Positions 1 through 64,000 of a stretch of DNA of 64,000 nucleotides are shown here, piece by piece. The DNA is from a virus. The stretch is taken from positions 37,004-101,003 of the IMG/VR virus record IMGVR_UViG_3300009161_000031. One strand, 5' to 3'. The translations under genes were made by a program, and so were the position numbers. Numbering within the stretch: position 1 is the stretch's first letter; each line of letters opens with the position of its first letter. Below the pieces are notes generated by a model, which saw nothing but the letters and a program-made list of their open reading frames with translations, did not search any database and was not told where the DNA came from.

Positions 1-2
1 AT

Positions 3-506
3 ATGAAAGATATTACAGATATATACAATTCAGATGCATATGGCAGACTTTTTAATACTGTTGCTGATATATATGAATGTGAATGTGAAGAAGATTTAGT
101 ATGTGTTGCTCATAATATTTACAATGAGAATAGAACTAACCACTATACTATCCAAGATTGGATTCTTAATTTAAGAAGTAAAGAATATGAGCAAGGTATG
201 CAAGCCTTAAGAACTTTAGATGATAAATATTGTTGTCTTGGAGTATTGTGTGATATAACTCCTAACAATGTTTGGTTTGAAGATGGAAATTTAGACCTTA
301 GAAGTAATTATACAAATCAGAGTGGTACCTTGCTAGATAATGATATTCTTCATGATTTAGGTATTGCTGATGTTACTCAAAAGATTCTAGCTGGTCTTAA
401 TGATATGGGTACTTCTTTTGATGATATTGCTGATTGCATTGAGGCTAATTCTTTTGCTTCATTGTTATTTCATGCTCCAGAGTTTAATAAGAAAGGTAGT
501 GAATAA
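3..506 (+). CDS. phage hypothetical protein
   Basis: 167-aa ORF with W..LRS..Y.QG..L...CCLGVLC...LND.G..F..IAD.IE pattern typical of phage hypotheticals; may be 5'-truncated by window edge. Confidence 0.75.
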   Translation: MKDITDIYNSDAYGRLFNTVADIYECECEEDLVCVAHNIYNENRTNHYTIQDWILNLRSKEYEQGMQALRTLDDKYCCLGVLCDITPNNVWFEDGNLDLRSNYTNQSGTLLDNDILHDLGIADVTQKILAGLNDMGTSFDDIADCIEANSFASLLFHAPEFNKKGSE

Positions 507-507
507 T

Positions 508-888
508 ATGAGTGGCGTTACTTATAAGTCAATGGTTATGTTTGAGAATAATTGGGGTGTGTATGGATATCAGTCCCACAACTTGGGAATGTTTACCTGT
601 ATTGAATGTACTCCGAAAAAGAATATAGATTCGTTAGATGTATTTGAGGTAAATTCTGATACCCGTTGGGCTATTGATGATGAAGATACACAAGGGTTAC
701 AAGGATTAGAATGTTATGATTGTGGGGAAGTTTTATGTGTAGCATATGTACCTTATACTAACGAACAAAACTTGCGTTCTAACTTGCCTGATTTAGATTT
801 ATTGAATAAAGCATTTGAGTTATTAGTAGAAGCAAACCAAGCCACTAGTGATTGGACTTATTTAAGCATACCAAAGGAGTTAACATAA
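508..888 (+). CDS. hypothetical protein with two CxxC pairs (possible Zn-binding)
   Basis: ATG at 508 after GAAAGGT; CIEC and CYDC motifs; ORF track start at 400 overlaps the previous gene. Confidence 0.7.
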   Translation: MSGVTYKSMVMFENNWGVYGYQSHNLGMFTCIECTPKKNIDSLDVFEVNSDTRWAIDDEDTQGLQGLECYDCGEVLCVAYVPYTNEQNLRSNLPDLDLLNKAFELLVEANQATSDWTYLSIPKELT

Positions 889-1040
889 TGGGTGACGATT
901 GGATTTGGACTAGTTATCCAGAAACTATGACGTTAGAAGAATATCGTAAGAATAGAGATAAAGTTGAGCCTAAGAACTCTGAGTTTGTTTCGGCATTGTT
1001 TCCTATTGAGGCTACACTTAAAGAAATGGGAGAAAAATGA
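888..1040 (+). CDS. small hypothetical protein (MGDDWIW...)
   Basis: AAGGAG RBS, TAATG overlap with upstream stop. Confidence 0.65.
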   Translation: MGDDWIWTSYPETMTLEEYRKNRDKVEPKNSEFVSALFPIEATLKEMGEK

Positions 1041-1402
1041 GTAATGGTAATGTAGTTATTGTCCAGCCTAAGATTGATGATGAGCATATAGATAGTTATT
1101 GGTATGATGGTTTAATTGCTCATACTATTGATTATGAATTATATGCTCGTGGTGAGATTAAGATTATGATGGTAGATGAAGATGGTAATTATGTGGGTAT
1201 GTATGATGGTAAGGCTAGAGATAATTATCGTAAACCATTGAATGACAATGACTTGAAGAAAGTCTATGCTTGTGAGGGTGGCTATATTACTGATAATAAT
1301 AACTGGTTTGAAATCAATATAATCAATGAACCAGACTTTGGGGTTATTGTTGATACCTATGATGAGGGTATCGAACGTCTAATAGAAATGAGTGGTAAGT
1401 AA
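1037..1402 (+). CDS. acidic hypothetical protein
   Basis: GGGAG RBS, ATGA overlap, 121 aa. Confidence 0.75.
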   Translation: MSNGNVVIVQPKIDDEHIDSYWYDGLIAHTIDYELYARGEIKIMMVDEDGNYVGMYDGKARDNYRKPLNDNDLKKVYACEGGYITDNNNWFEINIINEPDFGVIVDTYDEGIERLIEMSGK

Positions 1403-1653
1403 TGAGTATATTTAATAATGACACATATGTGATATTTAAAGATTCAATCCTTGACGAACTTTTTGAGGAGACTAATGGCTCTGTTCATATTGTTTGGTAT
1501 GGTGGTAATATGTTTAATGTTTTTATAGACAATGTTGAGATTGACGTATTTACCTATGGTGGAGTTCCTGAGATTACTTTCGATATTGCCTATGCTTTAT
1601 GTCAAGATCATTTTGATGAAATAAAGCAAGAATGGAACAGTGAAAATGAGTGA
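1402..1653 (+). CDS. hypothetical protein
   Basis: TAATG coupling, 83 aa. Confidence 0.7.
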   Translation: MSIFNNDTYVIFKDSILDELFEETNGSVHIVWYGGNMFNVFIDNVEIDVFTYGGVPEITFDIAYALCQDHFDEIKQEWNSENE

Positions 1654-1897
1654 GGGCTATTCTCATATCTTATGGCTCGATGCTATTCTCAAAGACTTAT
1701 TGGAGTCAGATGTACAACCAATTCATCCAGATTGGGATAGTAAAGAAAGTTATAAATCTGTTCAGTTAGCGAGAGCAACTTCAGATTTTAGTAATCTATC
1801 AGGCCAAGAAAAGAGAGATATTTTTCTCTTTTTGTGTGGTTGGGTATTAGACAAACATAGCGGGTTAGATTTAGAGGAAAAAGAAAATGATGAGTAA
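1640..1897 (+). CDS. hypothetical protein
   Basis: operon packing; start could be ATG 1646. Confidence 0.65.
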   Translation: MKMSEGYSHILWLDAILKDLLESDVQPIHPDWDSKESYKSVQLARATSDFSNLSGQEKRDIFLFLCGWVLDKHSGLDLEEKENDE

Positions 1898-2207
1898 TCA
1901 CGAAACTAAAGAATCATTGAAGAAACAGTCTGAGTATTCAGATTTATCTAGAGCATTGTTAATGGCTAGGTCTATGGAAGATACAGAAATGGTTGTTGGG
2001 CTACTTAAAGAAGTAGATGTAATTCTAGATTCCAACCCTGTAGATAGACTTATTATGCTTGGGTGTCTAGTTAATCTTTCACATTCGTGTGCTAGTGGAA
2101 TGGCTGCACTTCTTGATATAGAAATTGCGGATATTGTATTAATGGATGCTACTGCTCAATATCATATTGAAGCTGAGACTATGAATAACTTTACAGATGA
2201 GGCTTAG
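1887..2207 (+). CDS. hypothetical helical protein
   Basis: GAGG RBS, last gene of the + operon. Confidence 0.7.
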   Translation: MMSNHETKESLKKQSEYSDLSRALLMARSMEDTEMVVGLLKEVDVILDSNPVDRLIMLGCLVNLSHSCASGMAALLDIEIADIVLMDATAQYHIEAETMNNFTDEA

Positions 2208-2642
2208 TATTTAATGTAAGCAATGTGGTGTTTTAAAGATGTTGAAATAGGGCTAGCGGGTTTTTTCCTTTCTGTCGTGATGGGAAACCTGCACTATTTG
2301 TTGTAATAGTGTTTACTAACCAGAGTTGTTTGTTGTCTTACTTTTCTTAAGATAATGGGAAAGGTTTCCCGCCCTATTTCTACTTTTTATATTCTAAGTA
2401 TATCCATAATCTGTAAACTATATATCGTTAGGATATTAATAAAACTATTTTACAATCATATTGTTATTTTCGGGGGTTTTTAGAGAGTCTAATATCCCTA
2501 TATAGAATAGAATCTAAGGGGTCTAGAAGGCTAGCTGATGGCCTTTGTTATTCGGGCGGGACATTGGGATATCATATCTCCCTAGTAAGAGAATAAGATA
2601 AGAGGCAAGCCAAAAAAGATACCTACCAACAAGGAGAAAAGA

Positions 2643-2708
2643 ATGTTAACGATAATAACAATACTATTCATAATAACCCTAAGCATACTAATAACAAAAG
2701 TTAGTTAA
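2643..2708 (+). CDS. putative 21-aa hydrophobic micropeptide MLTIITILFIITLSILITKVS
   Basis: AAGGAG RBS just upstream of ATG; single hydrophobic helix; below ORF-track cutoff. Confidence 0.4.
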   Translation: MLTIITILFIITLSILITKVS

Positions 2709-3730
2709 AACAAACATAAAGACAGAGAACAAGGTTCCGCTATGATAACGGAACTAATGACGGGGGTCTGCTGTGCCATAATGTGCATTCTATTTGAGAG
2801 TTTTTTGATATAGAATAGGCTATTTCTAGCTGTTTGTAGATGATATTCGCCTATATATAAAAGAATTTAATATAAAACACTCCCTTATATAACCCTTACT
2901 AGGAGAATATAAGAGTCGTTTAGACCCGCCGGTTATGGGTTTTGTTGGTGTTTGGTTCATATGTATAGTATATCAAGATTATTGTAAAGTTAGAGGTTGA
3001 GTATCTCCCTCCGCAAATATGATATTAAATTATTTTATTTGTGTTTTTGTAGAAAAAGTCAAAATTTGTTCCGCTGGCGTTTTTTACATATAATGTTTCT
3101 TTATAGGTAAGTTGGCGATAATTGTTGGCGGTATTTGTTGTATTCAGTTATTGCCCGCAAATATCCTCAACAATTGTGGCATTCTTTAACTCCATAAATA
3201 AAAAAGAAAAATATCTTTTCATAAATTCGGGACTCTATTGTTTTCCTCTATTCTTAGAGTAATTAAAACAATAAATACTAACCGTTATATCCCCGCAAAT
3301 AGTTTAGACGGGATTTGAAGAATTTATCCTCTAGTCTAAACTCATATATCTACCAGCAAGTAATTACTCCAAGGTTAGACTGTCACTTTTGTGGCAGCCG
3401 AATCTGGAGTATTTTTTTTGCCCTCATTTAACGCAGTAAAAAAAAGTTTCTTTTTTCAGTTTTAGAATCAAAAACTCGAGAAAATATAAAGTTTATTTAT
3501 TTCCAAATAGGTAGACGTTAAAATAACCCCAACATCTAACACCAGATAAAACGGTCGTTTTTTGCTCCTTCGTCGCAAAAAGGGACGACCGCCTAATGTG
3601 GCTGTCTGATGTTGATGTTTGTGTGTGCGGTATTTATTACACATCCCATTTGTTATCGCACCAGAGGAGGCTGTTGTTCCAAAACAGCCGCAGGCTGTTT
3701 TGGAACAACAGGCCAACAGCTATTAGACAA

Positions 3731-3779
3731 AAAAAAGGGGAGAGGCTGAGGGAACGTGAAACCCCCAACCTCTCCCCTA
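3731..3779 (-). terminator. intrinsic terminator for minus-strand genes
   Basis: AGGGGAGAGG...CCTCTCCCCT stem; the A-run on + gives a U-tract on the minus strand just after the stop at 3787. Confidence 0.7.
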
Positions 3780-3786
3780 ATCTTAT

Positions 3787-3957
3787 TTAGAAGTTTACGT
3801 CTTTTACGCTAACTCCAACATTTACGAGATTAGTTTCATCATTTAGAATCCCACTCATTTGAGCGGTAACTAAATCTTCCATTTCTCTATCTGTAAGCAT
3901 TTTTCCTTCATCGCATTCCATACCGATTATCATTGTAAATAGTCTTAGTGTTTTCAT
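3787..3957 (-). CDS. hypothetical protein (56 aa, MKTLRLFTMIIGMECDEGK...)
   Basis: read manually; abuts the stop of 3958-4257, AAGGA upstream. Confidence 0.6.
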   Translation of the reverse strand: MKTLRLFTMIIGMECDEGKMLTDREMEDLVTAQMSGILNDETNLVNVGVSVKDVNF

Positions 3958-4257
3958 TTAGAAGTCCTTTCCAAAGTGTTCATTTATTTTATAGGCTAGG
4001 TATTCTTTATTTCCATTAGCGGGGTGATTCTTTATGCTGTTTTCTAATGATGACTCTTCAGCCAACTTTACTTCAGACTTATTACCGTAAGTCTGAACAT
4101 AAAGTTGATGCCAAGCACTTTCTGCTTCTGATTTGAGAATGTCAATCTCAAACTCTAAGTCTGCTATCTTTCCATCTTTCTTACCTTTACCCATAAGGTA
4201 TCCGGCAAGAACAGAACCCATCATTAGTACTACCTGAAACCAAAATAGATTTCTCAT
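3958..4257 (-). CDS. N-terminally membrane-anchored coiled-coil protein
   Basis: hydrophobic N-terminus LFWFQVVLMMGSVLAGYLMG followed by heptads; GGGAG RBS. Confidence 0.7.
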   Translation of the reverse strand: MRNLFWFQVVLMMGSVLAGYLMGKGKKDGKIADLEFEIDILKSEAESAWHQLYVQTYGNKSEVKLAEESSLENSIKNHPANGNKEYLAYKINEHFGKDF

Positions 4258-4547
4258 TGAATAAAATCTCCCGTCAACTCAAACAAACCATCTAGTTTGT
4301 TATTTACAACAATAAGCACTCTCTTTAGTTGAGCATTTTGTTCTTCTAAGTCATAAAGATTATTTAGTTTTTTGTGTATCTCTTCCATAGTTCTTGTTAT
4401 TCTGGCAATCTCAACATCTTTCTCTACAACAGTCATTTCTAAAGAAGTAATCACTTCTGCTAACTCAAAGTTAGAATAGTTCTCTAACTCAAAGATTCTT
4501 GCTTGTCTAACACTACTAGGAATAAATACTTCTTCTCTATTCTCCAT
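4254..4547 (-). CDS. coiled-coil hypothetical protein
   Basis: heptad-rich 97 aa; AGGA RBS. Confidence 0.7.
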   Translation of the reverse strand: MENREEVFIPSSVRQARIFELENYSNFELAEVITSLEMTVVEKDVEIARITRTMEEIHKKLNNLYDLEEQNAQLKRVLIVVNNKLDGLFELTGDFIQ

Positions 4548-4964
4548 TTTTATTTCCTATCTATTAGGCCCGATTAGTCGGGGGTAAGGGGTGGAACCGA
4601 TAAGGCCACCCTAGCACACTCTCCCGCTTGTCTCGCATTGGCAAACTAAAAAAGAAAAAACCAAAATTTTGATCCGGGGAATAGTTCTACATAATGTTTT
4701 CGCATAGAGATGTTTGAGATTATTATTGTTGATTATTGTTGCCGTTAGTTATTCGCTTATTTATTCCAGTTTATTGTTGAGATAAGACGAAGAGATGCTG
4801 GCGTGCCAAAATCGCCGGAGGCGATTTTGGCACGCCAGCCCTGAAGCGGACGCGTCAAGGGGAGGGGCCGTCGCCCCTCCCCTATTCGCCGCAGACCTTC
4901 GGTGCCTGCCTTCCCTTCGGGTCGGGGGCTTGTTCCCCTACCCGCTACTAGTAACCATCGCAGG

Positions 4965-5231
4965 CTAGGCTCTCACCCGTACTTGGGCGAAACCCTCGGG
5001 CGAGAAGTCTACGCGGCACTCTCCCGCTTGAACCTCCGCCCAATGCTTGCGAATGGTTGCGGACACCGTAGGCCGGTCGCTTTTGGCGACAGCGCCGAAT
5101 GTCCCCTTGAGGGCTACGCCTTGCTTGGGGGTAACCTTCGCAAGAGTCTCAAGAAGTTCTACAATAAGAACCTTCTTACGACCTCGTGGGGAAACCTGTA
5201 CGGAATCCGCTGAAATGAACTCATCGTTCAT
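4965..5231 (-). CDS. cassette C1, family A protein (VQVSPRGRKK...GTFG...DFSPEG.AQVR), putative DNA-binding
   Basis: GGAGGTG RBS before ATG 5231; paralogs at 6039 and 7659. Confidence 0.85.
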   Translation of the reverse strand: MNDEFISADSVQVSPRGRKKVLIVELLETLAKVTPKQGVALKGTFGAVAKSDRPTVSATIRKHWAEVQAGECRVDFSPEGFAQVRVRA

Positions 5232-5504
5232 TTGTCTAATCACCTCCCGTCTTGAGCCGTTGCTCTTAGTGTTTCGAAGAATCCGAACTTTACCGGATTA
5301 CCTGACAAAGAACAGACTACCGGCCTAGAGCTATTGAGTCCACTTCTGCTCATTCTTTTATTTTTATTCTCAATAACTAACCTACTAAAAAAGCCTCATT
5401 ATTTGACACCACTAGATGCTGTCGTGCCAGGATCGCCTGCGGCGATTTTGGCACGACAGCCCACTCCGTAGCCTCGGGGGTTTCCCCCCGAGGATTTGCG
5501 GAAC

Positions 5505-5714
5505 TTAGACGTACTGCTTCTCACATAGGCAGCATTTGTCGTTGTAGTAAAAATCTGATTCCTTGCGCTGTTTGATGGTCTGCCTGCGAACGATTAGGGG
5601 TATGTAACTACCGCCTTTGGCTCGGGGGTCATTGTGAAAACAGTCGTGACAGACTAAGCCGTTACCGCCTAGGCGATGAACAAAATAACAGCCTTTGAGT
5701 TTTGGAGAAGTCAT
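5505..5714 (-). CDS. cassette C2, small Cys-rich protein (CHDC, CCLC; possible Zn finger)
   Basis: own promoter, AAAGG RBS and terminator hairpin. Confidence 0.75.
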   Translation of the reverse strand: MTSPKLKGCYFVHRLGGNGLVCHDCFHNDPRAKGGSYIPLIVRRQTIKQRKESDFYYNDKCCLCEKQYV

Positions 5715-6038
5715 TATGAGCCTTTCGGACTAGGGGACTTGATTACATACTGAAATCTACTAGCTAACGGCCTGCGAGTCAAGCCTTAGCGAGTATTTAT
5801 TCTATTTATTTATTTATCTAACCCCAAGCAATGCTGGCGCTCCAAATCGCCGGAGGCGATTTGGAGCGCCAGCCCCGAGCGCGACAAGGCCCGCTCTGAG
5901 GGGGCAGAGCGGGCCTTGAGCTAGAGTAATTCGGGGGAGAGGTTCGCACCTCTCCCCCTACGGCTGCGGCTATCGGGATTGCCGCTGGCACCTCGCACCC
6001 CGTAGCAAGCGGGGGGCGCTACTGATACGATTCATCCG

Positions 6039-6305
6039 CTAGCGGATACGCACCTGCGCGTATCCCTCCGGTGAGAAATCAATACGGCATTCGCCGCTTT
6101 GTATAACGCACCAGTGCTTCCGAATCGTTGCTGCTACCGTCGGGCGGTCACTCTTGGCGACTACTCCAAAGGTTCCCTTAAGCGCAACACCCTGCTCGGG
6201 TGTGACGTTCGAGAGAGTGTCAAGCAAATCCTGAATAAGAATTTTCTTGCGCCCTCGCGGGGATACCTGTACGGCATCAGCAGGTAGAAATTCATCTGCT
6301 GGCAT
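6039..6305 (-). CDS. cassette C3, family A paralog
   Basis: GAGGTG RBS before ATG 6305; aligns with C1 and C6 over the full length. Confidence 0.85.
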   Translation of the reverse strand: MPADEFLPADAVQVSPRGRKKILIQDLLDTLSNVTPEQGVALKGTFGVVAKSDRPTVAATIRKHWCVIQSGECRIDFSPEGYAQVRIR

Positions 6306-6577
6306 AATAATCACCTCGATTCTTGGGCCGTTGCCCGATAGTTACGATGGGAACCTTGCCGTTCCCTGCTGACAAAGACCAAACTAATCGCGATGCCGTT
6401 CCCAGTCAATTTCTGTACGTCATTATTACCTCAAGAAACTTATCATTTGCGCACATTCCATAAAATGTAAATACCGCTACGACTTGACACGGGCGTGCCT
6501 TTTTGCGAGAGCAAAAAGGCACGCCCGCCCTGAGCAACCGGCATCAGGGCGAGCGTACGGCCTTTGGAGGCTCGCTG

Positions 6578-6868
6578 TTAGGCGAAATCCTCGGGGGTGA
6601 TGGAGTCCCAATCCATTGCGTCTACGACTTCCTCGGGGCTAATCCCGAGGAGTTCGGTCACCTCTAGGTGACTAACGCCTAAATCTAGCGCTCGGGCGAT
6701 AATGGCGGGGCCGAGAGCGTCAAAGGCGCGTGACATAAGAAGCACACCCGTTATGGCGTGACGGATAGAGTCGGGGTCGCCATTGACGACCAACTCGTGA
6801 AGGTTAAACATTGCCTGTACGCTTACCTCTAGCGTTTCTGTTAGTAGATTACGCTCTTGCTCGTTCAT
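6578..6868 (-). CDS. cassette C4, helical protein with possible C-terminal HTH (LGVSHLEVTELLGISPEEV)
   Basis: own promoter and RBS; the HTH call is inference. Confidence 0.8.
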   Translation of the reverse strand: MNEQERNLLTETLEVSVQAMFNLHELVVNGDPDSIRHAITGVLLMSRAFDALGPAIIARALDLGVSHLEVTELLGISPEEVVDAMDWDSITPEDFA

Positions 6869-7086
6869 TCGGTGGAGCCTCTCTGTTAGGTGACTTGCTT
6901 ACAAAAGAGAAACTACTAGCTATTGGCCTGCGAGTCAAGTCGGAGCGGGGATTTATTCTATTTTATTTACAATGCCAAGCCAAGAGATGCTGGCGCTCCA
7001 AATCGCCGGAGGCGATTTGGAGCGCCAGCGCATAGCAAAGCCCCCACCGTTGCCGGTAGGGGCTTTTATTGCTAAGGCGGGGTGGC

Positions 7087-7443
7087 TTAGTTATCCAGCC
7101 CCTTAAACGTGCGTTCGATGTCTCGGATTGTCTGCGCTGCCCACGCATAGGCGAGTCCCTGTAACTCGTCTGCGATAGGCTCCCCCACTAGAAGGCAGAG
7201 AGCGATTCTCAAGCCCTCTTGCTCTCCCTCTATTTTTAGGGCTTCGGCATTGTGCGGGTAGTTAAATGCGTCTAGGCGTAACTCGCTTATTCCTAGTCGA
7301 ATGGCTATGGCCTCAACAGCCGATTTGAGGTCTTTAACCCTTTCCATTATCGGATAATGGAAACCTGCCTGATAGTGAAAAAAGTTAAAGATCGCGTCTT
7401 TAAGTTTTTTTTCGTATGCTTCTGCGCTAGTCGCGATGTCCAT
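7087..7443 (-). CDS. cassette C5, hypothetical protein
   Basis: own promoter, AAAGG RBS and terminator. Confidence 0.8.
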   Translation of the reverse strand: MDIATSAEAYEKKLKDAIFNFFHYQAGFHYPIMERVKDLKSAVEAIAIRLGISELRLDAFNYPHNAEALKIEGEQEGLRIALCLLVGEPIADELQGLAYAWAAQTIRDIERTFKGLDN

Positions 7444-7658
7444 TGGGAGAGCCTTTCGGTTGGGTGGCTTGGGTACAAATGAGAAACTACCAGCTCACGG
7501 CCTGCGAGTCAAGCCGGAGCGGGTATTTATTCTATTTATTTTTGTTAGCGATACCAGATAATGCTGGCGCTCCAAATCGCCGGAGGCGATTTGGAGCGCC
7601 AGCGCATAGGAAAGCCCCCGCCTCACGGCAGGGGCTTTCCCGTATTCCGCTAAGGGGG

Positions 7659-7925
7659 TTAGCGGATTCTTACCTGAGCGTATCCCTCAGGCGAAAAGTC
7701 AATACGGCACTCTGAAGCCTGAACCTCGCTCCAATGCTTGCGGATAGTCGCCGCAACCGTTGGCCGGTCAGACTTAGCAACCTCACCGAACGTACCTTTG
7801 AGAGATACGCCTTGCTTTGCGGTTACTTTCTTTAGTGTTGCGAGTAGGTCGGGGATTAGGATTTTCTTTCGACCTCGGGGCGATACCTGAACATCGCTAG
7901 CGTCAATAAACTCATCTACGGGCAT
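7659..7925 (-). CDS. cassette C6, family A paralog
   Basis: AAAGGAAAG RBS before ATG 7925 (MPVDEF); the ORF-track start 8015 lies in the promoter. Confidence 0.85.
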   Translation of the reverse strand: MPVDEFIDASDVQVSPRGRKKILIPDLLATLKKVTAKQGVSLKGTFGEVAKSDRPTVAATIRKHWSEVQASECRIDFSPEGYAQVRIR

Positions 7926-8195
7926 TTGGCACTTTCCTTTTCTTAGTAGGTAGTTAGAGTAGAAAGTCTCCGCTCCAACAGAGATAAATCTACTCCTCCC
8001 TACTAAGTGAGTCAAGTTGGAGCGAGAGTTTTTCTAGAAACTTTTTGAGTAGCTGTCGGCCCGAGCGTTTATTCCACCTAACATAAAACCTAAGACGACT
8101 TGACACGGGCGTGCCTTTTTGCGAGGAACGAGCAAAAAGGCACGCCCGCCCTGAGCAACCGGCATCAGGGCGAGCGTGCGGCCTTGCGGAGCGGA

Positions 8196-8423
8196 CTAGA
8201 TAATCACGCCCTCCATCAGGTTTACCAACGCATCAGCCGTAGTTACCGGAGCGTAGCCGTAGGCAATAGCGGCGATTATTTCTCTATCGCCATTTTTTGC
8301 GGCGACTCTTAGAACGTGAGAGATAATGGCGACGACATTAGAGTCATTGCTTATCTTATGGGCGATAGAATCGGTGCGATTTATTAGAGCGCTTCTTATG
8401 GCTTGAGTTTGTTCAGGATTCAC
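8196..8423 (-). CDS. cassette C7, hypothetical helical protein
   Basis: GTG start after AAAGG; flanks nearly identical to those of C4. Confidence 0.75.
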   Translation of the reverse strand: MNPEQTQAIRSALINRTDSIAHKISNDSNVVAIISHVLRVAAKNGDREIIAAIAYGYAPVTTADALVNLMEGVII

Positions 8424-8709
8424 GTTGGAGCCTTTCGGTTAGGCGACTTGCTTACAAGAGAGAAACTACCAGCTATTGGCCTACGAGTCAAGCCGGAGAA
8501 GGTATTTATTCTATTTTATTTTAGAACTGATACCGAGCAATGCTGGCGCTCCAAATCGCCGGAGGCGATTTGGAGCGCCAGCCCTGAACGCAACAAAGCC
8601 CGCTCTGAGGGGGCAGAGCGGGCTTTGCGATAATGGCGGCCCCCCACGCCCCGTATGCGGGCGTAATGCCTTCAGCAAACCCAACGGGTTATGCGGGGGG
8701 GGCCACGAA

Positions 8710-8850
8710 CTAGAAGTTGAGAGACTCAATCCACGCTGCGACAATCGGCAGGACTATGAACGCCGAGATGCCGAGCAGATACGGGAAGACCTGCCTCCAC
8801 CTATCTTGGAGACTAAAGAATACCTCTACGCTATCGAAACGACGGTTCAT
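8710..8850 (-). CDS. cassette C8b, 46-aa single-pass membrane protein MNRRFDSVEVFFSLQDRWRQVFPYLLGISAFIVLPIVAAWIESLNF
   Basis: read manually; TGATG coupling to C8a. Confidence 0.65.
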   Translation of the reverse strand: MNRRFDSVEVFFSLQDRWRQVFPYLLGISAFIVLPIVAAWIESLNF

Positions 8851-9035
8851 CAGATTACCTTTCCGATTAGTGTGATGACTAGAGCGCCTAGACCTATTAG
8901 GGCTAGGAATCCTAGCGTTATTAGGGTCACGCCGAGTAGCCCTGCGGCCACCTCTGCGAAACTATCTTCGCGAACATTCTTGAACCACACGTTAGATAGT
9001 TTCATAGTTTTCCTTTGCTCGGGGTTGGTTTCCAT
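8850..9035 (-). CDS. cassette C8a, small membrane protein
   Basis: long hydrophobic C-terminus; ATG 9035 is 6 nt after the -10 box (leaderless), or an internal start MKLSN after AGGAA. Confidence 0.7.
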   Translation of the reverse strand: METNPEQRKTMKLSNVWFKNVREDSFAEVAAGLLGVTLITLGFLALIGLGALVITLIGKVI

Positions 9036-9231
9036 AGTTAGAAACTACTAGCTGATGGCCTGCGAGTCAAGTCTATTTGGTTATTTATTCTAAGTTTATC
9101 TAATACCGATACCAGCCTTTGCTGTCGTGCCTCACATTTATGTGAGGTGTCGTGAGGCACGACAGCCCGATAGGTTTCCGGGCGCGAAAAAGCCCCCCTT
9201 GCGGGGGGCTTCTGCCGACTCTCCGAGGCCG

Positions 9232-9573
9232 CTAGGCGACCTCGGGGCGGTCTTCCCGGCAGTCGTGATGCCCGCTGTAGCAAAACTCGTCGCTATCGAA
9301 CTCTATAGAGTCATCGCCCTCAACGAAAATAAGCATCCCTGCGGCCATAGCCTCGTAATGCCCCTCGGGGTTCTGAATGATAGCCATGTAATCCCTGTCC
9401 GTTTGAGGGTCAAGCGCCTCAACGGCATAACCGATTAGAGCAGTTTTATCCGCCCAGTCCGCGTCCCAAAAGTTTCGAGACTCAATAAAGCGCATAAGTC
9501 TCCATTCTTTGACATCAAGTAAGCCGCCAAAGTGAAAATCTAGCAAGTGGCGAACGGTTTCGATGGTCTCCAT
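9232..9573 (-). CDS. cassette C9, family B acidic protein
   Basis: AAGGGG RBS; paralog of C10 (IETVRHLLDFH...RNFW...NPEG.YEAMA...DEFC...H.DCRE.RPE). Confidence 0.85.
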   Translation of the reverse strand: METIETVRHLLDFHFGGLLDVKEWRLMRFIESRNFWDADWADKTALIGYAVEALDPQTDRDYMAIIQNPEGHYEAMAAGMLIFVEGDDSIEFDSDEFCYSGHHDCREDRPEVA

Positions 9574-9828
9574 TTTTTCCCCTTAGATCGGGAGTGCGGG
9601 GTGCGCTCCAACAAGGACAAAACTAATCGCGTTACCTATTTGAGTCAAGTTATAGAGGCAAATTGAGGAAAAGAATAGGTTCACTCTAAGTAGCCAAAAG
9701 CTATCACCACTCAACGCTGGCGTGCCTCACATTTTTTTGTGAGGTGCCGTGAGGCACGCCAGCCCGATGGGTTTCCGGGCGCGAAAAAGCCCCCCTTGCG
9801 GGGGGCTTCTGCCGACTCTCCGAGGCCG

Positions 9829-10176
9829 CTAGGCAGCCTCGGGGCGAGATTCCCGGCAGTCGTCGTGCTGGTCGATACAAAACTCATCAAGGTCGAAATC
9901 TAAGATACCTGAGGATTCTATGTGGCTAAGCATACCGACAGCCATCGCTTCGTAGTATCCCTCGGGGTTATTCATAATGACCTGATAATCATCGGCGGTC
10001 TGAGGGTTGATAACGCTCACCGCAAAACCGATAAGCGTCATTTTGTTTTCCCAATTTGCTTCCCAAAAGTTACGAAACATAATGGCACGCATTAGTTTCC
10101 ATTCATCGTGGAATGGCATAGTAAATGAATCCTGATGAAAATCTAGCAAGTGGCGAACGGTTTCGATGTTGTCCAT
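9829..10176 (-). CDS. cassette C10, family B acidic protein
   Basis: AAGGGG RBS; paralog of C9. Confidence 0.85.
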   Translation of the reverse strand: MDNIETVRHLLDFHQDSFTMPFHDEWKLMRAIMFRNFWEANWENKMTLIGFAVSVINPQTADDYQVIMNNPEGYYEAMAVGMLSHIESSGILDFDLDEFCIDQHDDCRESRPEAA

Positions 10177-10419
10177 TTTGTCCCCTTAGGTTGGGAGTGC
10201 CGGTTGCGCTCCAACAAGGACAAAACTAATCGCGTTTCGGTTTTGAGTCAACTTCTGCTAACGATTTGAGCAAAAGAATAGGTTCACTCTAAGTGGCCAC
10301 CAGCTACCACCAGACCCAGCGGGCGCACGCTACGAGGAACGAGTAGCGGGCAGCGTGCGCCCGCCCCCGAGGGGGAGTCACGGAGAGTGGTTGCCCACCC
10401 TCCGTGACCCGACCGGCCC

Positions 10420-10725
10420 CTACAGGTAGTCGTGGGCGATGTTGCGGATTATGTCGTTTACCCAACGGTCGGGCCAATCGAGGTAATCCTGAGACTCTGC
10501 GAATACGTCCACCGCATTGGCAAATGTGGTCACGCCTACGATAGCGTGCGGGAATCCCATACGGACTAAGGATAGGCTCTGAGTCCATTCCATAGAGTCT
10601 AGGGCTAGGATAAGGGGCATTAGGGCATCTATTGAGTGAACAGATCGCGCCTCGCCGCTGGCGTGAGCCTCAATGAGGCTAAGGCGTAGCGCCTTGCCCT
10701 CTGCGTCTAGTGAGTAATTCGGCAT
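10420..10725 (-). CDS. cassette C11, hypothetical protein
   Basis: own promoter, AAAGG RBS; MPNYS start resembles C13-C16. Confidence 0.8.
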   Translation of the reverse strand: MPNYSLDAEGKALRLSLIEAHASGEARSVHSIDALMPLILALDSMEWTQSLSLVRMGFPHAIVGVTTFANAVDVFAESQDYLDWPDRWVNDIIRNIAHDYL

Positions 10726-10970
10726 AATCGTGGAACCTTTCAGGTGAGGTGCGCCGGTTGCGCTCCAACAAGGACAAACCTACTAGCGTTCCGAATCTGA
10801 GTCAAGGCGGGAGAGCAAATTGAGGAAACAATGATGTTCACTCTAAGTGGCCAAAAGCTACCACCACACTCAGCGGGCGCACGCTACGAGGAACGAGTAG
10901 CGGGCAGCGTGCGCCCGCCCCCGAGGGGGGGTCACGGAGAGTGGTTGCCCACTCTCCGTGACCGGGTCGG

Positions 10971-11216
10971 TTAGAAATCGCACTCGTGGTTTACGTCGTG
11001 GTCGTCAAGGTTGGGAAGTTCGTGCCTCCACGCTTGGTAGAGAATCGCTTCCTCTAGCGCTGCTGCGCTGTAGTTTAGGATTGTGTAATCGAGCCACTTA
11101 GCGCCCGACTCTGCGGAAATCGTGCGAGAAATCTCGCAACGAAATGCGCGAACTAATGGGGCAAGTGCCGAACGCGACGCGGTTTCGGCGGCTAGGACTT
11201 TCTGTGTGTTGGTCAT
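10971..11216 (-). CDS. cassette C12, leaderless hypothetical protein
   Basis: TAGATT-N6-ATG, no RBS or leader. Confidence 0.75.
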   Translation of the reverse strand: MTNTQKVLAAETASRSALAPLVRAFRCEISRTISAESGAKWLDYTILNYSAAALEEAILYQAWRHELPNLDDHDVNHECDF

Positions 11217-11427
11217 AAGAGAAATCTACCCTAGATTAGATTCTGAGTCTAGTTATGCGGCTAAAGATTGTCTCAAGATGTTGAGGTTAGAATACTCACT
11301 CTAAGTGGCCAAAAGCTATCACCAGCCGTTGCGGGCGCACGCTACGAGGAACGAGTAGCGGGCAGCGTGCGCCCGCCCCCGAGGGGGGCCACGGAGAGTG
11401 GTTGCCCACTCTCCGTGACCGGGTCGG

Positions 11428-11640
11428 TTACTCCTCCCAGCCGACGATGCGGTCGGGGACTTCCCAGTCCTCAACGTCGCCGTCGTCCTCGCTGCGGACA
11501 GAGCGGGCGTAGACCTCGGGGTCATCGAAACTGAATTCGTAAACCTTGACCTCGATAGGAGCGCCCCACTGAATTCCAGAGAGGGCCGCGTCCCACTCCA
11601 TTGCCAATTCGCTTGCGGTCTTGCCAGAGACGTTCGGCAT
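11428..11640 (-). CDS. cassette C13, acidic small protein (family D tail EDDGDVEDWEVPDRIVGWEE)
   Basis: own promoter; C-terminal 20 aa shared with C15. Confidence 0.8.
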   Translation of the reverse strand: MPNVSGKTASELAMEWDAALSGIQWGAPIEVKVYEFSFDDPEVYARSVRSEDDGDVEDWEVPDRIVGWEE

Positions 11641-11908
11641 CTGCCAAATCCATTCTCTCAGGGAGTCCGCCGGTTGCTCGCTCCAATAAGTACAAACTAC
11701 TCGCGTTCGGAATCTGAGTCAACTTCTGCGTGCGAATTGAGGTAAAAATGATGTTCACTCTAAGTGGCCAAAAGCTATCACCACACAACGCTGGCGCACG
11801 CTACGAGGGACGAGTAGGCGGCAGCGTGCGCCAGCCCGGGCCAAGGTCACTCTGAGTGATGAGGGGGGAGCGCCCCGACCCTTGCGGGCCGGGGCTTGAC
11901 CCCTAGAC

Positions 11909-12217
11909 TCAGATTGAGAGTCTAAAGACCCTGGCTAGGTCTATGATTTCATCGCAAGCGGCTATTGCCTCGGTGCGAGGGACATCGTCGCCGCGTAGTG
12001 GGGCTAGGTCACCCAACACGCTTTGCATAGCGTGGCTGTAGGGGTTATCCATTCCCCAAATGCCGGTGGTCATGAGCACGTTGAAGATAACGTGAGCGTT
12101 CATGAACGTGCACCCCCACAATTCCTGTATCCGTTCCTTAATAAGTACGGAATTGGTGCTTACGGTTACCGCCGCATCGGTTGTCGCGGTTGCGACCTCT
12201 CCAGAGAAGTTCGGCAT
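11909..12217 (-). CDS. cassette C14, family E protein
   Basis: 102 aa, paralog of C16. Confidence 0.8.
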   Translation of the reverse strand: MPNFSGEVATATTDAAVTVSTNSVLIKERIQELWGCTFMNAHVIFNVLMTTGIWGMDNPYSHAMQSVLGDLAPLRGDDVPRTEAIAACDEIIDLARVFRLSI

Positions 12218-12542
12218 GTGGCCAAATCCATTCTCTCGGGGAGGGAGCCGGTTGCTCTCTCCAATAAGTACAAACTACCAAACATCAGTATGCGAGTCTA
12301 TTTGTGCGCCTAATTATTACCTCAAGATTAAAAAAAGAATCCAAAAAAAACCAGCTCCCGGCTTGACACGGGCGAGCGGGTGTGATTTGTTCTGCGGCCA
12401 CTCTAAGTGACATTTTTTCCCATACCAGCCAACGCGGGCGAGCTTAGCACACGGTAGATCGTGTGTGCGTATGGGGCGGCTCGCCCGCCGAACCCCAAAG
12501 GGGAGGGGAGAGGCTGGAGCCTCTCCCCTTTGCCCCCGGGAG

Positions 12543-12728
12543 TTACTCCTCCCAGCCGGTGATGCGGTCGGGGACTTCCCAGTCCTCAACATCGCCGTCA
12601 TCCTCAAGCGGGAACCGGTCGGGGCTGACCGTGTGGAGGATGCTGTCCAACTGTCCGAGCGGATGCCCGAACATGTGTTCTATCAAGCCGCGTGCGTCAA
12701 ACGCGGGGCTAGCAGAGAAGTTCGGCAT
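12543..12728 (-). CDS. cassette C15, acidic small protein (family D tail)
   Basis: N-terminus as C14 (MPNFS), C-terminus as C13. Confidence 0.8.
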   Translation of the reverse strand: MPNFSASPAFDARGLIEHMFGHPLGQLDSILHTVSPDRFPLEDDGDVEDWEVPDRITGWEE

Positions 12729-12863
12729 GTGGCCAAATCCATTCTCTCGGGGAGGGAGCCGGTCGCTCTCTCCAATAAGTACAAACTACCAGCTAATGGC
12801 TTGCGAGTCTATTTCTGCGGGCTATTTCTTTGCATTATTTCTTTTTTTATTTGTGAGCAGAAC

Positions 12864-12892
12864 TTGACAGCGTACTAAACTTGTACTAGACT
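12864..12892 (+). promoter_or_regulatory. plus-strand promoter TTGACA-N17-TAGACT pointing into the C16 palindrome
   Basis: near-consensus boxes with a 17-bp spacer; no credible ORF downstream. Confidence 0.55.
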
Positions 12893-13024
12893 ACCCCACC
12901 ACTCTGCGCTGGCGCACGCTACGAGGGACGAGTAGGCGGCAGCGTGCGCCAGCCCGGGCCAATGTCACTCTGAGTGATGAGGGGGGGGGGAGCGCCCCGA
13001 CCCTTGCGGGCCGGGGCTTGACCC

Positions 13025-13333
13025 CTAGGCTGCGTCTACCCAATCCATCATTAGGTAAACGATTACCTCGGAGGCAATCATCGCCTCGGAGTGTGGAGTA
13101 TTAGTCCGACGCAGGCCGATTAGTGAGGCCATTACTCTCTCGCCTGCGGTATGGGCCATTCCCTCGGTTGCCCAAATCATAGTGGACGATAGGGCTCCGA
13201 ATACCGCTTGAGCGGTTCTTGAGTCAACATTCCACAATTCTTTGATGCGCTTAGTGATTGCTATTGAGCAAGGCGCTACGGTTACCGCCGTATCGGTTGC
13301 CGCGATTGCGACCTCTCCAGAGAAGGTAGGCAT
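13025..13333 (-). CDS. cassette C16, family E protein
   Basis: 102 aa, paralog of C14. Confidence 0.8.
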   Translation of the reverse strand: MPTFSGEVAIAATDTAVTVAPCSIAITKRIKELWNVDSRTAQAVFGALSSTMIWATEGMAHTAGERVMASLIGLRRTNTPHSEAMIASEVIVYLMMDWVDAA

Positions 13334-13651
13334 TTGGCCAAATCCAGTCTCTCGGGGAGCGAGCCGGTTGCTCTCTCCAATAAGTACAATTTACCAAACA
13401 TCAGTGAGTGAGTCTATTTCTGCGCCTCATTGTTTCCTCAAGATAATAAAAGAAATCCAGCTCCCGGCTTGACACGCAGCCGCGGCTGTGATTTATTCTG
13501 CGACCACTCTAAGTGACCAAAAATGCCAAACCAAGCCGAGCGGGCGAGCTTAGCACACGAAGAGCGTGTGTGCGTATGGGGCGGCTCGCCCGCCGAACCC
13601 CAAAAGGGGAGGGGAGGGGCCGGAGCCCCCCCCCCTTGCTCCCCCGGAGGG

Positions 13652-13945
13652 TTACTCCTCGTCTCGGAAGACGGGGTACCAACGCTCACCCTCGGGGGTG
13701 ACGATGAGAACATCGGCAGCCTCGGCAGCGGCGACGAGAATGTCCACCGTCGCTTCGAGTATTAGCAACTCGAAGGTTGTGGTGAACGAGGTGACCGCGT
13801 CAAGCGCCTTGTCCGTAGCCTTGAACGCGTCGGCCAACTCTTGCGCCTCGTAGCGGTTCACGTAGAACCCCTCTAGGCGTTTCGCGAGAACCGTCGCGTC
13901 GGCTACCGCGGGTGCGGTCTTGCTAAGAGAGAGAATCGGCTTCAT
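13652..13945 (-). CDS. cassette C17, hypothetical protein (MKPILSLSK...)
   Basis: start 13945 or in-frame 13957; the ORF-track start 14011 lies in the promoter. Confidence 0.75.
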   Translation of the reverse strand: MKPILSLSKTAPAVADATVLAKRLEGFYVNRYEAQELADAFKATDKALDAVTSFTTTFELLILEATVDILVAAAEAADVLIVTPEGERWYPVFRDEE

Positions 13946-14267
13946 GCCGTAGTCCATTCTCTTGGGGAGTCCGCCGGTTGCTCGCTCCGATAAGTACAAA
14001 CTACCAAACACGCCTATGCGAGTCCATTTCTGCGCCTCATTTTTTCCTCAAGATAAAAAAAAGAATCAAAAAAAAACTAGCTCCCGGCTTGACACGCAGC
14101 CGCGGCTGTGATTTATTTTATGACCACTCTAAGTGACCAAAAATGCCAAACCAAGCCGAGCGGGCGATCCTAGCACACGGTAGATCGTGTGTGCTTGGGC
14201 GGCTCGCCCGCGTGACCCCAAAGGGGGAGGGGAGAGGCCGGAGCCCCTCCCCTTGTTCCCGGCTCCC

Positions 14268-14477
14268 TTAGACTTCGTACCCGTGGCGGGTAAGAATGTC
14301 CCGGGTCATTGAGACGATTGTCTCGTTGAGGGCAACCATCTCAGCCCCGAACGATTCGCCGTGAGAGCGAATGTTGATGTCAATCCCCGCATTGCGGATT
14401 GACATTCTCAGCCGGGACTCAGCGTCGCGAACGAAGTCGCGAAGCACACTTGCCCCACTCTCGGTTATTCCGGCCAT
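14268..14477 (-). CDS. cassette C18, hypothetical protein (MAGITESG...)
   Basis: AAGGAG RBS before ATG 14477. Confidence 0.8.
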   Translation of the reverse strand: MAGITESGASVLRDFVRDAESRLRMSIRNAGIDINIRSHGESFGAEMVALNETIVSMTRDILTRHGYEV

Positions 14478-14799
14478 AACTGTCTCCTTAGGTTCGTGGA
14501 GCGAACCGGTTGTTCCCTCCAACAAGTACTAACCTATCGCGTCCCCGTGTGCGAGTCCACTTCTGCGCCTAAATGTTTCCTCAAGATAAAAAAAAGAATC
14601 GAAAAAAAACCAGCTCCCGGCTTGACACGGCGGCGCGCCTGTGATTTATTCTGCGGCCACTCTAAGTGACATTTTTTCCGCCCCCAGTTCTCGCGGGCGA
14701 TCCTAGCACACGGTAGATCGTGTGTGCTTGGGCGGCTCGCCCGCGTGACCCCAAAGGGGAGGGGAGGGGCCGGAGCCCCCCCCCCTTTTCCCGGGAAGT

Positions 14800-15045
14800 T
14801 TACTTTGTCCACTTAATGGCAAAGTCGATTGCCTTAGGCAACATCACTTGGATGTCGTACTCATCCTCGGTGTAGTAGTCTGTGATGAGGTACTGTAGCG
14901 CCTCACTTATGACCTCGGGGGAGAGTGTGGCAACAAACTCCATGGCCGCCTTGACGCACATGATAGGCATGTGAATCGGGTCAAGGCTAACGGCCTTGGC
15001 GTGTGCCGCGATTGCGGCCTTGCTAAGAGAGAGAATCGGCTCCAT
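14800..15045 (-). CDS. cassette C19, hypothetical protein (MEPILSLSK...)
   Basis: start 15045 or 15057; N-terminus shared with C17. Confidence 0.75.
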   Translation of the reverse strand: MEPILSLSKAAIAAHAKAVSLDPIHMPIMCVKAAMEFVATLSPEVISEALQYLITDYYTEDEYDIQVMLPKAIDFAIKWTK

Positions 15046-15328
15046 GCCGTAATCCATTCTCTAGGGGAGTCCGCCGGTTGCGTGCTCCGATAAGTACAAA
15101 CTACCAAACACGCGTAGGTGAGTCCACTTCTGCGCCTCATTATTACCTCAAGATAATAAAAAAAATAAATCCGGCTCCCGACTTGACACGGGGCCGCGGC
15201 TGTGATTTATTTCACGGCCACTCTAAGTGGTCAAAAAAGCGTATCCATATTTAGCGGGCGATCCTAGCACACGAAGAGCGTGTGTGCTGTCCGGGCCGCC
15301 CACGTAACTGTTGTTCTGGGGGGCCGCT

Positions 15329-15438
15329 GGGCGCGGCGAGCCGCGATGTGGGGCGCGGCGAGCCGCGATGTGGGGCGCGGCGAGCCGCGATGTGGGGCGC
15401 GGCGAGCCGCGATGTGGGGCGCGGCGAGACGCGATGTG
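15329..15438. repeat. 5 x 22-bp tandem repeat GGGCGCGGCGAGCCGCGATGTG
   Basis: exact tandem copies, last with one mismatch; internal palindrome CGCGGC-GA-GCCGCG. Confidence 0.95.
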
Positions 15439-15535
15439 GGGTACGTCAAGCTGACTCCAGGCCAGAACCAGGGCTCGGGCCTGGGCGCGCAGAGGGGGGA
15501 GAGGCCGGAGCCCCTCCCCCGCCTCGCCTGCGGGG

Positions 15536-15649
15536 TTATGCGATGCAGTAGATTAGGAAGCAGAGCAGCTCTGCCCTGCGCTCTTCGCTCAAGAGCGGGG
15601 TCGTGTGGTACGTGTAGTCGAGCAACATAATCAGTTCGCCGTGTGTCAT
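15536..15649 (-). CDS. cassette C20, 37-aa peptide MTHGELIMLLDYTYHTTPLLSEERRAELLCFLIYCIA
   Basis: read manually; AAAGGAA RBS, own promoter at 15691-15719, hairpins after the stop. Confidence 0.65.
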   Translation of the reverse strand: MTHGELIMLLDYTYHTTPLLSEERRAELLCFLIYCIA

Positions 15650-15845
15650 AGTTTTCCTTTTTTCGGGGAGCCGGTTGCTCCGATAAAGATAACTTATCAC
15701 CGGCCCTAGTGTGAGTCAAGTTGGAGCGGGTATTTCTTTTATTTTATTTATCGGGCCGCGCTGTTGGCCGCGCTGTCGGGGTAGGTCGCGTGGTGTGTGC
15801 TGTTGTGTGAGTAGGGCAGGGCGGGTACGCCCTGCTGGCTCTGCC

Positions 15846-15943
15846 CTGGCCTGACCCAGGGTCGCGAGCTGGCCTGACCCAGGGCCGCGAGCTGGCCTGA
15901 CCCAGGGCCGCGAGCTGGCCTGACCCAGGGCCGCGAGCTGGCC
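15846..15943. repeat. 4.3 x 23-bp tandem repeat CTGGCCTGACCCAGGGCCGCGAG
   Basis: direct reading; first copy has one mismatch. Confidence 0.95.
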
Positions 15944-16015
15944 GCGTCCTGGCCTACACGCGACAACGCCGCGACCCACGCTATCGGGTCGCGGTGTTCG
16001 CCTATGGCGGTACGA

Positions 16016-16382
16016 TAACCCGCACCCCTTGAGACTCTCGCACTAGGCGAGAGTCTCGCGGGCTACGTGCTAGGCGCTTAGGGCTATTAGTTCGGTTGCG
16101 ACGTTACCGGCGTTGGCGATTGTGTGGACTAGTGCGGCCTCAAGCGCGGTAGTCTGTCCATCGGTCGCAAGCATTAGCAACATCTCGCGGATAGTCCGGT
16201 CGGCGTTGGAATGGCCAAGAATCGCCTCGGTCACTCGGCGCGTTATTTCGTCAAGCCGTATTTCTACTGCGCGGTGCTGGTGGTGATTCATTATGTCCCC
16301 TTTGGTTGGTTGGTTGGTGGTACGGTAACCCGCACCCCTTGAGACTCTCGCACTAGGCGAGAGTCTCGCGGGCTACGTGCTA
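16016..16382. repeat. 57-bp exact direct repeat (16016-16072, 16326-16382) with hairpin GAGACTCTCGC-ACTAG-GCGAGAGTCTC
   Basis: each copy starts, on the minus strand, at the TAG of a small gene. Confidence 0.95.
16070..16291 (-). CDS. cassette C21, hypothetical protein
   Basis: AAAGGGG RBS. Confidence 0.75.
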   Translation of the reverse strand: MNHHQHRAVEIRLDEITRRVTEAILGHSNADRTIREMLLMLATDGQTTALEAALVHTIANAGNVATELIALSA

Positions 16383-16661
16383 AACGCTTACGTGGTGGAA
16401 CGCTATCACCGCGTTCGCGTTCTCGGCACCGATTACGTTCCCACCGATTACGTGACCGGCGAGACGCGCAAGCCATACGCGGCGCTCTTTAGTTGGCATC
16501 GCGGCTATTGCTATCGCGGCACCACGTAGGCGAGGCTCTGACTCAAACAGTAGGGCCGCGTTTGCCTTGAGGCGGAGACTCAAGGCATCTTGCTCCCCTA
16601 CTACTTGCGCGCGGTCCGCGTTGCCACCGGTGTCCGGTAGGTCTAGCGTGGAATCGAACAT
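16380..16661 (-). CDS. cassette C22, hypothetical protein (MFDSTLDLPDTGG...)
   Basis: AAAGGGG RBS before ATG 16661. Confidence 0.7.
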   Translation of the reverse strand: MFDSTLDLPDTGGNADRAQVVGEQDALSLRLKANAALLFESEPRLRGAAIAIAAMPTKERRVWLARLAGHVIGGNVIGAENANAVIAFHHVSV

Positions 16662-16887
16662 TTGTTCCCCTTTGGTTAGATTCCGAGCGGGTGTCTCCCG
16701 CTCGGCCTTGCCCCTAAAGCGTACCGCGTCGCGGGTGCCGCGCATAGCATCGGGGCCGCGATTAGGCGAAGAATCGGGAGCTTGACCGCGCAGCGTGGCC
16801 AGCTATGGGCCGATTCTCACGCCGCGTGGTCGTTGGAGGTCGTTCTGGCAGATGGTGCGCCAGCACGACAGACTTCTCCTAATATTT

Positions 16888-16948
16888 ATTCAATTTTTCA
16901 AAAATATGTATTCAAGTTTTTGAATTCTTGCATTCAAGTTTTTGAATT
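16888..16948. repeat. three 22-bp-phased ATTCAA-GTTT-TTGAAT sites
   Basis: starts 16888 (degenerate), 16910, 16932, at the GC/AT junction. Confidence 0.8.
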
Positions 16949-17097
16949 TTTGGGTTGTTGTATATTTATGATGAAAGGGGGGCTTTTGGGGTTGTTTGGT
17001 TATATTTATTGGTATGTAGGCACTCTCTGTAAGGTTCGCATGTTTCGTCGCTCTACGGGGCACACAGGGGGCTCTCCGGGGATTGTACACGCCTATA

Positions 17098-18105
17098 TCA
17101 TGGGCCTGTTTGCATACCTATTGTTGCTTTGTTGTGTTTGATGATTTGGCTTGCTACCCATTGGGCGACGGGTGCTGCGATGCCGTTTCCGATCATGCGG
17201 AGTCTGGGTGTATCTTTGACGGCTCTGCCGTCTGCGAGCGTGGCGCAATGGCCTTCGGGCCAGCCCATGAGTCGTTCGCATTCCAATGGGCTAAGCCGCC
17301 GGAGTTGATGGGTCCCGCCCGTTTCGGGTCTGAGGTTATCGACCGCAATGAGGGTCGATTCGCGTTCATGGGTGCTCGCGACCAATGATGGGGCTATTGT
17401 TCCTTCGCCGTATTTTCCATATCCTGTTGATACAAAGATGCTTGGCGCTGGAGGATCTCCAAGAGTTGTTCCGGGATCGGGGCGTTGCGGCTTTGAATTC
17501 GTTTCATGATGCCTGCGCAAGCTTTTGGGCTGAGGGTATATCGTGGGTGCGGACTCTCCTCCAGCATGGAAATCAGCGATGAGAAAGACTCTTCGCCTGC
17601 GTTGGGATAAGCCGAAGTTTTGAGCATCCAGGATTCGCCATTCGATTGCCATTGCCCCCAGCCCAACCATACTTTCGAGTACACGGAGAAATGACTGTCC
17701 ATGTTCGGCACTAAGGAGTCCAACAACATTTTCTGCAACGGCGTATCGGGGATAAATTCCATCTGTGGCCTCTCTCATTTCTCGGATAATGCGGGCCGCT
17801 TCAAAGAAGAGAACTGACCGCTGACCTTTAAAGCCCTGCCGGGTGTCACCATAGACACCAGCGTTGCTTACATCCTGACAGGGGAACCCAAATGTGATGA
17901 TATCAACAGGCTCTATGTCATATCCGTTGATATCAACTATATCACCATATCTAGTGACGTTAGGCCAATGCCGTTCTAGGATGCTAGTGCAGCGCTCGTC
18001 TTTTTCGACTTGCCACTTGCATTCTAGTCCCGCAGCATCAAAGCCTAAATCTAATCCACCTACTCCAGCAAAAAGTGACCCATAGGTCATTGTTTTAGAT
18101 ATCAA
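17098..18105 (-). CDS. dcm: DNA (cytosine-5)-methyltransferase
   Basis: motif I SLFAGVGG, IV GFPCQ, VI ENV, VIII Q.RRRVF, IX RRLSPLECERLMG, X GNG. Confidence 0.95.
   Translation of the reverse strand: MISKTMTYGSLFAGVGGLDLGFDAAGLECKWQVEKDERCTSILERHWPNVTRYGDIVDINGYDIEPVDIITFGFPCQDVSNAGVYGDTRQGFKGQRSVLFFEAARIIREMREATDGIYPRYAVAENVVGLLSAEHGQSFLRVLESMVGLGAMAIEWRILDAQNFGLSQRRRRVFLIADFHAGGESAPTIYPQPKSLRRHHETNSKPQRPDPGTTLGDPPAPSIFVSTGYGKYGEGTIAPSLVASTHERESTLIAVDNLRPETGGTHQLRRLSPLECERLMGWPEGHCATLADGRAVKDTPRLRMIGNGIAAPVAQWVASQIIKHNKATIGMQTGP
17394..17762 (-). CDS. nested alternative-frame ORF inside dcm (putative second polypeptide)
   Basis: GAGAGG RBS-like element before ATG; SL..MLEE.PHPRY.LSPKACAGIMKR segment resembles overlapping-frame products of two-polypeptide C5 MTases. 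Confidence 0.6.
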   Translation of the reverse strand: MEFIPDTPLQKMLLDSLVPNMDSHFSVYSKVWLGWGQWQSNGESWMLKTSAYPNAGEESFSSLISMLEESPHPRYTLSPKACAGIMKRIQSRNAPIPEQLLEILQRQASLYQQDMENTAKEQ

Positions 18106-18110
18106 GTGTT

Positions 18111-18329
18111 TTACTTAGTATAGAAAAGACCGCTCGGCCCCTGAGGACCCGTAGGTCCAATCGGACCAGTAACATATTCAATTTTATCAGAAATAGTTGC
18201 TGGAATATTGTTTATATTCGAACGGCTATCTACATATATAAAAATACCAACTGCAACAATAATTAAAAGAAGCGCTATTGTTAATACATCGTTTAGACGT
18301 TCACTGTTATAGAGTAACCAGTTTTTCAT
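18111..18329 (-). CDS. membrane protein with short collagen-like tail (GPIGPTGPQGPSG)
   Basis: transmembrane segment plus G-X-Y repeats; AAGGA RBS. Confidence 0.75.
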   Translation of the reverse strand: MKNWLLYNSERLNDVLTIALLLIIVAVGIFIYVDSRSNINNIPATISDKIEYVTGPIGPTGPQGPSGLFYTK

Positions 18330-18347
18330 ATTTCCATCCTTTGTCTA

Positions 18348-18695
18348 TCAGGGCATATAAGCTTTTGCATACCCTTTTACTATCATATGACTATTGACAG
18401 ATCGACCTTGAAGGTGGGGGAACAATAGTTCGTCTAAAACAAGCGTTCCTAGGATGCGCCCATATTTCTCTGTCTTGTCTTTCGATGATTTCAAAATTAC
18501 AGGTGTCCCAACGGGGATAAGTTCTTTGAGGTAAGTCTTGGAAACTATGCCCTCGGGGGTAGAAATTTCTGGAGCATTGATTCCAATAAGTCTAACAGGT
18601 GTCTTGCGCAATATGACATTAAAACCTAAATCAATGTCTAATTTTACTGTATCCCCATCAGTTACTGAAGCAACAGTTGCGTAATACTCATACAT
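18348..18695 (-). CDS. thermonuclease/SNase-like nuclease
   Basis: V.DGDT...IDLGF...VRL.GINAPE...KYGR.L motifs. Confidence 0.9.
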   Translation of the reverse strand: MYEYYATVASVTDGDTVKLDIDLGFNVILRKTPVRLIGINAPEISTPEGIVSKTYLKELIPVGTPVILKSSKDKTEKYGRILGTLVLDELLFPHLQGRSVNSHMIVKGYAKAYMP

Positions 18696-18979
18696 TACTG
18701 AGCAGCGCGCCAGATTGTCTTGCGGAAAGGCCAGCGGCCTTTAGCAAATTCTGTAATCCGTTCGGCTTCATTGTCCTCGTTGATTACGTCAATAGTTTCA
18801 GTCTGAGGGAAAGTGCTCAAGAGTCTGGTGATTGCGTAGTTGCGAGTCTTAAAACCTTCTTCGCTGGCTCCAACTGTCTTCCAGTTTCCACCACGAGCAA
18901 CAAAACGCCACTCTCCTGCATTGTCTGTGTATACCTGTGCATTGCGTACTCTAATCATATTGAGATTATAGCACATCAA
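18695..18979 (-). CDS. YegP/DUF1508-like protein
   Basis: Y.D.AGEWRF...GN...VG.S.EGFKTR pattern. Confidence 0.65.
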   Translation of the reverse strand: MMCYNLNMIRVRNAQVYTDNAGEWRFVARGGNWKTVGASEEGFKTRNYAITRLLSTFPQTETIDVINEDNEAERITEFAKGRWPFRKTIWRAAQ

Positions 18980-19148
18980 ATTTGGGATTTAGGTGATTGC
19001 AACCACAATTCTTTGGAGAATGTTTTACCAACTTTGACAACTCATTATTCTTAACGGTCAAAATCTGGACATTATTCTCCAATTCAGCAATTTCTCGCTT
19101 CAACATAAGAATTTCAGTGTAACTGGTAGCAAAAATATCTTGATTCAT
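18966..19148 (-). CDS. small coiled-coil hypothetical protein
   Basis: AAGGAG RBS before ATG 19148. Confidence 0.6.
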   Translation of the reverse strand: MNQDIFATSYTEILMLKREIAELENNVQILTVKNNELSKLVKHSPKNCGCNHLNPKFDVL

Positions 19149-19247
19149 TATTTCTCCTTGTCGCACAATAGACCAAAATTGGCAATAGCCCACAATATAC
19201 ATAGAATGCCAATGTAGGAAACTCCAAAAAATATCTCCCAAAAAATA

Positions 19248-19568
19248 TCACTCATCGTCTTCATCCTCATCTGCATCGGGGTCTTCATAATCCTCTGGAA
19301 AGGCGCTCCAGAATTTTCCAAGATTTTTCATCCTAAACTCTTCATCCCACATATAGGGTAGAGCTTCTTCGTTTGCATCTGAGTTAAACATGTAGTTTAC
19401 TTCACGAGCTATCTTTAAATCGACAAGCATCTGACGCTGAAGAATATTTACAATAATCTGCCAAGATAGAGCATTATCTAAATGACGGGCAGTCTCAACT
19501 ATCTCAAGAAGAGATTCGCCATTATCCAACCAAGGAGGTACCCAATCACCAATCTGTGAATCGCCCAT
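19248..19568 (-). CDS. hypothetical protein, acidic C-terminus
   Basis: operon packing. Confidence 0.7.
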   Translation of the reverse strand: MGDSQIGDWVPPWLDNGESLLEIVETARHLDNALSWQIIVNILQRQMLVDLKIAREVNYMFNSDANEEALPYMWDEEFRMKNLGKFWSAFPEDYEDPDADEDEDDE

Positions 19569-19775
19569 TTAGAAAGAGTCATCCTCGTCGTCCTCATGTC
19601 TTGCACCGTTGACAAGATGATCTCGCATAATTTCTAGGGCACCATTCAACATGCCATATATAGCCCAACCTTCAGAGAAACTGCCGATGTCGTAATCGAT
19701 TTCGAGGTCGCCTGTTTCTTCATCTAGTGTGATGGTAACAATCTTGATGTCAGGCATTCCGTCTAATCGTTGCAT
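19569..19775 (-). CDS. acidic hypothetical protein
   Basis: GGAGG RBS before ATG 19775. Confidence 0.65.
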   Translation of the reverse strand: MQRLDGMPDIKIVTITLDEETGDLEIDYDIGSFSEGWAIYGMLNGALEIMRDHLVNGARHEDDEDDSF

Positions 19776-19885
19776 CGGTTCCTCCAAACTGGACTTGCTT
19801 TTCTTTGTCTCGCTTTGGTCTATATACAAACTTCGTGTTCTGCCGTCTAGCCTCGGGACTAAAAGACTCATTAATATCATTGATA

Positions 19886-20587
19886 TTAACGAATAGAGAT
19901 GTTGTAGACCATAAGCGAGCGAGACTTGGGTCCCACAATACCATCAGGCACGAGCCTCCAGAACCGTTGAAAATCTTTGGTCGCCGCAGTGGTTTGCGGG
20001 CCGAAGGAACCATCTCCAATAAGATGTGTCCCATTGGCATAGTTCAACGCACACTGCCAATACTTGACCTCTTCATTTTGGGACCCTCCCTTAAGAATAG
20101 GACCATCTTTAACTTTATTAATAAGATCACCTTTAAGAACATCACTCGCTTTAATTTGCGGGACATTATATGTAACACCAGGAACGAGGCATGCATTAGT
20201 CCAAGGACGATTATAAGCAGACCAGGAGCCAACACCATATGCTGTTCCGCGGGCTTCTGCGGTACTACCATTCCCTAGCGATATGGCTACATGCCCAGAA
20301 GGACCATACCCAGAGTATCCGCTGTTCGCTCCCATAAAGAGCAATGCTCCGGGAGTATGGATAGCTTGGTCGATAGAGATTAACGTATGGTTATCTCTTC
20401 CCATGATTGCTTGATTCCAACTCCCATTCGGAAGTGATACCCCATTTCGACCAAAAACCCAATGGGTATATCCAGAACAATCAAAAGAACGAGGATTACG
20501 AACTGAAACAGCAGGGGCAGACGCATAGACATATGGCTTCCCGAACTGAGATCTTGCTGTATCAACAATTTGATTTGGTGTTGTCAT
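19886..20587 (-). CDS. NlpC/P60 peptidoglycan peptidase with C-terminal peptidoglycan-binding domain (putative endolysin)
   Basis: GKPY, FDCSG, GHVAISLG; C-terminal DG.FGP.T..A...FQ....L..DGIVGP. Confidence 0.9.
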   Translation of the reverse strand: MTTPNQIVDTARSQFGKPYVYASAPAVSVRNPRSFDCSGYTHWVFGRNGVSLPNGSWNQAIMGRDNHTLISIDQAIHTPGALLFMGANSGYSGYGPSGHVAISLGNGSTAEARGTAYGVGSWSAYNRPWTNACLVPGVTYNVPQIKASDVLKGDLINKVKDGPILKGGSQNEEVKYWQCALNYANGTHLIGDGSFGPQTTAATKDFQRFWRLVPDGIVGPKSRSLMVYNISIR

Positions 20588-20597
20588 TATTCTCCTT

Positions 20598-20819
20598 TTA
20601 CCATGTCACTTGACATTGGCTACAACGATAGTGTTCCCAAAGTACAGGAAACTCACATTTACATTTATCTGACTCCTCATCACAAAGAATGCAATGATGA
20701 GACTGTTTACCCATTTTACCGCAATTCCAGCAAATGAGCAAGTGCTCAAATACTGACATAGTCGGTATATTCAAAAAGTTCCATTTGAACATATCCTTGC
20801 TGAACAAATAAAGTGGCAC
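20598..20819 (-). CDS. Cys-rich Zn-finger-like protein
   Basis: CWNC, CILC, CKC, CSQC; true start may be MSVFEHL. Confidence 0.6.
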   Translation of the reverse strand: MPLYLFSKDMFKWNFLNIPTMSVFEHLLICWNCGKMGKQSHHCILCDEESDKCKCEFPVLWEHYRCSQCQVTW

Positions 20820-20921
20820 ATTGCTTATGCACTATCCGATTGCCTGTATTTAATAAACACCATGATATCCTGTTTTCAACTCTAAGACCACACAAATTAC
20901 AGAAAAAATCTGTAAGGGGTA

Positions 20922-21242
20922 TCACTTATTTAAGCCAGTCTCTTTTTTTTTATCAAGGCTTATCATATATAGAACTAGATATCCAATGAGATCAATGATA
21001 ACATCTTCGTCTTCATCCGACTGACTAGAGGCAACCCGAGAAATCTTGTCATCAATTCGGACCTTAAGCTGCTCTGCGGGATCAGCCTTAGAGAAGATTC
21101 GCACTGGCGAGAGGGCAGAGTCGCCATAGCGACGATTTTTCTCAATCAACAATGCTTCTATCTTATCTAGAGTAGCAATAATTGCATATTGAGTATCAGT
21201 CTTAAGACCGTTAACATAACCTACTGAATAATCAGACAGCAT
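20922..21242 (-). CDS. DUF1599/Nmad1-like nucleotide-modification-associated protein
   Basis: KN.RYGDSAL.P.RIFSK...EQL.VRIDDK..R...ED...DLIGY pattern. Confidence 0.75.
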   Translation of the reverse strand: MLSDYSVGYVNGLKTDTQYAIIATLDKIEALLIEKNRRYGDSALSPVRIFSKADPAEQLKVRIDDKISRVASSQSDEDEDVIIDLIGYLVLYMISLDKKKETGLNK

Positions 21243-21543
21243 TGCGTTTACCTTGTCTTTTAAAGAAACGAAGAAGCATTTTATACAATAAACTTTCAGC
21301 TTCTGGCGATGAATAGTATACTCTCATATATGCATAATGAGTAATATTGTCTAAAAACACACAATCATCATTGTGACATTGATATATTACTTTAAAATCC
21401 ATAGGGTTGTTTTCAATATGGCAAGTGGTTTCAATAATCAACGCCTGCTCACAATGTGGGCAGTATCTATCTGGATAAGGAAATCCGGGGATTCTATGCG
21501 GAATGGCAATTCCGCCATTGTCAAGTATTGAACCCATTATCAA
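21232..21543 (-). CDS. Zn-ribbon hypothetical protein
   Basis: CPHC...C...C. Confidence 0.7.
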   Translation of the reverse strand: MIMGSILDNGGIAIPHRIPGFPYPDRYCPHCEQALIIETTCHIENNPMDFKVIYQCHNDDCVFLDNITHYAYMRVYYSSPEAESLLYKMLLRFFKRQGKRNAV

Positions 21544-21745
21544 AAATCTCCAAGAGTTGCTCCATTTTATATTTTGCAGTTGTTATTCCCAATATCAAAC
21601 TTTTAAATTCTTCAATCTCAACATCCCGATCTGGAATGGATAGAAAAAAAGTTGATAGATAATCATCGTTATCTTTAAATACCTTTACAGATATTGCAAG
21701 GCTATTATCTGTTTCAATATGATCAGCTGAGGAAAATTCACTCAC
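21521..21745 (-). CDS. hypothetical protein
   Basis: operon packing. Confidence 0.6.
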   Translation of the reverse strand: MSEFSSADHIETDNSLAISVKVFKDNDDYLSTFFLSIPDRDVEIEEFKSLILGITTAKYKMEQLLEIFDNGFNT

Positions 21746-21923
21746 TGGAGAATGTTCCTTTAACTACCGTGTAAACCAACCTTGCAGTCAGTAAAGCGCT
21801 GATGGTTAAAGAATATGAAATTTTATATTGAAGAGCCCCTAGGGTTAACATTGTGATCCATGCCACAAAAAATACATATAGCAAATATGATATTGCAATT
21901 GCCGCTACATTAGGTTTTTCCAT
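21738..21923 (-). CDS. two-TM membrane protein (possible holin-like)
   Basis: two hydrophobic segments; leaderless TAGGAT-N6-ATG. Confidence 0.65.
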   Translation of the reverse strand: MEKPNVAAIAISYLLYVFFVAWITMLTLGALQYKISYSLTISALLTARLVYTVVKGTFSSE

Positions 21924-21969
21924 ATTTAAATCCTATCATATTTAGTAGTACAAAATGAATAATTGCAAA

Positions 21970-22338
21970 TTAATCTTCAATAGGGTGTTGCTGAATTTGC
22001 AGAGAGCCTGAAATTTTGTCTTGATTGATAGATAGTCTATCTACACATATCTGAAGGTGCCTAATTTCAGTAGTAAGTTTTTTGTTACTTTCGTCACATC
22101 TGTACATCTCTGCTCTAATGGCATCTAACGCATTCTGGAGTCTAGTGACTTCTGTTTGAAGATTCTGAACAACATCGTTATACGCTGCAAACAGAGTTGT
22201 GTCGGCTTCTACTTCAACTTTTTCTTTTACCCCACGCCAATTTATAATGGAAGAAATTGCGGCTACAATAATAGAACTGCTGGCTGCAATAATCGCGACA
22301 TTTGTGGTTGACATAGCTGCGAAAAAGAGGTGTGACAT
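21970..22338 (-). CDS. membrane-anchored coiled-coil protein (possible lysis accessory)
   Basis: N-terminal TM then coiled coil; leaderless CATAAT-N6-ATG. Confidence 0.7.
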   Translation of the reverse strand: MSHLFFAAMSTTNVAIIAASSSIIVAAISSIINWRGVKEKVEVEADTTLFAAYNDVVQNLQTEVTRLQNALDAIRAEMYRCDESNKKLTTEIRHLQICVDRLSINQDKISGSLQIQQHPIED

Positions 22339-22362
22339 AGATAAATTATGACATAGATATTG

Positions 22363-23043
22363 CTATACAGCAACCCTGCCAAATTCAAGAAATGACTGGT
22401 GAGTGACTGGCATAATTTGACTAAAAAGATATTCTATGGCTGAAGCAAACTCTCTGATTTCAAGCATGGCTTCTGGGGCATTTCTAAGGGAGACAAAGTT
22501 CATTAAACTTCTAGCATTGATGCTCCAATAAAATTCTGTATAAGTTCCTACTGGGAGAACAATGCGAGCAATTTCTTTTGCTACGCCTTGAGCCAGAAGT
22601 TGCTTGTAAGTTTGATGAGCAAAATCATAAACTTCTTGAACTTGACGTTGACTAAAACCTACCTGTCCAGTGGAGTCGTCCATTGGTTCAAAAGTATAAG
22701 AACCAGGCTTCCCTGTTTGAGTTCTAAAGTGATCTATTTCTGGCATATAAAATTCTGACTCTGAAACAGAGTAACGCATGCTGAACTCATTGAAACTTCC
22801 GATCCGATGACGCATCCATTCTCTAGCTACGAAGATTGGGGTCTTGATATGAAATCTGAAAAAGTTATGTTCAAATGGAGTCCCGTGACGATTTTTCATC
22901 AGAAATTTTATCAGTCCAACGTCAGATTCATCCATGAAATCTTTTTTCTGACCGAACGATACGCGCGCGGCATTCACTACGCTAAGATCAGTAGCCTCAT
23001 AGCCATCTAGCCTTACAAAACCCTTATGTATATCTATCTTCAT
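22363..23043 (-). CDS. thyX: flavin-dependent thymidylate synthase
   Basis: AARVS, HGTPFEH, RHRIGSFNEFSMRY, KEIARIVLP, EIR motifs. Confidence 0.97.
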   Translation of the reverse strand: MKIDIHKGFVRLDGYEATDLSVVNAARVSFGQKKDFMDESDVGLIKFLMKNRHGTPFEHNFFRFHIKTPIFVAREWMRHRIGSFNEFSMRYSVSESEFYMPEIDHFRTQTGKPGSYTFEPMDDSTGQVGFSQRQVQEVYDFAHQTYKQLLAQGVAKEIARIVLPVGTYTEFYWSINARSLMNFVSLRNAPEAMLEIREFASAIEYLFSQIMPVTHQSFLEFGRVAV

Positions 23044-23338
23044 TAGTAGTTAGTATCCTTAGAATGGAGGCCAGTCTATATCTAGCTGGCTAGCTAGTAT
23101 AAGAGCAGAGTATCAGAGATTTTTGCTCGGCGCAAGCGAAACGAGAATTTTTTTTTGTCAAACTAGTTGATCGGCTGGTTTGGAACTGCTATCATTGCCT
23201 TGATGGACAAGAGCGCTGCTATTCAAATTTTGTTAAATGAAATCAACAATACCGTCTTTCACGATGAGCGTACTTTGATTGTAGCAACCCGTATTTGGAT
23301 GTCAAAAAACATACTCAATAATTAACTGGAGATAAAAC

Positions 23339-23509
23339 ATGCAATTAAGTTTTTATAATACTGATGCATTTCAATATTCTGGAGTAATTGATATTCCAGA
23401 CAATCTTGCTTTATCTATTGAAAAATTTGCAGAGCAAGCCGGATTAAATATAGAAGATTATATTATATATTTGCTTACAGCTCATTTTGAGTCTTTAACT
23501 CAAGAATAA
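23339..23509 (+). CDS. 56-aa possible ribbon-helix-helix protein
   Basis: read manually; GGAG RBS; IDIPDNLALSIEKFAEQAGLNIEDYIIYLL pattern (fold is inference). Confidence 0.55.
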   Translation: MQLSFYNTDAFQYSGVIDIPDNLALSIEKFAEQAGLNIEDYIIYLLTAHFESLTQE

Positions 23510-23520
23510 AATAAACTGCT

Positions 23521-23823
23521 ATGTTAATAGACAATCAAAGAATAGTTTTTGAAAAAGAATTTGAAATCTCTGTTGCAAATGCAGCAAAAATGCTTGACGG
23601 AGAATTTATTCCCGAAGGCACTGAAGATGCTTACCTAGACTGCTGGGAAGATATACACCATTGCGGTACCTGCATCACTCGCGAAGTTTTGAATACCGTT
23701 TGGCCCTCAGTGGAAAAATATATTGACTCCCTTGAGTTTATAATTAATCAATTAGATCCTTCCGATGTCTTGAGTGCGTTAAAAAAAAAGAAAGATATGT
23801 TGACGCACCAGCTCCCTGAGTGA
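23521..23823 (+). CDS. hypothetical protein
   Basis: 100-aa ORF, HCGTC motif. Confidence 0.7.
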   Translation: MLIDNQRIVFEKEFEISVANAAKMLDGEFIPEGTEDAYLDCWEDIHHCGTCITREVLNTVWPSVEKYIDSLEFIINQLDPSDVLSALKKKKDMLTHQLPE

Positions 23824-23870
23824 TGTATGCTGCCTTGCAACATCCACACCACCCGCCCAAAGGGGACTAA

Positions 23871-24272
23871 GTGACTATCAATCAAGAAATATCAGAATTT
23901 TTAATGACCGAGCTTGCTCAAACTCGTTGCGATTTTGAAGACGATAGTAGTTTTTCATATAGTGTAATTGTTAACATTGCAATTTTAGGAAATACTATTT
24001 CCGAATCACTTATTGAATTGTATCTTGTGCCAATTAAAGATGTTATCTCTGAAGAGTTAATTATGGGTACTTTATCTTATTTTCATGGTGCGGAGTTATT
24101 AGTTGTTGCTTGTGATTGCTCATCTAGAAATACAAAGTGTTTAGTTTCAGATATTGAGTCTACATCTTGGCATCTATTTGGCCGTGGAGAAAAAATAGCT
24201 AAATCAGAATTTTATGACAGAGCTGCTCTAGATATTTTAGAATTAAGAGAAAGTCTTTTTGACGGTGGATGA
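23871..24272 (+). CDS. hypothetical protein
   Basis: AAGGGG RBS, GTG start. Confidence 0.7.
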   Translation: MTINQEISEFLMTELAQTRCDFEDDSSFSYSVIVNIAILGNTISESLIELYLVPIKDVISEELIMGTLSYFHGAELLVVACDCSSRNTKCLVSDIESTSWHLFGRGEKIAKSEFYDRAALDILELRESLFDGG

Positions 24273-24498
24273 AATAAATTCTATTGCATCTGATTGGTTT
24301 ATTGAGATGCATGAGTGTGGACATATTGTCCATTGGCCTAATGATTGGCCAGAAGGTCACGGACAATCTGCTCCTAGGTTTATAAACTCTGTAGTCAGAT
24401 GTCCAGGTTGTTATAAGGGACCAAAGAATTGGTTTGAGTATAGGAGAGTCAAAGCTTTGGCTATTCGTCCAGATTTATTGGGTAACAGTAAAGTATAA
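24259..24498 (+). CDS. Zn-binding hypothetical protein
   Basis: HECGH...CPGC. Confidence 0.65.
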   Translation: MTVDEINSIASDWFIEMHECGHIVHWPNDWPEGHGQSAPRFINSVVRCPGCYKGPKNWFEYRRVKALAIRPDLLGNSKV

Positions 24499-24535
24499 TC
24501 TTTGCTATATACTAAAACTGTGGTAACATAGTCTC

Positions 24536-24670
24536 ATGGCTATTACTACAGGTACGATAGGAGCAGGCGGTGGGGGAATCAAAAATCCCCAGCAAGCATC
24601 TTCTTCTAATAAACCAAAGGCAATAGATGTTACCCCTCAGAAGGTGTCTGTTGTTACAATTAAAAAATAG
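24536..24670 (+). CDS. 44-aa leaderless peptide MAITTGTIGAGGGG...
   Basis: TAACAT-N6-ATG; read manually. Confidence 0.45.
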   Translation: MAITTGTIGAGGGGIKNPQQASSSNKPKAIDVTPQKVSVVTIKK

Positions 24671-24773
24671 TCGATAAGTTTTAGCTTATGCTAAAATATG
24701 CTTACTGATTAGGTTTGCATACCCCAATTGCTGGGGACTCCCCCGAATTGCTCGGGGACTTTGGAGAAATATT

Positions 24774-25031
24774 ATGGCTGCTTATGCTGGCATTAAAGTA
24801 CTTTACAAGACAGAGGCAGGATTTATTCCTGCTACGACTGTAGCTCACCGTACAGGAGCAACTGCTGCTGCTTCGGTGATTGCTGATGTTGCTATTAGTG
24901 GTGCAACATTTGTTGACATCGTTACAACGGGCTATCAGCCCACTCGCATTACGGCTGCGCCTGTTGCTGCAGCGTCGACCTTTGCTGCTCGACTTACGAA
25001 TGCCGTTGGAAGCGTTTGGCTTCCTGCGTAA
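24774..25031 (+). CDS. Ala/Thr-rich small protein, possibly a virion component
   Basis: GGAG RBS, biased codon use, own terminator. Confidence 0.75.
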   Translation: MAAYAGIKVLYKTEAGFIPATTVAHRTGATAAASVIADVAISGATFVDIVTTGYQPTRITAAPVAAASTFAARLTNAVGSVWLPA

Positions 25032-25058
25032 TTTAATTTAAGGTTCCGCTACCTTATG

Positions 25059-25088
25059 AGAAGCCCGCTGGAAACGGCGGGCTTTTCT
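25059..25088 (+). terminator. intrinsic terminator
   Basis: AAGCCCGCTG-GAAA-CGGCGGGCTTTTCT. Confidence 0.85.
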
Positions 25089-25128
25089 ATGCCTTGACTC
25101 AAAGTCATTTATTTGATAATATAGAGAT

Positions 25129-26106
25129 ATGGCAGAAACTTGGTATAATCATCTTGGCCTATGCGCCGACTATTCAACAGCAAACCTTGATTTAGCAGCC
25201 AGTATTGGCGCTCAGTGGATACGCACATCACCCGAGTATGGGTGGAATATTTCTGCCGCTATTATCAAAACTCAGACCGACGCTATACGTGCTAAAGGTA
25301 TGAAGCATCTTGCTGTAGTTCAATATAACTCTGGGGGAACTCAAACTCATAACTACGATAATATGTTTACTGCTCCAACAATAAGAGCATCTTTTATTAG
25401 TTGGGTAGCATCGTTAGCACCATGTTGCGATGCTATAGAAATTGGCAATGAATGGAATTTGACTGCAGTATTCTGGCAAGGCACTTTTGATAAAACATGG
25501 AAGCAGCAAGCTCAACTTATGTATGACGTTGCCGTTGCTTGCAAAAAAAAGAATCCTGATATCATTCTCGTTACCGCAGGAATGTCGCCATATGGCAACG
25601 ATGACGGTGGTACTACCAACAAGTGGCCTCAGTCAGCGTTACCGCTACTTATTGCCGAGATAGACCGTCTTGCGAAGGCCGGAGGGCTAACAGGGTTTAG
25701 CGCCCTATTTGGTGGCATAGGACAGCATCTTTATGAGACAAAATATAATCCGAAGTCTGGCCCAGACGCTAACCATCCCGGTTGGTGGGCTGTCAAGCGT
25801 AACCGTACAGTCTGGTTTGGTGGAACCGCTAAAGGAACTTCAGGAACGTGGATTTGGCCGGGAATAGCAAAATATGGTGTCCCTATCTGGAACACAGAGT
25901 TTGGACAAAAGCGTATAGACTTTGCTAGTGGGGCGACTGCTGCAACTCATATGGGTTATTACTTTGAGGAGTATGAATCTCAGAAGGCTGCGGGTATAAA
26001 GATAGCGATGCACGTTGTCATTTCCAAGAAAGCTTTTGATGGCGATTGGACGCTTGATCCTGATACCAAATTGCGTATCAAAACACAATCACTGAAGGCT
26101 TGGTAA
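25129..26106 (+). CDS. clan GH-A-type glycoside hydrolase (TIM barrel)
   Basis: IEIGNEWN acid/base and PIWNTEFG nucleophile motifs; leaderless promoter TTGACT-N17-TAATAT-N6-ATG. Confidence 0.8.
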   Translation: MAETWYNHLGLCADYSTANLDLAASIGAQWIRTSPEYGWNISAAIIKTQTDAIRAKGMKHLAVVQYNSGGTQTHNYDNMFTAPTIRASFISWVASLAPCCDAIEIGNEWNLTAVFWQGTFDKTWKQQAQLMYDVAVACKKKNPDIILVTAGMSPYGNDDGGTTNKWPQSALPLLIAEIDRLAKAGGLTGFSALFGGIGQHLYETKYNPKSGPDANHPGWWAVKRNRTVWFGGTAKGTSGTWIWPGIAKYGVPIWNTEFGQKRIDFASGATAATHMGYYFEEYESQKAAGIKIAMHVVISKKAFDGDWTLDPDTKLRIKTQSLKAW

Positions 26107-26320
26107 ATAATATTATGAGTCAATCTGAAACTGAAACTAGATGTGTTTGTGCTAGGTGTGGACTAATTGCAATTGTCCCCAGCGACGGACGTTCAATATG
26201 GAGACTGGGCACTTGCCCTAGTTGCGATATGGTTGCATGGGTTGCCGATGAGTCAACTGCATAGTTATATTATATAAGTTATTTATAGCTATATTTTTTG
26301 ATGTAACGTATAATAGCTTT

Positions 26321-26503
26321 ATGTATGTTAGCTATTTTATTGGTGGACCATTGCATAGAAAAAAAACTAACAGCCGTGTAGTTCCAGCTGTAAAAATTGT
26401 ATTTAAAGATTCAAATAAAGTTATTCATATTTATGACAAGCTTAAAGTAACTAGCAATGAATTTCATGCGTGTTATCGATATGCTGGCGTATCTAAGATC
26501 TAA
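26321..26503 (+). CDS. hypothetical protein (FIGGPLH motif)
   Basis: TATAAT-N6-ATG leaderless. Confidence 0.6.
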   Translation: MYVSYFIGGPLHRKKTNSRVVPAVKIVFKDSNKVIHIYDKLKVTSNEFHACYRYAGVSKI

Positions 26504-26680
26504 TGGTAAATACGTCACCACAAGTTGTGGTACACTGTTTCTCGGAGGATAGTAAATGAGATGTATTAAGTGTGGAAATTTTGCGTCATCTAAAGTAGAG
26601 ATGCATGATGATTATCGATTTAAGATGCGCTATTACTGTACTCCTTGTCTTAAAATCTCTAAAAAAGGTGAACTTTTAAA

Positions 26681-26905
26681 ATGGCAAATAAAAATAAGCT
26701 TGTTAGACCAATCAACTTAAGTATTCACGCTATTGAAGATAGTCGTGGAGGTTATACTGTTGATACATACTTTGGTGACCGAAAGATAAGAATTAATTCT
26801 AATTTATATGAGACATCTGATATTGCATTAGATATGGCTGAACGTATTTTGTCTGTTGCTTTTGAGCGAATCTTAACTAAGACTCTTGGCTCTGTTGACC
26901 TATAA
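26681..26905 (+). CDS. hypothetical protein
   Basis: AAGGTG RBS. Confidence 0.65.
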   Translation: MANKNKLVRPINLSIHAIEDSRGGYTVDTYFGDRKIRINSNLYETSDIALDMAERILSVAFERILTKTLGSVDL

Positions 26906-26952
26906 TTTTCTATCTGTTTTTGCTTTTCATTTAGCGATGGTATAATGTGATT

Positions 26953-27201
26953 ATGGATTTAGAGATAGTGTGTATTATTAATTGTGACGATTGTGGAAAG
27001 TCAGTCATTATTGACCCTACATATGTAACAATATTTATTGGAGATGAAAATCTAGCAACTGCTGCTGCCCTGTGTTCGCACTGTGAGCGCCCAGTTGTGG
27101 AGGATATCTCTATCGAACTTGCCAAGTCTATGTCAGAAAAGAATGTTAAAGTATTGTCTTGGCTCAATGGAGAGGAAGTTAATTTAAATGAATGTATCTG
27201 A
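26953..27201 (+). CDS. Zn-binding hypothetical protein (CDDC...CSHC)
   Basis: TATAAT-N6-ATG at 26953. Confidence 0.7.
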   Translation: MDLEIVCIINCDDCGKSVIIDPTYVTIFIGDENLATAAALCSHCERPVVEDISIELAKSMSEKNVKVLSWLNGEEVNLNECI

Positions 27202-28225
27202 TTTGCCAACGCAGAGCATTTCAGCATTAGTTCCTGACAATTATGGGGCGCTGTCTTGGTTTACACCGTCAGTAGGCACGTTGATGGGTTATGGAGTGGC
27301 TGCTACCAGTCTTATTCGAGCTTTGATGAATCGTTCGACATACGTTGGATATAACAATAATAATCCAAAAGTTCATGTTTCTTTTGTTCAACCTGAGTGG
27401 TATACGGGAACTGAACAGCAATATAAAGTTGGGTATACTCCATGGGAGTCTACGGTTATCCCCGATACATGGAAACATTATATGCAAGAACAAGATGAAA
27501 TTTGGACTACATCCAATTTTTGTCTAGATATCTTTAAGCAATATGAAGTTAATGATACCATTCATATGGTCCCTCATGGTATAGACCCAGAAGTTTGGAC
27601 TATTCAAGAAAGAACTTTGACTGAAGATTTTGTTTTCCTGCACGTTGGTGGGAGCGTAGAGCGCAAAGGCTGCCAAAAAGTTGTTGATGCATTTTTAGAT
27701 TTATTTGATGGACAATCTAATATAAAACTTCTCATAAAATCTACTGGAGTTTCAGAAGGCCGATGGAGACGAGAAAATTACTACGGTGGCAATATTTCCA
27801 ATCATCCACAAGTGACGGTAGTTGATTCAGACTTATCAGAAACTGATTTAGTCAAGATGTATCATAAGGCACATTGTCTTGTATACCCAACTAATGGGGA
27901 AGGCTTTGGATTTATACCATTTCAGGGTATTGCCACAGGGCTTCCTACTATTGCTACTAATTTAACAGCTACTGCAGATTTTGCTGAGTTGTCTATGCCT
28001 TTGAAGGCATCATGGACTGAAGGCAATGGCATCCATCTTGGGCTGTGGGCGGAGCCTGATTTAGAAGACTTAAGAATTCAAATGAAATCGGCAGTTGATG
28101 ATTGGGAAAATCATAAAAAGAAAGCTATGTACGGTGCGAGGATAATTCATGGAAATCAGACATGGGATCATATTGCTCAGCAGGTAATCGGGATATTAGG
28201 AAATCGTCTATATGAGCGTACCTAG
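27188..28225 (+). CDS. GT4-family (GT-B) glycosyltransferase
   Basis: PHGID, RKG, YPTNGEGFGFIPFQGIATGLP. Confidence 0.92.
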   Translation: MNVSDLPTQSISALVPDNYGALSWFTPSVGTLMGYGVAATSLIRALMNRSTYVGYNNNNPKVHVSFVQPEWYTGTEQQYKVGYTPWESTVIPDTWKHYMQEQDEIWTTSNFCLDIFKQYEVNDTIHMVPHGIDPEVWTIQERTLTEDFVFLHVGGSVERKGCQKVVDAFLDLFDGQSNIKLLIKSTGVSEGRWRRENYYGGNISNHPQVTVVDSDLSETDLVKMYHKAHCLVYPTNGEGFGFIPFQGIATGLPTIATNLTATADFAELSMPLKASWTEGNGIHLGLWAEPDLEDLRIQMKSAVDDWENHKKKAMYGARIIHGNQTWDHIAQQVIGILGNRLYERT

Positions 28226-29144
28226 TCTATCTATCGTAATCCCTTTTATTGACTCGTGGGAATTCACCTCCAAGGCTATAGCTAATTTGGTGAAATATAC
28301 CCACGGTGACACCCAGCTAGTTGCTATCGACAATGGTTCTGATATTTCACATGAAGAGGACATTCAATCTTTGATTAAAAATTCTTCAATTAAGTTAACC
28401 TATGTTCGTAATGAATCTAATACAGGAGTCTTGGCTACATTCCGGCAGGGAATGAAAAAGGCAGATGCGAACATCGTTTGTTTTATGCATAATGATGTTT
28501 TGATTCATGAGCCATTGTGGGACTTAAGAGTCGTTAAATCTTTTGCTGACGATGCGAGTCTCGGCTTGATAGGGCTATTTGGGGCAAGAGGGGTTCAGCC
28601 AAACGGAGGTAGAGAAGGCTCTATGTCTAACATGCTGGGCCAAGAATGGGGCTCGTGCGATTGTCACGAAGTTGCTTCACTGCATCATGGAGAACGGATG
28701 GAAGGTTTGTCCCCTAGCGTTGTCTTTGACGGTGTTGGATTGTTCTTTAAAAAAGAAGCACTTTTGAATATTGCATCTAAGACTGATGCGTTTGAAGATT
28801 GGCGCGCTCCTCATCATTTCTATGACCGCATTTTAAGTTTGAAAGTGTTAGGTCTGGGATATCATATGGCTACTATTGGCATTAAGTTTGATCACTATAG
28901 CGGTGTTACAGCAAACCGTAGCGATAAATATGTAGAATTTTCCAAGCAATGGTTAAAAAAATATAATTATGGAATAAACGATATTGGAATAGATTCTACA
29001 ATATATAATATTGCGGAGTATCAATGGACTAAAGAATTCAGTTCCGTTTTGCCCATCTTTGTAGTTGAAGGCTATTCGATTCATCATGGACAGAGCCCCC
29101 TTCCGAGGATGCCCTTCAACATAGGTTATACTTCCAATGGCTAG
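28212..29144 (+). CDS. GT2-family glycosyltransferase
   Basis: SIVIP, IDNGS, RNESNTG, FMHNDV. Confidence 0.88.
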   Translation: MSVPSLSIVIPFIDSWEFTSKAIANLVKYTHGDTQLVAIDNGSDISHEEDIQSLIKNSSIKLTYVRNESNTGVLATFRQGMKKADANIVCFMHNDVLIHEPLWDLRVVKSFADDASLGLIGLFGARGVQPNGGREGSMSNMLGQEWGSCDCHEVASLHHGERMEGLSPSVVFDGVGLFFKKEALLNIASKTDAFEDWRAPHHFYDRILSLKVLGLGYHMATIGIKFDHYSGVTANRSDKYVEFSKQWLKKYNYGINDIGIDSTIYNIAEYQWTKEFSSVLPIFVVEGYSIHHGQSPLPRMPFNIGYTSNG

Positions 29145-29210
29145 AAACGCAATTAAAGCCTTCAGCCTTATCTTGGCGCATGCAGATATCTATCTTCTAA
29201 AGGAGCAATT

Positions 29211-29744
29211 ATGACATTGAGGCAATTAGACTTAGGTGCTGGCGGAGCCAATAGGATATTGGATGGATATGACGGATATGGGGTTGACATTGGCCCAGTC
29301 TCTCGTCCATGGCTACTTGAAAACAGAATTGCTGATATTGCTATCAGCTCTATTCCATATGAAGACAACTTCTTTGACCATGTAACCGCACACGATTTGC
29401 TGGAACATATTCCAGCAGTTATATATAACAACAACATTAAACGTAATTGTATGATTGAACTGTTTAATGAAATTTATCGAGTCTTGAAAGATGGTGGAAC
29501 TTTCTACCACAGCACTCCTGGATATATTCCCGGAACAAATCACCAGTCAATATGGGCTGATCCAACACATGTTTATGTCTGGACTCTCGATACGGCACAC
29601 CATCTCAGCGGAGACTATTTTGGTCAGCACGATAGCTATGATCACAAATCAAAGTTTAAGCTATTGAGCCGTGACTATAATCATAGTCACATTATGGAAA
29701 CATTTGTGGCTATTAAACCCGATAATCCACCGTACAATCTGTAG
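29211..29744 (+). CDS. class I SAM-dependent methyltransferase
   Basis: LDLGAG, IPYEDNFFD, LEHI, EIYRVLKDGG, DPTH. Confidence 0.9.
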   Translation: MTLRQLDLGAGGANRILDGYDGYGVDIGPVSRPWLLENRIADIAISSIPYEDNFFDHVTAHDLLEHIPAVIYNNNIKRNCMIELFNEIYRVLKDGGTFYHSTPGYIPGTNHQSIWADPTHVYVWTLDTAHHLSGDYFGQHDSYDHKSKFKLLSRDYNHSHIMETFVAIKPDNPPYNL

Positions 29745-29752
29745 GAGAAAAT

Positions 29753-30460
29753 ATGAAAATAGGAATAGTTATACCAGTGTTCAATCAATTTAAAAAAGCC
29801 GTAGATGCCATTTCAAGCATCAAGACAGATGAAACATATGAAGTTAAGATTATACCTCAATATATTGTCAATAGGCCGCTGTCTGCTGCGTGGAATGAAG
29901 GCGTAGCTTGGTCAAAAGGTCGGGGGCATGACTTTACTTTGGTCATCAATGACGATATCATGTTTTCTCCTCAATGTATTGACAACTTAATTACGGCCTT
30001 TGTAGACCAAGAAAAAGATGGTGTCGTGATGGTGACTGGATGCAATGTTCATAGTTTTCTAGATGACCCTTATCTAATTTTAGACTATGCCAATAGCCTA
30101 ATCGACTATACAGAGCACCCGGACTTTTCATGCTTTATGATTCGCCCCGATATTGTTTCTACCGTGGGGCTCTTTGATGAAAACTTTGCTCCAGCTTATT
30201 ATGAAGATAATGACTATCATTATAGAATTGCATTGGCTGGCAAGAAAGCTCTCAATATCGCCTCTGCTCCATATTATCATTATGGCTCTGCGACTCAAAA
30301 TTCTCTTGTTGAGGTTATTGATATTTTTCCTGCAATCTCTGGAGATAATGAGGGGTATTACATTAGTAAGTGGGGCGGAAGTCCGGGCAAAGAGTCTTTC
30401 CAACATCCATACAATGATGTCAGTTACTCGCATTGTGACTGGCGGCCCGTTGCTAAATAA
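29753..30460 (+). CDS. GT2-family glycosyltransferase
   Basis: IVIPVFN, AWNEG, INDD, GLFDENF.PAYYEDNDY. Confidence 0.9.
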   Translation: MKIGIVIPVFNQFKKAVDAISSIKTDETYEVKIIPQYIVNRPLSAAWNEGVAWSKGRGHDFTLVINDDIMFSPQCIDNLITAFVDQEKDGVVMVTGCNVHSFLDDPYLILDYANSLIDYTEHPDFSCFMIRPDIVSTVGLFDENFAPAYYEDNDYHYRIALAGKKALNIASAPYYHYGSATQNSLVEVIDIFPAISGDNEGYYISKWGGSPGKESFQHPYNDVSYSHCDWRPVAK

Positions 30461-30568
30461 TCTTCTTCAAATCCCAATGTAGGGTCTTGTTTCGGTGTCT
30501 CCGATGTGATAAGGTAGATACACGTTTCGCTCTGGGCGCTCGCCCGACTAAATCTGAAGGAGATTAAA

Positions 30569-32593
30569 ATGACTGACACAATTCGAACCCTAGCAATACC
30601 AGCCCTTTTTGCAAAATCGGGATATCAAGGATATAAGATTTTTCTTGATAGATATACAAAGAAGGCACTTAAGGGTGATATCGCTATTGACGATTTAGTT
30701 TTAGTCATTACCAAGAAAGACCCTAAGTTCCCCCAGAAAGATGTTGGATGGGTGACTGAAATTACCGCTAAGGGCGCAGTCGTTATGCTTTATAACGGTG
30801 AAGAAATCTATCAGGACTTTGACCTTATTTCTCGACCTCTGGAGACAGAGCCTGCTCAAGTTCGTCGGCGTGTTGCCAATGCTCTTGCTTCGTGTGAGAA
30901 GCCTGAGATACAGCAAGATGTTGAAGATGATTTCTATCGTATCTTGTTGGATTATTTTATTCCCGGTGGACGCATCCTTGCTGGCGCAGGTTTAGATACT
31001 TTGACTTTGCAAAACTGTTTTGTATTGCCGGGTGCTGAAGATTCTCGCACCGGAGTATTTGACAGAGCCAAAGAAATGGCTGAGACACATAGCCGTGGTG
31101 GAGGAGTTGGAATCAATCTATCTTCTTTGCGTCCTCGCTATGCTCACGTTAAGGGAGTTAATGGCATTTCCTCTGGCGCAGTATCTTGGGGGCAAATCTT
31201 CAATCTGTCTACAGGACTAATTGAGCAGGGTGGTTCTCGTCGTGGGGCGACGATGCTTATGATTGATGATTGGCACCCTGATGTATTTGAGTTTATTCAG
31301 GCCAAGAGAACCGCTGGAGCATTTGAGAATGCAAACATGAGTGTCTGTATTTCAGATGCTTTTATGGAAGCCCTAGATGCTGATGGAGACTGGAATTTAG
31401 TGTTCCCAGAAACAGGGGATCCTATCTATGACGAAAAATGGACTGGTAACCTCCAGCAGTGGCAAGAAGATGGTGGAACCGTTCGAGTCTACGATACTGT
31501 AAAAGCTCGTGATATCTGGAGTCTTCTTATTGAGTCTGCTTGGGCTTCTGCGGAACCCGGACTACATTTTCTTGAGCGTAGTAATAAGATGTCTAATTCT
31601 TGGTATTTTGCTCCGCTTGTTGCCACCAATCCTTGCGGAGAGCAGCCTCTAGAGGCATACGGTGTATGCACGCTTGGTGCGCTTGACCTATCCAAGTTTA
31701 TATCTGCAAGTGGTGTTGGTATGAACTGGGCTATGCTTACTTCTGTTATTCAAACTGCAGTAAGATTTTTGGATAATGTCATTGATGTTAATAACTATCA
31801 CCTGCCGGAGATTGAAGTTAATCACCGAGGCAACCGACGTATCGGATTAGGAACTATGGGGCTAGGTGAGCTTTTGCTGCGTCTGGGTATTAAGTATGGG
31901 TCAGATGAGTCTGTATCTTTTATAAATACTTTGTATCAGTTTATTGCTGAGCAGGCATATCATACTTCCGTAAACCTTGCAATGGAAAAAGGTGCTTTCT
32001 CTATGTATGACGAGAGAATGCTAAATTCTGGATTTATGGAGGCCATGCCAATTTCTGTGCGTGAGCGAGTTCGGACTCACGGGATACGTAATGTCTGCTT
32101 GCTCACACAGGCCCCCACAGGGACCACAGGCACGATGATGGGAACATCTACGGGTATAGAGCCATATTATTCTTGGCAGTATACTCGCACATCAAGGTTA
32201 GGTGTCCATGTTGAGGTCGTGCCAGCTCTTAAAGAGTTAGGTTTGAAGATTAGTGACCTGCCAGATTACTGTGTTACCGCACAAGACTTAGATCCAGATG
32301 AGCATGTCAAGGTTCAGGCCGCTATTCAGAGATGGACAGATTCGGCAATTAGCAAGACAACCAATGCTCCATCTAACTATAGTATTGCTCAGACAGACAG
32401 GCTGTATCGTAATGCCTATGCAATGGGATGCAAGGGCGTAACTATCTACAGAGATAAGTCTCGCCATGAGCAGGTTCTATCTTCCATTGACGAGCAGGAT
32501 GATACATATGAAGATGGTGTTGAGGTAATTCATCAGGGAGCCTGTGAAGTAGCTTATCTTCCTGACGGTACTGTTTACTCTAAATGTGATTAG
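30569..32593 (+). CDS. nrdJ: class II (adenosylcobalamin-dependent) ribonucleotide reductase
   Basis: PGGRIL, NCFV, RRGA, TNPCGEQPL, CTLG, APTGT, GIEP, C-terminal Cys pair; no beta subunit nearby. Confidence 0.92.
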   Translation: MTDTIRTLAIPALFAKSGYQGYKIFLDRYTKKALKGDIAIDDLVLVITKKDPKFPQKDVGWVTEITAKGAVVMLYNGEEIYQDFDLISRPLETEPAQVRRRVANALASCEKPEIQQDVEDDFYRILLDYFIPGGRILAGAGLDTLTLQNCFVLPGAEDSRTGVFDRAKEMAETHSRGGGVGINLSSLRPRYAHVKGVNGISSGAVSWGQIFNLSTGLIEQGGSRRGATMLMIDDWHPDVFEFIQAKRTAGAFENANMSVCISDAFMEALDADGDWNLVFPETGDPIYDEKWTGNLQQWQEDGGTVRVYDTVKARDIWSLLIESAWASAEPGLHFLERSNKMSNSWYFAPLVATNPCGEQPLEAYGVCTLGALDLSKFISASGVGMNWAMLTSVIQTAVRFLDNVIDVNNYHLPEIEVNHRGNRRIGLGTMGLGELLLRLGIKYGSDESVSFINTLYQFIAEQAYHTSVNLAMEKGAFSMYDERMLNSGFMEAMPISVRERVRTHGIRNVCLLTQAPTGTTGTMMGTSTGIEPYYSWQYTRTSRLGVHVEVVPALKELGLKISDLPDYCVTAQDLDPDEHVKVQAAIQRWTDSAISKTTNAPSNYSIAQTDRLYRNAYAMGCKGVTIYRDKSRHEQVLSSIDEQDDTYEDGVEVIHQGACEVAYLPDGTVYSKCD

Positions 32594-32609
32594 TGCTATG
32601 ATATAGGAT

Positions 32610-32813
32610 ATGTTTAAACGCACATTTCCATATGAGTGGTGGGGTTTAATTTGTTTAGTAGTTGCCTATGATATTTTTGTTCATAGAACTAAAAAACGTG
32701 CAACCTTGTCTAATGTTATAAAGAGTTTAAATCAAGACAATTTAAGTTCTTCTATTCTTTGGGCCTTTTGGGGCTGGTTAACTTATCACTGGTTTTTTGA
32801 GCGGGACAATTGA
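32610..32813 (+). CDS. small membrane protein
   Basis: two Trp-rich hydrophobic segments; leaderless. Confidence 0.65.
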   Translation: MFKRTFPYEWWGLICLVVAYDIFVHRTKKRATLSNVIKSLNQDNLSSSILWAFWGWLTYHWFFERDN

Positions 32814-33012
32814 TGAAATCAACATATATCTCATATGAGTGCGATGAGCAATTAGAGATGGATACTAAAAAGACCACTATACGCTTTAGTATCAATATTT
32901 ACTGTGATGAATGTCAAACTGTTCACACTTTTATATTAAAACCAGTAAAAACATCTAAAAAACAATAAAAAACTTTGGCTTTTCATAGAAAATATGATAG
33001 GATTGACTTAAT

Positions 33013-33339
33013 ATGAATAACTTTGCACCTAAAACTACTGAAGTTCAGTCTGATTCTCCATATGGAGTATGCCTTTGGGAAATGCCTGATGGCGGTTGCT
33101 TAGGAGATGGAGAACGATTCCTCTCACTAAATGGAAGAGTTGGCGATAAAAACGTAGAAGCTAGAATGAGAAAAGCTGTAATTCATTATATGGGTGACGC
33201 AACTGGACAGCCTAAGTGGATGCCTGGAAGAAGGCAAGTTTCTGACATGGAATATGATGTACAGAATGAGCGCTTTGCTAATGGCTTGATACCAGATGAA
33301 GCAGAAGCCGCTCGACAGATAATGAGGGGCCTTAAATAA
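33013..33339 (+). CDS. hypothetical protein immediately upstream of portal
   Basis: TAATG coupling to portal. Confidence 0.75.
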   Translation: MNNFAPKTTEVQSDSPYGVCLWEMPDGGCLGDGERFLSLNGRVGDKNVEARMRKAVIHYMGDATGQPKWMPGRRQVSDMEYDVQNERFANGLIPDEAEAARQIMRGLK

Positions 33340-34952
33340 TGAAACATGAAATTTCGCTAGTAGATGAGTCACAGGATACTGTAGTATATTTGCCGGAAAT
33401 TGATATTGATTTAATTCAGCCGCAAATGGAGAAGGTCAGTTCTGACCCTTTTCGTCGCGTTGATGCATCTGGACAGTCTAAAAAAACTCAACGTCTTATT
33501 AAGAGATTAGTAGGCGTTGAGGGTGCAGAAAGTAAATACTCAGATCCTTTAAATATTGATGGATATGGATTATTTAATGTAACTGTACCTCCATATGATT
33601 TAGATACTTTGTCAACTTTGTATGATGAATGTGGATTCTTGCATGCAACTGTTGATGCTCGTGTTATGAATACAGTTGGACTTGGCTTTAACTGGAAGCC
33701 CACAACCAAGGCAGAAAAAAGAGTTTCTAGATCTGCCACCAATGCCGAGAAAGCAGACCGTATTCGCAATATGCATCAGTCTGAGCAGGATCGTCTTGAA
33801 CTTCTTTTTGAGTCTTTCAATGAAGAAGAAACTTTTACTGAGACAATGGTTAAAATTTGGACCGATATGCTTGTAACTGGAAACGGATACATGGAAATTG
33901 GTCGCACTAACTCTGGTAAAGTTGGATATGTTGGACATATCCCTAGTCGCCTTATGCGAGTTAGGAAGGAACGAGATGGATACGTTCAGCTAGCGAATCG
34001 CGTTGCTATTTTCTTTAGGAACTTTGGCGACTCTGAGACTAAAGACCCAATTGGCGACGACCCCAAACCCAATGAAATTTTGCATTTTAAAGTTTATAGC
34101 CCAAATCATACTTTCTATGGAATCCCACCTTCAGTTTCTGTAATCTCAGCTATTGTGGGAGATAAGTTTGCTAAAGAATACAACATTGATTATTTTGAAA
34201 ATAAGGCTATTCCCCGTTATGCTATTATCTTGAAGGGGGTAAAGTTAAGTGAAGCCTCAAAACGTGAACTTATTACGTATTTTAAGAAAGAAGTTAAAGG
34301 TCGAAATCACGGAACACTCGTTGTTCCTATCCCTGCGACTATTGGATCTAACAATGATGCTGATATCCGATTTGAGAAGCTTGAGGCCGGAGTACAGGAA
34401 GGCTCGTTCGACCAGTACCGAAAGTCCAACAGAGACGAAATAATTTCTGCGTATCGTGTCCCACCAACTAAGGTCGGAGTTTATGATAACGCAAACATGG
34501 CAGTCGCTCGCGATGCTGATAAGACATTCAAGACTCAAGTTGTGAGTCCAGATCAGGTCATTGCTGAAAAGAAAATCAACAGAATTGTCACCGAGTTTAG
34601 TGACTTGTTCTTGTTCTTCTTCCAGCAGCTAGATATTATCGATGAAGATTTGCGGTCTAGAATTCATGATCGTTATCTTCGTACTGAGGTTATTACTCCC
34701 AATGAGGTAAGAACTCAAGTAGGTTTGCCAGCAATTGCTGGTGGAGATGAAGTATTGATGTACCCCACTAACTTAAAACTGCAACAAGCTGGAAAGCCTG
34801 CTGCGGATGGTACTGGAAATACTAATGCAATGTTTGGAACTCCACCTAAGTCAGGTCAGGATAATGGCTCTAATGCTACTCCTAAGACTGATGGTACGGG
34901 GCAAGAACGCGGTCAAGCCCAAGATACTCAGGGCGTAAGGGAAAGAGGTTAA
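33339..34952 (+). CDS. portal protein
   Basis: GNGYMEI, EILHFK...YGIP, YFENKAIP, II.AYRVPP, ITPNEVR...GLP...GGD. Confidence 0.93.
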   Translation: MKHEISLVDESQDTVVYLPEIDIDLIQPQMEKVSSDPFRRVDASGQSKKTQRLIKRLVGVEGAESKYSDPLNIDGYGLFNVTVPPYDLDTLSTLYDECGFLHATVDARVMNTVGLGFNWKPTTKAEKRVSRSATNAEKADRIRNMHQSEQDRLELLFESFNEEETFTETMVKIWTDMLVTGNGYMEIGRTNSGKVGYVGHIPSRLMRVRKERDGYVQLANRVAIFFRNFGDSETKDPIGDDPKPNEILHFKVYSPNHTFYGIPPSVSVISAIVGDKFAKEYNIDYFENKAIPRYAIILKGVKLSEASKRELITYFKKEVKGRNHGTLVVPIPATIGSNNDADIRFEKLEAGVQEGSFDQYRKSNRDEIISAYRVPPTKVGVYDNANMAVARDADKTFKTQVVSPDQVIAEKKINRIVTEFSDLFLFFFQQLDIIDEDLRSRIHDRYLRTEVITPNEVRTQVGLPAIAGGDEVLMYPTNLKLQQAGKPAADGTGNTNAMFGTPPKSGQDNGSNATPKTDGTGQERGQAQDTQGVRERG

Positions 34953-34953
34953 A

Positions 34954-35187
34954 ATGGAAATTGCACAAGTTATTGCTTCAGGGCAGACTGCATCTGGTAA
35001 TACCATTACTGTAACCGACAGAACCAGGAAATGGATGTTTTCAGCAGTCGCTGCTGCCACTGTTGTCTTGGATGGTAAGTATACAATATATTTGCCAGCT
35101 TCTGCTCCACAATATGTTACAGTTGAGGGAAACTATCAGACTGCAACTATTGGCACAAGCACTGTTAGTTATATTGTATTTGGCTAG
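34954..35187 (+). CDS. small beta-rich putative virion protein
   Basis: GAGG RBS, position in the head module. Confidence 0.65.
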   Translation: MEIAQVIASGQTASGNTITVTDRTRKWMFSAVAAATVVLDGKYTIYLPASAPQYVTVEGNYQTATIGTSTVSYIVFG

Positions 35188-35290
35188 TTGACATATGTCA
35201 TATCTTCTGGTATGCTTCAGGGGACAACATAGCCGTTGCTATCCCAATCTGCAGTATTGCCACATATTGCGAGTAGGGAGATATATATAA

Positions 35291-37117
35291 ATGTCAAATG
35301 AAATTACATTATCTATCCCATTCAGCAAAGTTGATATAGCTCGTCGCATTGTGACAGGTTATGCAACTGCTGATAATGTAGATCCTTCAGGGGATTTAAT
35401 TGAGTATGCCGCTTCTGCTGATGCATTCAAGAATTGGGTAGGAAATATCCGAGAAATGCATGCACCAAAGGCTGTCGGTAAAGCAATTAATTATCGCCCC
35501 GTCATGGTTCCCTACCAAGGTCGAGAGTATCGAGGATTTGAGGTTGATGCCTACATTTCCAAAGGTGCCCAAGATACTTGGGAAAAAATCCTTGACGGAA
35601 CCTTGAAGGGTTTTTCTGTCGGTGGACGTATTGTAAAATCGTCAGAAGACATGGATAAAATTAGTAATCGAACTATAAGACGAATCAATCAGTATGAGCT
35701 GAATGAACTTAGTCTTGTAGACAACATGGGCAATCCTGCCGCTGTTGTAACAATGGTTAAAAGGGCTCCTGATGGTTCCCTTACTTACGATCTTGCTAAG
35801 TATAAAGTTTTTTACTGTGACCGACATGGAGTTGCTAAAATTGATAATGCTAACTGCGATCATGGCGATGCTATGAGAGAAGTTGGAATTGTCGATGAAC
35901 TCGATATTGATGTTATAGTTAAGGTAGTCCAAATGGAAATTGATAAAGCCAGTGATGGTTTTAGTCCACCACAAGGTGCTCGTTCTGAAGCCCGTAAGGG
36001 TTTGGAGTGGCGCAAAGAATTTAATCGTGGTGGAACTGCTATAGGAGTAGCACGAGCTCGTGACTTATCTAACGGTAGGCAACTTCCTCTTGATACTATT
36101 AATAGAATGGTTAGTTACTTTGCAAGGCACGAAGTTGATAAAAAAGGTCAAGGTTGGTCGCCCGGTGAAGATGGTTTTCCATCTGCCGGGAGAATAGCTT
36201 GGGCTCTGTGGGGCGGAGACGCTGGCAGAACTTGGGCTAACTCTATTTCTAGCCGTATGAAAAAAGAAAATGAGAATGAGACAAATAAATCTTATGAGGA
36301 TTTAAATAAACATTCTATAGGAGGCAATATGGATTTGCATGAAAACGTATCAGATGATACAGTAGAGTCTGTGCAGGCATTATCCGATAACGCAAAGGTT
36401 GGTTTGATTACCAAGTTTATTACTTGGATCAACGGCGAAGCATCTAACGATGTTTCTAAATCAATTGATGCCGACGGGGTGTCCGCAGATAATTCTGTTT
36501 CATCAAATACTCAGGGAGCTTCTAACGTAAATATTTATGTTGGCCGTAACTCTGATATCGAAAAAGCAGATGATGTAACTCCTATCGTTAAAGCTGAGGC
36601 TGAAATTGCTATCGTTTCCGTAGAAATTGGAGAAGATGGTGAAGAAGAATCAGGTACAGAGGTTGCTTGTCCTGACTGTGGTTCCATGTGTGACGCTTCT
36701 GCGTCATTCTGTAGCGACTGTGGGGCATCAATGCCTGCACCTAGCGATAGTGTAACTAAGTCTGATGATTCAGATGAAATAATCACCGATGGTGAAAACA
36801 ATGGAGGTATCGAGATGGATATTGAAAAGCTCATGGAGGGCATTGGTTCCCTTCTAGATGAGAAAATCAGCAAGATGAAGGAAGAGGTAATTGAGTCAGT
36901 GGATGAGAAGCTGGCAGAAGTTACAAAGTCTGTTGATGACAAGGTTGAAGGCGTTGCCGACCGTATTGAAAAGGTCGAGGATGCTGGAGCTGTTAAGAAG
37001 TCAGTAGATGAAGAAGTTACAAGCGATGAGTCAATCATCGAGAAGAAGGCTGAGTCTTTCTGGGGCGGCATCTTCGTACCAGTGCAAATCGCAGAAGCTT
37101 TGGGCTACGAGTCCTAA
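35291..37117 (+). CDS. prohead protease-scaffold fusion with inserted domains
   Basis: HK97-like protease (VTGYA, REMH, GFSVGG, ELSLVD.. NP); acidic coiled-coil C-terminus. Confidence 0.88.
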   Translation: MSNEITLSIPFSKVDIARRIVTGYATADNVDPSGDLIEYAASADAFKNWVGNIREMHAPKAVGKAINYRPVMVPYQGREYRGFEVDAYISKGAQDTWEKILDGTLKGFSVGGRIVKSSEDMDKISNRTIRRINQYELNELSLVDNMGNPAAVVTMVKRAPDGSLTYDLAKYKVFYCDRHGVAKIDNANCDHGDAMREVGIVDELDIDVIVKVVQMEIDKASDGFSPPQGARSEARKGLEWRKEFNRGGTAIGVARARDLSNGRQLPLDTINRMVSYFARHEVDKKGQGWSPGEDGFPSAGRIAWALWGGDAGRTWANSISSRMKKENENETNKSYEDLNKHSIGGNMDLHENVSDDTVESVQALSDNAKVGLITKFITWINGEASNDVSKSIDADGVSADNSVSSNTQGASNVNIYVGRNSDIEKADDVTPIVKAEAEIAIVSVEIGEDGEEESGTEVACPDCGSMCDASASFCSDCGASMPAPSDSVTKSDDSDEIITDGENNGGIEMDIEKLMEGIGSLLDEKISKMKEEVIESVDEKLAEVTKSVDDKVEGVADRIEKVEDAGAVKKSVDEEVTSDESIIEKKAESFWGGIFVPVQIAEALGYES

Positions 37118-37133
37118 TAGGAGGTAATATAAA

Positions 37134-38171
37134 ATGAGTTCTAGAGAACTATTAGAGAAGGTTGTTTCTACTACGCAACTTGGTGCCGGTGGCGGAGGGC
37201 TTCTTAAGCCCCAGCAAGCCAATCGTTTCCTTGACTACTTGGTAGAGCAGTCAGTACTCCTTAACGATGTACGTGTTGTGCGAATGAACAACCCAACCGT
37301 AGAAATCGATAAGGTTAGTGTTGGTACACGCGTTATGCGTAAGGCCACCGAGTCGGTAGATGACGGGACGAACGTGGACCCCACGTTCTCCAAGATTTCG
37401 ATGACAACGGTCAAGCTTCGTCTTGACTGGGAGCTTTCAACTGAAGGCTTGGAAGACAACATTGAGGGCACAAGCCTTGAGGATCATGTCGCTTCGCTTA
37501 TGGCTCGCCAGACAGCAAACGACCTTGAGGACCTTGCAATTAATGGCAATACCGGCATTGTGCCCCCAGATCCACTGCTTAAGGCTCTTGACGGATACAT
37601 CGTTCGCGCTCGTGCGAATGCCACTGTTGTAGATGCGGCTGGTGCAAACCTTAACCGCTCACTCTTCGACAAGGCACTTCGTAACCTTCCGAACAAGTAC
37701 CTACAGCGCCGCAATGCACTGTCATGGTACACTTCGTCAAGTCTGCTTCAGGACTACCTTTGGTCACTATCAACTACTGGCACTGCTGGTATCATTGATG
37801 GTAACGGGGCTCCCTCGCCAGGAAGCACTCTCGGTGACATTATTGTCAATGCCGGTACGGGTGCAGGCTCTGGAGGCGGTAGCGCTGTAGTTCAGGGAAT
37901 CCGTCCGTTCGGCATTACTCTCAAGGAAGTTCCTTTGTTCCCCGAGACTGAGGCTGGATCATACTCTGGTGCCTCTGGCAACCATGGTGTGCTTGAGTTG
38001 ACATTCCCGGACAACAGGATTTGGGGTATTCAGCGTGATATCGTTGTTTATCGCGAGTTTAAGCCGAAGAAGGACACAATCGAGTACACACAGTTTATCC
38101 GTGTTGCTTCTCAGATTGAGAACGCCGAGGCTTACGTCCACGTAAAGAACATTAAGGTTCGTAGTTTCTAA
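37134..38171 (+). CDS. major capsid protein
   Basis: GGAGGT RBS, GGGLL.P.Q...F, EDNIEG, DLEDLAING; followed by terminator. Confidence 0.92.
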   Translation: MSSRELLEKVVSTTQLGAGGGGLLKPQQANRFLDYLVEQSVLLNDVRVVRMNNPTVEIDKVSVGTRVMRKATESVDDGTNVDPTFSKISMTTVKLRLDWELSTEGLEDNIEGTSLEDHVASLMARQTANDLEDLAINGNTGIVPPDPLLKALDGYIVRARANATVVDAAGANLNRSLFDKALRNLPNKYLQRRNALSWYTSSSLLQDYLWSLSTTGTAGIIDGNGAPSPGSTLGDIIVNAGTGAGSGGGSAVVQGIRPFGITLKEVPLFPETEAGSYSGASGNHGVLELTFPDNRIWGIQRDIVVYREFKPKKDTIEYTQFIRVASQIENAEAYVHVKNIKVRSF

Positions 38172-38196
38172 TTAATAGTAACTATTAGCGTAATGG

Positions 38197-38222
38197 AGAG
38201 CGGCCCTTCGGGGCCGCTTTCT
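38197..38222 (+). terminator. intrinsic terminator after capsid gene
   Basis: AGCGGCCC-TTCG-GGGCCGCT followed by TTCT. Confidence 0.85.
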
Positions 38223-38236
38223 GCTATACTGTTTAG

Positions 38237-38428
38237 ATGGAAAAAGTCTTGCTTTATATGGAGACTGGCGTTGGATATTTAACTGCTGATGGTGTGGATT
38301 TTTCACGCGATCATCCATATCAATTGGTTTACAAAGCAGAATCAGAAATTTTGCTGTCAACACAAAGATTTCGTAATGCATCTTCTGATGAATTGCGTTC
38401 TTATTATAATTATAAAGTTGCTACTTAG
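38237..38428 (+). CDS. small head-module protein
   Basis: TGC-TATACT-N6-ATG leaderless. Confidence 0.7.
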   Translation: MEKVLLYMETGVGYLTADGVDFSRDHPYQLVYKAESEILLSTQRFRNASSDELRSYYNYKVAT

Positions 38429-38485
38429 TCTAGTTTGTGAGAAACTAGGTATAGGGTAATCACCTGTCATCCTTAGGAGGAATAA

Positions 38486-39193
38486 ATGTCTGTTTTTGGA
38501 CTTAAAAAGTCAGAGCAAAATAGTCCGCATTCACTTGCAGCTGCTGGAAATCTTGGTATTCAAGTAATTCGCGCTAGCGAGGGTTCGCCGGATTTAAACG
38601 AGTTAATTAATGAATATGCTATGCCGCATTCAAGGCTTAGCCGTGAGGTACGCAACTATCGTACTATGAACTGGGAAAATATCTATCGTGGATATAAGAA
38701 AGCTAAGATGGCTTATGACAACAACATTCCCACATTTTTTGGGATGCTTTGGGGAACTGTCGTCAGAGATGGTGAGACTGTAGACCTTGGTATTATTTCT
38801 ATGCGTGTTGTTACTGACGCTGGTGTAGCGGCTATTGCTACTGGACTTAACGGAAACGCTAGCGCTGGAAACTTTAACTTCCACGGTCTTGGCATTGGAA
38901 CTGGCGCAGAGTCTGCTGCCAATACTGCTCTTGGCTCTGAGCTTACTACTGCTTATGCAGTAGATAGCACTCGTCCTGCGGGAACTAAGTCTAACCCTTC
39001 GGCCAATGTGTTTCGTACTGTTGCTACTAATACTTTAGATGGAAGCGCTGCTGTTACTGAGCATGGTATCTTTACTCAAGCGGCTATTGCTGGCGGGACT
39101 CTTTTAGACCGTTCAGTATTCTCTGCCATTAACTTAAGCAGTGGAGATTCACTTGAGACTACCTACGATTTAACGCTTAACTCTGGAGGCTAA
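38486..39193 (+). CDS. putative virion structural protein
   Basis: AGGAGG RBS; VVT.AG...HG.G.G...ALG.E...TE.GIF...GG.LLDR pattern. Confidence 0.75.
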   Translation: MSVFGLKKSEQNSPHSLAAAGNLGIQVIRASEGSPDLNELINEYAMPHSRLSREVRNYRTMNWENIYRGYKKAKMAYDNNIPTFFGMLWGTVVRDGETVDLGIISMRVVTDAGVAAIATGLNGNASAGNFNFHGLGIGTGAESAANTALGSELTTAYAVDSTRPAGTKSNPSANVFRTVATNTLDGSAAVTEHGIFTQAAIAGGTLLDRSVFSAINLSSGDSLETTYDLTLNSGG

Positions 39194-39194
39194 T

Positions 39195-39644
39195 ATGGCA
39201 AATGGTATTTATACTGCCAGTCTTTCTGGCATTTCAACAGGTACTGCATTAAAAACATTAATGGAGCTTGGAACTACTTCAACTATGAGAGCTACTATCT
39301 TAAGTTGGTGGGTAGAATTTGATGGTACTTCTGGTTCTGGAGCACCTATTAAGGTTGAATTAATTCGCGGTACTGGTGGAATTACTGGAACATCTATAAC
39401 AGCAGAAAAGTATACTGATAAGTATGATGCTGCGGTTACTGTTGCTAAGCATACATCTACCAACGAGGGCACTATTGGTGTGACTAATGCTCTAGAGTCT
39501 CACTATGTTCACCCTCAGTCTGGCATCTTAGTTCAGTATCCACTTGATCGTGAAATTCAAATTCCTGTGAGTGCTTTCTTGCGCTTGCGTGTAACCGCTG
39601 CAGCTTCGGTCAATGCTTCTGTTGGTATTGTCTGGCAGGAGTAG
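39195..39644 (+). CDS. putative virion structural protein
   Basis: GGAGG RBS, beta-rich. Confidence 0.7.
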   Translation: MANGIYTASLSGISTGTALKTLMELGTTSTMRATILSWWVEFDGTSGSGAPIKVELIRGTGGITGTSITAEKYTDKYDAAVTVAKHTSTNEGTIGVTNALESHYVHPQSGILVQYPLDREIQIPVSAFLRLRVTAAASVNASVGIVWQE

Positions 39645-39646
39645 TC

Positions 39647-40309
39647 ATGTCTTTATACTATTTTTGTGTAAGATATTTAGGCTCAGGTACTACTGAAGAC
39701 CCATTTAGAGCAGATATGCTCTATAATCAGAATCTGGATGCAATGGCGTTGTATCTTGCAAGTAATTTTGCTTGCAATAATTTTGCAGGTGCGCCTAATT
39801 ATTCTCCTATTGATTTAAATCAATTTAAGCAATTTACTCTTGTTAGTTACAATAAACATGTTGCAATTTGCAGTTTTGAAATGAATGACATATATGCTTA
39901 TACCATATTGTTATCGTACAATAACTGGCCTTTTATAAATCTTTCATGGGAACGTAGTTACAATGCGTTATTAGAACATCTTGCTCAAACTAAAACATTC
40001 TATATAGATTTTCTTCATGGCGTTGATGATACTTTTGATGAAAATAATATTCAAGATTATATTAATTCTTTATATTTTGTTGATACTATTCATCTATCTA
40101 TTATTTCATGGATGAACGATATTATGAATGGAGGTAACGCTGAACTCCCAGATATGTTGATTGATGGAAAATTCTTTAATATGAGCAACTTTGAGACTTT
40201 CTTTCATCAACTAGAGCTGGCTAGTCACGAGTCAGATTTAATCAAAGCATTAAAAGCTTTTGAAGTATTTAATATAAATACAGCATTGGATTGCACCCTT
40301 GTCCAATAA
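39647..40309 (+). CDS. hypothetical protein
   Basis: AGGAG RBS; G.GT.EDPFR N-terminal motif. Confidence 0.7.
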   Translation: MSLYYFCVRYLGSGTTEDPFRADMLYNQNLDAMALYLASNFACNNFAGAPNYSPIDLNQFKQFTLVSYNKHVAICSFEMNDIYAYTILLSYNNWPFINLSWERSYNALLEHLAQTKTFYIDFLHGVDDTFDENNIQDYINSLYFVDTIHLSIISWMNDIMNGGNAELPDMLIDGKFFNMSNFETFFHQLELASHESDLIKALKAFEVFNINTALDCTLVQ

Positions 40310-41783
40310 AACTTCTCTAGATAAAGACTTTAATATTGCTACTGCCGCTACTGCTGACTCATGGCCAAGTGCTACTGGAGTTCCTGCTGCATCTGTCTAT
40401 ACTTTTGGGTCTATAAATAAATTAACTGAGACTGCTTCACCTCTAGTTGTTGATACAGATATAGTTAAATCTTCTATGGCAGGTCTTGTTTATCTAAAAC
40501 AATCAACACCGGCATATAGGGCTACAAATGTTTTAACTACTATGCCAACTATTGCTCAAAACGTCTCTACGTTTACTGTGCCAGTGTCAGTTGCGCCTAC
40601 AGCATATAGAACAACTCTTTTATTTATTACGCAACTAGCTTCAAGCGCAGGCAATGCTGCTTTACCTACTAGCGTAACTGGGGCTGGAATGACTTGGTCA
40701 AATGTTACTACTGCAATTGTAGGAACTCGTAGGGTTTCTTTATATGCTGCAGTATCTAGCTCTCCAAGTACTGCAAGTATTGTAATAACTACTGCCGCTA
40801 GCCAAACCGTAATATCTGCTTTATGTTATTCCATAGATGGAACTAATTTTACGTCTATCTCTGCCACCACAAGCGGAGCGGCTGCTGCCAGTACAGGTTC
40901 TGTGTTGGCTTATACCTTACCCTTTAGCGCTGCTGTAGACTCATCTATTGGTGGCATCAATATTGGTTTTTTGTATAGATTTTCTGCGTTTGCATCACCT
41001 ACTATTACAAACGCAGTTACATCTCATTGGTATAACTCTACAACTCCGGGGTTTGCTGTTGGGGACGCTACCTCGGGAGCCAGCAGTGTTGGATTTACTG
41101 TAACAGCAGGTAATGCTTCTGGTGGTTTGTATGCCGTATGTCATCTAGAATCAGTAGCAACTCAGAAAGTCAATATTCCTATACAGTCTAATGGAGTTGA
41201 TGTATCTCCGATTGGAACTTCTCAATATCTACTTGTTCCTCCATACAAAGCTACTACGACTACAGATACATCTGGCTCAACATATTTTTATTTTTTTGGC
41301 TCCAAAGACGGAAACGGTAAGTTATTAAATTATTATTATCTGGTTTTTGGTTCTCACTACAATGGCAAGACCAGTGGTACCCCGAATGTTTCTACTCCTG
41401 GAGGCTCTCTTGTCAAAGTTGAGGCTGGCGTGTCTACCACTATTGCTACTGTTGGTGCTACCTCTCAGTTGGATAGAAACTACGAAGATTTTTGGAACGC
41501 TAAAGTTATAACCTCTCCAGCAGATAGTGGTCTATTTACTGTCAAGTTTATAGTTGATATTCCTGCATCTAATACTGGAGCTCCAGCTGACCAGTTTTCA
41601 TATACTTCAACTCCATTGACTAAATATGGTGACTCTAGCGGTTTTATAATGGACTCTTTGCGTAACTATCCTACCTCTATCCCTATTGCATTTAATGATA
41701 TAAAAGGTATGTCAATAAATGATATATCTGTTTCTAATTTAAAACCAGCAATGCAGGGAATTAGCAGATCGGCTAACTGGTAA
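40299..41783 (+). CDS. Ser/Thr-rich putative virion surface protein
   Basis: 494 aa, beta-rich, TTG start uncertain. Confidence 0.7.
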   Translation: MSNKTSLDKDFNIATAATADSWPSATGVPAASVYTFGSINKLTETASPLVVDTDIVKSSMAGLVYLKQSTPAYRATNVLTTMPTIAQNVSTFTVPVSVAPTAYRTTLLFITQLASSAGNAALPTSVTGAGMTWSNVTTAIVGTRRVSLYAAVSSSPSTASIVITTAASQTVISALCYSIDGTNFTSISATTSGAAAASTGSVLAYTLPFSAAVDSSIGGINIGFLYRFSAFASPTITNAVTSHWYNSTTPGFAVGDATSGASSVGFTVTAGNASGGLYAVCHLESVATQKVNIPIQSNGVDVSPIGTSQYLLVPPYKATTTTDTSGSTYFYFFGSKDGNGKLLNYYYLVFGSHYNGKTSGTPNVSTPGGSLVKVEAGVSTTIATVGATSQLDRNYEDFWNAKVITSPADSGLFTVKFIVDIPASNTGAPADQFSYTSTPLTKYGDSSGFIMDSLRNYPTSIPIAFNDIKGMSINDISVSNLKPAMQGISRSANW

Positions 41784-42976
41784 TGGCTAGGTCACGTAGA
41801 AGCACAAAAACTGTATTTAGATTAAACTCTAATCCGCATGTTTCTATAATTACAGTTTCACTATCTGGGTCTATATCCTCTGCAGGATCTTATATTAATG
41901 TTAAAACTATTAAAAAAATAATTGCAGCATATATAACATCTAATGCAGTTGTTAATAAATATATGCGTACAAAAATATATGCATATATAACTTCAAGTGC
42001 TATATTAAATAAAAAAATATCGTTTAGGCGTAATCTTGCTGGTAGCATATCTGCGTCTGGGATTGTTCGTAAATATATAAAGAAAAACATATTAGGCGCT
42101 ATTTCTTCATCGTCTAATCTGGTTAGAAAAATTTCAAAACAATTTCAATCTGCCGTATCTTCTTCGGGGAGCGAAATTGCAAGAATGTCCCGCAGGCTCA
42201 TATCTTCCATATCCCCTTCAGCGGCAATTCGCAAAAAGTCATCTAAAAATATCGCTGCCTCTATTACGTCATCTGCTGCTCTTAAGAAAGCCCCTCGTAG
42301 GGTTTTTGCTGGGAGCATATCCCCAGGATCTAGTCTTCACTTACTTAGTAGATTTGTCGCCGTGTTCATATCTCATATATCTTCTAGTGGATTGGTTTCC
42401 TCCCGGGTTACTGCGCATAGGTTAATTGCTGGAACCGTTAATTCATCTGGTACGACATTCAAGCGATTTGGAAGAAGCGTTGCTGGCGTAATATCTTCCT
42501 CGGCGCTTCTTCGCAAGACTCCGAGGAGAAGATTTATTGCTTTCCTCACATCGGGCGGTTCTGTGGTTGCAAGAAAATCAATAGTTCGAAACTTCATAGC
42601 GTCAGTATCTTCATCTGGCTTGATTCGCAAAAAAGCCTCTGCTCGTTTGGCGGGTATTGAGTCTCTAAATGGGGCTATTCGCAAGGCATCGACTAAGCGC
42701 CTACAAGGCGCTGTAACGGCCCTGGGTGCCCTTATTAAGCTCTTTTATAGTCAACCGGAACCGGTACAGGGTATTATAGAAATATTAAGCAGAGTGCCGG
42801 TTACAATGAGCATTGAGGACTCAGACACAGTTGACATAGATACTATTGATGATATTAATATAACTATGGAAATTAAGTCTATTACCAGCCCTGAAATAAC
42901 GCAGTTAGACGATTACAATATTACTATTGAGATTAATGCCTTAGTGACAGGAGATATAATTTTTTCTGGCCTTTAA
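41783..42976 (+). CDS. basic repeat protein (~18-20-aa G.ISSSG..RK repeats) with acidic C-terminus
   Basis: visible periodicity; TAATG coupling. Confidence 0.75.
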   Translation: MARSRRSTKTVFRLNSNPHVSIITVSLSGSISSAGSYINVKTIKKIIAAYITSNAVVNKYMRTKIYAYITSSAILNKKISFRRNLAGSISASGIVRKYIKKNILGAISSSSNLVRKISKQFQSAVSSSGSEIARMSRRLISSISPSAAIRKKSSKNIAASITSSAALKKAPRRVFAGSISPGSSLHLLSRFVAVFISHISSSGLVSSRVTAHRLIAGTVNSSGTTFKRFGRSVAGVISSSALLRKTPRRRFIAFLTSGGSVVARKSIVRNFIASVSSSGLIRKKASARLAGIESLNGAIRKASTKRLQGAVTALGALIKLFYSQPEPVQGIIEILSRVPVTMSIEDSDTVDIDTIDDINITMEIKSITSPEITQLDDYNITIEINALVTGDIIFSGL

Positions 42977-43001
42977 AGGTTATGAAGGGTATAATACATA
43001 T

Positions 43002-43298
43002 ATGACAACAACAACAACAGTTTATACCGGAGATACAATTAGAGTAAAAGGGACATTTAGAAATCAAGCTAATACCTTGATTGACGCAGACTCTAATGCT
43101 GTAACATTTACCATCTACAATGCTGACTCTTTAAGGCTTGTGAGTACGGGGGCTGCAACCCGACAATCTGCTGGCGTATATTATTATGACTATACTGTCC
43201 CAGTTTCGGAGATGAAATATATTGTAGAACTGAAAGGAAACTTCAGCGCATTGCCGCAACTATCACGCGCAACGCTTAAAGCGAAGTTCAGGGTCTAA
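43002..43298 (+). CDS. Ig-like small virion protein
   Basis: GDT....F......D....F.IY...GVYYYDY; leaderless. Confidence 0.7.
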   Translation: MTTTTTVYTGDTIRVKGTFRNQANTLIDADSNAVTFTIYNADSLRLVSTGAATRQSAGVYYYDYTVPVSEMKYIVELKGNFSALPQLSRATLKAKFRV

Positions 43299-43299
43299 A

Positions 43300-44187
43300 A
43301 TGGCAGTTCAGTCCTATACTAAGCAGGGCCTATCATATGTCGCTAGCCTTAGTCTGGCATCTGATGCCGACATAGTTTCAGGGGTTTATCAAGTTTTTGT
43401 ATCACTAGTTCATGACTGGACTGACGTTGTAGTAAATAACGTCGTTGCTACGAGGTCGTCAGCTGGAGAATATGTCTATCAGTTTTCAGCAGACAATATG
43501 GCCAGCTTTGGCAACCACAAAATTGTTTGGAGGTATATTAAAACATCTGTAACATATACTTCTACTTCATACATTAATGTATATGCGCAGTATGTGAGCA
43601 GTGGAGAGTTCTTTGATATCTATCCAGAGCTTGAGGCTGCCGCTGGCGATAAGTTTGACAGTACAGAGCGTAGAGTGCGTTCTGTAATAGATACTGTCTG
43701 TGGTCAAAACTTTCAATCTATAAAGAATAAAACTTTATCTTTTGAGGGTGAAGATCGAGAAACAATATATTTTGGGATTAGATGCACATCGCTCATAGAA
43801 GCAACTCAAAAGCCAGACGTTGATATTACTGGCGACTGTGAAATTACGGTGGAGTCTAAAGCCTATGTGCGCAGGATAGAGCAGTTAATTCCTATTGCTA
43901 CATCTGAAAAGATGTATCTACAGCCTCGTTTTAGCGAAAATGAATTTTATTTATTTCGAGGTAATTGGGGCTGGGATTATGTGCCTACAAACATAACTGA
44001 TGCTGCGACTCTTCTTATTTATGATTATCTAAATGACGATAATGCCTATGCTAAGCATGGTATTTCTCAAATGAAGATGGACCAATATTCTTTAACATTT
44101 GGAGCATCTGCTATGGCTGGAACGGGAAATATTGAGGTAGATGTATTGTTGATGGATTATACCCTCTATACAATGGGTATGATATGA
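43300..44187 (+). CDS. head-tail adaptor with N-terminal Ig-like domain
   Basis: ID..CGQ.F and WGW..VP..I..AA.LLI patterns; gene position. Confidence 0.75.
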   Translation: MAVQSYTKQGLSYVASLSLASDADIVSGVYQVFVSLVHDWTDVVVNNVVATRSSAGEYVYQFSADNMASFGNHKIVWRYIKTSVTYTSTSYINVYAQYVSSGEFFDIYPELEAAAGDKFDSTERRVRSVIDTVCGQNFQSIKNKTLSFEGEDRETIYFGIRCTSLIEATQKPDVDITGDCEITVESKAYVRRIEQLIPIATSEKMYLQPRFSENEFYLFRGNWGWDYVPTNITDAATLLIYDYLNDDNAYAKHGISQMKMDQYSLTFGASAMAGTGNIEVDVLLMDYTLYTMGMI

Positions 44188-44558
44188 GTAATCCATATCT
44201 GCGATTAATTAATCGTGCAGACATTTACAGCAAAGCAACCGCAGTATCTGCTGCTGGTCAGAAGGTAGCAACTTGGGCTATTTCTTCTTCAGCAGTTTCT
44301 TGTGCGTATATTCCCAAATTTAGCAAACAAGTTAATATTGCAATTAATGCAAATTATGCATATGATCAAGTCATTCATTTCTTTTTTGGACCAGACGCAG
44401 CCATAGATTTTACTAAAAGAATATACAATGTAACAGACGCTACTGGCCAAGTTATTGAGGCGGGTCCTGTAGAAATCACAGCAGTATTGTCTATTCCCGG
44501 ATATAGCGGAAAACTTCATCACTATGAAGTTTCGGGATATAAAGTGATGGATCAATAA
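44184..44558 (+). CDS. head-closure/stopper protein
   Basis: size, position, HHYEV C-terminus. Confidence 0.7.
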   Translation: MSNPYLRLINRADIYSKATAVSAAGQKVATWAISSSAVSCAYIPKFSKQVNIAINANYAYDQVIHFFFGPDAAIDFTKRIYNVTDATGQVIEAGPVEITAVLSIPGYSGKLHHYEVSGYKVMDQ

Positions 44559-44559
44559 T

Positions 44560-45243
44560 ATGGTAATGACAATCAATTTTGAGTATAGAGCTGAGATTAA
44601 AAATATGGCGCGTCAAGTAAACATGGCTGACAAGAATATTAGAGCAGCTATGATAGCAGCGCGCAACAAAGCTGTGCAAGACATTACAGAGTTTTTAGAT
44701 AGTGAAAGCACTTGGAGTTATCCAGGAGAGCATATGGCTGGTAAGACGGGAAGAGAACGCGGCTCTCAAGTAAGTGACATTAGAGGGTCTGGTCACTTCA
44801 AGTTTTTTAAGCCAACTCAGGTTTTGGGGTCATCTCCTATTTTTGGTCTGCAATTATATGCCAATCCTGAAGATCCTCAGCCTGTCGGGGAAGTCTTGCT
44901 TTCGGGCAGCGCACCTCATCATATTCTCTCCGGGAACATTGAGGGTTCGGCTCTTGTTTTTCCAAGGTATGAGGGTGTATACTCATCCGTAGTTCATCCG
45001 GGAACTCCTTCATATGGTAGTTGGATATCTCAAAACATGGAGGCGATATTTTACAACGCCGTTATAAGTACTGAGGCAGAGCTTGGTGCTCTTGGAGATG
45101 CGCTATTTGTGGACGGCGCTATTGCAGGGCTATTTCTATCTAGATATAAAAAGAATAACGCTGAGTTTTCTGGTAGTGACACGCTTACAGACAGTGAAGA
45201 TCATCGCAACACTGGCCTTGAAGTGAAGGGTGAATATATATAA
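44560..45243 (+). CDS. neck protein (HK97 gp10-like position)
   Basis: G..PH.I...L.F....V.HPGT pattern; synteny. Confidence 0.65.
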   Translation: MVMTINFEYRAEIKNMARQVNMADKNIRAAMIAARNKAVQDITEFLDSESTWSYPGEHMAGKTGRERGSQVSDIRGSGHFKFFKPTQVLGSSPIFGLQLYANPEDPQPVGEVLLSGSAPHHILSGNIEGSALVFPRYEGVYSSVVHPGTPSYGSWISQNMEAIFYNAVISTEAELGALGDALFVDGAIAGLFLSRYKKNNAEFSGSDTLTDSEDHRNTGLEVKGEYI

Positions 45244-45656
45244 TGATGATATATAGCATTAATCAATATCTTCAAAGCGATGCAACCTTGCTGGCCTTAG
45301 CCGGTAAAGCTTCTATAGCCATCAGCCCTATGATTGGTTATGATGAAGATCCTGCTCCAATAATCATATATCAGTATTCTCCCGATATTAAAAGTGAAGA
45401 TATGTATTATATGAATCATGACAGTGTATGGTTTACCATATTAGATACCGACATTGCCCGTGGCTTTGCTATTCGAAATAGAATAATTTCTTTATTGAAT
45501 CATGGAGATAACATACAAAGCAAGCTAATTGCGGATACGTATGGTAGACTATTATATATGAACCTATACAGGTCTGCCGATAGGCGGCCTGTAAATCCAG
45601 AGGGTTACTATGAGATTTCTTCTTTATTTGAGTTTTGCTGGATTCCAGCAAATTAA
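45243..45656 (+). CDS. tail terminator protein
   Basis: I.QYL..D..L..L, P.IIY; synteny. Confidence 0.7.
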   Translation: MMIYSINQYLQSDATLLALAGKASIAISPMIGYDEDPAPIIIYQYSPDIKSEDMYYMNHDSVWFTILDTDIARGFAIRNRIISLLNHGDNIQSKLIADTYGRLLYMNLYRSADRRPVNPEGYYEISSLFEFCWIPAN

Positions 45657-45695
45657 TATTGCTTAATAACCAAGAATCTATTATTATGGAGTGGT

Positions 45696-45893
45696 ATGGC
45701 AATGTATACTGCAATTACGTACATTGGTAAGACACCTGGTTTTGCCGCAAAGGTAGGCAAACGCATTTATGAATTTGAGTGGCAAAAGTCATTAGGCATT
45801 GGTAGGCGACCCGAAGAGGTCGATTTTACACATGCGATGCGTCTATCGAAACGGCGGGATAGGAACGGCAAGAAAATGTTTGTTCTTGAATAA
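45696..45893 (+). CDS. small basic hypothetical protein
   Basis: GGAG upstream, 65 aa. Confidence 0.65.
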   Translation: MAMYTAITYIGKTPGFAAKVGKRIYEFEWQKSLGIGRRPEEVDFTHAMRLSKRRDRNGKKMFVLE

Positions 45894-45910
45894 ATAAGGA
45901 GGCTATTAAA

Positions 45911-46480
45911 ATGGCTGTAACATTCGCAAATATTATCGTTGGTGAAGGAACTCTTTCCGTCAGCAACAACACAGCAGGCGCTACGTTCTATGACGTTGGC
46001 GCTACGCAAGAAGGAGTAAGTATCTCATGGGAGCCAGACATGGTTGACATTGAGGTAGATCAGTTTGGTGACGCAGCACGCGTTATCCAATCTAAAGTTA
46101 AAGTTTCAGTTAAGACAAGTCTAGCTGAGAACACGTTTAATAACCTAGCACTTGTGTGGGGCTATAGTGGTATTACTGGATACGGCGATGCTGCGGTTGC
46201 AACCGCTACTCAGCCCGGTATGACAAGCACTACTGGCTTAAACTTAGGTATTCATGGCGCTCTTCCCGAAGAGCGTAGACTTAAGGTAACTGGCCCTGCG
46301 CCAGGATCTAGTGCAGCAACACCGAAGACTCGTACATACACTTGTAACCGAGCAATCTCTATGGCTTCTGCTGAAATTAGCTACAAGCGTAACGAGAACG
46401 CTAAATTGCCAGTATCTTTCCGTATTCTTCCAGACCCGCAGTTTACGGGTAAAGAGTATGGTACAATTGCTGACGCATAA
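45911..46480 (+). CDS. major tail (tube) protein
   Basis: AGGAGG RBS; NIIVG.G, G.TQEGV..., VDQ, L.E.T..NL; synteny. Confidence 0.88.
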   Translation: MAVTFANIIVGEGTLSVSNNTAGATFYDVGATQEGVSISWEPDMVDIEVDQFGDAARVIQSKVKVSVKTSLAENTFNNLALVWGYSGITGYGDAAVATATQPGMTSTTGLNLGIHGALPEERRLKVTGPAPGSSAATPKTRTYTCNRAISMASAEISYKRNENAKLPVSFRILPDPQFTGKEYGTIADA

Positions 46481-46518
46481 CCAATAACAAAAATTCAAAA
46501 ACAAGGAGGTGAGTCTTT

Positions 46519-46821
46519 ATGAGTAATAAAGACTTAGCAACAGGAGTTAAGATTTTAATCGGTGATACCGAGGTAGAGGTTCGACCATTGACGATTCGTC
46601 AGCTGCGTCGTTTTGTTAAGATTGTTGGAGATTTAAACTTTGACAATCAGACAGAACTAACAGATGAAGATATCGATAAGATGGTAGAAGCTGCTTCAAT
46701 CGCCCTTGAAAAAGCTGCTCCTGATCTAGCTAAAGATAATGATGCCATCGAAGATTCGTTGGATATCAGAACCTTTAACGAGATCCTTAACGCCGCTATG
46801 GGCGTAGACCCAAACGAGTAA
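46519..46821 (+). CDS. tail assembly chaperone (G)
   Basis: between tube and tape measure; ends in slippery site. Confidence 0.85.
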   Translation: MSNKDLATGVKILIGDTEVEVRPLTIRQLRRFVKIVGDLNFDNQTELTDEDIDKMVEAASIALEKAAPDLAKDNDAIEDSLDIRTFNEILNAAMGVDPNE

Positions 46822-47144
46822 CGGAGGGGGGGTCGTCATCTGGTGAAGGAATTCACTTCGATGACCTCCCCCTCCTTACCTACGAAAAAGAAGTATTCTC
46901 TGAGTGCGGCGCTTGGAAGAATTTCATGGACTTAGAAGATTGTCTAACCATGGAAGAGTTGATGGAGTTGTATGGAAGCGCTATCGAGAGACAAAACAGA
47001 CTTATGAAGACTGTCGCTGCCGCTATGGGAGCAGACATATCTGATGACTCTGATTCTAGTCACGATACCAGCGGATATGATATTAACAGCGCAAATGACC
47101 TAGGTTTCTTGCCTATTAATATGGGATATGAGACAATAGACTAA
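46519..47144 (+). CDS. tail assembly chaperone long form (GT) via -1 frameshift
   Basis: the -1 frame reads RVTEGGSSSGEGIHFDDLPLLTYEKEVFSECGAWKNF then MDLEDC... Confidence 0.8.
46809..46875 (+). other. programmed -1 ribosomal frameshift site C CCA AAC plus downstream stem-loop
   Basis: XXXYYYZ heptamer 46809-46815 in the correct phase; the -1 frame is open into 46926-47144; GGAGGGGGGGTCGTC...GATGACCTCCCCCTCC stem 46823-46875. Confidence 0.85.
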
Positions 47145-47145
47145 T

Positions 47146-50100
47146 ATGGCGAATCTTCATGTTGGTGTGCAAGTTCAGCTGTCTCAGCTGAATAACTTAG
47201 TTCGAATCATTCAGCAAGTTTCTAAATCATTCTCACAGGCTGCTACTCAAATAGCAAATACTAACAGGATGATTCAGCAGTCGTATGCCTCAATGGGGCA
47301 ATCTGCTGGTGCCGCTGGCAATATGGCCGCATCTTCGCAAAGCAGGCAGCTTGCTACTTCTCGTGCTACTGAATTTCAAATCAAGCAAGAAACTAAAGCT
47401 TATTTAAATTTAGTGCGTGCAATGAATACTCAGTCTTTTGGGACTGGAGGGAAAGCACGCTTTTCCGATGTTCGCAGACAAGCCGCATTTTTAAATAATC
47501 AGGCTGCTGCATATCGTACTCAAGTAAATGCTGGTGTTAGACCTATGATGCCCGGGCAGCCTATGGGGGCAGGCGTTAACACTCCTATGGCTATTGGTAT
47601 GGTTGACCGTAACTCCATGCGTCAACTAGCTATGCAGCAGCAACAAGTATTTGGGCAGTCTGTTAGTGCAGCCAATATGGCTGCCATTAAATGGGGGGCC
47701 TTGAAGGCTCCACTTCAGGGTGTTGCTCAGAACATGACCAACATAGGAAAGCAAACTCAATGGACTGGTCGCCAGATGATGACTGGTCTAACTATTCCAT
47801 TGCTTATGGCCATTAGGGCAACGACTCAGCTGTACCTATCTGTAAGTAAAGAAATGACTCGTATTAAGAAGGTCGGTGGAGCCGATCTTTATAATAAATA
47901 TGAGGGTGTTATCAAAGGTGATATTGCTGATATTGTTAAAACTTTTGGTGTAAGTCAGAAACAAGCTGCTCAGCAACTTGGTGATGTTGTGGCTATGGGT
48001 TACAGCATCGCTGGAAAGAATTCACAAGCGGCTAAAATGACTAAAGCAATGCAATTTAGCTCAACTTTGGGCGATATTGGTTCAAAACAGGGTGCCGACT
48101 TCTATAGAACAATGCTTAAAGTGTTTGTTGAAGGCGCTCCTGGTGTGAAGAATTTCAATGATCAGATTAAAGGTACTAACTTTATTGTTGATCAATTAAA
48201 CCAGATTGAAAATAAGACTATTATTAACTTGAATCAACTTGCTGAGGCTATGCCTCGTGCTGCTGGTGCAGCGAAGATGTTCGGGTTGAACGCCGCTGAG
48301 TTAGCTTCTGTCCTTACGGGTATTTATGACAAAGGTATTCCAATTGAAACTGCTGCAACTGGGTTAAGTTTTATTCTACAGCGTGTTGTAAATCCTACAG
48401 CTAAAGCTGCTAAGACCTTTGATGAAGCTTTTTCTAAAACTCCGCATGCTTTGCAGGGTATTCAGACTATGGCTGGAGGATTAGAAAAACTTACTAGACT
48501 GTCGGAAATGTATGTTGAGTTACAGAATAGGGGACTAAGTAAGGAAGAGATAGCTGATCCTAATGCTAAGAAAAATACTGCATATGCTAATCAAGTATTT
48601 TCTGAGTTAGTTCAGCGTAGGCAAATTAAAACATTTCAACCAATGGCTGAAAGTCTTGCTTTAGGTGCTCATCAAATTCGCACAGCGCTAAAAGAAATTC
48701 CTGCTGCTGTTCAGGATATAAATGCCGCTGGTTTGAATATTGATACATCTACGTTCACAGAGTTATCTAAGCCTCTTATTCAGTACAGATCACAATTGTT
48801 GCAGAGTGAACAATTTACTTCTGGGTTTGGTAGAGCTTTAGTTGCTAGCTCTGGATTTGTAAATATCAATAGTGAGTCTATTAAAGAACTTGCATCGGCA
48901 TATCGTAGCATGTCTGCAAAAGAAATTAACATTAAATTAGTTTCACCAGATGTACAGATGCGAATTCTTAGTGAAACATTTAAAATGGTTGGAGTATCTA
49001 TTGGTGAATCTATTTTTCCAGTTTTACTTAAAGTGGGTCATGTTTTATTGAGTGTTTTTGAGGGAATCAACAAAATGGGAGCAGGCACGAAAACACTCTT
49101 TGGTGGCTTGATTGTGGGCTTGGCTGTTATCGGTCCGCTGATGTATCTTGGAGGACTGGCATTCAGCGTATTTGGCTCACTGGCTGGCGCTATATTCAAG
49201 TTCTTACCGGGCCTTGAGATGATTGCTCCAGACACCATGGCGGCTATGGCTGCAATGGGTACTATACCCCCAAATGTAGCTCAAGTAAATGGAAGCTTCA
49301 TTCTTCTTGACAAGAGTACTACGACATTGGGTGGAAGATTAAAAAGCCTTGTTGGTATTCAGGATGCGCAGGCTGTTGCTACGAGGCAACAAATTGCTGC
49401 TGCCGACGCAGTTATCCTTTCACAAGAAGAACAGATAGCGGCTGCCGAGGCTGCTTCGCTTGCTGCACAACAAAGCGATGCTGCATATATTCTATCAGCA
49501 GAGCTTAAAGCCGGTGCAGTTGCCCAAGCCGAAACGGCATATGCGGCTGCGGCAGCCACTCATAGTGCTACGGCAGACCTTCAGGTAAATGCCGCAAGAA
49601 GAGTTACTGCTGCTGAACTAGAAGTGGCTGCTGCCAAAACAGAAGTTGCCGCTGTGGGGAGACTAAAAACAGGCTTAGATACTGCTACTAAAAATGCTTT
49701 AGCTACAGATAGGAAGGTCATTGCGTCTAAGCAGGCTGTACTTGATAATGAATCTGTTATTGACAAGCTTCGCAGACAAATAAGTCAGTCTCGAATCACT
49801 CAGATCATTGCCGAAGGCAGAGCAGAAGAACTTACTGCTCAAATGACAATCAACGCGAACAGACGCAAATTTGCTAGTGCTCTTGAGGCTAAGGCCATAA
49901 AGCAGGCAGATGTTCCCAATGCGGTTCTTGAATTAGAAATTAAACTTGTTGATAAATTAAATACAGAACTTGCTCAGCAGAATGTTTTAATTGCTGAGAA
50001 AAAGGCTGCAATTGAAGAAGGGTCTGCTACCAATGCCGGTCTTTATGGAATGGAATCAAAGAAAACAAGGCTAGAGAACGAACTTTTGGCAGAAAAAAAG

Positions 50101-53100
50101 TTATTGCTTGATGCGACAGCTGAAGCAAAAGCTCGAAATGATGCAGTTATAGCTGCAGGATTGGAAGTAGAGGCTGCTGATCTGGCAACCACTACAGCAA
50201 TAAACGACAGTAAAGCTTTATCTGCGGAAATTTCAGCAGAAAACACTCTACAAGATCAAGCGGCAATAGCCATAAAACAAAAACTTTCTCAAATTACTGC
50301 TTTGGAAGCGGCAGTTGTGGATGCTGAAAATGTAGCTCTGACTCAGAACGCTGCGCTCAAGAAACTTAATGACGAGTATAATATTCGCTTGAGTTCTTCC
50401 ACGATGGGATTAACAGGGGCTGAAGCCGGTCTTGCAACTGCTCAAAGTAATTTGTCGGTAATGATGGGACTTGGTACAACTTCTGCTCATACGCTTGCGC
50501 TCGCTGAAGAAAGAGTAGCTGCTGCTTCAGCCCTAGTTGTTGATGCAATGGCAGAAGAGATGCTCGTTAATCTTGGACTAGGCGAATCATTTGATGCTTT
50601 AGCCGCTGAGACTCACTATGCTCAAATTGCTCAAGAAGAACTTCGGATAGCAATGGCCAGCGGTCTAACTGGTGCAGAGGCACTCGCTGCTGCTCATTTG
50701 GGAGTAACCGAAGCCCTCAATCTTGAGGCTGCTGCTGCAGCGAGGCTTGCTGCAAGAAACCTTGAGCTAGCTGGAGAGTCTGCTCTATCTCCTATTACTG
50801 CTAGACCTGGGTTAATAGCTCGCACAGGTGGATTGGTAGCAAAAGGCGGCAAGGGGCTAGTTCGCGGAGTTACTAAATTTATTCCTGGAGTTTCCGCACC
50901 CGCTTGGGCTGCTGCACCGGCTGCTGGGACTGCTGCCGCTGAAGGCGGGGGACTGATGACAATGATGGGTCCTCTGCTAGTTATTGCAGCAATTGTTGCT
51001 GCTCTGGTTTTAGCATTTATTGTTTTAAAAAGACATTGGAAAGAAATTCATGCTGGAATGAAATCCGGCCTCGATGCCGTTGGAAAAGCCTTCAAGGAAG
51101 TTGGCAAGGCAGTCGGGGACATTATAGCAATATTTTCTAATAGCATGAAGGGGGTTGCAGGTTTTGCGGAAGAAGGCAAAAAAACTGGAAGCGTTTGGAC
51201 TAGCATAGGTCAAGCAGTTTCTGGCCTGATGATAATTTTTGCAAAAATGTTAACGCTGGTTGCACAGCTTATAAAATTCTTAGCTCCTGCATTTCAATAT
51301 ATTGCTAACTTAATTAAACCAATTATTGAATTTGTAGTTAATCTTATTCAAGCAATAACTGCAATAATACATGGTGACTTAAGCGAAGCTTTTGATTTCT
51401 TAGGTAGAGCTGTAGCTAATGTATTTGAATTTGTTCTTTCTTATATGAGTCCATTCTTGAAAATGATAGATGGAATGGCTAAAAAACTTGGAGGAGTTGC
51501 CGCATCTATAGCAGATGCATTTGGTGCCCATGGTACTGCCGACAACATTCGTCGTGGTATAAAGAATATGAATATTGAAAGTACTTTGCGTAATGCAATC
51601 AATAATGGCTTAAAGAAAACTGGCACGCAAAAAATTCCATATGAGTTTGTTCCATATACGACACAACCACGCCCTAGTGCTGTTTCTGTGAAGCCCGATC
51701 CGGGAGCGCTAGATCCTCCGAATGGAAGCGGTGGCAGCGGTGGAAAATCCGCATATGATAACTTCCTATCTGCTCTGCAGTCTAAGCTAAATGAATTTAT
51801 TTCTAAACTTAAAGATCTTATTTCTAAAGAGTTTGATGACGTATGGAAACAACGACTGCAAGTCTTTGATGACCAAATTAAAGCAATGGATGCCGTTGAG
51901 AAGAAAGAAGCAGAACTTATTGCTGCTCAAGAGTATGCACAAAGTCGTCGTGAGGCTCTAAATAAGCGTTCGCTTGATCAAGAGAATTATCGCAGAGATA
52001 GAGGACTTGCTATATATGAGGGCCGTATTGACGATGCTCGTAACTTAGATCTTTCATTTGCTGAAAATGATAAAAGCAACCGTAAGACTATAACTGATAT
52101 AGATAAATCTCGTGCAAATGTATTGCTTAAAGCCAGCAGGGATCTACAGAGGCAGAAGATTGCAGATGCCAAGAAAGCTGCTGAAGACCTTAAGGCAATA
52201 GAAGAGAAAGCTCTTAAAGAGCAAATCGATCTTATTACTAAATACACTCCTAAGAATGATGCTGAGTGGGTAGCGATGATGGATAAAATCAATGATACTT
52301 TAACTAATTATGGTATGCCTCGTATTGCTGGCGCATGGAACAATGGTCTTGATATGTTCAAGCTTGCTATTTCTGAGGTGAAGATAGAGCTTAGCAATGA
52401 CTCATTCTGGCAAGGCGAATGGGCTTATAAAGGTATCTATAACTGGATTTCTCAATTAGCTCAAATTGATATTAAAAATATTGTTAAATCAATGGCAGAC
52501 AGTGCTGCTGCTGGCATTGCTGGTAGCGCTTTAGATCCTAGCGCTACTCCAGATCCAACCACGGACGGGCCTACCGATAGTACCACTCCAAAGGAAGAAT
52601 CTACGGCTATTCCAAAGTCAGTAACTGTTGGCGGTTGGAGAAACTTGCTTCTTGGGTTTGCTAAAGGCGGCTATAAGGAACAAGCGTGGCAGGGAATTCT
52701 TGGCAATAAAAAGCTGGTTAACTGGCTAAAGAATGATCCTAAGAATAAAGGATTGTACGAATTTTATGTCAGTCAGGTTAGAGCAAATAATCAATTAGGT
52801 GATATAGGTGCCGCAGGAACCGCACCCGGTGGGCTACCCAGCGGCTTCGCCTTGCTTAAGAGGCCCACTGCTGCTGCTGCACCCGCAGTGTCGCCTGCAA
52901 TTGCTAAGCTTGCTGGCAAAGTAGATAAAAAACGAAAAACGTTAAAAGATAGTTGGAGTCAAGTTCTTATGTCTCCACCAACTAGCGGAGCAGATTTAGC
53001 CAAGCAAGAGCGATTCCGAGCATGGCAGGTCAAAAATCCTGGCGGCACTTTAGATCAGTTCCTTAGTCAAGAAATATTGCCTGGTGCTGTCAAGTTACCT

Positions 53101-54819
53101 GATTCAATTGAGATTAATCCTCTGTCTGGTAATTTACAGCCAACGCCCGCAGCTCCCGGTACCGTTCCAACAATGTTGAATAAAAGAGGTTTGACTAAAG
53201 TAGGTCAGGCTAAATTCAATACAGCAACTGGATGGAAGTCAGACAAGAATATGGTGCCGCTTGCTACTTGGTATGCTGGCGATGAGTTGCAAGATGGAGA
53301 CGGTCAAAAAACTAAGGGCGGCAAAATGCAGCCTTATTGGGTCCTAGCAGACGGCACAATAAGTTGGGTAAAACCTAGCGTGGCTGCTAAGCGTGCAGCT
53401 GCTGCTGCTATTGCTGGTCCACCGTCTGGTCCTAAAGGTCCACGGGATCAGGCAAGACCAAAGGGGCCAAAGGGGGCAATGGGGCCTGCAAGTGAGAAAG
53501 ATCAACTTGGACCTTATGTTAAGCCTAAAGGCGTTAATTGGAAGAATCCTAACAATTGGCTGAAATGGGCCGGTATTGACTTGGGTGGCGCAGCTTCGGG
53601 CTGGGCTAAAGTCATAGGCAATGCTATGACCCTATCAGGTAAAATCGTAGACGCTCCGTTCAAGGCTGGACTCGATATTGGAAAGCATTTATTAAAAGGT
53701 TTGTCAAAAGCTTTTAAGGCTAAAGGCGATGCCATGGATGGGGGTGGAAACATACTATGGAATGCATTAAGTAATAATGGAAAACCAATGGATTGGCTAC
53801 CGATTGAAAAAAGTGCTGGAGAAGGACTTGGTGATTTATTTGATGGGCTCCAGAGGACCATGCGAAAACTTGGGAAAGACATGTTCAATCAAAGTGGCGT
53901 TGACATCACTCGGGGTATCAAAGAGGGAATCCTTGGACCACAAGAGCAAAAGAAAGTACGCGATGCCGGAGTTGATACCATTAAGAACATTAGCGATGGC
54001 GTTAAAGATCATGCCAAAATTAAATCTCCATCTAAGTTATTTGCTGATGAGATAGGTAAACCTCTTGTTGATGGTATCGCCATGGGCATTGAATCTCCAT
54101 CTAGCAAGCTTACTTTTAAAACAGCTGTCAAGAATCTTCTTGATTCTTATGATAGTTTTCGTAAAACTGTTACTGTTATCCTTAGGTGGAATCTAGAGAA
54201 CGCTGGGGGACTACGGAGTGGAATTCAGGGGATTATAAATGATGCATTGGCCGGTGGACTTACTGTCAATGCAGACGTATTCACAGCAGCAAAGAGGGCA
54301 TTGTATGATTTCTTTATGTGGATTTGGGATAACTTAAATGCTGCAGCAAGAGCGGCAGATGGTCCACTTAGCGGCATACCTGCCAGAGATACAAGGGTTG
54401 GCCCGCTTCAGCAGCGTGTACTCAATAATCGTATAAACAGTTTTGCTGAGGGTGGAATAGTTAAGCGTCGCATGGGTGGTATAATTGCTCAAATTGGTGA
54501 GGGGCAATATGATGAAGCTGTTATTCCGCTTCCTCAAGGCATGTCTCAATTTGTAAATAGTTTTCAGCCTGCTCGCACTGCTCCATCTGATTATTCTGGT
54601 ATGTCAGTAAATATAACTAACAACTCTGCTCCAGCGACCCCGCAGGCTGTATCAACTAATATCTATGTTGATAACTTCATTGGTGAGCCCGCTTGGTTTG
54701 AGTCAATGATGAAAGAATATGGTGTCAAAGTTGCACCAAAAAATCAGCAGGCTTATGGTACAATTAATAGGAAAGTAACGTCTTACCAAGACAATTCTCA
54801 AAGGAGCGGTAGAATCTAA
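47146..54819 (+). CDS. tape measure protein (2557 aa)
   Basis: Ala-rich helical protein, TP901-type core (GK.TQWTGRQ...GLTIP), FAEGGIV...GE...EAVIPL C-terminus; synteny. Confidence 0.95.
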   Translation: MANLHVGVQVQLSQLNNLVRIIQQVSKSFSQAATQIANTNRMIQQSYASMGQSAGAAGNMAASSQSRQLATSRATEFQIKQETKAYLNLVRAMNTQSFGTGGKARFSDVRRQAAFLNNQAAAYRTQVNAGVRPMMPGQPMGAGVNTPMAIGMVDRNSMRQLAMQQQQVFGQSVSAANMAAIKWGALKAPLQGVAQNMTNIGKQTQWTGRQMMTGLTIPLLMAIRATTQLYLSVSKEMTRIKKVGGADLYNKYEGVIKGDIADIVKTFGVSQKQAAQQLGDVVAMGYSIAGKNSQAAKMTKAMQFSSTLGDIGSKQGADFYRTMLKVFVEGAPGVKNFNDQIKGTNFIVDQLNQIENKTIINLNQLAEAMPRAAGAAKMFGLNAAELASVLTGIYDKGIPIETAATGLSFILQRVVNPTAKAAKTFDEAFSKTPHALQGIQTMAGGLEKLTRLSEMYVELQNRGLSKEEIADPNAKKNTAYANQVFSELVQRRQIKTFQPMAESLALGAHQIRTALKEIPAAVQDINAAGLNIDTSTFTELSKPLIQYRSQLLQSEQFTSGFGRALVASSGFVNINSESIKELASAYRSMSAKEINIKLVSPDVQMRILSETFKMVGVSIGESIFPVLLKVGHVLLSVFEGINKMGAGTKTLFGGLIVGLAVIGPLMYLGGLAFSVFGSLAGAIFKFLPGLEMIAPDTMAAMAAMGTIPPNVAQVNGSFILLDKSTTTLGGRLKSLVGIQDAQAVATRQQIAAADAVILSQEEQIAAAEAASLAAQQSDAAYILSAELKAGAVAQAETAYAAAAATHSATADLQVNAARRVTAAELEVAAAKTEVAAVGRLKTGLDTATKNALATDRKVIASKQAVLDNESVIDKLRRQISQSRITQIIAEGRAEELTAQMTINANRRKFASALEAKAIKQADVPNAVLELEIKLVDKLNTELAQQNVLIAEKKAAIEEGSATNAGLYGMESKKTRLENELLAEKKLLLDATAEAKARNDAVIAAGLEVEAADLATTTAINDSKALSAEISAENTLQDQAAIAIKQKLSQITALEAAVVDAENVALTQNAALKKLNDEYNIRLSSSTMGLTGAEAGLATAQSNLSVMMGLGTTSAHTLALAEERVAAASALVVDAMAEEMLVNLGLGESFDALAAETHYAQIAQEELRIAMASGLTGAEALAAAHLGVTEALNLEAAAAARLAARNLELAGESALSPITARPGLIARTGGLVAKGGKGLVRGVTKFIPGVSAPAWAAAPAAGTAAAEGGGLMTMMGPLLVIAAIVAALVLAFIVLKRHWKEIHAGMKSGLDAVGKAFKEVGKAVGDIIAIFSNSMKGVAGFAEEGKKTGSVWTSIGQAVSGLMIIFAKMLTLVAQLIKFLAPAFQYIANLIKPIIEFVVNLIQAITAIIHGDLSEAFDFLGRAVANVFEFVLSYMSPFLKMIDGMAKKLGGVAASIADAFGAHGTADNIRRGIKNMNIESTLRNAINNGLKKTGTQKIPYEFVPYTTQPRPSAVSVKPDPGALDPPNGSGGSGGKSAYDNFLSALQSKLNEFISKLKDLISKEFDDVWKQRLQVFDDQIKAMDAVEKKEAELIAAQEYAQSRREALNKRSLDQENYRRDRGLAIYEGRIDDARNLDLSFAENDKSNRKTITDIDKSRANVLLKASRDLQRQKIADAKKAAEDLKAIEEKALKEQIDLITKYTPKNDAEWVAMMDKINDTLTNYGMPRIAGAWNNGLDMFKLAISEVKIELSNDSFWQGEWAYKGIYNWISQLAQIDIKNIVKSMADSAAAGIAGSALDPSATPDPTTDGPTDSTTPKEESTAIPKSVTVGGWRNLLLGFAKGGYKEQAWQGILGNKKLVNWLKNDPKNKGLYEFYVSQVRANNQLGDIGAAGTAPGGLPSGFALLKRPTAAAAPAVSPAIAKLAGKVDKKRKTLKDSWSQVLMSPPTSGADLAKQERFRAWQVKNPGGTLDQFLSQEILPGAVKLPDSIEINPLSGNLQPTPAAPGTVPTMLNKRGLTKVGQAKFNTATGWKSDKNMVPLATWYAGDELQDGDGQKTKGGKMQPYWVLADGTISWVKPSVAAKRAAAAAIAGPPSGPKGPRDQARPKGPKGAMGPASEKDQLGPYVKPKGVNWKNPNNWLKWAGIDLGGAASGWAKVIGNAMTLSGKIVDAPFKAGLDIGKHLLKGLSKAFKAKGDAMDGGGNILWNALSNNGKPMDWLPIEKSAGEGLGDLFDGLQRTMRKLGKDMFNQSGVDITRGIKEGILGPQEQKKVRDAGVDTIKNISDGVKDHAKIKSPSKLFADEIGKPLVDGIAMGIESPSSKLTFKTAVKNLLDSYDSFRKTVTVILRWNLENAGGLRSGIQGIINDALAGGLTVNADVFTAAKRALYDFFMWIWDNLNAAARAADGPLSGIPARDTRVGPLQQRVLNNRINSFAEGGIVKRRMGGIIAQIGEGQYDEAVIPLPQGMSQFVNSFQPARTAPSDYSGMSVNITNNSAPATPQAVSTNIYVDNFIGEPAWFESMMKEYGVKVAPKNQQAYGTINRKVTSYQDNSQRSGRI

Positions 54820-55211
54820 TGGCACTGCCTAATCTAATTACTCTTGGTGGATATGAACTTACCGATCAGGGCCGCACTTTCTCGTCTGCGAGAGATGAGC
54901 GCTCAATTCCTGTTGAGCTTGCCAGCGGGCTTACTAAGAAATATTTCAAGGCAGTTAAGTATACTTTCAGCATTGCATGGACTCAACTGCCCAGTCTATC
55001 TACTCAAACATATGATAAGAAAGAAGCTCGTAATACTTTGAAGGTCTTGTCTGATACCCAGGCAGTTCTTCCGCTAATTGTTCGTGCGCCTATAGGCACG
55101 ACTCAAACCTACAACGTCTGGATAGAAAGTTATAGTGAAAACATTATGCGCAGGGATTTTGTGTCTGGTGCAATCTTTTATGAGGTTAGCTTAGAATTGA
55201 AACAACAGTAA
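54819..55211 (+). CDS. distal tail-like protein
   Basis: 130 aa directly after tape measure; K.TFS..W..LP. Confidence 0.75.
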   Translation: MALPNLITLGGYELTDQGRTFSSARDERSIPVELASGLTKKYFKAVKYTFSIAWTQLPSLSTQTYDKKEARNTLKVLSDTQAVLPLIVRAPIGTTQTYNVWIESYSENIMRRDFVSGAIFYEVSLELKQQ

Positions 55212-55212
55212 T

Positions 55213-58200
55213 ATGCAGAATATATCCGGCACCCTTGCCACTGCTGTCCAAGACAGCGCCCATAATGTATTGCCTTATGTAGAGGCCGAATGGGTTAATG
55301 GCAGGTCTTTAACTAATGTTAAAGCATACTCTACATCAGATGATTATGTCGATTATATTAAATCCCTAAACCCTGCATTGCATTTTAGGCTTAACGACTC
55401 TTTTGATCTTGTACAAAACATGAATACTGGACCCAAGCCTGCATCTCATTGGAGAATGAATAACGCTTCAGACACTTTTGGGACAATCATTGCCGATGAA
55501 ATGGGTTACAACAATCTTTCCCTAAATGGAGCTAATTATACCTTGGCTCAACCTGGAGCTGTTAGAGATAATGACGCATCTGTTACCAACTATTCTATTG
55601 GATTCAATACTTCTACCGCTCCATTAAGTGCATATGCGCAATCTTCCAGTCCAGATTTACAAAATAAATGGAGTATTGTAGATAATCCAAACTTTAGCTT
55701 TGAGTGCTGGATTAAACCAGGGGGTGATGCGGGTGTGCTAGACCGTGGCAAGCATGTTGTAGCACATCACGTTGGAAAACGCTTTAATGAGAAGAATATT
55801 CTTGTAGACAAAATTGAATGGATGTTTTCAGTCGATGCCGCACCATCGGCTTTAGCGTCTACTTCTGCAGTATACCCCAGTTTTGTGATTGTGAACAATA
55901 CTGGAAATGCACTAACTATGGCTCAGGACCTACAGAATGTATACATGTCTATAAAATCTCCTAACTCTATAGCGGTTGGTGCATGGTCGCATATTGTAGT
56001 AACATACAATTCTAAAGAATTAAAAATATATATTAACAGTGTTCTTGTTGCAACCGAGTCAAGGCAAAATGGTAACCTCATTGACATTGCTAGCGGTACA
56101 CTGTATATTGCGAGCGCACATCAATCTTCTATGTTATTAGATGGCGTTGGCTCAGGGTTTGATACTAACCTTAACGCATTGAGGGGATATATAGATGAAA
56201 TTGCTATATATCAAGATTGTCTTTCCTTTGCTGACGTTGCACGAAGGTGGAAGTCTGGGTCTTTAAAAGTATTGACTAGGTCCTCTACGGATGTCGTGCA
56301 TCAAAATATTAAAGATTTTTCGGGCAAGGGAAGGGACGGTTTTCTTGACTTTGCAACCTCGGCCACCGTCAATTTCAATCCTAAGTCTAATGGTACGGTT
56401 GTATCTCCGTTTATTGGTCGTTTAGACGGAGGTAGTTTATTTTTTATAGATAAGACATCTAAAGTAGATGCCGGGTATTTTACTTCAGATAATACATCTA
56501 CGGGAACGAGTGTTTATACTGGCAATAATTTGACAGTTAGCGCATGGGTGTATGTTACTGCACTTAATGGAACAGGTGCCGAATCTGTTGAGATGATTGC
56601 TGCACAAGGCAATGGCTCCAGTGGATCTGCTGTCAATAATGCATGGTATCTTGCAATGAGAAAACAAGCATCTAGTGGTGTAATTCAGATTACTGCCTCT
56701 ATCAACGATGGTGCCAGCAACCCTATTGCTCAATATACGTCTATCTCTATTAATGCTTGGCATCATATTGTAATGACTGTAGATAGTAGCAATAGATTAA
56801 ATCTTATGGTTGATGGCAATTACGCCCAAGCTGAAACGGATCGGGTTTCCGGTGTTGGAACTATGAATATGAATCCAGCGTGGAAAACATTTATAGGTGG
56901 AAGAGTAGGATTCACTGAAGGATGTAGAGATACATATATTGCTGAAGTAGCTATTATTAATGCTAAGACTGACCTTAGAGCATGGTCTACTTTGTATAAG
57001 TCTGTTATTAATGTTAATGACTATAAAGCTATTAATAAAATTTATAATCCACTTCAAGTTATAAACGGTAAAACTGAGAATACTGTTCCTTGGGCAGTTT
57101 TAGATGCTTTGGATGAAAATGGCGAAACTATTACCGCTGATGGCGACTATCATTTCACTGAACGCAATGAGGTTCTTGTAGACACAGACTATGAATATGG
57201 TTGGTGGTCTAAAGTTAAATCTGATTTTGCAGCTAATTTTCCAAACAAACCAAGTATTTATTTAACTTTTGATGCCATATCAGCTAACTATGTTGATTTG
57301 TATAGTACTTTAAAATATGGTGCAATTAGGACAGGATCTTTTTATTATCAATTAGAGTCTGGAACCTGGGTTGGCCCTCTTGCTTTTTCTGTAGACAGTG
57401 AAAGTAAATATATTTATTCAATTGGCTCTATTGTAAAAATTAAAGCATTGCATTTATTTATAGATTCCTCAGCATATGTAAATGATTGTGCAAGGATTGA
57501 AGAATTTGCTCCACGATTTACTGAAGATATTTCTTCCTATGTCTCTAGCATGGAAGTAGATAAAGTTCGTGAAAACTTCGATAGCTCAGTACCACTAGGC
57601 GCAACCGGAGCAAATACATGCAACCTAACCTTAGACAACACAAGCAAAAGATTTAATCTTGAGAATTCGTCTAGCGATCTTTATGGTCTAATATTTCCGG
57701 GTGTCAAATTTACTGTTGGATATAAGTACGCTACGTCTAGCGGGTCTAGCCCCGAATACATACAAGAGGGAATTTTTTATTCGGATAACTGGAACCTTGG
57801 TTCCGATAATATGGTGGCATCTGTTCAGTGCAGAGACTTCAGTGGAAAAATGCAAGATAGCATGATGGTAGATGGATATATATCTACAGATGCTACCGCA
57901 GCAGAAGCAATATCTGACTTGGCGCTTAGGAGTGGAGTTCCTGCATCTAAACTAAATATTGATAACAACTATAACACTGAAATAATTAAAGATGCTCCCG
58001 ATGCCTACTGGCGCTTCAATGAAACTCAACTAGAGCCATTTGCTCTTAACTTTAATGGAAGTGTATATCTATATAGTCACCCATTTGCTGACTTGTTGAT
58101 GGGTACAGGCAATGTCACTGGCGCTCAAATTAAAAATACTACGTATGCTTCGACTAAAGTTCTGCCAAGAACATTCTATGATTTTCCAAACTCGGAGTTG

Positions 58201-61200
58201 ACGCTAGAGTTCTGGATTAAATGTGCTACTCCGGCTGCCAAAAAAACTGTAATAAACTATGCCACAAAAAGATATGCCAATGAATTCAGTGTCAATATTG
58301 ATACCGCCGGAAAGATTGAAACAAGAATACTTTCATTTGCTCCAGGCACTGCAGTAGGTGTCGGAACAGCTTCCACGGCTGTAGTTGCAGATAATATTTG
58401 GCATCACGTTGCTATTGTAGTTGATCCAACTATTGCAGCAACTGTTGGCAATACTACTCAAATATCATATTTTATTGATGGAGTTGTAGATAATACTTTT
58501 GTAGTTTCATCTTTTTCAGGATTTAGGCCATCTGGACAAATGCTTATTGGTGCGGGGTTTTCTGCTTCCACAGTTACAGGTTCGTTAGCCAATGGTCCTC
58601 ATACTTTAGATACTGCAAGCATTTTTTCTGGATCGCTGAAAGAAATCAAACTGTGGGGCACTGCGCGTAGTCAGTCTCAAATCAGAAAATATATGAACTC
58701 CCCAGTGGCAAATAAAAAAATTGGAGCGCACAGTAGCAATCTCTATAAGAGTATGATTATTGCTGCTGCTCCTGTTGCTTATTATCCTCTTGACTTAAAG
58801 TTAAACAGCGGTACTACAACCTACGGTTCTCCTCTGGTTAGAGATATTTCCGGCTTTGATCGCAACGGCTTGCTTGTTAGCTCAGGCTTTACGTCGGTTG
58901 CTGGCCCAATAATTAGCGAAGATTCAAGCTCTGCTATAAAATTTAAAGCATCTAATACTACATCTTATATAACTGCTTCTAATACTTCGATCACTCCATA
59001 TGAGGGAACTCAAGATGGGAACATTGCGTATAGTGCATATGATTTCAGCCTTACGCCAACTGTACTAAGTACTACTGGGCAATTTACTTTTGAAGCATGG
59101 GTAAACCCTACTTCTAGGTTGTTAACTCCCATTGCTTCCAAAACATCTGCTACTCTTGCCGAAAAAGAATGGGATTTATCGATAAACACTTCCGGTCTAC
59201 TGCAGTTTAGAGCATATACCGGGGCAAGTGGACTATCTGCAGTAACCGCAACCAGCAGCACCGATAGTCCATTGCAATTAAATGCATGGAATCATATTGC
59301 CGTTACGCTTGGTGGTTCTAAGCTGGAAATGTATGTAAATGGCAAAAATGTAACTGGTGGTGTAAAATTTGCAAACGCCAGCTTGCTTAGATCTACTACA
59401 CCTGCTCCATTTAGAATAGGTGCAAATAATGTCAGTACCGCTGCAGACACTTATGCTTCTACTTTGTCTATATCTCATGTAGCAATTTATGCAAGGGTTC
59501 TTCCCTTAATAGAATTATATTCGCATTACTCTAAAGCAGGATATGATTCTTCTATAATAAATTCATCTCAAGATGGAAAATTATTGTACTATTGGCCTTT
59601 AAATCAAGGTAGATTTTTTGAATATGAAGATTTTAAAAAATCTGGTTTTGCTTATAAATTTAATTCAAAAAGTAACCAAAATATATGCCCCAATGTAACA
59701 AAATTTACTAATCATATGTATGCCTATACAGCAGACAATGTTGGAACTAGTGCAACATCTACAGCAATTACCAGTTCTTTGTGGAACAAGAGTGGTGTAT
59801 TGGCTGTAAGAGATTATGCGTCTGACAAAAATTATTTAACGTATCGCATGGGAGCCGCTGCTCCATATGATGAAAAAATAGCGGCCAATCAGATTTCTCC
59901 TAATTTCGCAGGGCCAATATCCTCTGAGGCAGCAAGGTCCACGAAGTTCTCTTCTGCCCTTAATCATGTGGCATATTTAAATTACACTACAGATTTACCA
60001 ATGACTGTAAGTTCCACTTCTCCTCTAAGTATGGAGATGTGGATAAACCCAACTAGTGTAACATCTAAGCAATATCTGTTTTCTCGTGAAAACTTTGGGG
60101 CTACGGATGTTGCTGGAAGCTGGCGCATATTTCTAGATTCAGACTCTAAGGTCAAATTTGAGATTCATCAAACTTCTGGAGCGACTTTGTTGGCTGTTAC
60201 CCCAACTACCTTTGGCGGATACCCATCCTTGACTGCCAACGCTTGGTCACATTTAGGATTTACTTTTACAGTAGCATCTACTACCTGCACTGCAAGCATC
60301 TACCTTAATGGTGTCTTGTATGCTCAATATGCGTGGTCTACAGCAACTGCTGCTCTAACATCAGCGCAAGTTAAGATGATAATCGGTGGCAATAGAGCTG
60401 TTGGTGTCAACGACTTTGATGGCTATATTTCTAATTTTGCTATCTACAATAAACTACTGACAGTCGATAAATTCTTGAAACATTATGTTCGAGGTAAAAG
60501 TATTAGACAAAATGTCTATGATATGATTGCAACTTCATCTGAGTCTTATTGGGCTGAAATGCTTAAGATTGCTACAGCTGATATTGGAATGTATTTCTTT
60601 GATGAGTTTGGGAATTTTGTGTACGAGCATGGAAGATCATATGATGATGCCCTAGATACTCAACATGCTGTAGTTCAGTATACGTTAGATCAAAATCAAG
60701 ATATTATTTCTGCTTCTCAGACAGTAGAACTGCACACTAATAAAGTTAAAGTTAAAGTCTACCCCAAAATGACCACTAGCTCATCCACACCAAATATTTG
60801 GGCCGCTGCTGCTAATGAGTCTTTGGCTATATGTTTGTTGGCGAGTTCTACGTCAGCGTATAATACAGACTCATTGTCATTGGAGTTAACTTTGAATAAT
60901 GCTTCTCTTTATGAGCCACTTTGGCCAATGAGCGGTGTTGTTAAAATTGATAATGAATTTATCAAATACACTAAATCCAGCGGCAGTTCTTTATTTGACC
61001 TTGAGCGAGGATATTGGGGATCTACAGCCGCCTATCATAAATCTGGGTCTGTCGTTGGAGAGGCTCGTGAATACAATTTGGAGTGGAGTAATCAACCTGT
61101 TTATTTTGTTAAATATCCTTTCATTACTGGTGTCATTTATGATAAAACTGTTGTAGCCTCTAATTGGAGATTTAATGGACAAAAAGGATATATTAGATTG

Positions 61201-61650
61201 TTTCCATCTAATTCAGCTAGAGCATCTGATAGATATATTGTTCTAGAAGGCACCAACCCTGTCACTAAACTAGTAAACCACTTCGTAGTTTCTGGAGTCG
61301 TAGGAACATCTAGTGAGTCTAGTAAGCAAAACATTGTTGAAGTATTGTCGGACTATAAAGACAATATTAGAAAATATGGAGAAAAAATATTAGAAATTGA
61401 CAATCCGTTAATTCAAGATGCTGAGTATGCTAAAGATTTAGCTCAGTTCTTGCTTGCCAAATACTCTATTCCTTGTCCGGTTTTACAAATTTCTACTATG
61501 GGGATACCTCAACTACAATTGGGTGATAGAATAAAGATACAATCTTTAGATGGATTATCTCTTTCTAACGATGAATATTGGATTATGTCAATAAATATGT
61601 CTTATGATGGTGGAATTAATCAAACAATGACTCTCAGGAAAGTATCTTAA
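55213..61650 (+). CDS. large tail tip/hub protein with multiple LamG/concanavalin-A-like domains
   Basis: repeated F..E.W...W.H.......Y.NG...IG...I.E.AIY units; hub-like segments (LDN...F, FFDE.G.F.Y, IDNPLIQ, P.LQLGD). Confidence 0.85.
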   Translation: MQNISGTLATAVQDSAHNVLPYVEAEWVNGRSLTNVKAYSTSDDYVDYIKSLNPALHFRLNDSFDLVQNMNTGPKPASHWRMNNASDTFGTIIADEMGYNNLSLNGANYTLAQPGAVRDNDASVTNYSIGFNTSTAPLSAYAQSSSPDLQNKWSIVDNPNFSFECWIKPGGDAGVLDRGKHVVAHHVGKRFNEKNILVDKIEWMFSVDAAPSALASTSAVYPSFVIVNNTGNALTMAQDLQNVYMSIKSPNSIAVGAWSHIVVTYNSKELKIYINSVLVATESRQNGNLIDIASGTLYIASAHQSSMLLDGVGSGFDTNLNALRGYIDEIAIYQDCLSFADVARRWKSGSLKVLTRSSTDVVHQNIKDFSGKGRDGFLDFATSATVNFNPKSNGTVVSPFIGRLDGGSLFFIDKTSKVDAGYFTSDNTSTGTSVYTGNNLTVSAWVYVTALNGTGAESVEMIAAQGNGSSGSAVNNAWYLAMRKQASSGVIQITASINDGASNPIAQYTSISINAWHHIVMTVDSSNRLNLMVDGNYAQAETDRVSGVGTMNMNPAWKTFIGGRVGFTEGCRDTYIAEVAIINAKTDLRAWSTLYKSVINVNDYKAINKIYNPLQVINGKTENTVPWAVLDALDENGETITADGDYHFTERNEVLVDTDYEYGWWSKVKSDFAANFPNKPSIYLTFDAISANYVDLYSTLKYGAIRTGSFYYQLESGTWVGPLAFSVDSESKYIYSIGSIVKIKALHLFIDSSAYVNDCARIEEFAPRFTEDISSYVSSMEVDKVRENFDSSVPLGATGANTCNLTLDNTSKRFNLENSSSDLYGLIFPGVKFTVGYKYATSSGSSPEYIQEGIFYSDNWNLGSDNMVASVQCRDFSGKMQDSMMVDGYISTDATAAEAISDLALRSGVPASKLNIDNNYNTEIIKDAPDAYWRFNETQLEPFALNFNGSVYLYSHPFADLLMGTGNVTGAQIKNTTYASTKVLPRTFYDFPNSELTLEFWIKCATPAAKKTVINYATKRYANEFSVNIDTAGKIETRILSFAPGTAVGVGTASTAVVADNIWHHVAIVVDPTIAATVGNTTQISYFIDGVVDNTFVVSSFSGFRPSGQMLIGAGFSASTVTGSLANGPHTLDTASIFSGSLKEIKLWGTARSQSQIRKYMNSPVANKKIGAHSSNLYKSMIIAAAPVAYYPLDLKLNSGTTTYGSPLVRDISGFDRNGLLVSSGFTSVAGPIISEDSSSAIKFKASNTTSYITASNTSITPYEGTQDGNIAYSAYDFSLTPTVLSTTGQFTFEAWVNPTSRLLTPIASKTSATLAEKEWDLSINTSGLLQFRAYTGASGLSAVTATSSTDSPLQLNAWNHIAVTLGGSKLEMYVNGKNVTGGVKFANASLLRSTTPAPFRIGANNVSTAADTYASTLSISHVAIYARVLPLIELYSHYSKAGYDSSIINSSQDGKLLYYWPLNQGRFFEYEDFKKSGFAYKFNSKSNQNICPNVTKFTNHMYAYTADNVGTSATSTAITSSLWNKSGVLAVRDYASDKNYLTYRMGAAAPYDEKIAANQISPNFAGPISSEAARSTKFSSALNHVAYLNYTTDLPMTVSSTSPLSMEMWINPTSVTSKQYLFSRENFGATDVAGSWRIFLDSDSKVKFEIHQTSGATLLAVTPTTFGGYPSLTANAWSHLGFTFTVASTTCTASIYLNGVLYAQYAWSTATAALTSAQVKMIIGGNRAVGVNDFDGYISNFAIYNKLLTVDKFLKHYVRGKSIRQNVYDMIATSSESYWAEMLKIATADIGMYFFDEFGNFVYEHGRSYDDALDTQHAVVQYTLDQNQDIISASQTVELHTNKVKVKVYPKMTTSSSTPNIWAAAANESLAICLLASSTSAYNTDSLSLELTLNNASLYEPLWPMSGVVKIDNEFIKYTKSSGSSLFDLERGYWGSTAAYHKSGSVVGEAREYNLEWSNQPVYFVKYPFITGVIYDKTVVASNWRFNGQKGYIRLFPSNSARASDRYIVLEGTNPVTKLVNHFVVSGVVGTSSESSKQNIVEVLSDYKDNIRKYGEKILEIDNPLIQDAEYAKDLAQFLLAKYSIPCPVLQISTMGIPQLQLGDRIKIQSLDGLSLSNDEYWIMSINMSYDGGINQTMTLRKVS

Positions 61651-62651
61651 TGGAATCTTATAAGCCAGTGTCGTGGTCGTCAGAGCCTTTGTCTATTGAT
61701 AAAATACAAGCGATGATACAAAATGATCAATCGATTGCAGATGAAATTGATCTTAGACCTCGTGGAGTTATTGGGTATAGTGAACTTACTATGTATGCTT
61801 CTAATACCGGTAAAAAAGGATATCGAGACGTAGACAGAGCTTTTTATCCAAATTATGCCGCTACTTTAGTGTCAGCTGCTGACATGACTAATGTTAAAAA
61901 TACTGGAGAAAAAATTCGTGAATACACTCGCGTTATTGACAATTGGGAAATAAATCCCAATGGTCTGTCTTTAAATATTAATGTTGAGCCAAATCGTATT
62001 ATTCATTTTGAATTGTATATTCCTATTTTTACTCACAACAACCCCAATGTTGGCCCAAACACATCTGATAACTGGGCTATTGATGCTTTTGTTATTACTC
62101 GCGACGGGGAGCAAATTATTGCAGAGTCTGGAACAGATTTATGGACAGCGATGCCAGGTTCTAGGTCATTGAGGTCTTTCTATTATGACTGCTTTGATAT
62201 AGGTGCCACTTCAGGTCCACATCTTTATGAGGTTATGTGGAGATGTCAGTCGTCAGTGGTAGCCCAGCAACTTGAAATGGAAATCTGGGAGCAAAATCGC
62301 AATACAATAGTTGGTCTACCGTCTTCAGTTACTGAGCCCGATCAACAATACTATTCAGCGTCGGATGCAACTACTATAGGCTCCGGCAGTGGCAGATATA
62401 ATCTTTCCGACTTCACAAGCCCTCAAGATTCTCCTATAAAGTATACTGAGGTAGTAGGTATTGTTGAAACCTACACAGGCAACCCTAGCCTGTCGCCAGC
62501 AACATTTGCTGGAACAGGCTACTATCCATTTGCTGGTGTAATCCCAACAGCGCAGTTTATTGCTACTGACTGCGGTGATGCTACGTCTGCTATAATAAAG
62601 ATAGACGGAGAGACTAAGACGGGAGATGCAAATGCAAATACACCAGCCTAA
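61650..62651 (+). CDS. minor tail protein
   Basis: TAATG coupling; N-terminus W...PL.......M..ND. Confidence 0.75.
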   Translation: MESYKPVSWSSEPLSIDKIQAMIQNDQSIADEIDLRPRGVIGYSELTMYASNTGKKGYRDVDRAFYPNYAATLVSAADMTNVKNTGEKIREYTRVIDNWEINPNGLSLNINVEPNRIIHFELYIPIFTHNNPNVGPNTSDNWAIDAFVITRDGEQIIAESGTDLWTAMPGSRSLRSFYYDCFDIGATSGPHLYEVMWRCQSSVVAQQLEMEIWEQNRNTIVGLPSSVTEPDQQYYSASDATTIGSGSGRYNLSDFTSPQDSPIKYTEVVGIVETYTGNPSLSPATFAGTGYYPFAGVIPTAQFIATDCGDATSAIIKIDGETKTGDANANTPA

Positions 62652-63549
62652 TGTTTCTACATTTGCTAAAGCTGACTATAAATTGCTTCAGCAAATGTGT
62701 GATAATGATGATGATATTCGCAATAATCTAGAGATGAACGCTAAAGGCATAGTTGCTTTAGGCATGGCTAATAATATGAATTTGGCACTTCCTAATTATT
62801 CTAATGCCTTTGGGGCTTATTCGCAGTCAACATCTGTAAATTGGCTGGATGTGCAGTTTAGTTATCCAAATACCACAAAATTTTCTGTAAACTTTGAGGC
62901 CAATCGTTATTATAAATTTATGATACATTTTGATTATGTCTGGGCCGCCAATGTAAGGGTCGGTGCTGGAGATGTTTTAGGCAAAACGGGACGTATTGAA
63001 GTTAGAGTAAGGGATGTTACTCACCGAAGAGATGTAATCTATTGGACTAATCTAGTAGATCCTGATTATAATATGGGCGGGTATGTTGCGGGTCCCTACA
63101 TTTTACATAGAGATACTGAAGCGGGTAATCATCCAGATGTAAACATATATAGTTGGGATGAGCCGTCTGCGGACGGTTGTGTGCCTAGTTCGTGCCATGC
63201 AGTTAGAGTTATGGCTGCAAAAACTAGTGGAGCGTCTGTTCTAAAAGTTCAATTTAGGCCAATGTTTGCTTTTGGTGGAGTCCAACCTCCTTTGTCTCTG
63301 GATGTAACCAGCACTGCCCAGCCAGTAATTGGTCTTCCCCAACAGTATGTTGCGGATGCAGGTCGCGGTGGCATCAGGGACACTGAGGCGATTAAACAGT
63401 TTAATGGATATTTCTCTGTAGAGGATTGCGGTCCAGTTGAGAAGCCCGCTGGAGTGGCTGCTGGTACGCTTGATGATAACTCTATTTCTCCATATTTTGA
63501 GGCGTATGAAAATCATGCCTATGATACAACGGCGACGGATAGACCATAA
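62626..63549 (+). CDS. minor tail protein
   Basis: N-terminal LQQM.DND and C-terminal EDCG, as in the preceding gene. Confidence 0.75.
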   Translation: MQMQIHQPNVSTFAKADYKLLQQMCDNDDDIRNNLEMNAKGIVALGMANNMNLALPNYSNAFGAYSQSTSVNWLDVQFSYPNTTKFSVNFEANRYYKFMIHFDYVWAANVRVGAGDVLGKTGRIEVRVRDVTHRRDVIYWTNLVDPDYNMGGYVAGPYILHRDTEAGNHPDVNIYSWDEPSADGCVPSSCHAVRVMAAKTSGASVLKVQFRPMFAFGGVQPPLSLDVTSTAQPVIGLPQQYVADAGRGGIRDTEAIKQFNGYFSVEDCGPVEKPAGVAAGTLDDNSISPYFEAYENHAYDTTATDRP

Positions 63550-64000
63550 TGTATAAATCTTTAAAATGGTCACCTCAATCTCCTTTGACTTCGGCATCTT
63601 TAAACCAGATGGTTGAGAATGATAAAGATAATTATGTTCTTTGCGCAACCTCTGCTGGCACAGTAATCGCTATATCTGAAATGAAACAAAGATTTGAGAC
63701 AATGCCTGGAAATGTTCCTATTCGGATACCATACCTTGGCGTAGATGCTTTTAGGGCTCCATACACTGGATGGTATAAAGCACATTTTTCTTGCGCTGCT
63801 GCTAGGCAAGATACTACAAATATTGATGGATCAAACGCAGCGGTAGGAACCTCAGGTCAAGGAAGGTCGGCATTATCATATTTGGATGGATTTTATTTTG
63901 TAATAACCGCTAAACATACTAATGCCGCAACAGATAAAAATGTGTTTACTGAAATACAAAACACAAATCAAGAAAGTTTGTTTAGCGACATTCAAAAAGA
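63549..64000 (+). CDS. minor tail protein, 3'-truncated (MYKSLKWSPQSPLTSASLNQMVEND...)
   Basis: read manually; TAATG coupling; open to the window end. Confidence 0.7.
   Translation, partial: MYKSLKWSPQSPLTSASLNQMVENDKDNYVLCATSAGTVIAISEMKQRFETMPGNVPIRIPYLGVDAFRAPYTGWYKAHFSCAAARQDTTNIDGSNAAVGTSGQGRSALSYLDGFYFVITAKHTNAATDKNVFTEIQNTNQESLFSDIQK

Follow-up and report, generated by a model that had tools for sequence, protein, structure and literature searches.

The window that we analyzed, a 64,000-nucleotide stretch of a viral genome (IMG/VR record IMGVR_UViG_3300009161_000031), contains at positions 4,790–16,900, on the minus strand, 22 small-gene units arranged head to tail from U01 (16,661–16,380) to U22 (5,231–4,965), forming a contiguous 12-kb array in an uncultured freshwater actinobacterial phage. 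Each unit comprises a leader, an open reading frame (ORF) of 37–118 amino acids, and strongly structured 3′ hairpins, and most also carry a long palindrome. An earlier note on this DNA had described about 22 self-contained cassettes spanning 3,552–16,870; our count agrees, and the span holds for 4,790–16,900 but not for 3,552–4,790, which is occupied by a palindrome-bounded operon of another type. This AT-rich three-gene operon, V1–V3 (3,787–4,547, minus strand), forms the downstream boundary, and a C-5 cytosine DNA methyltransferase gene (17,098–18,105, minus strand), which also adjoins the arrays of the sibling genomes L110 and L113, forms the upstream one. The strand assignment of the units in that note is corrected here to minus.

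The array is a GC-rich island, with a GC content of 52–59% versus 33–43% in the remaining genome (≈38%) and a GC3 of 60% in its ORFs versus 31% in late genes. Within the unit ORFs, GC3 exceeds GC2, and pN/pS between the window and its orthologues in the near-identical contig L109 ranges from 0 to 0.56; both measures argue that these ORFs are real genes. Two tandem-repeat blocks (15,307–15,960) flank the 37-amino acid unit U03, one of ≈6 copies of 22 nt (15,307–15,473) and one of ≈5 copies of 23 nt (15,823–15,960), and their copy number varies in the population sampled by sequencing run X4.

Gene order in the genome matches that of the Streptomyces phage NootNoot (Stanwilliamsviridae), which has a minus-strand cluster of small genes at the equivalent position, with repeated intergenic motifs and raised GC; those motifs, however, are just 22–44 nt long and 65–90% alike. 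The presence of two WhiB-like genes, an Rpf-type transglycosylase domain, and a GP88 domain points to an actinobacterial host, and the genome as a whole is predicted to be that of a virulent siphovirus related to the Stanwilliamsviridae. The NootNoot small-gene cluster presumably falls inside the long terminal repeat that has been described for its phage cluster; in BE-cluster Streptomyces phages, the terminal repeats measure 12 kb and GC is well below that of the host (PMC7650747).

No Pfam family matches any array ORF, and the sole PHROG match is a weak one, from U20 (E = 0.0015) to a family of unknown function. The view that the ORFs are unrelated holds insofar as no profile or transitive search links the dissimilar ones, but it fails for several paralogs, namely U17 (7,659–7,925), U20 (6,039–6,305), and U22 (4,965–5,231), at 80% amino acid identity; U14 and U13 (9,232–10,176, minus strand), at 56%; and U07 and U09, at 41%. 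U04 and U06 have just the first 13 residues in common, and U08 and U10 just the last 20. The U17/U20/U22 group is a conserved small-protein family with the signature PRGRKK...IRKHW, for which fold prediction yielded no structural match of good confidence. It occurs in 2–3 copies in most relatives with enough array coverage, and its members are in tandem in relatives, whereas in the window they are interleaved with other cassettes. The small genes of the array are probably expressed early and may serve host takeover or anti-defence.

Twenty sites in the whole 64-kb window match the pattern T[TGA]GACT-N17-TA[GA]NNT, all on the minus strand within the array, between 5,314 and 15,719; each lies 30–110 nt upstream of an ORF start, with an AT tract in front of it. 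Shuffled sequences gave an expectation of 0.40 matches. Because the same 20 sites served to define the pattern, this enrichment is partly circular, a reservation that does not apply to their strand, position, and spacing. A generic sigma-70 scanner detected no enrichment because the −10 element is TAGTTT. Promoter activity at the 20 sites is predicted, and RNA support consists of just four metatranscriptome contigs, all inside units, for which DNA carry-over is possible. In addition, CACTCTAAGTG or CACTCTGAGTG occurs 11 times, on one strand only, within 10,285–15,229 (0.07 expected). Every unit had been said to combine a promoter, a long palindrome, and an operator-like motif; a promoter-like site is present in 20 of the 22 units, but the palindrome type and the CACT...AGTG motif are not universal.

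Within the complete 101-kb genome, 22 of 26 long hairpins (stem of at least 13) lie inside the array. Folding of the 3′ flanks yielded tandem double hairpins in five of six tested (z = −5.5 to −10), with the sixth, U05, at z = −2.0. At least three palindrome types are found in the array. Type 1, at 8,542–8,582, has a 19-bp perfect stem, a 3-nt loop, and the base GCTGGCG...CGCCAGC; identical copies lie at 7,563–7,603, 6,989–7,029, and 5,833–5,873, and variants with compensatory changes in the arms lie at 4,797–4,839, 5,418–5,460, and 3,669–3,713. Type 2, at 10,319–10,364, has a 14-bp outer stem and a 16-nt interior and recurs at 10,873–10,918, 11,331–11,376, 11,790–11,835, and 12,908–12,953; after U10–U12, a GCAA-tetraloop hairpin comes before it and CACTTAGAGTG after it. 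The unit hairpins are predicted to act as terminators, and the long palindromes might serve as back-up terminators or have a more specific function.

Terminator, palindrome, promoter, and leader together make up a composite frame of 200–300 bp that is repeated in a few families, three upstream ({U04, U06, U07, U09}, {U10, U12, U13, U14}, and {U15, U16, U18, U19, U21}) and seven downstream, which do not track the ORF families. Where frames score 60–86, ORF similarity is at background; identity falls from ≈90% to background within ≈15 nt at the ORF ends, with breakpoints at these ends or just inside the ORFs. In U19 and U16, the upstream frames are 80–93% identical, the ORF interiors are at background, and 25–30 of 30 positions in the 3′ flank are identical, with a sharp change at the ORF ends, and U10, U11, and U12 share 76–86% of their 3′ flanks around ORFs without similarity. 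Both sets had been singled out in the earlier note (as C4/C7 and C11–C13) for common flanks around dissimilar ORFs, and both descriptions hold: frames are near-identical where ORFs are not, rather than the two diverging at the same rate. Gene conversion of frames around resident ORFs fits these sharp boundaries equally well as movement of the ORFs themselves.

These patterns bear on whether the array is primarily a regulatory architecture, in which units arose by tandem duplication and frames were kept alike for strong, insulated early expression with occasional gene conversion, the ORF differences reflecting fast divergence of duplicates and any cargo exchange being incidental. Adjacent units often have common frames, four ORF families are tandem or near-tandem paralogs, the frames contain recognizable functional parts (AT tract, −35/−10 elements, leader hairpin, and terminators), and frames that are uniform within genomes and unlike between them are a signature of concerted evolution. 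We nonetheless regard this explanation as unlikely, since ORFs in frames that are 85–95% identical lack nucleotide, protein, and transitive similarity, and point divergence cannot account for such ORF differences within near-identical flanks. Moreover, the similarity between U08 and U10 is limited to the last 20 residues, and the upstream frames of the three U20-family paralogs are unrelated.

Comparison with related genomes revealed changes in both the order and the content of the array, all comparators being short-read metagenome contigs, whose least secure feature in repeat-rich DNA is the order of units. L109, whose U17 is 100% identical in amino acid sequence to that of the window, has the order U10-U12-U11-(one U13/14-like unit)-U15-U16-U17. 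The order of U12 and U11 (10,420–11,216, minus strand) is thus inverted, with the short palindrome-CACTTAGAGTG linkers keeping their position, and U13 and U14 are replaced by a single 53–55% identical paralog in surrounding frames that are 97–100% identical, a combination of changes between near-identical genomes that also speaks against the regulatory explanation. A Logan contig from run X4 has the same replacement and another skips 12,809–13,505, which holds U07; L109 and run X4 possibly derive from one habitat or campaign and hence are perhaps not independent. In the siblings L113 and L110, the flanks are kept (the methylase, and V1–V3 at 84% nucleotide identity in L113, with V1 and V3 at 97–98% in amino acids despite the differing array content), yet only 6–7% of the array and none of the frames are shared with the window. 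Within each of these two genomes, the frames resemble one another at 72–82%, a sign of concerted evolution or wholesale replacement. Direct frame repeats of 70–250 nt or more are present in all six related arrays analyzed. Cassette order and content are therefore not fixed among relatives, and these rearrangements, together with the mosaic frames, support the earlier proposal that recombination between the frames allows cassettes to be added, lost, changed in order, or exchanged.

In principle, the array or the order differences between contigs might stem from short reads wrongly joined at repeated frames or from mixed strains: three frames have exact repeats of up to ≈57 nt in common, Logan contigs end at frames, and the apparent terminal repeat of the contig is a mere 123-bp assembly overlap. 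We consider such an artefact extremely improbable. An independent assembly of run X1 contains every unit-specific segment at 99% identity or more and at an even depth of ≈23–48 without multiples; these segments are likewise recovered in run X3 (at low depth), and run X2 contains 92% of sampled words. At one breakpoint of the L109 swap, the common sequence is only ≈17 nt, which is shorter than any assembler's k-mer and hence too short for an assembly switch. The allele replacing U13 and U14 is real diverged sequence found in both a JGI contig and a Logan contig, and sibling arrays of the same design occur in more than 10 other contigs.

The observation that no recombinase is seen in the window stands, but the remaining genome encodes RecA-like (72 bits) and RuvC-like (43 bits) proteins. 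The search of the complete 101-kb genome, which the earlier note had suggested, revealed no tyrosine or serine recombinase (PF00589, PF00239), Y1 HUH transposase (PF01797), RecT, or ERF. Mosaic patches of 20–50 nt are scattered over promoter, linker, and palindrome interior, a patchiness that fits general homologous recombination and gene conversion. Given the RecA-like and RuvC-like proteins and no site-specific enzyme, the cassettes are likely to be shuffled by homologous recombination between frames.

We also considered structure-specific exchange resembling that of integrons but without an integrase, in which the palindromes extrude as hairpins or cruciforms and are the actual recombination sites, whether cut by the RuvC-like resolvase or an unrecognized nuclease, or with single cassettes leaving as circles. 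A palindrome of 40–50 nt ends most units, its arms co-vary while the base and a downstream TGGT are kept, the 3-nt-loop palindromes have GNA, a stable DNA triloop, on one strand, and a palindrome falls within one L109 swap breakpoint region; the near confinement of long hairpins to the array and the RuvC-like gene would likewise suit this mechanism. It is very unlikely, however, given the lack of a tyrosine or serine recombinase or Y1 HUH enzyme in the complete genome, mosaic patches that have no single fixed point, similarity boundaries that in some cases lie inside ORFs, and palindrome types that vary by unit family and differ again in sibling arrays. The position of the palindrome directly after the terminator hairpin fits I-shaped terminators or insulators, which are common in Actinobacteria, equally well, and a role of the palindromes as recombination sites is hypothetical.

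It is thus probable that the array is a hyperplastic early-gene region of insulated units with repeated frames that are shuffled by general homologous recombination. Each of ≈22 small ORFan genes would form one insulated transcription unit, running from an AT tract and a host SigA-type promoter (TTGACT-N17-TAGTTT) through a structured leader, the ORF, and a tetraloop terminator hairpin to a second, long palindrome. The few frame families would act as portable homology, recombined by the phage RecA-like and RuvC-like proteins and/or host proteins such that ORFs are duplicated, deleted, reordered, or replaced, and the same recombination would homogenize the frames of each lineage. A gene landing in the array would gain ready-made expression signals. 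The role of the long palindromes is left unexplained by this homologous-recombination model.

Several known systems resemble the array. In tailed phages, the lambdoid ones among them, morons (a concept of Hendrix and Juhala) are autonomous promoter-gene-terminator units of atypical base composition that lie between phage genes; they usually occur singly and scattered, with expression from prophages. The array units share this autonomy and atypical composition, but ≈22 of them lie head to tail with repeated frames in a virulent-type genome and are presumably expressed early in the lytic cycle. We also compared the array with the SPO1 host-takeover module and with the small-gene clusters in the long terminal repeats of T5 and Stanwilliamsviridae; no homologues of the array ORFs were found in cultured phages, and we know of no description of cassette swapping for these modules. 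Like integrons, the array consists of ordered, small, mostly unrelated ORFs with perfect or imperfect palindromes between them, and its content varies among relatives; unlike integrons, it lacks an integrase and attI, its palindromes are not attC-like, each unit has its own predicted promoter whereas integron cassettes are mostly promoterless, and its breakpoints are scattered, as in homologous recombination.

The closest precedent is provided by the promoter-early stem-loops (PeSLs) of T4-type phages, composite elements that flank ORFans and mediate their shuffling by homologous recombination; the work on them includes measurements of mini-circles, terminator activity, and promoter strength (Arbiol et al. 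2010, PMC2839356; Comeau et al. 2014, PMC4122927). As here, PeSLs combine a sigma-70-like early promoter with a stem-loop terminator, are repeated many times in hyperplastic regions, and coincide with indels and replacements between close relatives, with homologous recombination proposed in place of a dedicated integrase. The array therefore does not represent the undescribed gene-shuffling system that had been suggested, as the principle has been published for PeSLs, with what remains accounted for by the moron concept and the SPO1 host-takeover module; the array extends the PeSL/moron principle, in more elaborate form, to a new phage lineage. Promoter and terminator function, measured for PeSLs, is predicted from sequence here. 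PeSLs are short promoter and stem-loop elements of T4-like myoviruses, whereas the siphovirus frames have two hairpins, a 40–50-nt palindrome, and sometimes CACT..AGTG, and are assembled into one contiguous array; the GC-rich island and the palindrome-bearing frames of ≈250 bp are new here.

On the minus strand of the window, 22 consecutive small-gene units run from position 16,900 down to 4,790; we number them U01 to U22 from the upstream end and refer to the repeated DNA between their ORFs as frames. An AT tract precedes each promoter-like site, which is followed by a leader of 30–110 nt and an ORF of 37–118 aa, and 3′ of most ORFs lies a hairpin, often with a GNRA-type tetraloop, and then a second, longer palindrome with a stem of up to 19–20 perfect pairs. 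The promoter-like pattern T[TGA]GACT-N17-TA[GA]NNT matches 20 times in the 64 kb, always within the array and on the minus strand, compared with 0.40 expected, an enrichment count that is partly circular because the pattern was built from these same 20 sites. Over IMG/VR, a degenerate form of the pattern gave single scattered matches only, which look like chance. A generic sigma-70/terminator scanner showed no enrichment (13 versus 9.8 and 22 versus 18.5, respectively) because its TATAAT and U-tract rules misfit the array sites. Of the 26 long hairpins in the whole genome, 22 fall within the array, and folding of six 3′ flanks gave z scores of −5.5 to −10 for five of them and −2.0 for U05. The motif CACTCT(A/G)AGTG occurs 11 times, on one strand only, in the 10.3–15.2 kb part, and an Rfam search returned no match within the array. 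We infer promoter and terminator functions, and early timing, from these sequence features. The repeated-cassette array reported in an earlier note is thus real but shorter than described: the stretch from 3,552 to 4,790, which had been counted among the cassettes, differs from the array units and is instead an AT-rich three-gene operon (V1–V3; 3,787–4,547) bounded by palindromes.

All of the evidence derives from short-read metagenome assemblies. Independent Logan contigs from two sequencing runs, X1 and X3, confirm the unit sequences and an even depth, a confirmation that covers sequence and depth rather than the full 22-unit order, and 92% of the sampled words are present in a third run, X2. 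In run X1, depth is ≈23–48 across the array versus ≈20 from 16,350 upward, without a clean two-fold step and confounded by GC content; this change could come from GC bias or could mark where a collapsed long terminal repeat ends. The "terminal repeat" of the IMG/VR record itself (101,003 bp, of which the window spans bases 37,004–101,003) is merely a 123-bp assembly overlap. In metatranscriptome run X7, four 100%-identical contigs lie inside U22, U20, U16, and U12; such contigs carry no information on strand or ends and may stem from DNA, so they do not count as evidence that the units are transcribed.

The array ORFs are real genes, as judged from pN/pS values of 0–0.56 against their orthologues in the close relative L109 and from GC3 exceeding GC2. 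Neither 21 array ORFs (all but U03, U17, and U22) nor V1 and V2 matched any Pfam family, and the same set gave a single weak PHROG match, that of U20 to a family of unknown function (E 0.0015). With U20 as query, tblastn against 50,697 cultured phage records returned nothing and a single-sequence search found no relatives in viral contigs, whereas an alignment-based search with the U20 family, which features an invariant PRGRK...IRKHW, retrieved 19 related loci. An AlphaFold model of this family (pLDDT 76) had no PDB match at E ≤ 0.001; its weak winged-helix-like matches are not interpretable. The bicistronic U15a/U15b cassette (8710–9035), which encodes two small membrane-like proteins, and the U20 family are the only cassettes that the array has in common with the sibling locus L113; there (L113:3407–3672), U15b is 84% identical at the amino acid level and the U15a/U15b unit has the opposite orientation relative to the array. 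In total, ≈17 ORFan families, including the conserved multi-copy PRGRKK...IRKHW protein, are candidates for actinobacterial host-takeover and anti-defence screens.

Pairwise comparisons, done separately on upstream frames, ORFs, and downstream frames, yielded groupings that do not coincide. The upstream frames form three families (U04, U06, U07, and U09, with U05 and U08 more loosely attached; U10, U12, U13, and U14; and U15, U16, U18, U19, and U21) and the downstream frames seven. Only four ORF families exist (U17/U20/U22, U13/U14, U07/U09, and U08/U10), the similarity in the last being limited to the final 20 residues. The pair that the earlier note had singled out for near-identical frames around dissimilar ORFs, U16 and U19, behaves as it described: both frames are 80–100% alike, the ORFs have no similarity, and identity collapses within ≈15 nt of the start and stop codons. 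In a set of 5.8 billion proteins, each of the two finds itself and a single near-identical relative and nothing else, a family too small for a deep profile; judged by the absence of any detectable similarity, U16 and U19 appear unrelated. The 3′ flanks that it saw shared around unrelated ORFs in U10, U11, and U12 are likewise 76–86% alike, and the three U20-family paralogs (80% amino acid identity) have unrelated upstream frames. The similarity of U04 and U06 is confined to the first 13 codons, so some boundaries fall inside ORFs. The possibility that the seemingly unrelated ORFs are all paralogs was not borne out, as an iterated search over 260 ORFs, taken from this array and its relatives, linked no additional families.

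As the earlier note predicted, close relatives carry the same frames with different ORF content and order. In L109, a 3.3-kb sediment contig with a U17 protein 100% identical to that of the window, the order is U10, U12, U11, one U13/14-like gene, U15, U16, and U17. U11 and U12 are therefore swapped relative to the window, and the U13+U14 pair is represented by one gene with 53–55% identity to each of the two. The swap leaves the short linkers between the palindrome and CACTTAGAGTG in place and moves promoter, ORF, and hairpin; at one of its breakpoints the shared sequence is just ≈17 nt long, too short to be explained by a k-mer error in assembly. The frames of the replaced U13/14 gene are 97–100% identical and its ORF interior ≈55%, so the relatives do not display a fixed order and content with ORFs and flanks diverging equally. 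A Logan contig from sediment run X4 has the same U13+U14 replacement, joining 9,288 to 10,136 with 244 other letters between, and another contig from this run skips 12,809–13,505, the stretch holding U07. The end points of the swap, the replacement, and the skip, all seen in short-read contigs, lie in frames. The array thus offers an unusually clean natural example of such turnover, with 22 insulated units; the genomes compared differ by a swap, by the replacement of an allele, and probably by a deletion.

At greater distance, the sibling loci L113 and L110 keep the flanks (C5-methyltransferase gene, ≈71% nucleotide identity; V1–V3, 84%; a further stretch, 94%). Only 6–7% of their ≈10-kb arrays matches that of the window, comprising the U20 family and U15b and no frames. 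All six related arrays analysed have frames of their own, present as direct repeats of 70–250 nt or more at 67–96% identity. Frames thus resemble one another within a genome but differ from one genome to the next, a pattern that indicates concerted evolution or wholesale replacement. In three related loci (L107, L113, and L115), the U20-family copies stand in tandem beside the AT-rich boundary, whereas in the window U18/U19 and U21 lie between them, the arrangement that insertion of these cassettes would produce.

Searches of the complete genome found no tyrosine recombinase (PF00589, for which control genomes gave positive matches), serine recombinase, Y1 HUH transposase, RecT, or ERF, and with no tyrosine or serine recombinase or Y1 HUH protein found, site-specific recombination was rejected as the main mechanism. 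The earlier observation that no recombinase is visible thus extends to the whole genome for these classes, but a RecA-like protein and a RuvC-like resolvase are encoded outside the window (genome positions 12345–13298 and 14965–15528). The mosaic patches are short (20–50 nt) and scattered over promoter, linker, and palindrome interior, a pattern in keeping with homologous recombination and gene conversion among the repeated frames, not with cleavage at a single site. We propose that the frames would serve as the homology, with exchange and gene conversion between them turning over the ORFs. The economical reading of the palindrome is as a back-up, U-tract-less terminator or as an insulator. 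We regard it as improbable that the palindrome instead acts at the DNA level, as a cruciform or recombination initiator, and that a dedicated system accompanies it.

The genome is of a siphovirus-like type, encoding a portal ≈43% identical to portals of Streptomyces BE-cluster phages, a tape-measure protein of 2,557 aa, a major capsid protein, and a prohead protease, along with the replication proteins DnaB, primase, and Pol III alpha subunit. Two WhiB-like regulators (genome positions 3687–3812 and 20115–20297, outside the window), an Rpf-type transglycosylase domain, and a mycobacteriophage GP88 domain together point to an actinobacterium as the probable host. The gene order of the window matches that of the Streptomyces phage NootNoot (Stanwilliamsviridae), with minus-strand small genes followed by plus-strand genes for glycosyltransferase, ribonucleotide reductase, portal, protease, capsid, and tape measure; this order suggests that the array is the region equivalent to the small-gene cluster of NootNoot. 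By analogy with modules of SPO1, T5, and Stanwilliamsviridae, early expression and host shut-off are candidate roles for the ORF products. Two tRNA genes (Glu and Leu) are present, compared with roughly 40 in the BE-cluster Streptomyces phage Coruscant, and at the nucleotide level neither the array nor 20 kb of the structural region had a match among the 50,697 cultured phage records.

The earlier note had proposed an undescribed class of system, which it is not: in T4-type phages, PeSL elements combine promoter and stem-loop in repeated composites, which flank ORFans and are where homologous exchange takes place, no dedicated integrase being involved (PMC2839356, PMC4122927). Here too, a putative sigma-70-like promoter and adjacent stem-loop form a repeated composite, with each of the 20 sites preceded by strongly structured hairpins; the elements are concentrated in a hyperplastic region immediately upstream of ORFans, all of them within the 12-kb array; and end points of insertions, deletions, and replacements between close relatives (the short-read contigs of L109 and X4) fall in them. 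The genome, however, is siphovirus-type rather than of T4-type (Tevenvirinae-like) lineage, and the frames are far longer and more elaborate than PeSLs or the 22–44 nt motifs of NootNoot; the array works like PeSLs yet is not a homologous element. Integron cassettes differ in being promoterless and attC-ended, whereas here nearly every unit comes with a promoter-like site, the palindromes, which are perfect and fall into several types, lack attC architecture, and the complete genome has no IntI (PF00589). With a putative promoter and terminator around its gene and a composition unlike that of its neighbours (GC3 60% versus 31%), each array unit has the makings of a textbook moron, an autonomous promoter–ORF–terminator unit. 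The array is best classed as modular shuffling of the PeSL/moron type, in what is probably the early or host-takeover region of a clade of Stanwilliamsviridae-like actinophages. PeSL-type shuffling, so far known in T4-like myoviruses of Gram-negative hosts, would thereby extend to a distant lineage, the Stanwilliamsviridae-like siphoviruses of Actinobacteria, suggesting that convergent evolution of self-expressing cassettes is a general route by which virulent phages turn over early genes. The insulated frames, as putative strong promoter–terminator parts, could also serve actinobacterial synthetic biology.

The array is a compositional island, with a GC content of 52–59% versus 33–43% elsewhere and an ORF GC3 of 60% versus 31% in late genes. 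Most related loci that are long enough show a block of 50–79% GC beside a genome of 34–40%, and NootNoot has a weaker contrast (57% versus 48%). The arrays of the window and of L106, L107, L110, L113, L115, and L118 strongly avoid TGCA, TTAA, TATA, and/or ATAT; the most-avoided tetramers of each array are among these four, with observed/expected ratios mostly of 0.04–0.15. In the rest of the window TGCA is not avoided (ratio, 1.4), so the array stands apart in oligonucleotide signature as well as in GC content. The island may reflect genes drawn from a higher-GC pool, a match to host codon usage for immediate-early translation, escape from Lsr2-type silencing of AT-rich DNA, or frequent recombination that biases conversion toward GC; no Lsr2 homologue was found in the phage genome. 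We consider it unlikely that all these features join in an expression-ready cassette platform for integrase-free gene capture, maintained by a clade of uncultured freshwater actinophages. There, a GC-rich island foreign to the AT-rich genome would carry 250-bp frames with cruciform-forming palindromes, the RuvC-like resolvase would cut these palindromes and trigger RecA-mediated cassette exchange, and high GC with avoidance of TGCA, TTAA, and TATA would let the first-expressed DNA escape host Lsr2-type silencing and restriction. Palindromes and composition would then be functional parts and not by-products.

The sibling arrays (L113:1200–10000 and L110:3000–11000) contain 30–42 GATC per kb, 7–10 times the expectation, even inside ORFs and mostly as CCGATCGG or GATCRG, often 17 nt apart; the density is 0–2 per kb just outside these arrays and ≈0–1 per kb in the array of the window. 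A C5-methyltransferase gene adjoins the GATC-dense arrays, and decoys, methylation targets, and regulator sites are possibilities for the dense GATC. Together, the GC-rich island and the GATC-saturated sibling arrays raise questions of DNA-level selection on first-expressed phage DNA.

Several smaller features accompany the units. U01 and U02 lack the standard array promoter, and the AT-rich spacer between the methyltransferase gene and U01 (16880–17000), which holds three copies of a TTCAAAAACTTGAAT-like sequence, may be an operator or promoter region for them. In U04–U08, an inverted copy of the −35 region, CTCCCGGCTTGACAC on the plus strand, lies upstream of the AT tract and faces away from the gene (12348–12400, 13445–13500, 14065–14120, 14598–14650, and 15159–15210); it might be a divergent or antisense promoter or what is left of an inverted frame. 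Two different tandem-repeat blocks lie on either side of the tiny unit U03 (37 aa), one with ≈6 copies of a 22-nt unit (15307–15473) and the other with ≈5 copies of a 23-nt unit (15823–15960). These blocks resemble iterons or protein-binding arrays, and contigs from run X4 suggest that their copy numbers differ.

Follow-up and report, generated by a model that had tools for sequence, protein, structure and literature searches.

The closest described counterparts of the locus analysed here are the promoter-early stem-loop (PeSL) cassettes found in T4-type phages (Arbiol et al. 2010, PMC2839356; Comeau et al. 2014, PMC4122927). There, small ORFan genes are gathered in hyperplastic regions; every gene is set in a frame made up of a GC-rich stem-loop, an AT-rich stretch upstream and a strong promoter of host type, and these repeated frames supply the linkers through which indels and shuffling arise among close relatives. 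Hairpins of another kind precede the early genes of phage N4, where supercoiling extrudes them on the template strand; they combine a sheared G:A triloop with a 5-7 bp stem whose centre is at -11 relative to the start of transcription, and an injected polymerase of ~3500 aa reads them (PMC4496689). The attC sites of integrons provide one hairpin-forming site per cassette, with a conserved structure and outer box and a variable interior. In the regions that SPO1 and T5 use for early host takeover, small genes are densely packed and each carries a promoter and a terminator of its own, and the REP/BIME elements of bacteria are extragenic palindromes located at transcription-unit 3' ends; neither is known to have a family of palindromes that covary and keep a conserved foot. 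In REPs one sequence is conserved throughout a genome, the foot is GTAG and there is a RAYT transposase; the phage considered here showed none of these features.

The cassette array

The window, a stretch of 64,000 nucleotides, comes from an uncultured 101-kb phage related to the Streptomyces BE-cluster phages, which are siphoviruses. It contains an array of ~20 small early-type genes with palindromes between them, the sole large minus-strand block of an otherwise plus-strand genome, which meets plus-strand genes convergently at 3.3-3.8 kb. In the direction of transcription each unit consists of a palindrome, an AT-rich spacer, a TTGACT-N17-TAGTTT promoter, a leader hairpin, a small ORF and an RNA-type terminator hairpin, after which comes the palindrome of the next unit (Table 1). 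The palindrome is thus found 3' of a terminator-like hairpin and 5' of a promoter, from which it is separated by 50-150 nt (50 nt for the promoter at 7484..7512 and the palindrome at 7563-7603). The phage also encodes UvsX/RecA-like, Cas4-like exonuclease, Mre11-type exonuclease, RuvC-like resolvase and SSB proteins, together with its own primase and helicase.

The array shares with PeSL regions the small ORFan genes, the framing of each gene and the use of repeated frames as linkers. It differs in that (i) it belongs to a BE-like siphovirus rather than a T4-like myovirus, (ii) it reaches 52-69% GC within a genome of ~40% GC, and (iii) it has two hairpins per boundary, of which the RNA-type terminator with GGGG..CCCC is the PeSL-like one whereas the second, strictly Watson-Crick, 36-55 nt in extent and with an invariant foot, has no PeSL counterpart.

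Table 1. Features of the array and its surroundings (window coordinates; loops and tips as read on the strand given).
Feature	Position	Strand	Description
B-type palindrome, degenerate	3552..3591		3-nt bulge; flipped tip, TCCTTCGTC on plus strand = GACGAAGGA on minus strand
A-type palindrome	3671..3711		19-bp perfect stem, plus-strand loop GCA; foot AT-shifted (CTGTTG/CAACAG), all changes compensated
Terminator hairpin ('hairpin 1') of c01	3727..3778	-	T8 next on gene strand; RNA-type example preceding palindromes
A-type palindrome	4797..4839		20-bp perfect stem, plus-strand loop GGA
c04, SPRGRK..IRKHW paralogue	4965..5243	-	other two paralogues 6039-6314, 7659-7925
A-type variant	5418..5460		plus-strand loop TGC (flipped); two G.T wobbles on plus strand = A.C on gene strand
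A-type palindrome	5833..5873		19 bp, loop GGA; identical copies 6989-7029, 7563-7603, 8542-8582
B-type palindrome	6490..6527		17-bp stem, plus-strand loop GAGA; upstream of SPRGRK paralogue c06
Promoter TTGACT-N17-TAGTTT, example	7484..7512	-	AT-rich stretch upstream; ~18 copies in array
B-type palindrome	8106..8148		17-bp stem, plus-strand tip GAGGAACGA; upstream of SPRGRK paralogue c09
C-type branched palindrome	9121..9166		15-bp outer stem; second copy 9716-9763, foot change compensated
c12 terminator hairpin	9188..9214	-	GCCCCCC-GCAA-GGGGGGC then TTTTT; same hairpin after c13, ~9785-9811
D-type palindrome	10319..10364		13-bp outer stem, inner GCTAC-GAGGAACGA-GTAGC, 7-nt bulge; copies 10873-10918, 11331-11376; GGA-tip variants 11790-11835, 12908-12953
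E-type element	12434..12488		foot GCGGGCGAGC, inner CACACG hairpin, asymmetric bulge; further copies 13540-13593, 14160-14211, 14693-14744; degenerate copy 15255-15302
C5 DNA methyltransferase	17098..18105	-	kept at upstream edge of array in several relatives

A covarying palindrome family

A chance origin of the palindromes is excluded. With a stem of at least 12 bp and a loop of 3-24 nt, 20 distinct perfect hairpins were counted between 3500 and 16500 of the window, against a mean of 0.03 and a maximum of 1 in 30 dinucleotide shuffles; by the same criteria there are none from 16501 to 64000, and the remaining 37 kb of the genome yielded one trivial AT hairpin and no other. The first-pass annotation had placed the elements at 3552-12953, where they do occur, but the family extends as far as 15302 through the E-type elements (12434, 13540, 14160, 14693 and 15255). 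Its description of long stems that change in sequence while pairing is kept was accurate in both coordinates and sequence at 3671, 4797 and 5833. As the copies at 5833, 6989, 7563 and 8542 are identical, they count as one observation and not four.

The covariation suggested by that description is real. RNAalifold, applied to 26 distinct elements from 7 sources, predicted 12 pairs, 10 of which show compensatory double changes. Foot positions 2-6 are paired in all 49 distinct elements, among which position 2 switches between G:C and T:A (33/16) and position 4 does likewise (44/5), and positions 8-15 are paired in 64% of cases against 33% (maximum 40%) when partners are shuffled. The foot consensus, (G)C-K-G-K-C-G...C-G-M-C-M-G(C), is invariant while the interior is free, and the spacing between the two half-feet ranges from 36 to 55 nt. 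All 17 matches to the foot pattern in the genome are inside the array, a control pattern gave 0 in the genome, and a 97-kb relative has 7 against 0 for the control. A purely structural role leaves this conserved foot sequence unexplained.

The apices behave differently from the feet. A second subtype of tip was correctly recognised, with C-GA-G-GAA-C-GA-G at 8106, 10319, 10873 and 11331 and C-GA-G-GGA-C-GA-G at 11790 and 12908, as were the flipped tips at 3552 and 5418. The GNA triloop, held at first to be a kept feature, is present in this genome but is not universal, since relatives have GGG, GAG, TGCA and AATA loops as well as loops of 6-15 nt; yet variation in the 9-nt tip is confined to the N of GNA (GAA, GGA, GCA), and this tip is found again in a phage with just 52% identity in the marker protein. 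The GNA side is on the template (plus) strand, upstream of the genes, although the loop strand bias (34 elements against 16, with entire families flipped) is a tendency only. The parallel with N4 drawn in the first-pass annotation holds in so far as early genes are preceded by a template-strand hairpin whose 3-nt loop contains a sheared G:A pair (PMC4496689), and fails in other respects: the stems here are 13-20 bp long, and an ordinary promoter follows them at a distance of 50-150 nt. No candidate for an N4-like virion RNA polymerase was found, and the two largest ORFs encode a 2557-aa tape measure protein and a 2145-aa tail protein; the PF00940 profile gave no match, with its control equally blank.

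Palindromes and terminators

That a separate terminator adjoins each palindrome was borne out. Terminator hairpins are followed on the gene strand by T8 at c01, T5 at c12 and c13, and T7 at the c01 homologue in the relative L024, so that in these cases the palindrome sits past a bona fide terminator, while many of the other hairpin-1 elements have no T-run. After the palindromes there is no T-run on either strand. The two classes also differ in pairing, in that terminator hairpins comprise 268 Watson-Crick pairs, 15 sense-strand G.T pairs (G.U in RNA) and 3 A.C pairs, against 362, 3 and 2, respectively, for the palindromes. This contrast in G.U tolerance, a new point, indicates a constraint on both strands or on the DNA itself; strict pairing is predicted by a DNA-level or two-strand constraint and not by a purely sense-RNA role.

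Relatives and cassette shuffling

Loci of related metagenome phages were collected by means of the SPRGRK protein, and the same element and layout are found in those designated L022-L036. Conserved synteny consists of a methyltransferase/SNase region, a GC-rich array, 2-3 SPRGRK paralogues and convergent genes, and the position of the palindrome is conserved among phages with almost no cassette genes in common. In the close relative L022 the cassettes have been shuffled by crossovers inside the repeated frames, which is also new: c13 is missing, c14 and c15 are swapped, and the switch points fall within repeated spacer/palindrome frames. L024 retains c03-c01 at 84% nucleotide identity, with a different terminator and palindrome. 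The mapped crossovers are spread over the shared frames (CACTCTAAGTG spacer, promoter, palindrome) rather than the palindrome alone, so ordinary homologous recombination is explanation enough and does not require the palindrome as the active joint.

What the palindromes may do

What, then, is the role of the second hairpin? Our preferred reading, to which we give a probability of roughly 45%, is that the palindromes serve as hairpins at the unit boundaries of a PeSL-like array of early-gene cassettes, which belongs to an uncultured BE-related siphovirus clade, and that they work mainly at the DNA level as insulating elements and recombination joints. Single-stranded DNA would fold into the hairpin, or a cruciform would extrude, driven by negative supercoiling behind the adjacent strong promoter; the folded palindrome might then provide bidirectional insulation, topological or transcriptional, between adjacent units, and could be a joint at which recombination or template switching takes place. 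Switching or recombination from one arm to the other would explain the perfect arms, the simultaneous interior changes on both arms and the flipped tips. Against extrusion, the centres of A-type palindromes are GC-rich, and GC-rich centres slow cruciform formation.

The original proposal that the elements act as DNA rather than as RNA terminators gains partial support from the strict pairing and the terminators upstream, but a hairpin obliged to fold in transcripts of both directions would be expected to show identical strict complementarity, and folding on both strands would likewise rule out G.U pairs. An RNA-only role, in which the palindromes would insulate or terminate transcription in both directions, or protect 3' ends, by folding in sense read-through and antisense transcripts while the DNA never folds, is the most serious competitor, if a rather unlikely one. 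The position exactly matches that of the PeSL stem-loop, which has been shown to terminate transcription (PMC2839356); the convergence of this sole minus-strand block with plus-strand genes makes antisense transcription plausible; and where hairpin 1 has no T-run the palindrome could serve as a backup. However, the palindromes have no T-run of their own, canonical terminators already stand ahead of them at c01, c12 and c13, termination requires neither a 19-20-bp perfect stem nor an invariant foot, and incoming antisense transcription would already be blocked by a single strong terminator where the array converges with the plus-strand genes.

Less probable again is that a dedicated protein, either of the SPRGRK..IRKHW family or a host factor, reads the foot of the folded hairpin or cruciform and regulates or protects the array. 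Different phages share an invariant foot around a free interior, and the variable half-foot distance fits recognition of a folded form. SPRGRK is the only cassette gene family common to all related arrays, always with 2-3 paralogues, but since the loci were collected with this protein, finding it together with the elements is a consequence of the collection. The family has an AT-hook-like PRGRK segment, one homologue is named 'nucleoid DNA-binding protein' by its source, and weak fold matches recurrently include R3H/KhpB single-strand nucleic-acid-binding domains; these matches reach Z 5.5 at most, within noise, and no Pfam or PHROG family was matched. Moreover, the element at 3671 keeps a perfect stem despite the drift of its foot to CTGTTG.

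Structure-specific recombination sites of the attC kind, cut by a dedicated enzyme that excises or inserts cassettes, are improbable. The array resembles integrons in its single element per cassette, its conserved structure and outer box around a variable interior, the asymmetric extrahelical bulges of the C, D and E types and the differing cassette order of close relatives. Yet no integrase (IntI or other), tyrosine recombinase, serine recombinase/resolvase or Y1 transposase was found in the complete genome, every cassette has its own promoter, the core boxes are different (RYYYAAC/GTTRRRY is absent), most members are perfect palindromes where attC sites are imperfect, and crossovers map to the shared frames generally. 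That the palindromes are hairpin promoters of the N4 type, or signals for single-strand initiation, which a phage polymerase or primase would read on the template strand, is very unlikely even with N4 polarity (PMC4496689) and a phage-encoded primase and helicase, given a host-type promoter at each gene, the longer stems, loops that relatives do not conserve and the lack of a virion polymerase candidate among the largest ORFs.

The palindromes are real structured elements of a PeSL-like promoter/stem-loop cassette system, in which, on our preferred reading, they would act as DNA, as insulator and recombination joint.

Presence and conservation of the palindromes

The foot-bearing palindromes found at the cassette boundaries are real, conserved, structured boundary elements of an early cassette array that resembles the promoter-early stem-loop (PeSL) cassettes of T4-type phages and that belongs to a new phage lineage. 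Every palindrome listed in the first-pass annotation is present as described, and the family extends past the end assigned to it there, through the E-type members. Between window positions 3500 and 16500 there are 20 distinct perfect hairpins with a stem of at least 12 bp, identical copies being scored as one, vs 0.03 in dinucleotide shuffles, and the other 47.5 kb of the window holds none.

Across phages the sole common part of the elements is the foot, (G)C-K-G-K-C-G paired with C-G-M-C-M-G(C); the interior varies between phages and takes one of two forms, a short hairpin with bulges or a perfect 13-20-bp stem. The foot pattern has 17 matches in the genome, all of them within the array, and seven in a 97-kb relative, vs none for the reversed control. 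An exact-pattern scan of IMG/VR with the A-type foot returned chance matches only, in GC-rich contigs, and no Rfam family rose above noise for the elements. The stems had been said to covary, and this holds: RNAalifold on 26 distinct elements yields 12 pairs, 10 of which carry compensatory double changes. Foot positions 2-6 are paired in all 49 distinct elements (G:C/T:A 33/16 at position 2 and 44/5 at position 4), and positions 8-15 are paired in 64%, as against 33% (maximum 40%) for arms taken from different elements, many elements being paralogues, so that element counts are not independent events. The pairing and covariation therefore indicate that hairpin formation is under selection or is actively maintained.

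Anatomy of the cassette unit

On the gene (minus) strand each unit begins with a palindrome, followed by an AT-rich spacer that in many units holds a CACTTAGAGTG inverted repeat, a TTGACT-N17-TAG(T/A)TT promoter, and a leader hairpin with the ribosome-binding site; an ORF of 37-118 codons then leads to a GC-rich terminator-type hairpin (hairpin 1) and, after a gap of 6-21 nt, to the next palindrome. The boundary between stop codon and promoter accordingly contains two GC-rich hairpins, not one. Some 18 copies of the promoter, each with an AT-rich upstream stretch, are predicted in the array from sequence, of which a generic promoter scanner finds few, since TAGTTT agrees with TATAAT at three of six positions. 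Hairpin 1 is followed by a run of T8 at cassette gene c01, of T5 at c12 and c13, and of T7 at the c01 homologue in the related locus L024. At these cassettes the palindrome thus lies past a genuine intrinsic terminator and before the next promoter, in line with the earlier statement that a separate terminator adjoins it.

Several smaller motifs accompany the units. The CACTCTAAGTG motif is lengthened in several of them to a perfect 17-mer, GGCCACT-N3-AGTGGCC, and resembles the operator of a dimeric regulator; one crossover between the window and the related locus L022 falls inside it. A G/T-rich motif (N-T-G-G, often GGTGAT or GCTGGTG) lies 7-12 nt past the foot in the window genome and in the relatives L029 and L030. 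The inverted repeats after genes c24 and c25 form a hairpin family distinct from the foot-bearing palindromes.

Coordinates of features in the array, its surroundings and related loci (window positions unless a locus is named)
Feature	Position	Strand	Remarks
Minus-strand gene block	3.7-23 kb	-	
GC-rich island	4800-17000		52-62% GC vs ~40% for genome
Identical palindrome copies	5833; 6989; 7563; 8542		
E-type palindromes	up to 15302		five members
SPRGRK..IRKHW paralogues	4965-5243; 6039-6314; 7659-7925	-	~90 aa each
CACTCTAAGTG motif	10285-10295		between palindrome and next promoter; one per cassette from 9682 to 15229
G/T-rich motif	10297-10312; 10850-10872; 9700-9715 (examples)		beside most palindromes, on their gene-strand 3' side
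E. coli Chi octamer GCTGGTGG, exact	10297-10304	-	one copy of G/T-rich motif
TTGACA-N17-TTTATT	~12360; 13470; 14090; 14620; 15180	+	points into palindromes; weak -10 box; E-type units only
GC-rich tandem repeat arrays	15330-15420; 15860-15945		repeat ~22-23 bp, 4-5 copies each; intergenic, upstream end of cassette array
Inverted repeats after c24 and c25	16016-16072; 16326-16382		identical, imperfect, 26-nt; core GAGACTCTCGC-ACTAG-GCGAGAGTCTC
Stretch matched by L022	7564-11514		~90% identical
9-nt tip in relatives	L022:1152; L030:9111		GCA; GAA
DnaA-box-like palindromes (TTATCCACA, TTGTCCACA)	L036 6054-6092, 8726-8766; L030 4681-4745		in arrays of both ~97-kb relatives
Hairpins and flanks built on CCGATCGG	L025 3400-10520		core CGATCG; relative of 62% GC
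tRNA-Leu(UAA) and tRNA-Glu(UUC)	L038 12546-12618; 15547-15631		carried by phage

Genomic setting

The source virus record is complete (101,003 bp, ~40% GC) and its closest capsid and portal relatives are Streptomyces BE-cluster siphoviruses, with 56% identity for the capsid and ~43% for the portal. Besides a 2557-aa tape measure protein, the genome codes for a primase, a DnaB-like helicase, a DNA polymerase, an SSB and a UvsX/RecA-like protein, as well as for a RuvC-like resolvase and two exonucleases, one Cas4-like and the other of phrog_284. Almost all genes lie on the plus strand, the exception being the minus-strand block, the first 13 kb of which form a GC island of 52-62%. The gene order around the array matches that of the Streptomyces phage Faust, where small minus-strand genes, a methyltransferase and ThyX are followed by plus-strand glycosyltransferases, ribonucleotide reductase and portal, but Faust has no such palindromes. 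Of 50,697 phage records none is a near match to the array DNA, and none of the 10 cassette proteins checked has a Pfam or PHROG family.

A GC-rich array on an AT-rich backbone is also seen in relatives, for instance L029, with 65-69% GC in the array vs 42% in the backbone. TTA makes up 4.9% of Leu codons in array genes (GC3 60%) vs 21.8% in backbone genes (GC3 33%). One possible reading of the GC-rich array is adaptation of the early genes to an actinobacterial, GC-rich host, and another is GC-biased conversion within a recombination hotspot.

Relatives and cassette exchange

The related loci were all obtained through one protein family, the SPRGRK..IRKHW paralogues encoded by c04, c06 and c09, which have 116 metagenome homologues and led to 13 metagenome loci and two viral contigs of ~97 kb. 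The window's own paralogues had no match in IMG/VR, and a broader alignment gave the two contigs and the 13 loci; a cassette protein search of 185,579 prokaryote genomes found no match. In related arrays the SPRGRK genes always fill two or three tandem cassettes, located at the downstream end. Neither Pfam nor PHROG has a family for their product, which also lacks a PDB sequence match, and its AlphaFold model (pLDDT 82) has no Foldseek match at E<=0.001 and finds only unnamed viral clusters in an Atlas search. With VIA-align the best Z is 5.5 and R3H/KhpB domains recur at Z ~4, a resemblance of the predicted fold that serves as a lead only.

All loci have in common the design of hairpin 1, palindrome and promoter region, and their synteny is constant, with a methyltransferase or SNase, the GC-rich array, two or three SPRGRK paralogues and then convergent genes. 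The methyltransferase, SNase and convergent genes that flank the array are conserved, and a single cassette family is common to window and relatives. L022, about 90% identical to part of the window, lacks c13 and has the order of c14 and c15 reversed; followed base by base, the switch points fall in the common spacer around CACTCTAAGTG and in or beside identical D-type palindromes. L024 keeps c03-c01 at 84% nucleotide identity, with homology ending at the c01 stop codon, beyond which both the terminator and the palindrome differ. PeSL regions were described with the same pattern, their cassettes being shuffled at repeated frames (PMC2839356, PMC4122927). The pattern shows the frames to be linkers, though not that cutting takes place at the palindrome.

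Nearly all hairpins and flanks of the L025 array are built on one sequence, which suggests concerted evolution of interior sequence inside each genome. DnaA-box-like palindromes occur in the arrays of both ~97-kb relatives, and no DnaA boxes lie within the window's array.

Loops and tips

The first-pass annotation had described a GNA triloop and tips flipped to the opposite strand. The triloop stands for the window genome, where most elements carry GNA on the template strand (GGA, GCA), but not for relatives, where GGG, GAG, TGCA and AATA occur in L025 and loop lengths of 6-15 nt in other loci. The flipped tips at 5418 and 3552 are there, and relatives have whole flipped families. The 9-nt tip recurs in L022 and L030 and changes solely at N, with GAA and GGA in the window. 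This variation is compatible with a sheared G:A pair, as is present in the N4 hairpin loop (PMC4496689). Of 53 elements, 34 have the purine-richer inner part on the antisense strand and 16 have it on the sense strand. Folding is more stable for the antisense strand in 33 elements and for the sense strand in 17 (G.U pairs 54 vs 35). Both biases are tendencies among kindred sequences, not rules.

Structure in DNA or in RNA

At which level is the hairpin maintained? The adjoining hairpin 1 stems provide an internal control, counted in the same way as the palindromes, helix only, with 23 distinct members of each. The hairpin 1 stems contain 268 Watson-Crick pairs, 15 gene-strand G.T and 3 A.C, and this excess of gene-strand G.T is the asymmetry predicted for a structure of the sense-strand RNA. 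The palindromes contain 362 Watson-Crick pairs, 3 G.T, all at a single D-type position, and 2 A.C, both in element 5418, where they are wobbles on the plus strand. Non-Watson-Crick pairs thus number 5/367 in palindromes vs 18/286 in the adjoining terminator hairpins, and the palindromes are therefore kept strictly complementary. Strict complementarity fits a structure needed on both strands, whether this is a cruciform or a hairpin that forms in sense and antisense transcripts alike. It also fits a DNA process, for instance template switching or arm-arm recombination, that keeps the arms identical. The flipped tips are the expected product of arm-to-arm recombination.

The likeliest single reading, to which we give a probability of about 0.45, is a mainly DNA-level role in which a supercoil- or replication-driven hairpin would serve as insulator and recombination joint. 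Ranked next, and rather unlikely, is a two-directional RNA insulator, with which hairpins in both-direction transcripts would agree; the palindromes are followed by no T-run, as an intrinsic terminator would have, on either strand. A foot-reading protein is a possible partner under either the DNA or the RNA reading.

More doubtful still is an integrase-free, structure-directed shuffling of cassettes, with the palindromes as its cis-acting sites, which would make the array a phage counterpart of the integron in function. Extruded as cruciforms, or folded while single-stranded on the lagging-strand template, the palindromes might be cut by the phage's own RuvC-like resolvase or Mre11-type nuclease, or stall the polymerase and provoke template switching. 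The breaks would drive swapping of self-expressed early (probably anti-host) cassettes, within a phage or between co-infecting phages, and frequent repair at the palindromes would, via GC-biased conversion, produce the GC-rich island. As to integrons proper, PF00589, sought as IntI, has no match in the complete 101-kb genome (control positive in 14/14 genomes), nor was a serine recombinase found there; the attC core boxes RYYYAAC...GTTRRRY are absent, the palindrome foot being GCKGKCG...CGMCMGC, and integron cassettes are promoterless whereas here every cassette has its own promoter. REP-type elements differ too, with no GTAG beside the palindrome stems and no match to PF01797 for a Y1 (RAYT) transposase (control positive in six genomes).

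The comparison with the promoters of the N4 virion RNA polymerase does not hold up anatomically, and the polymerase itself is probably lacking. An N4 hairpin promoter has a 5-7-bp stem and a 3-nt loop centred ~11 nt upstream of the transcription start, unlike the palindromes, which have stems of 13-20 bp and precede the -35 box by 50-150 nt. The largest ORFs match tape measure and tail proteins, with no RNA polymerase candidate seen; PF00940 had no match in a subset of ORFs, but its control was likewise without a match anywhere. By eye, none of sigma-54 promoter, CRISPR-repeat mimic, Chi site, methyltransferase target and protelomerase site suits all element types.

Relation to PeSL arrays and significance

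Further marks of a PeSL cassette are promoter and terminator activity in assays, and mini-circles. In sequence the array has these features of PeSL cassettes: a putative strong host-type promoter with an AT-rich upstream region before each small ORF, a GC-rich stem-loop that follows the upstream stop codon and precedes the promoter, a hyperplastic ORFan region between conserved genes, and shuffling and indels relative to the close relative L022, with switch points in repeated spacer/palindrome frames. The hosts of PeSLs are T4-type myoviruses, unlike the present phage with its BE-cluster-like capsid and portal and long tape measure protein. What is new is a palindrome with a conserved foot, strictly Watson-Crick, standing beside an ordinary terminator. 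The contrast between strictly Watson-Crick and wobble-tolerant pairing in neighbouring hairpins is a simple computational test that can be used elsewhere.

Perfect palindromes are usually a liability, since SbcCD-type nucleases and some defence systems attack them. The palindrome described here is a defined, clonable 40-bp object with which DNA hairpin or cruciform roles in phage gene exchange or insulation can be tested. Early "ORFanage" regions are where phages store and trade genes for host takeover and anti-defence, and to our knowledge their insulation and shuffling are known in outline for T4-type phages only. The BE-like actinophages of lake and river metagenomes provide a second, unrelated lineage with the same design, to which it adds an element under clear selection for pairing on both strands.
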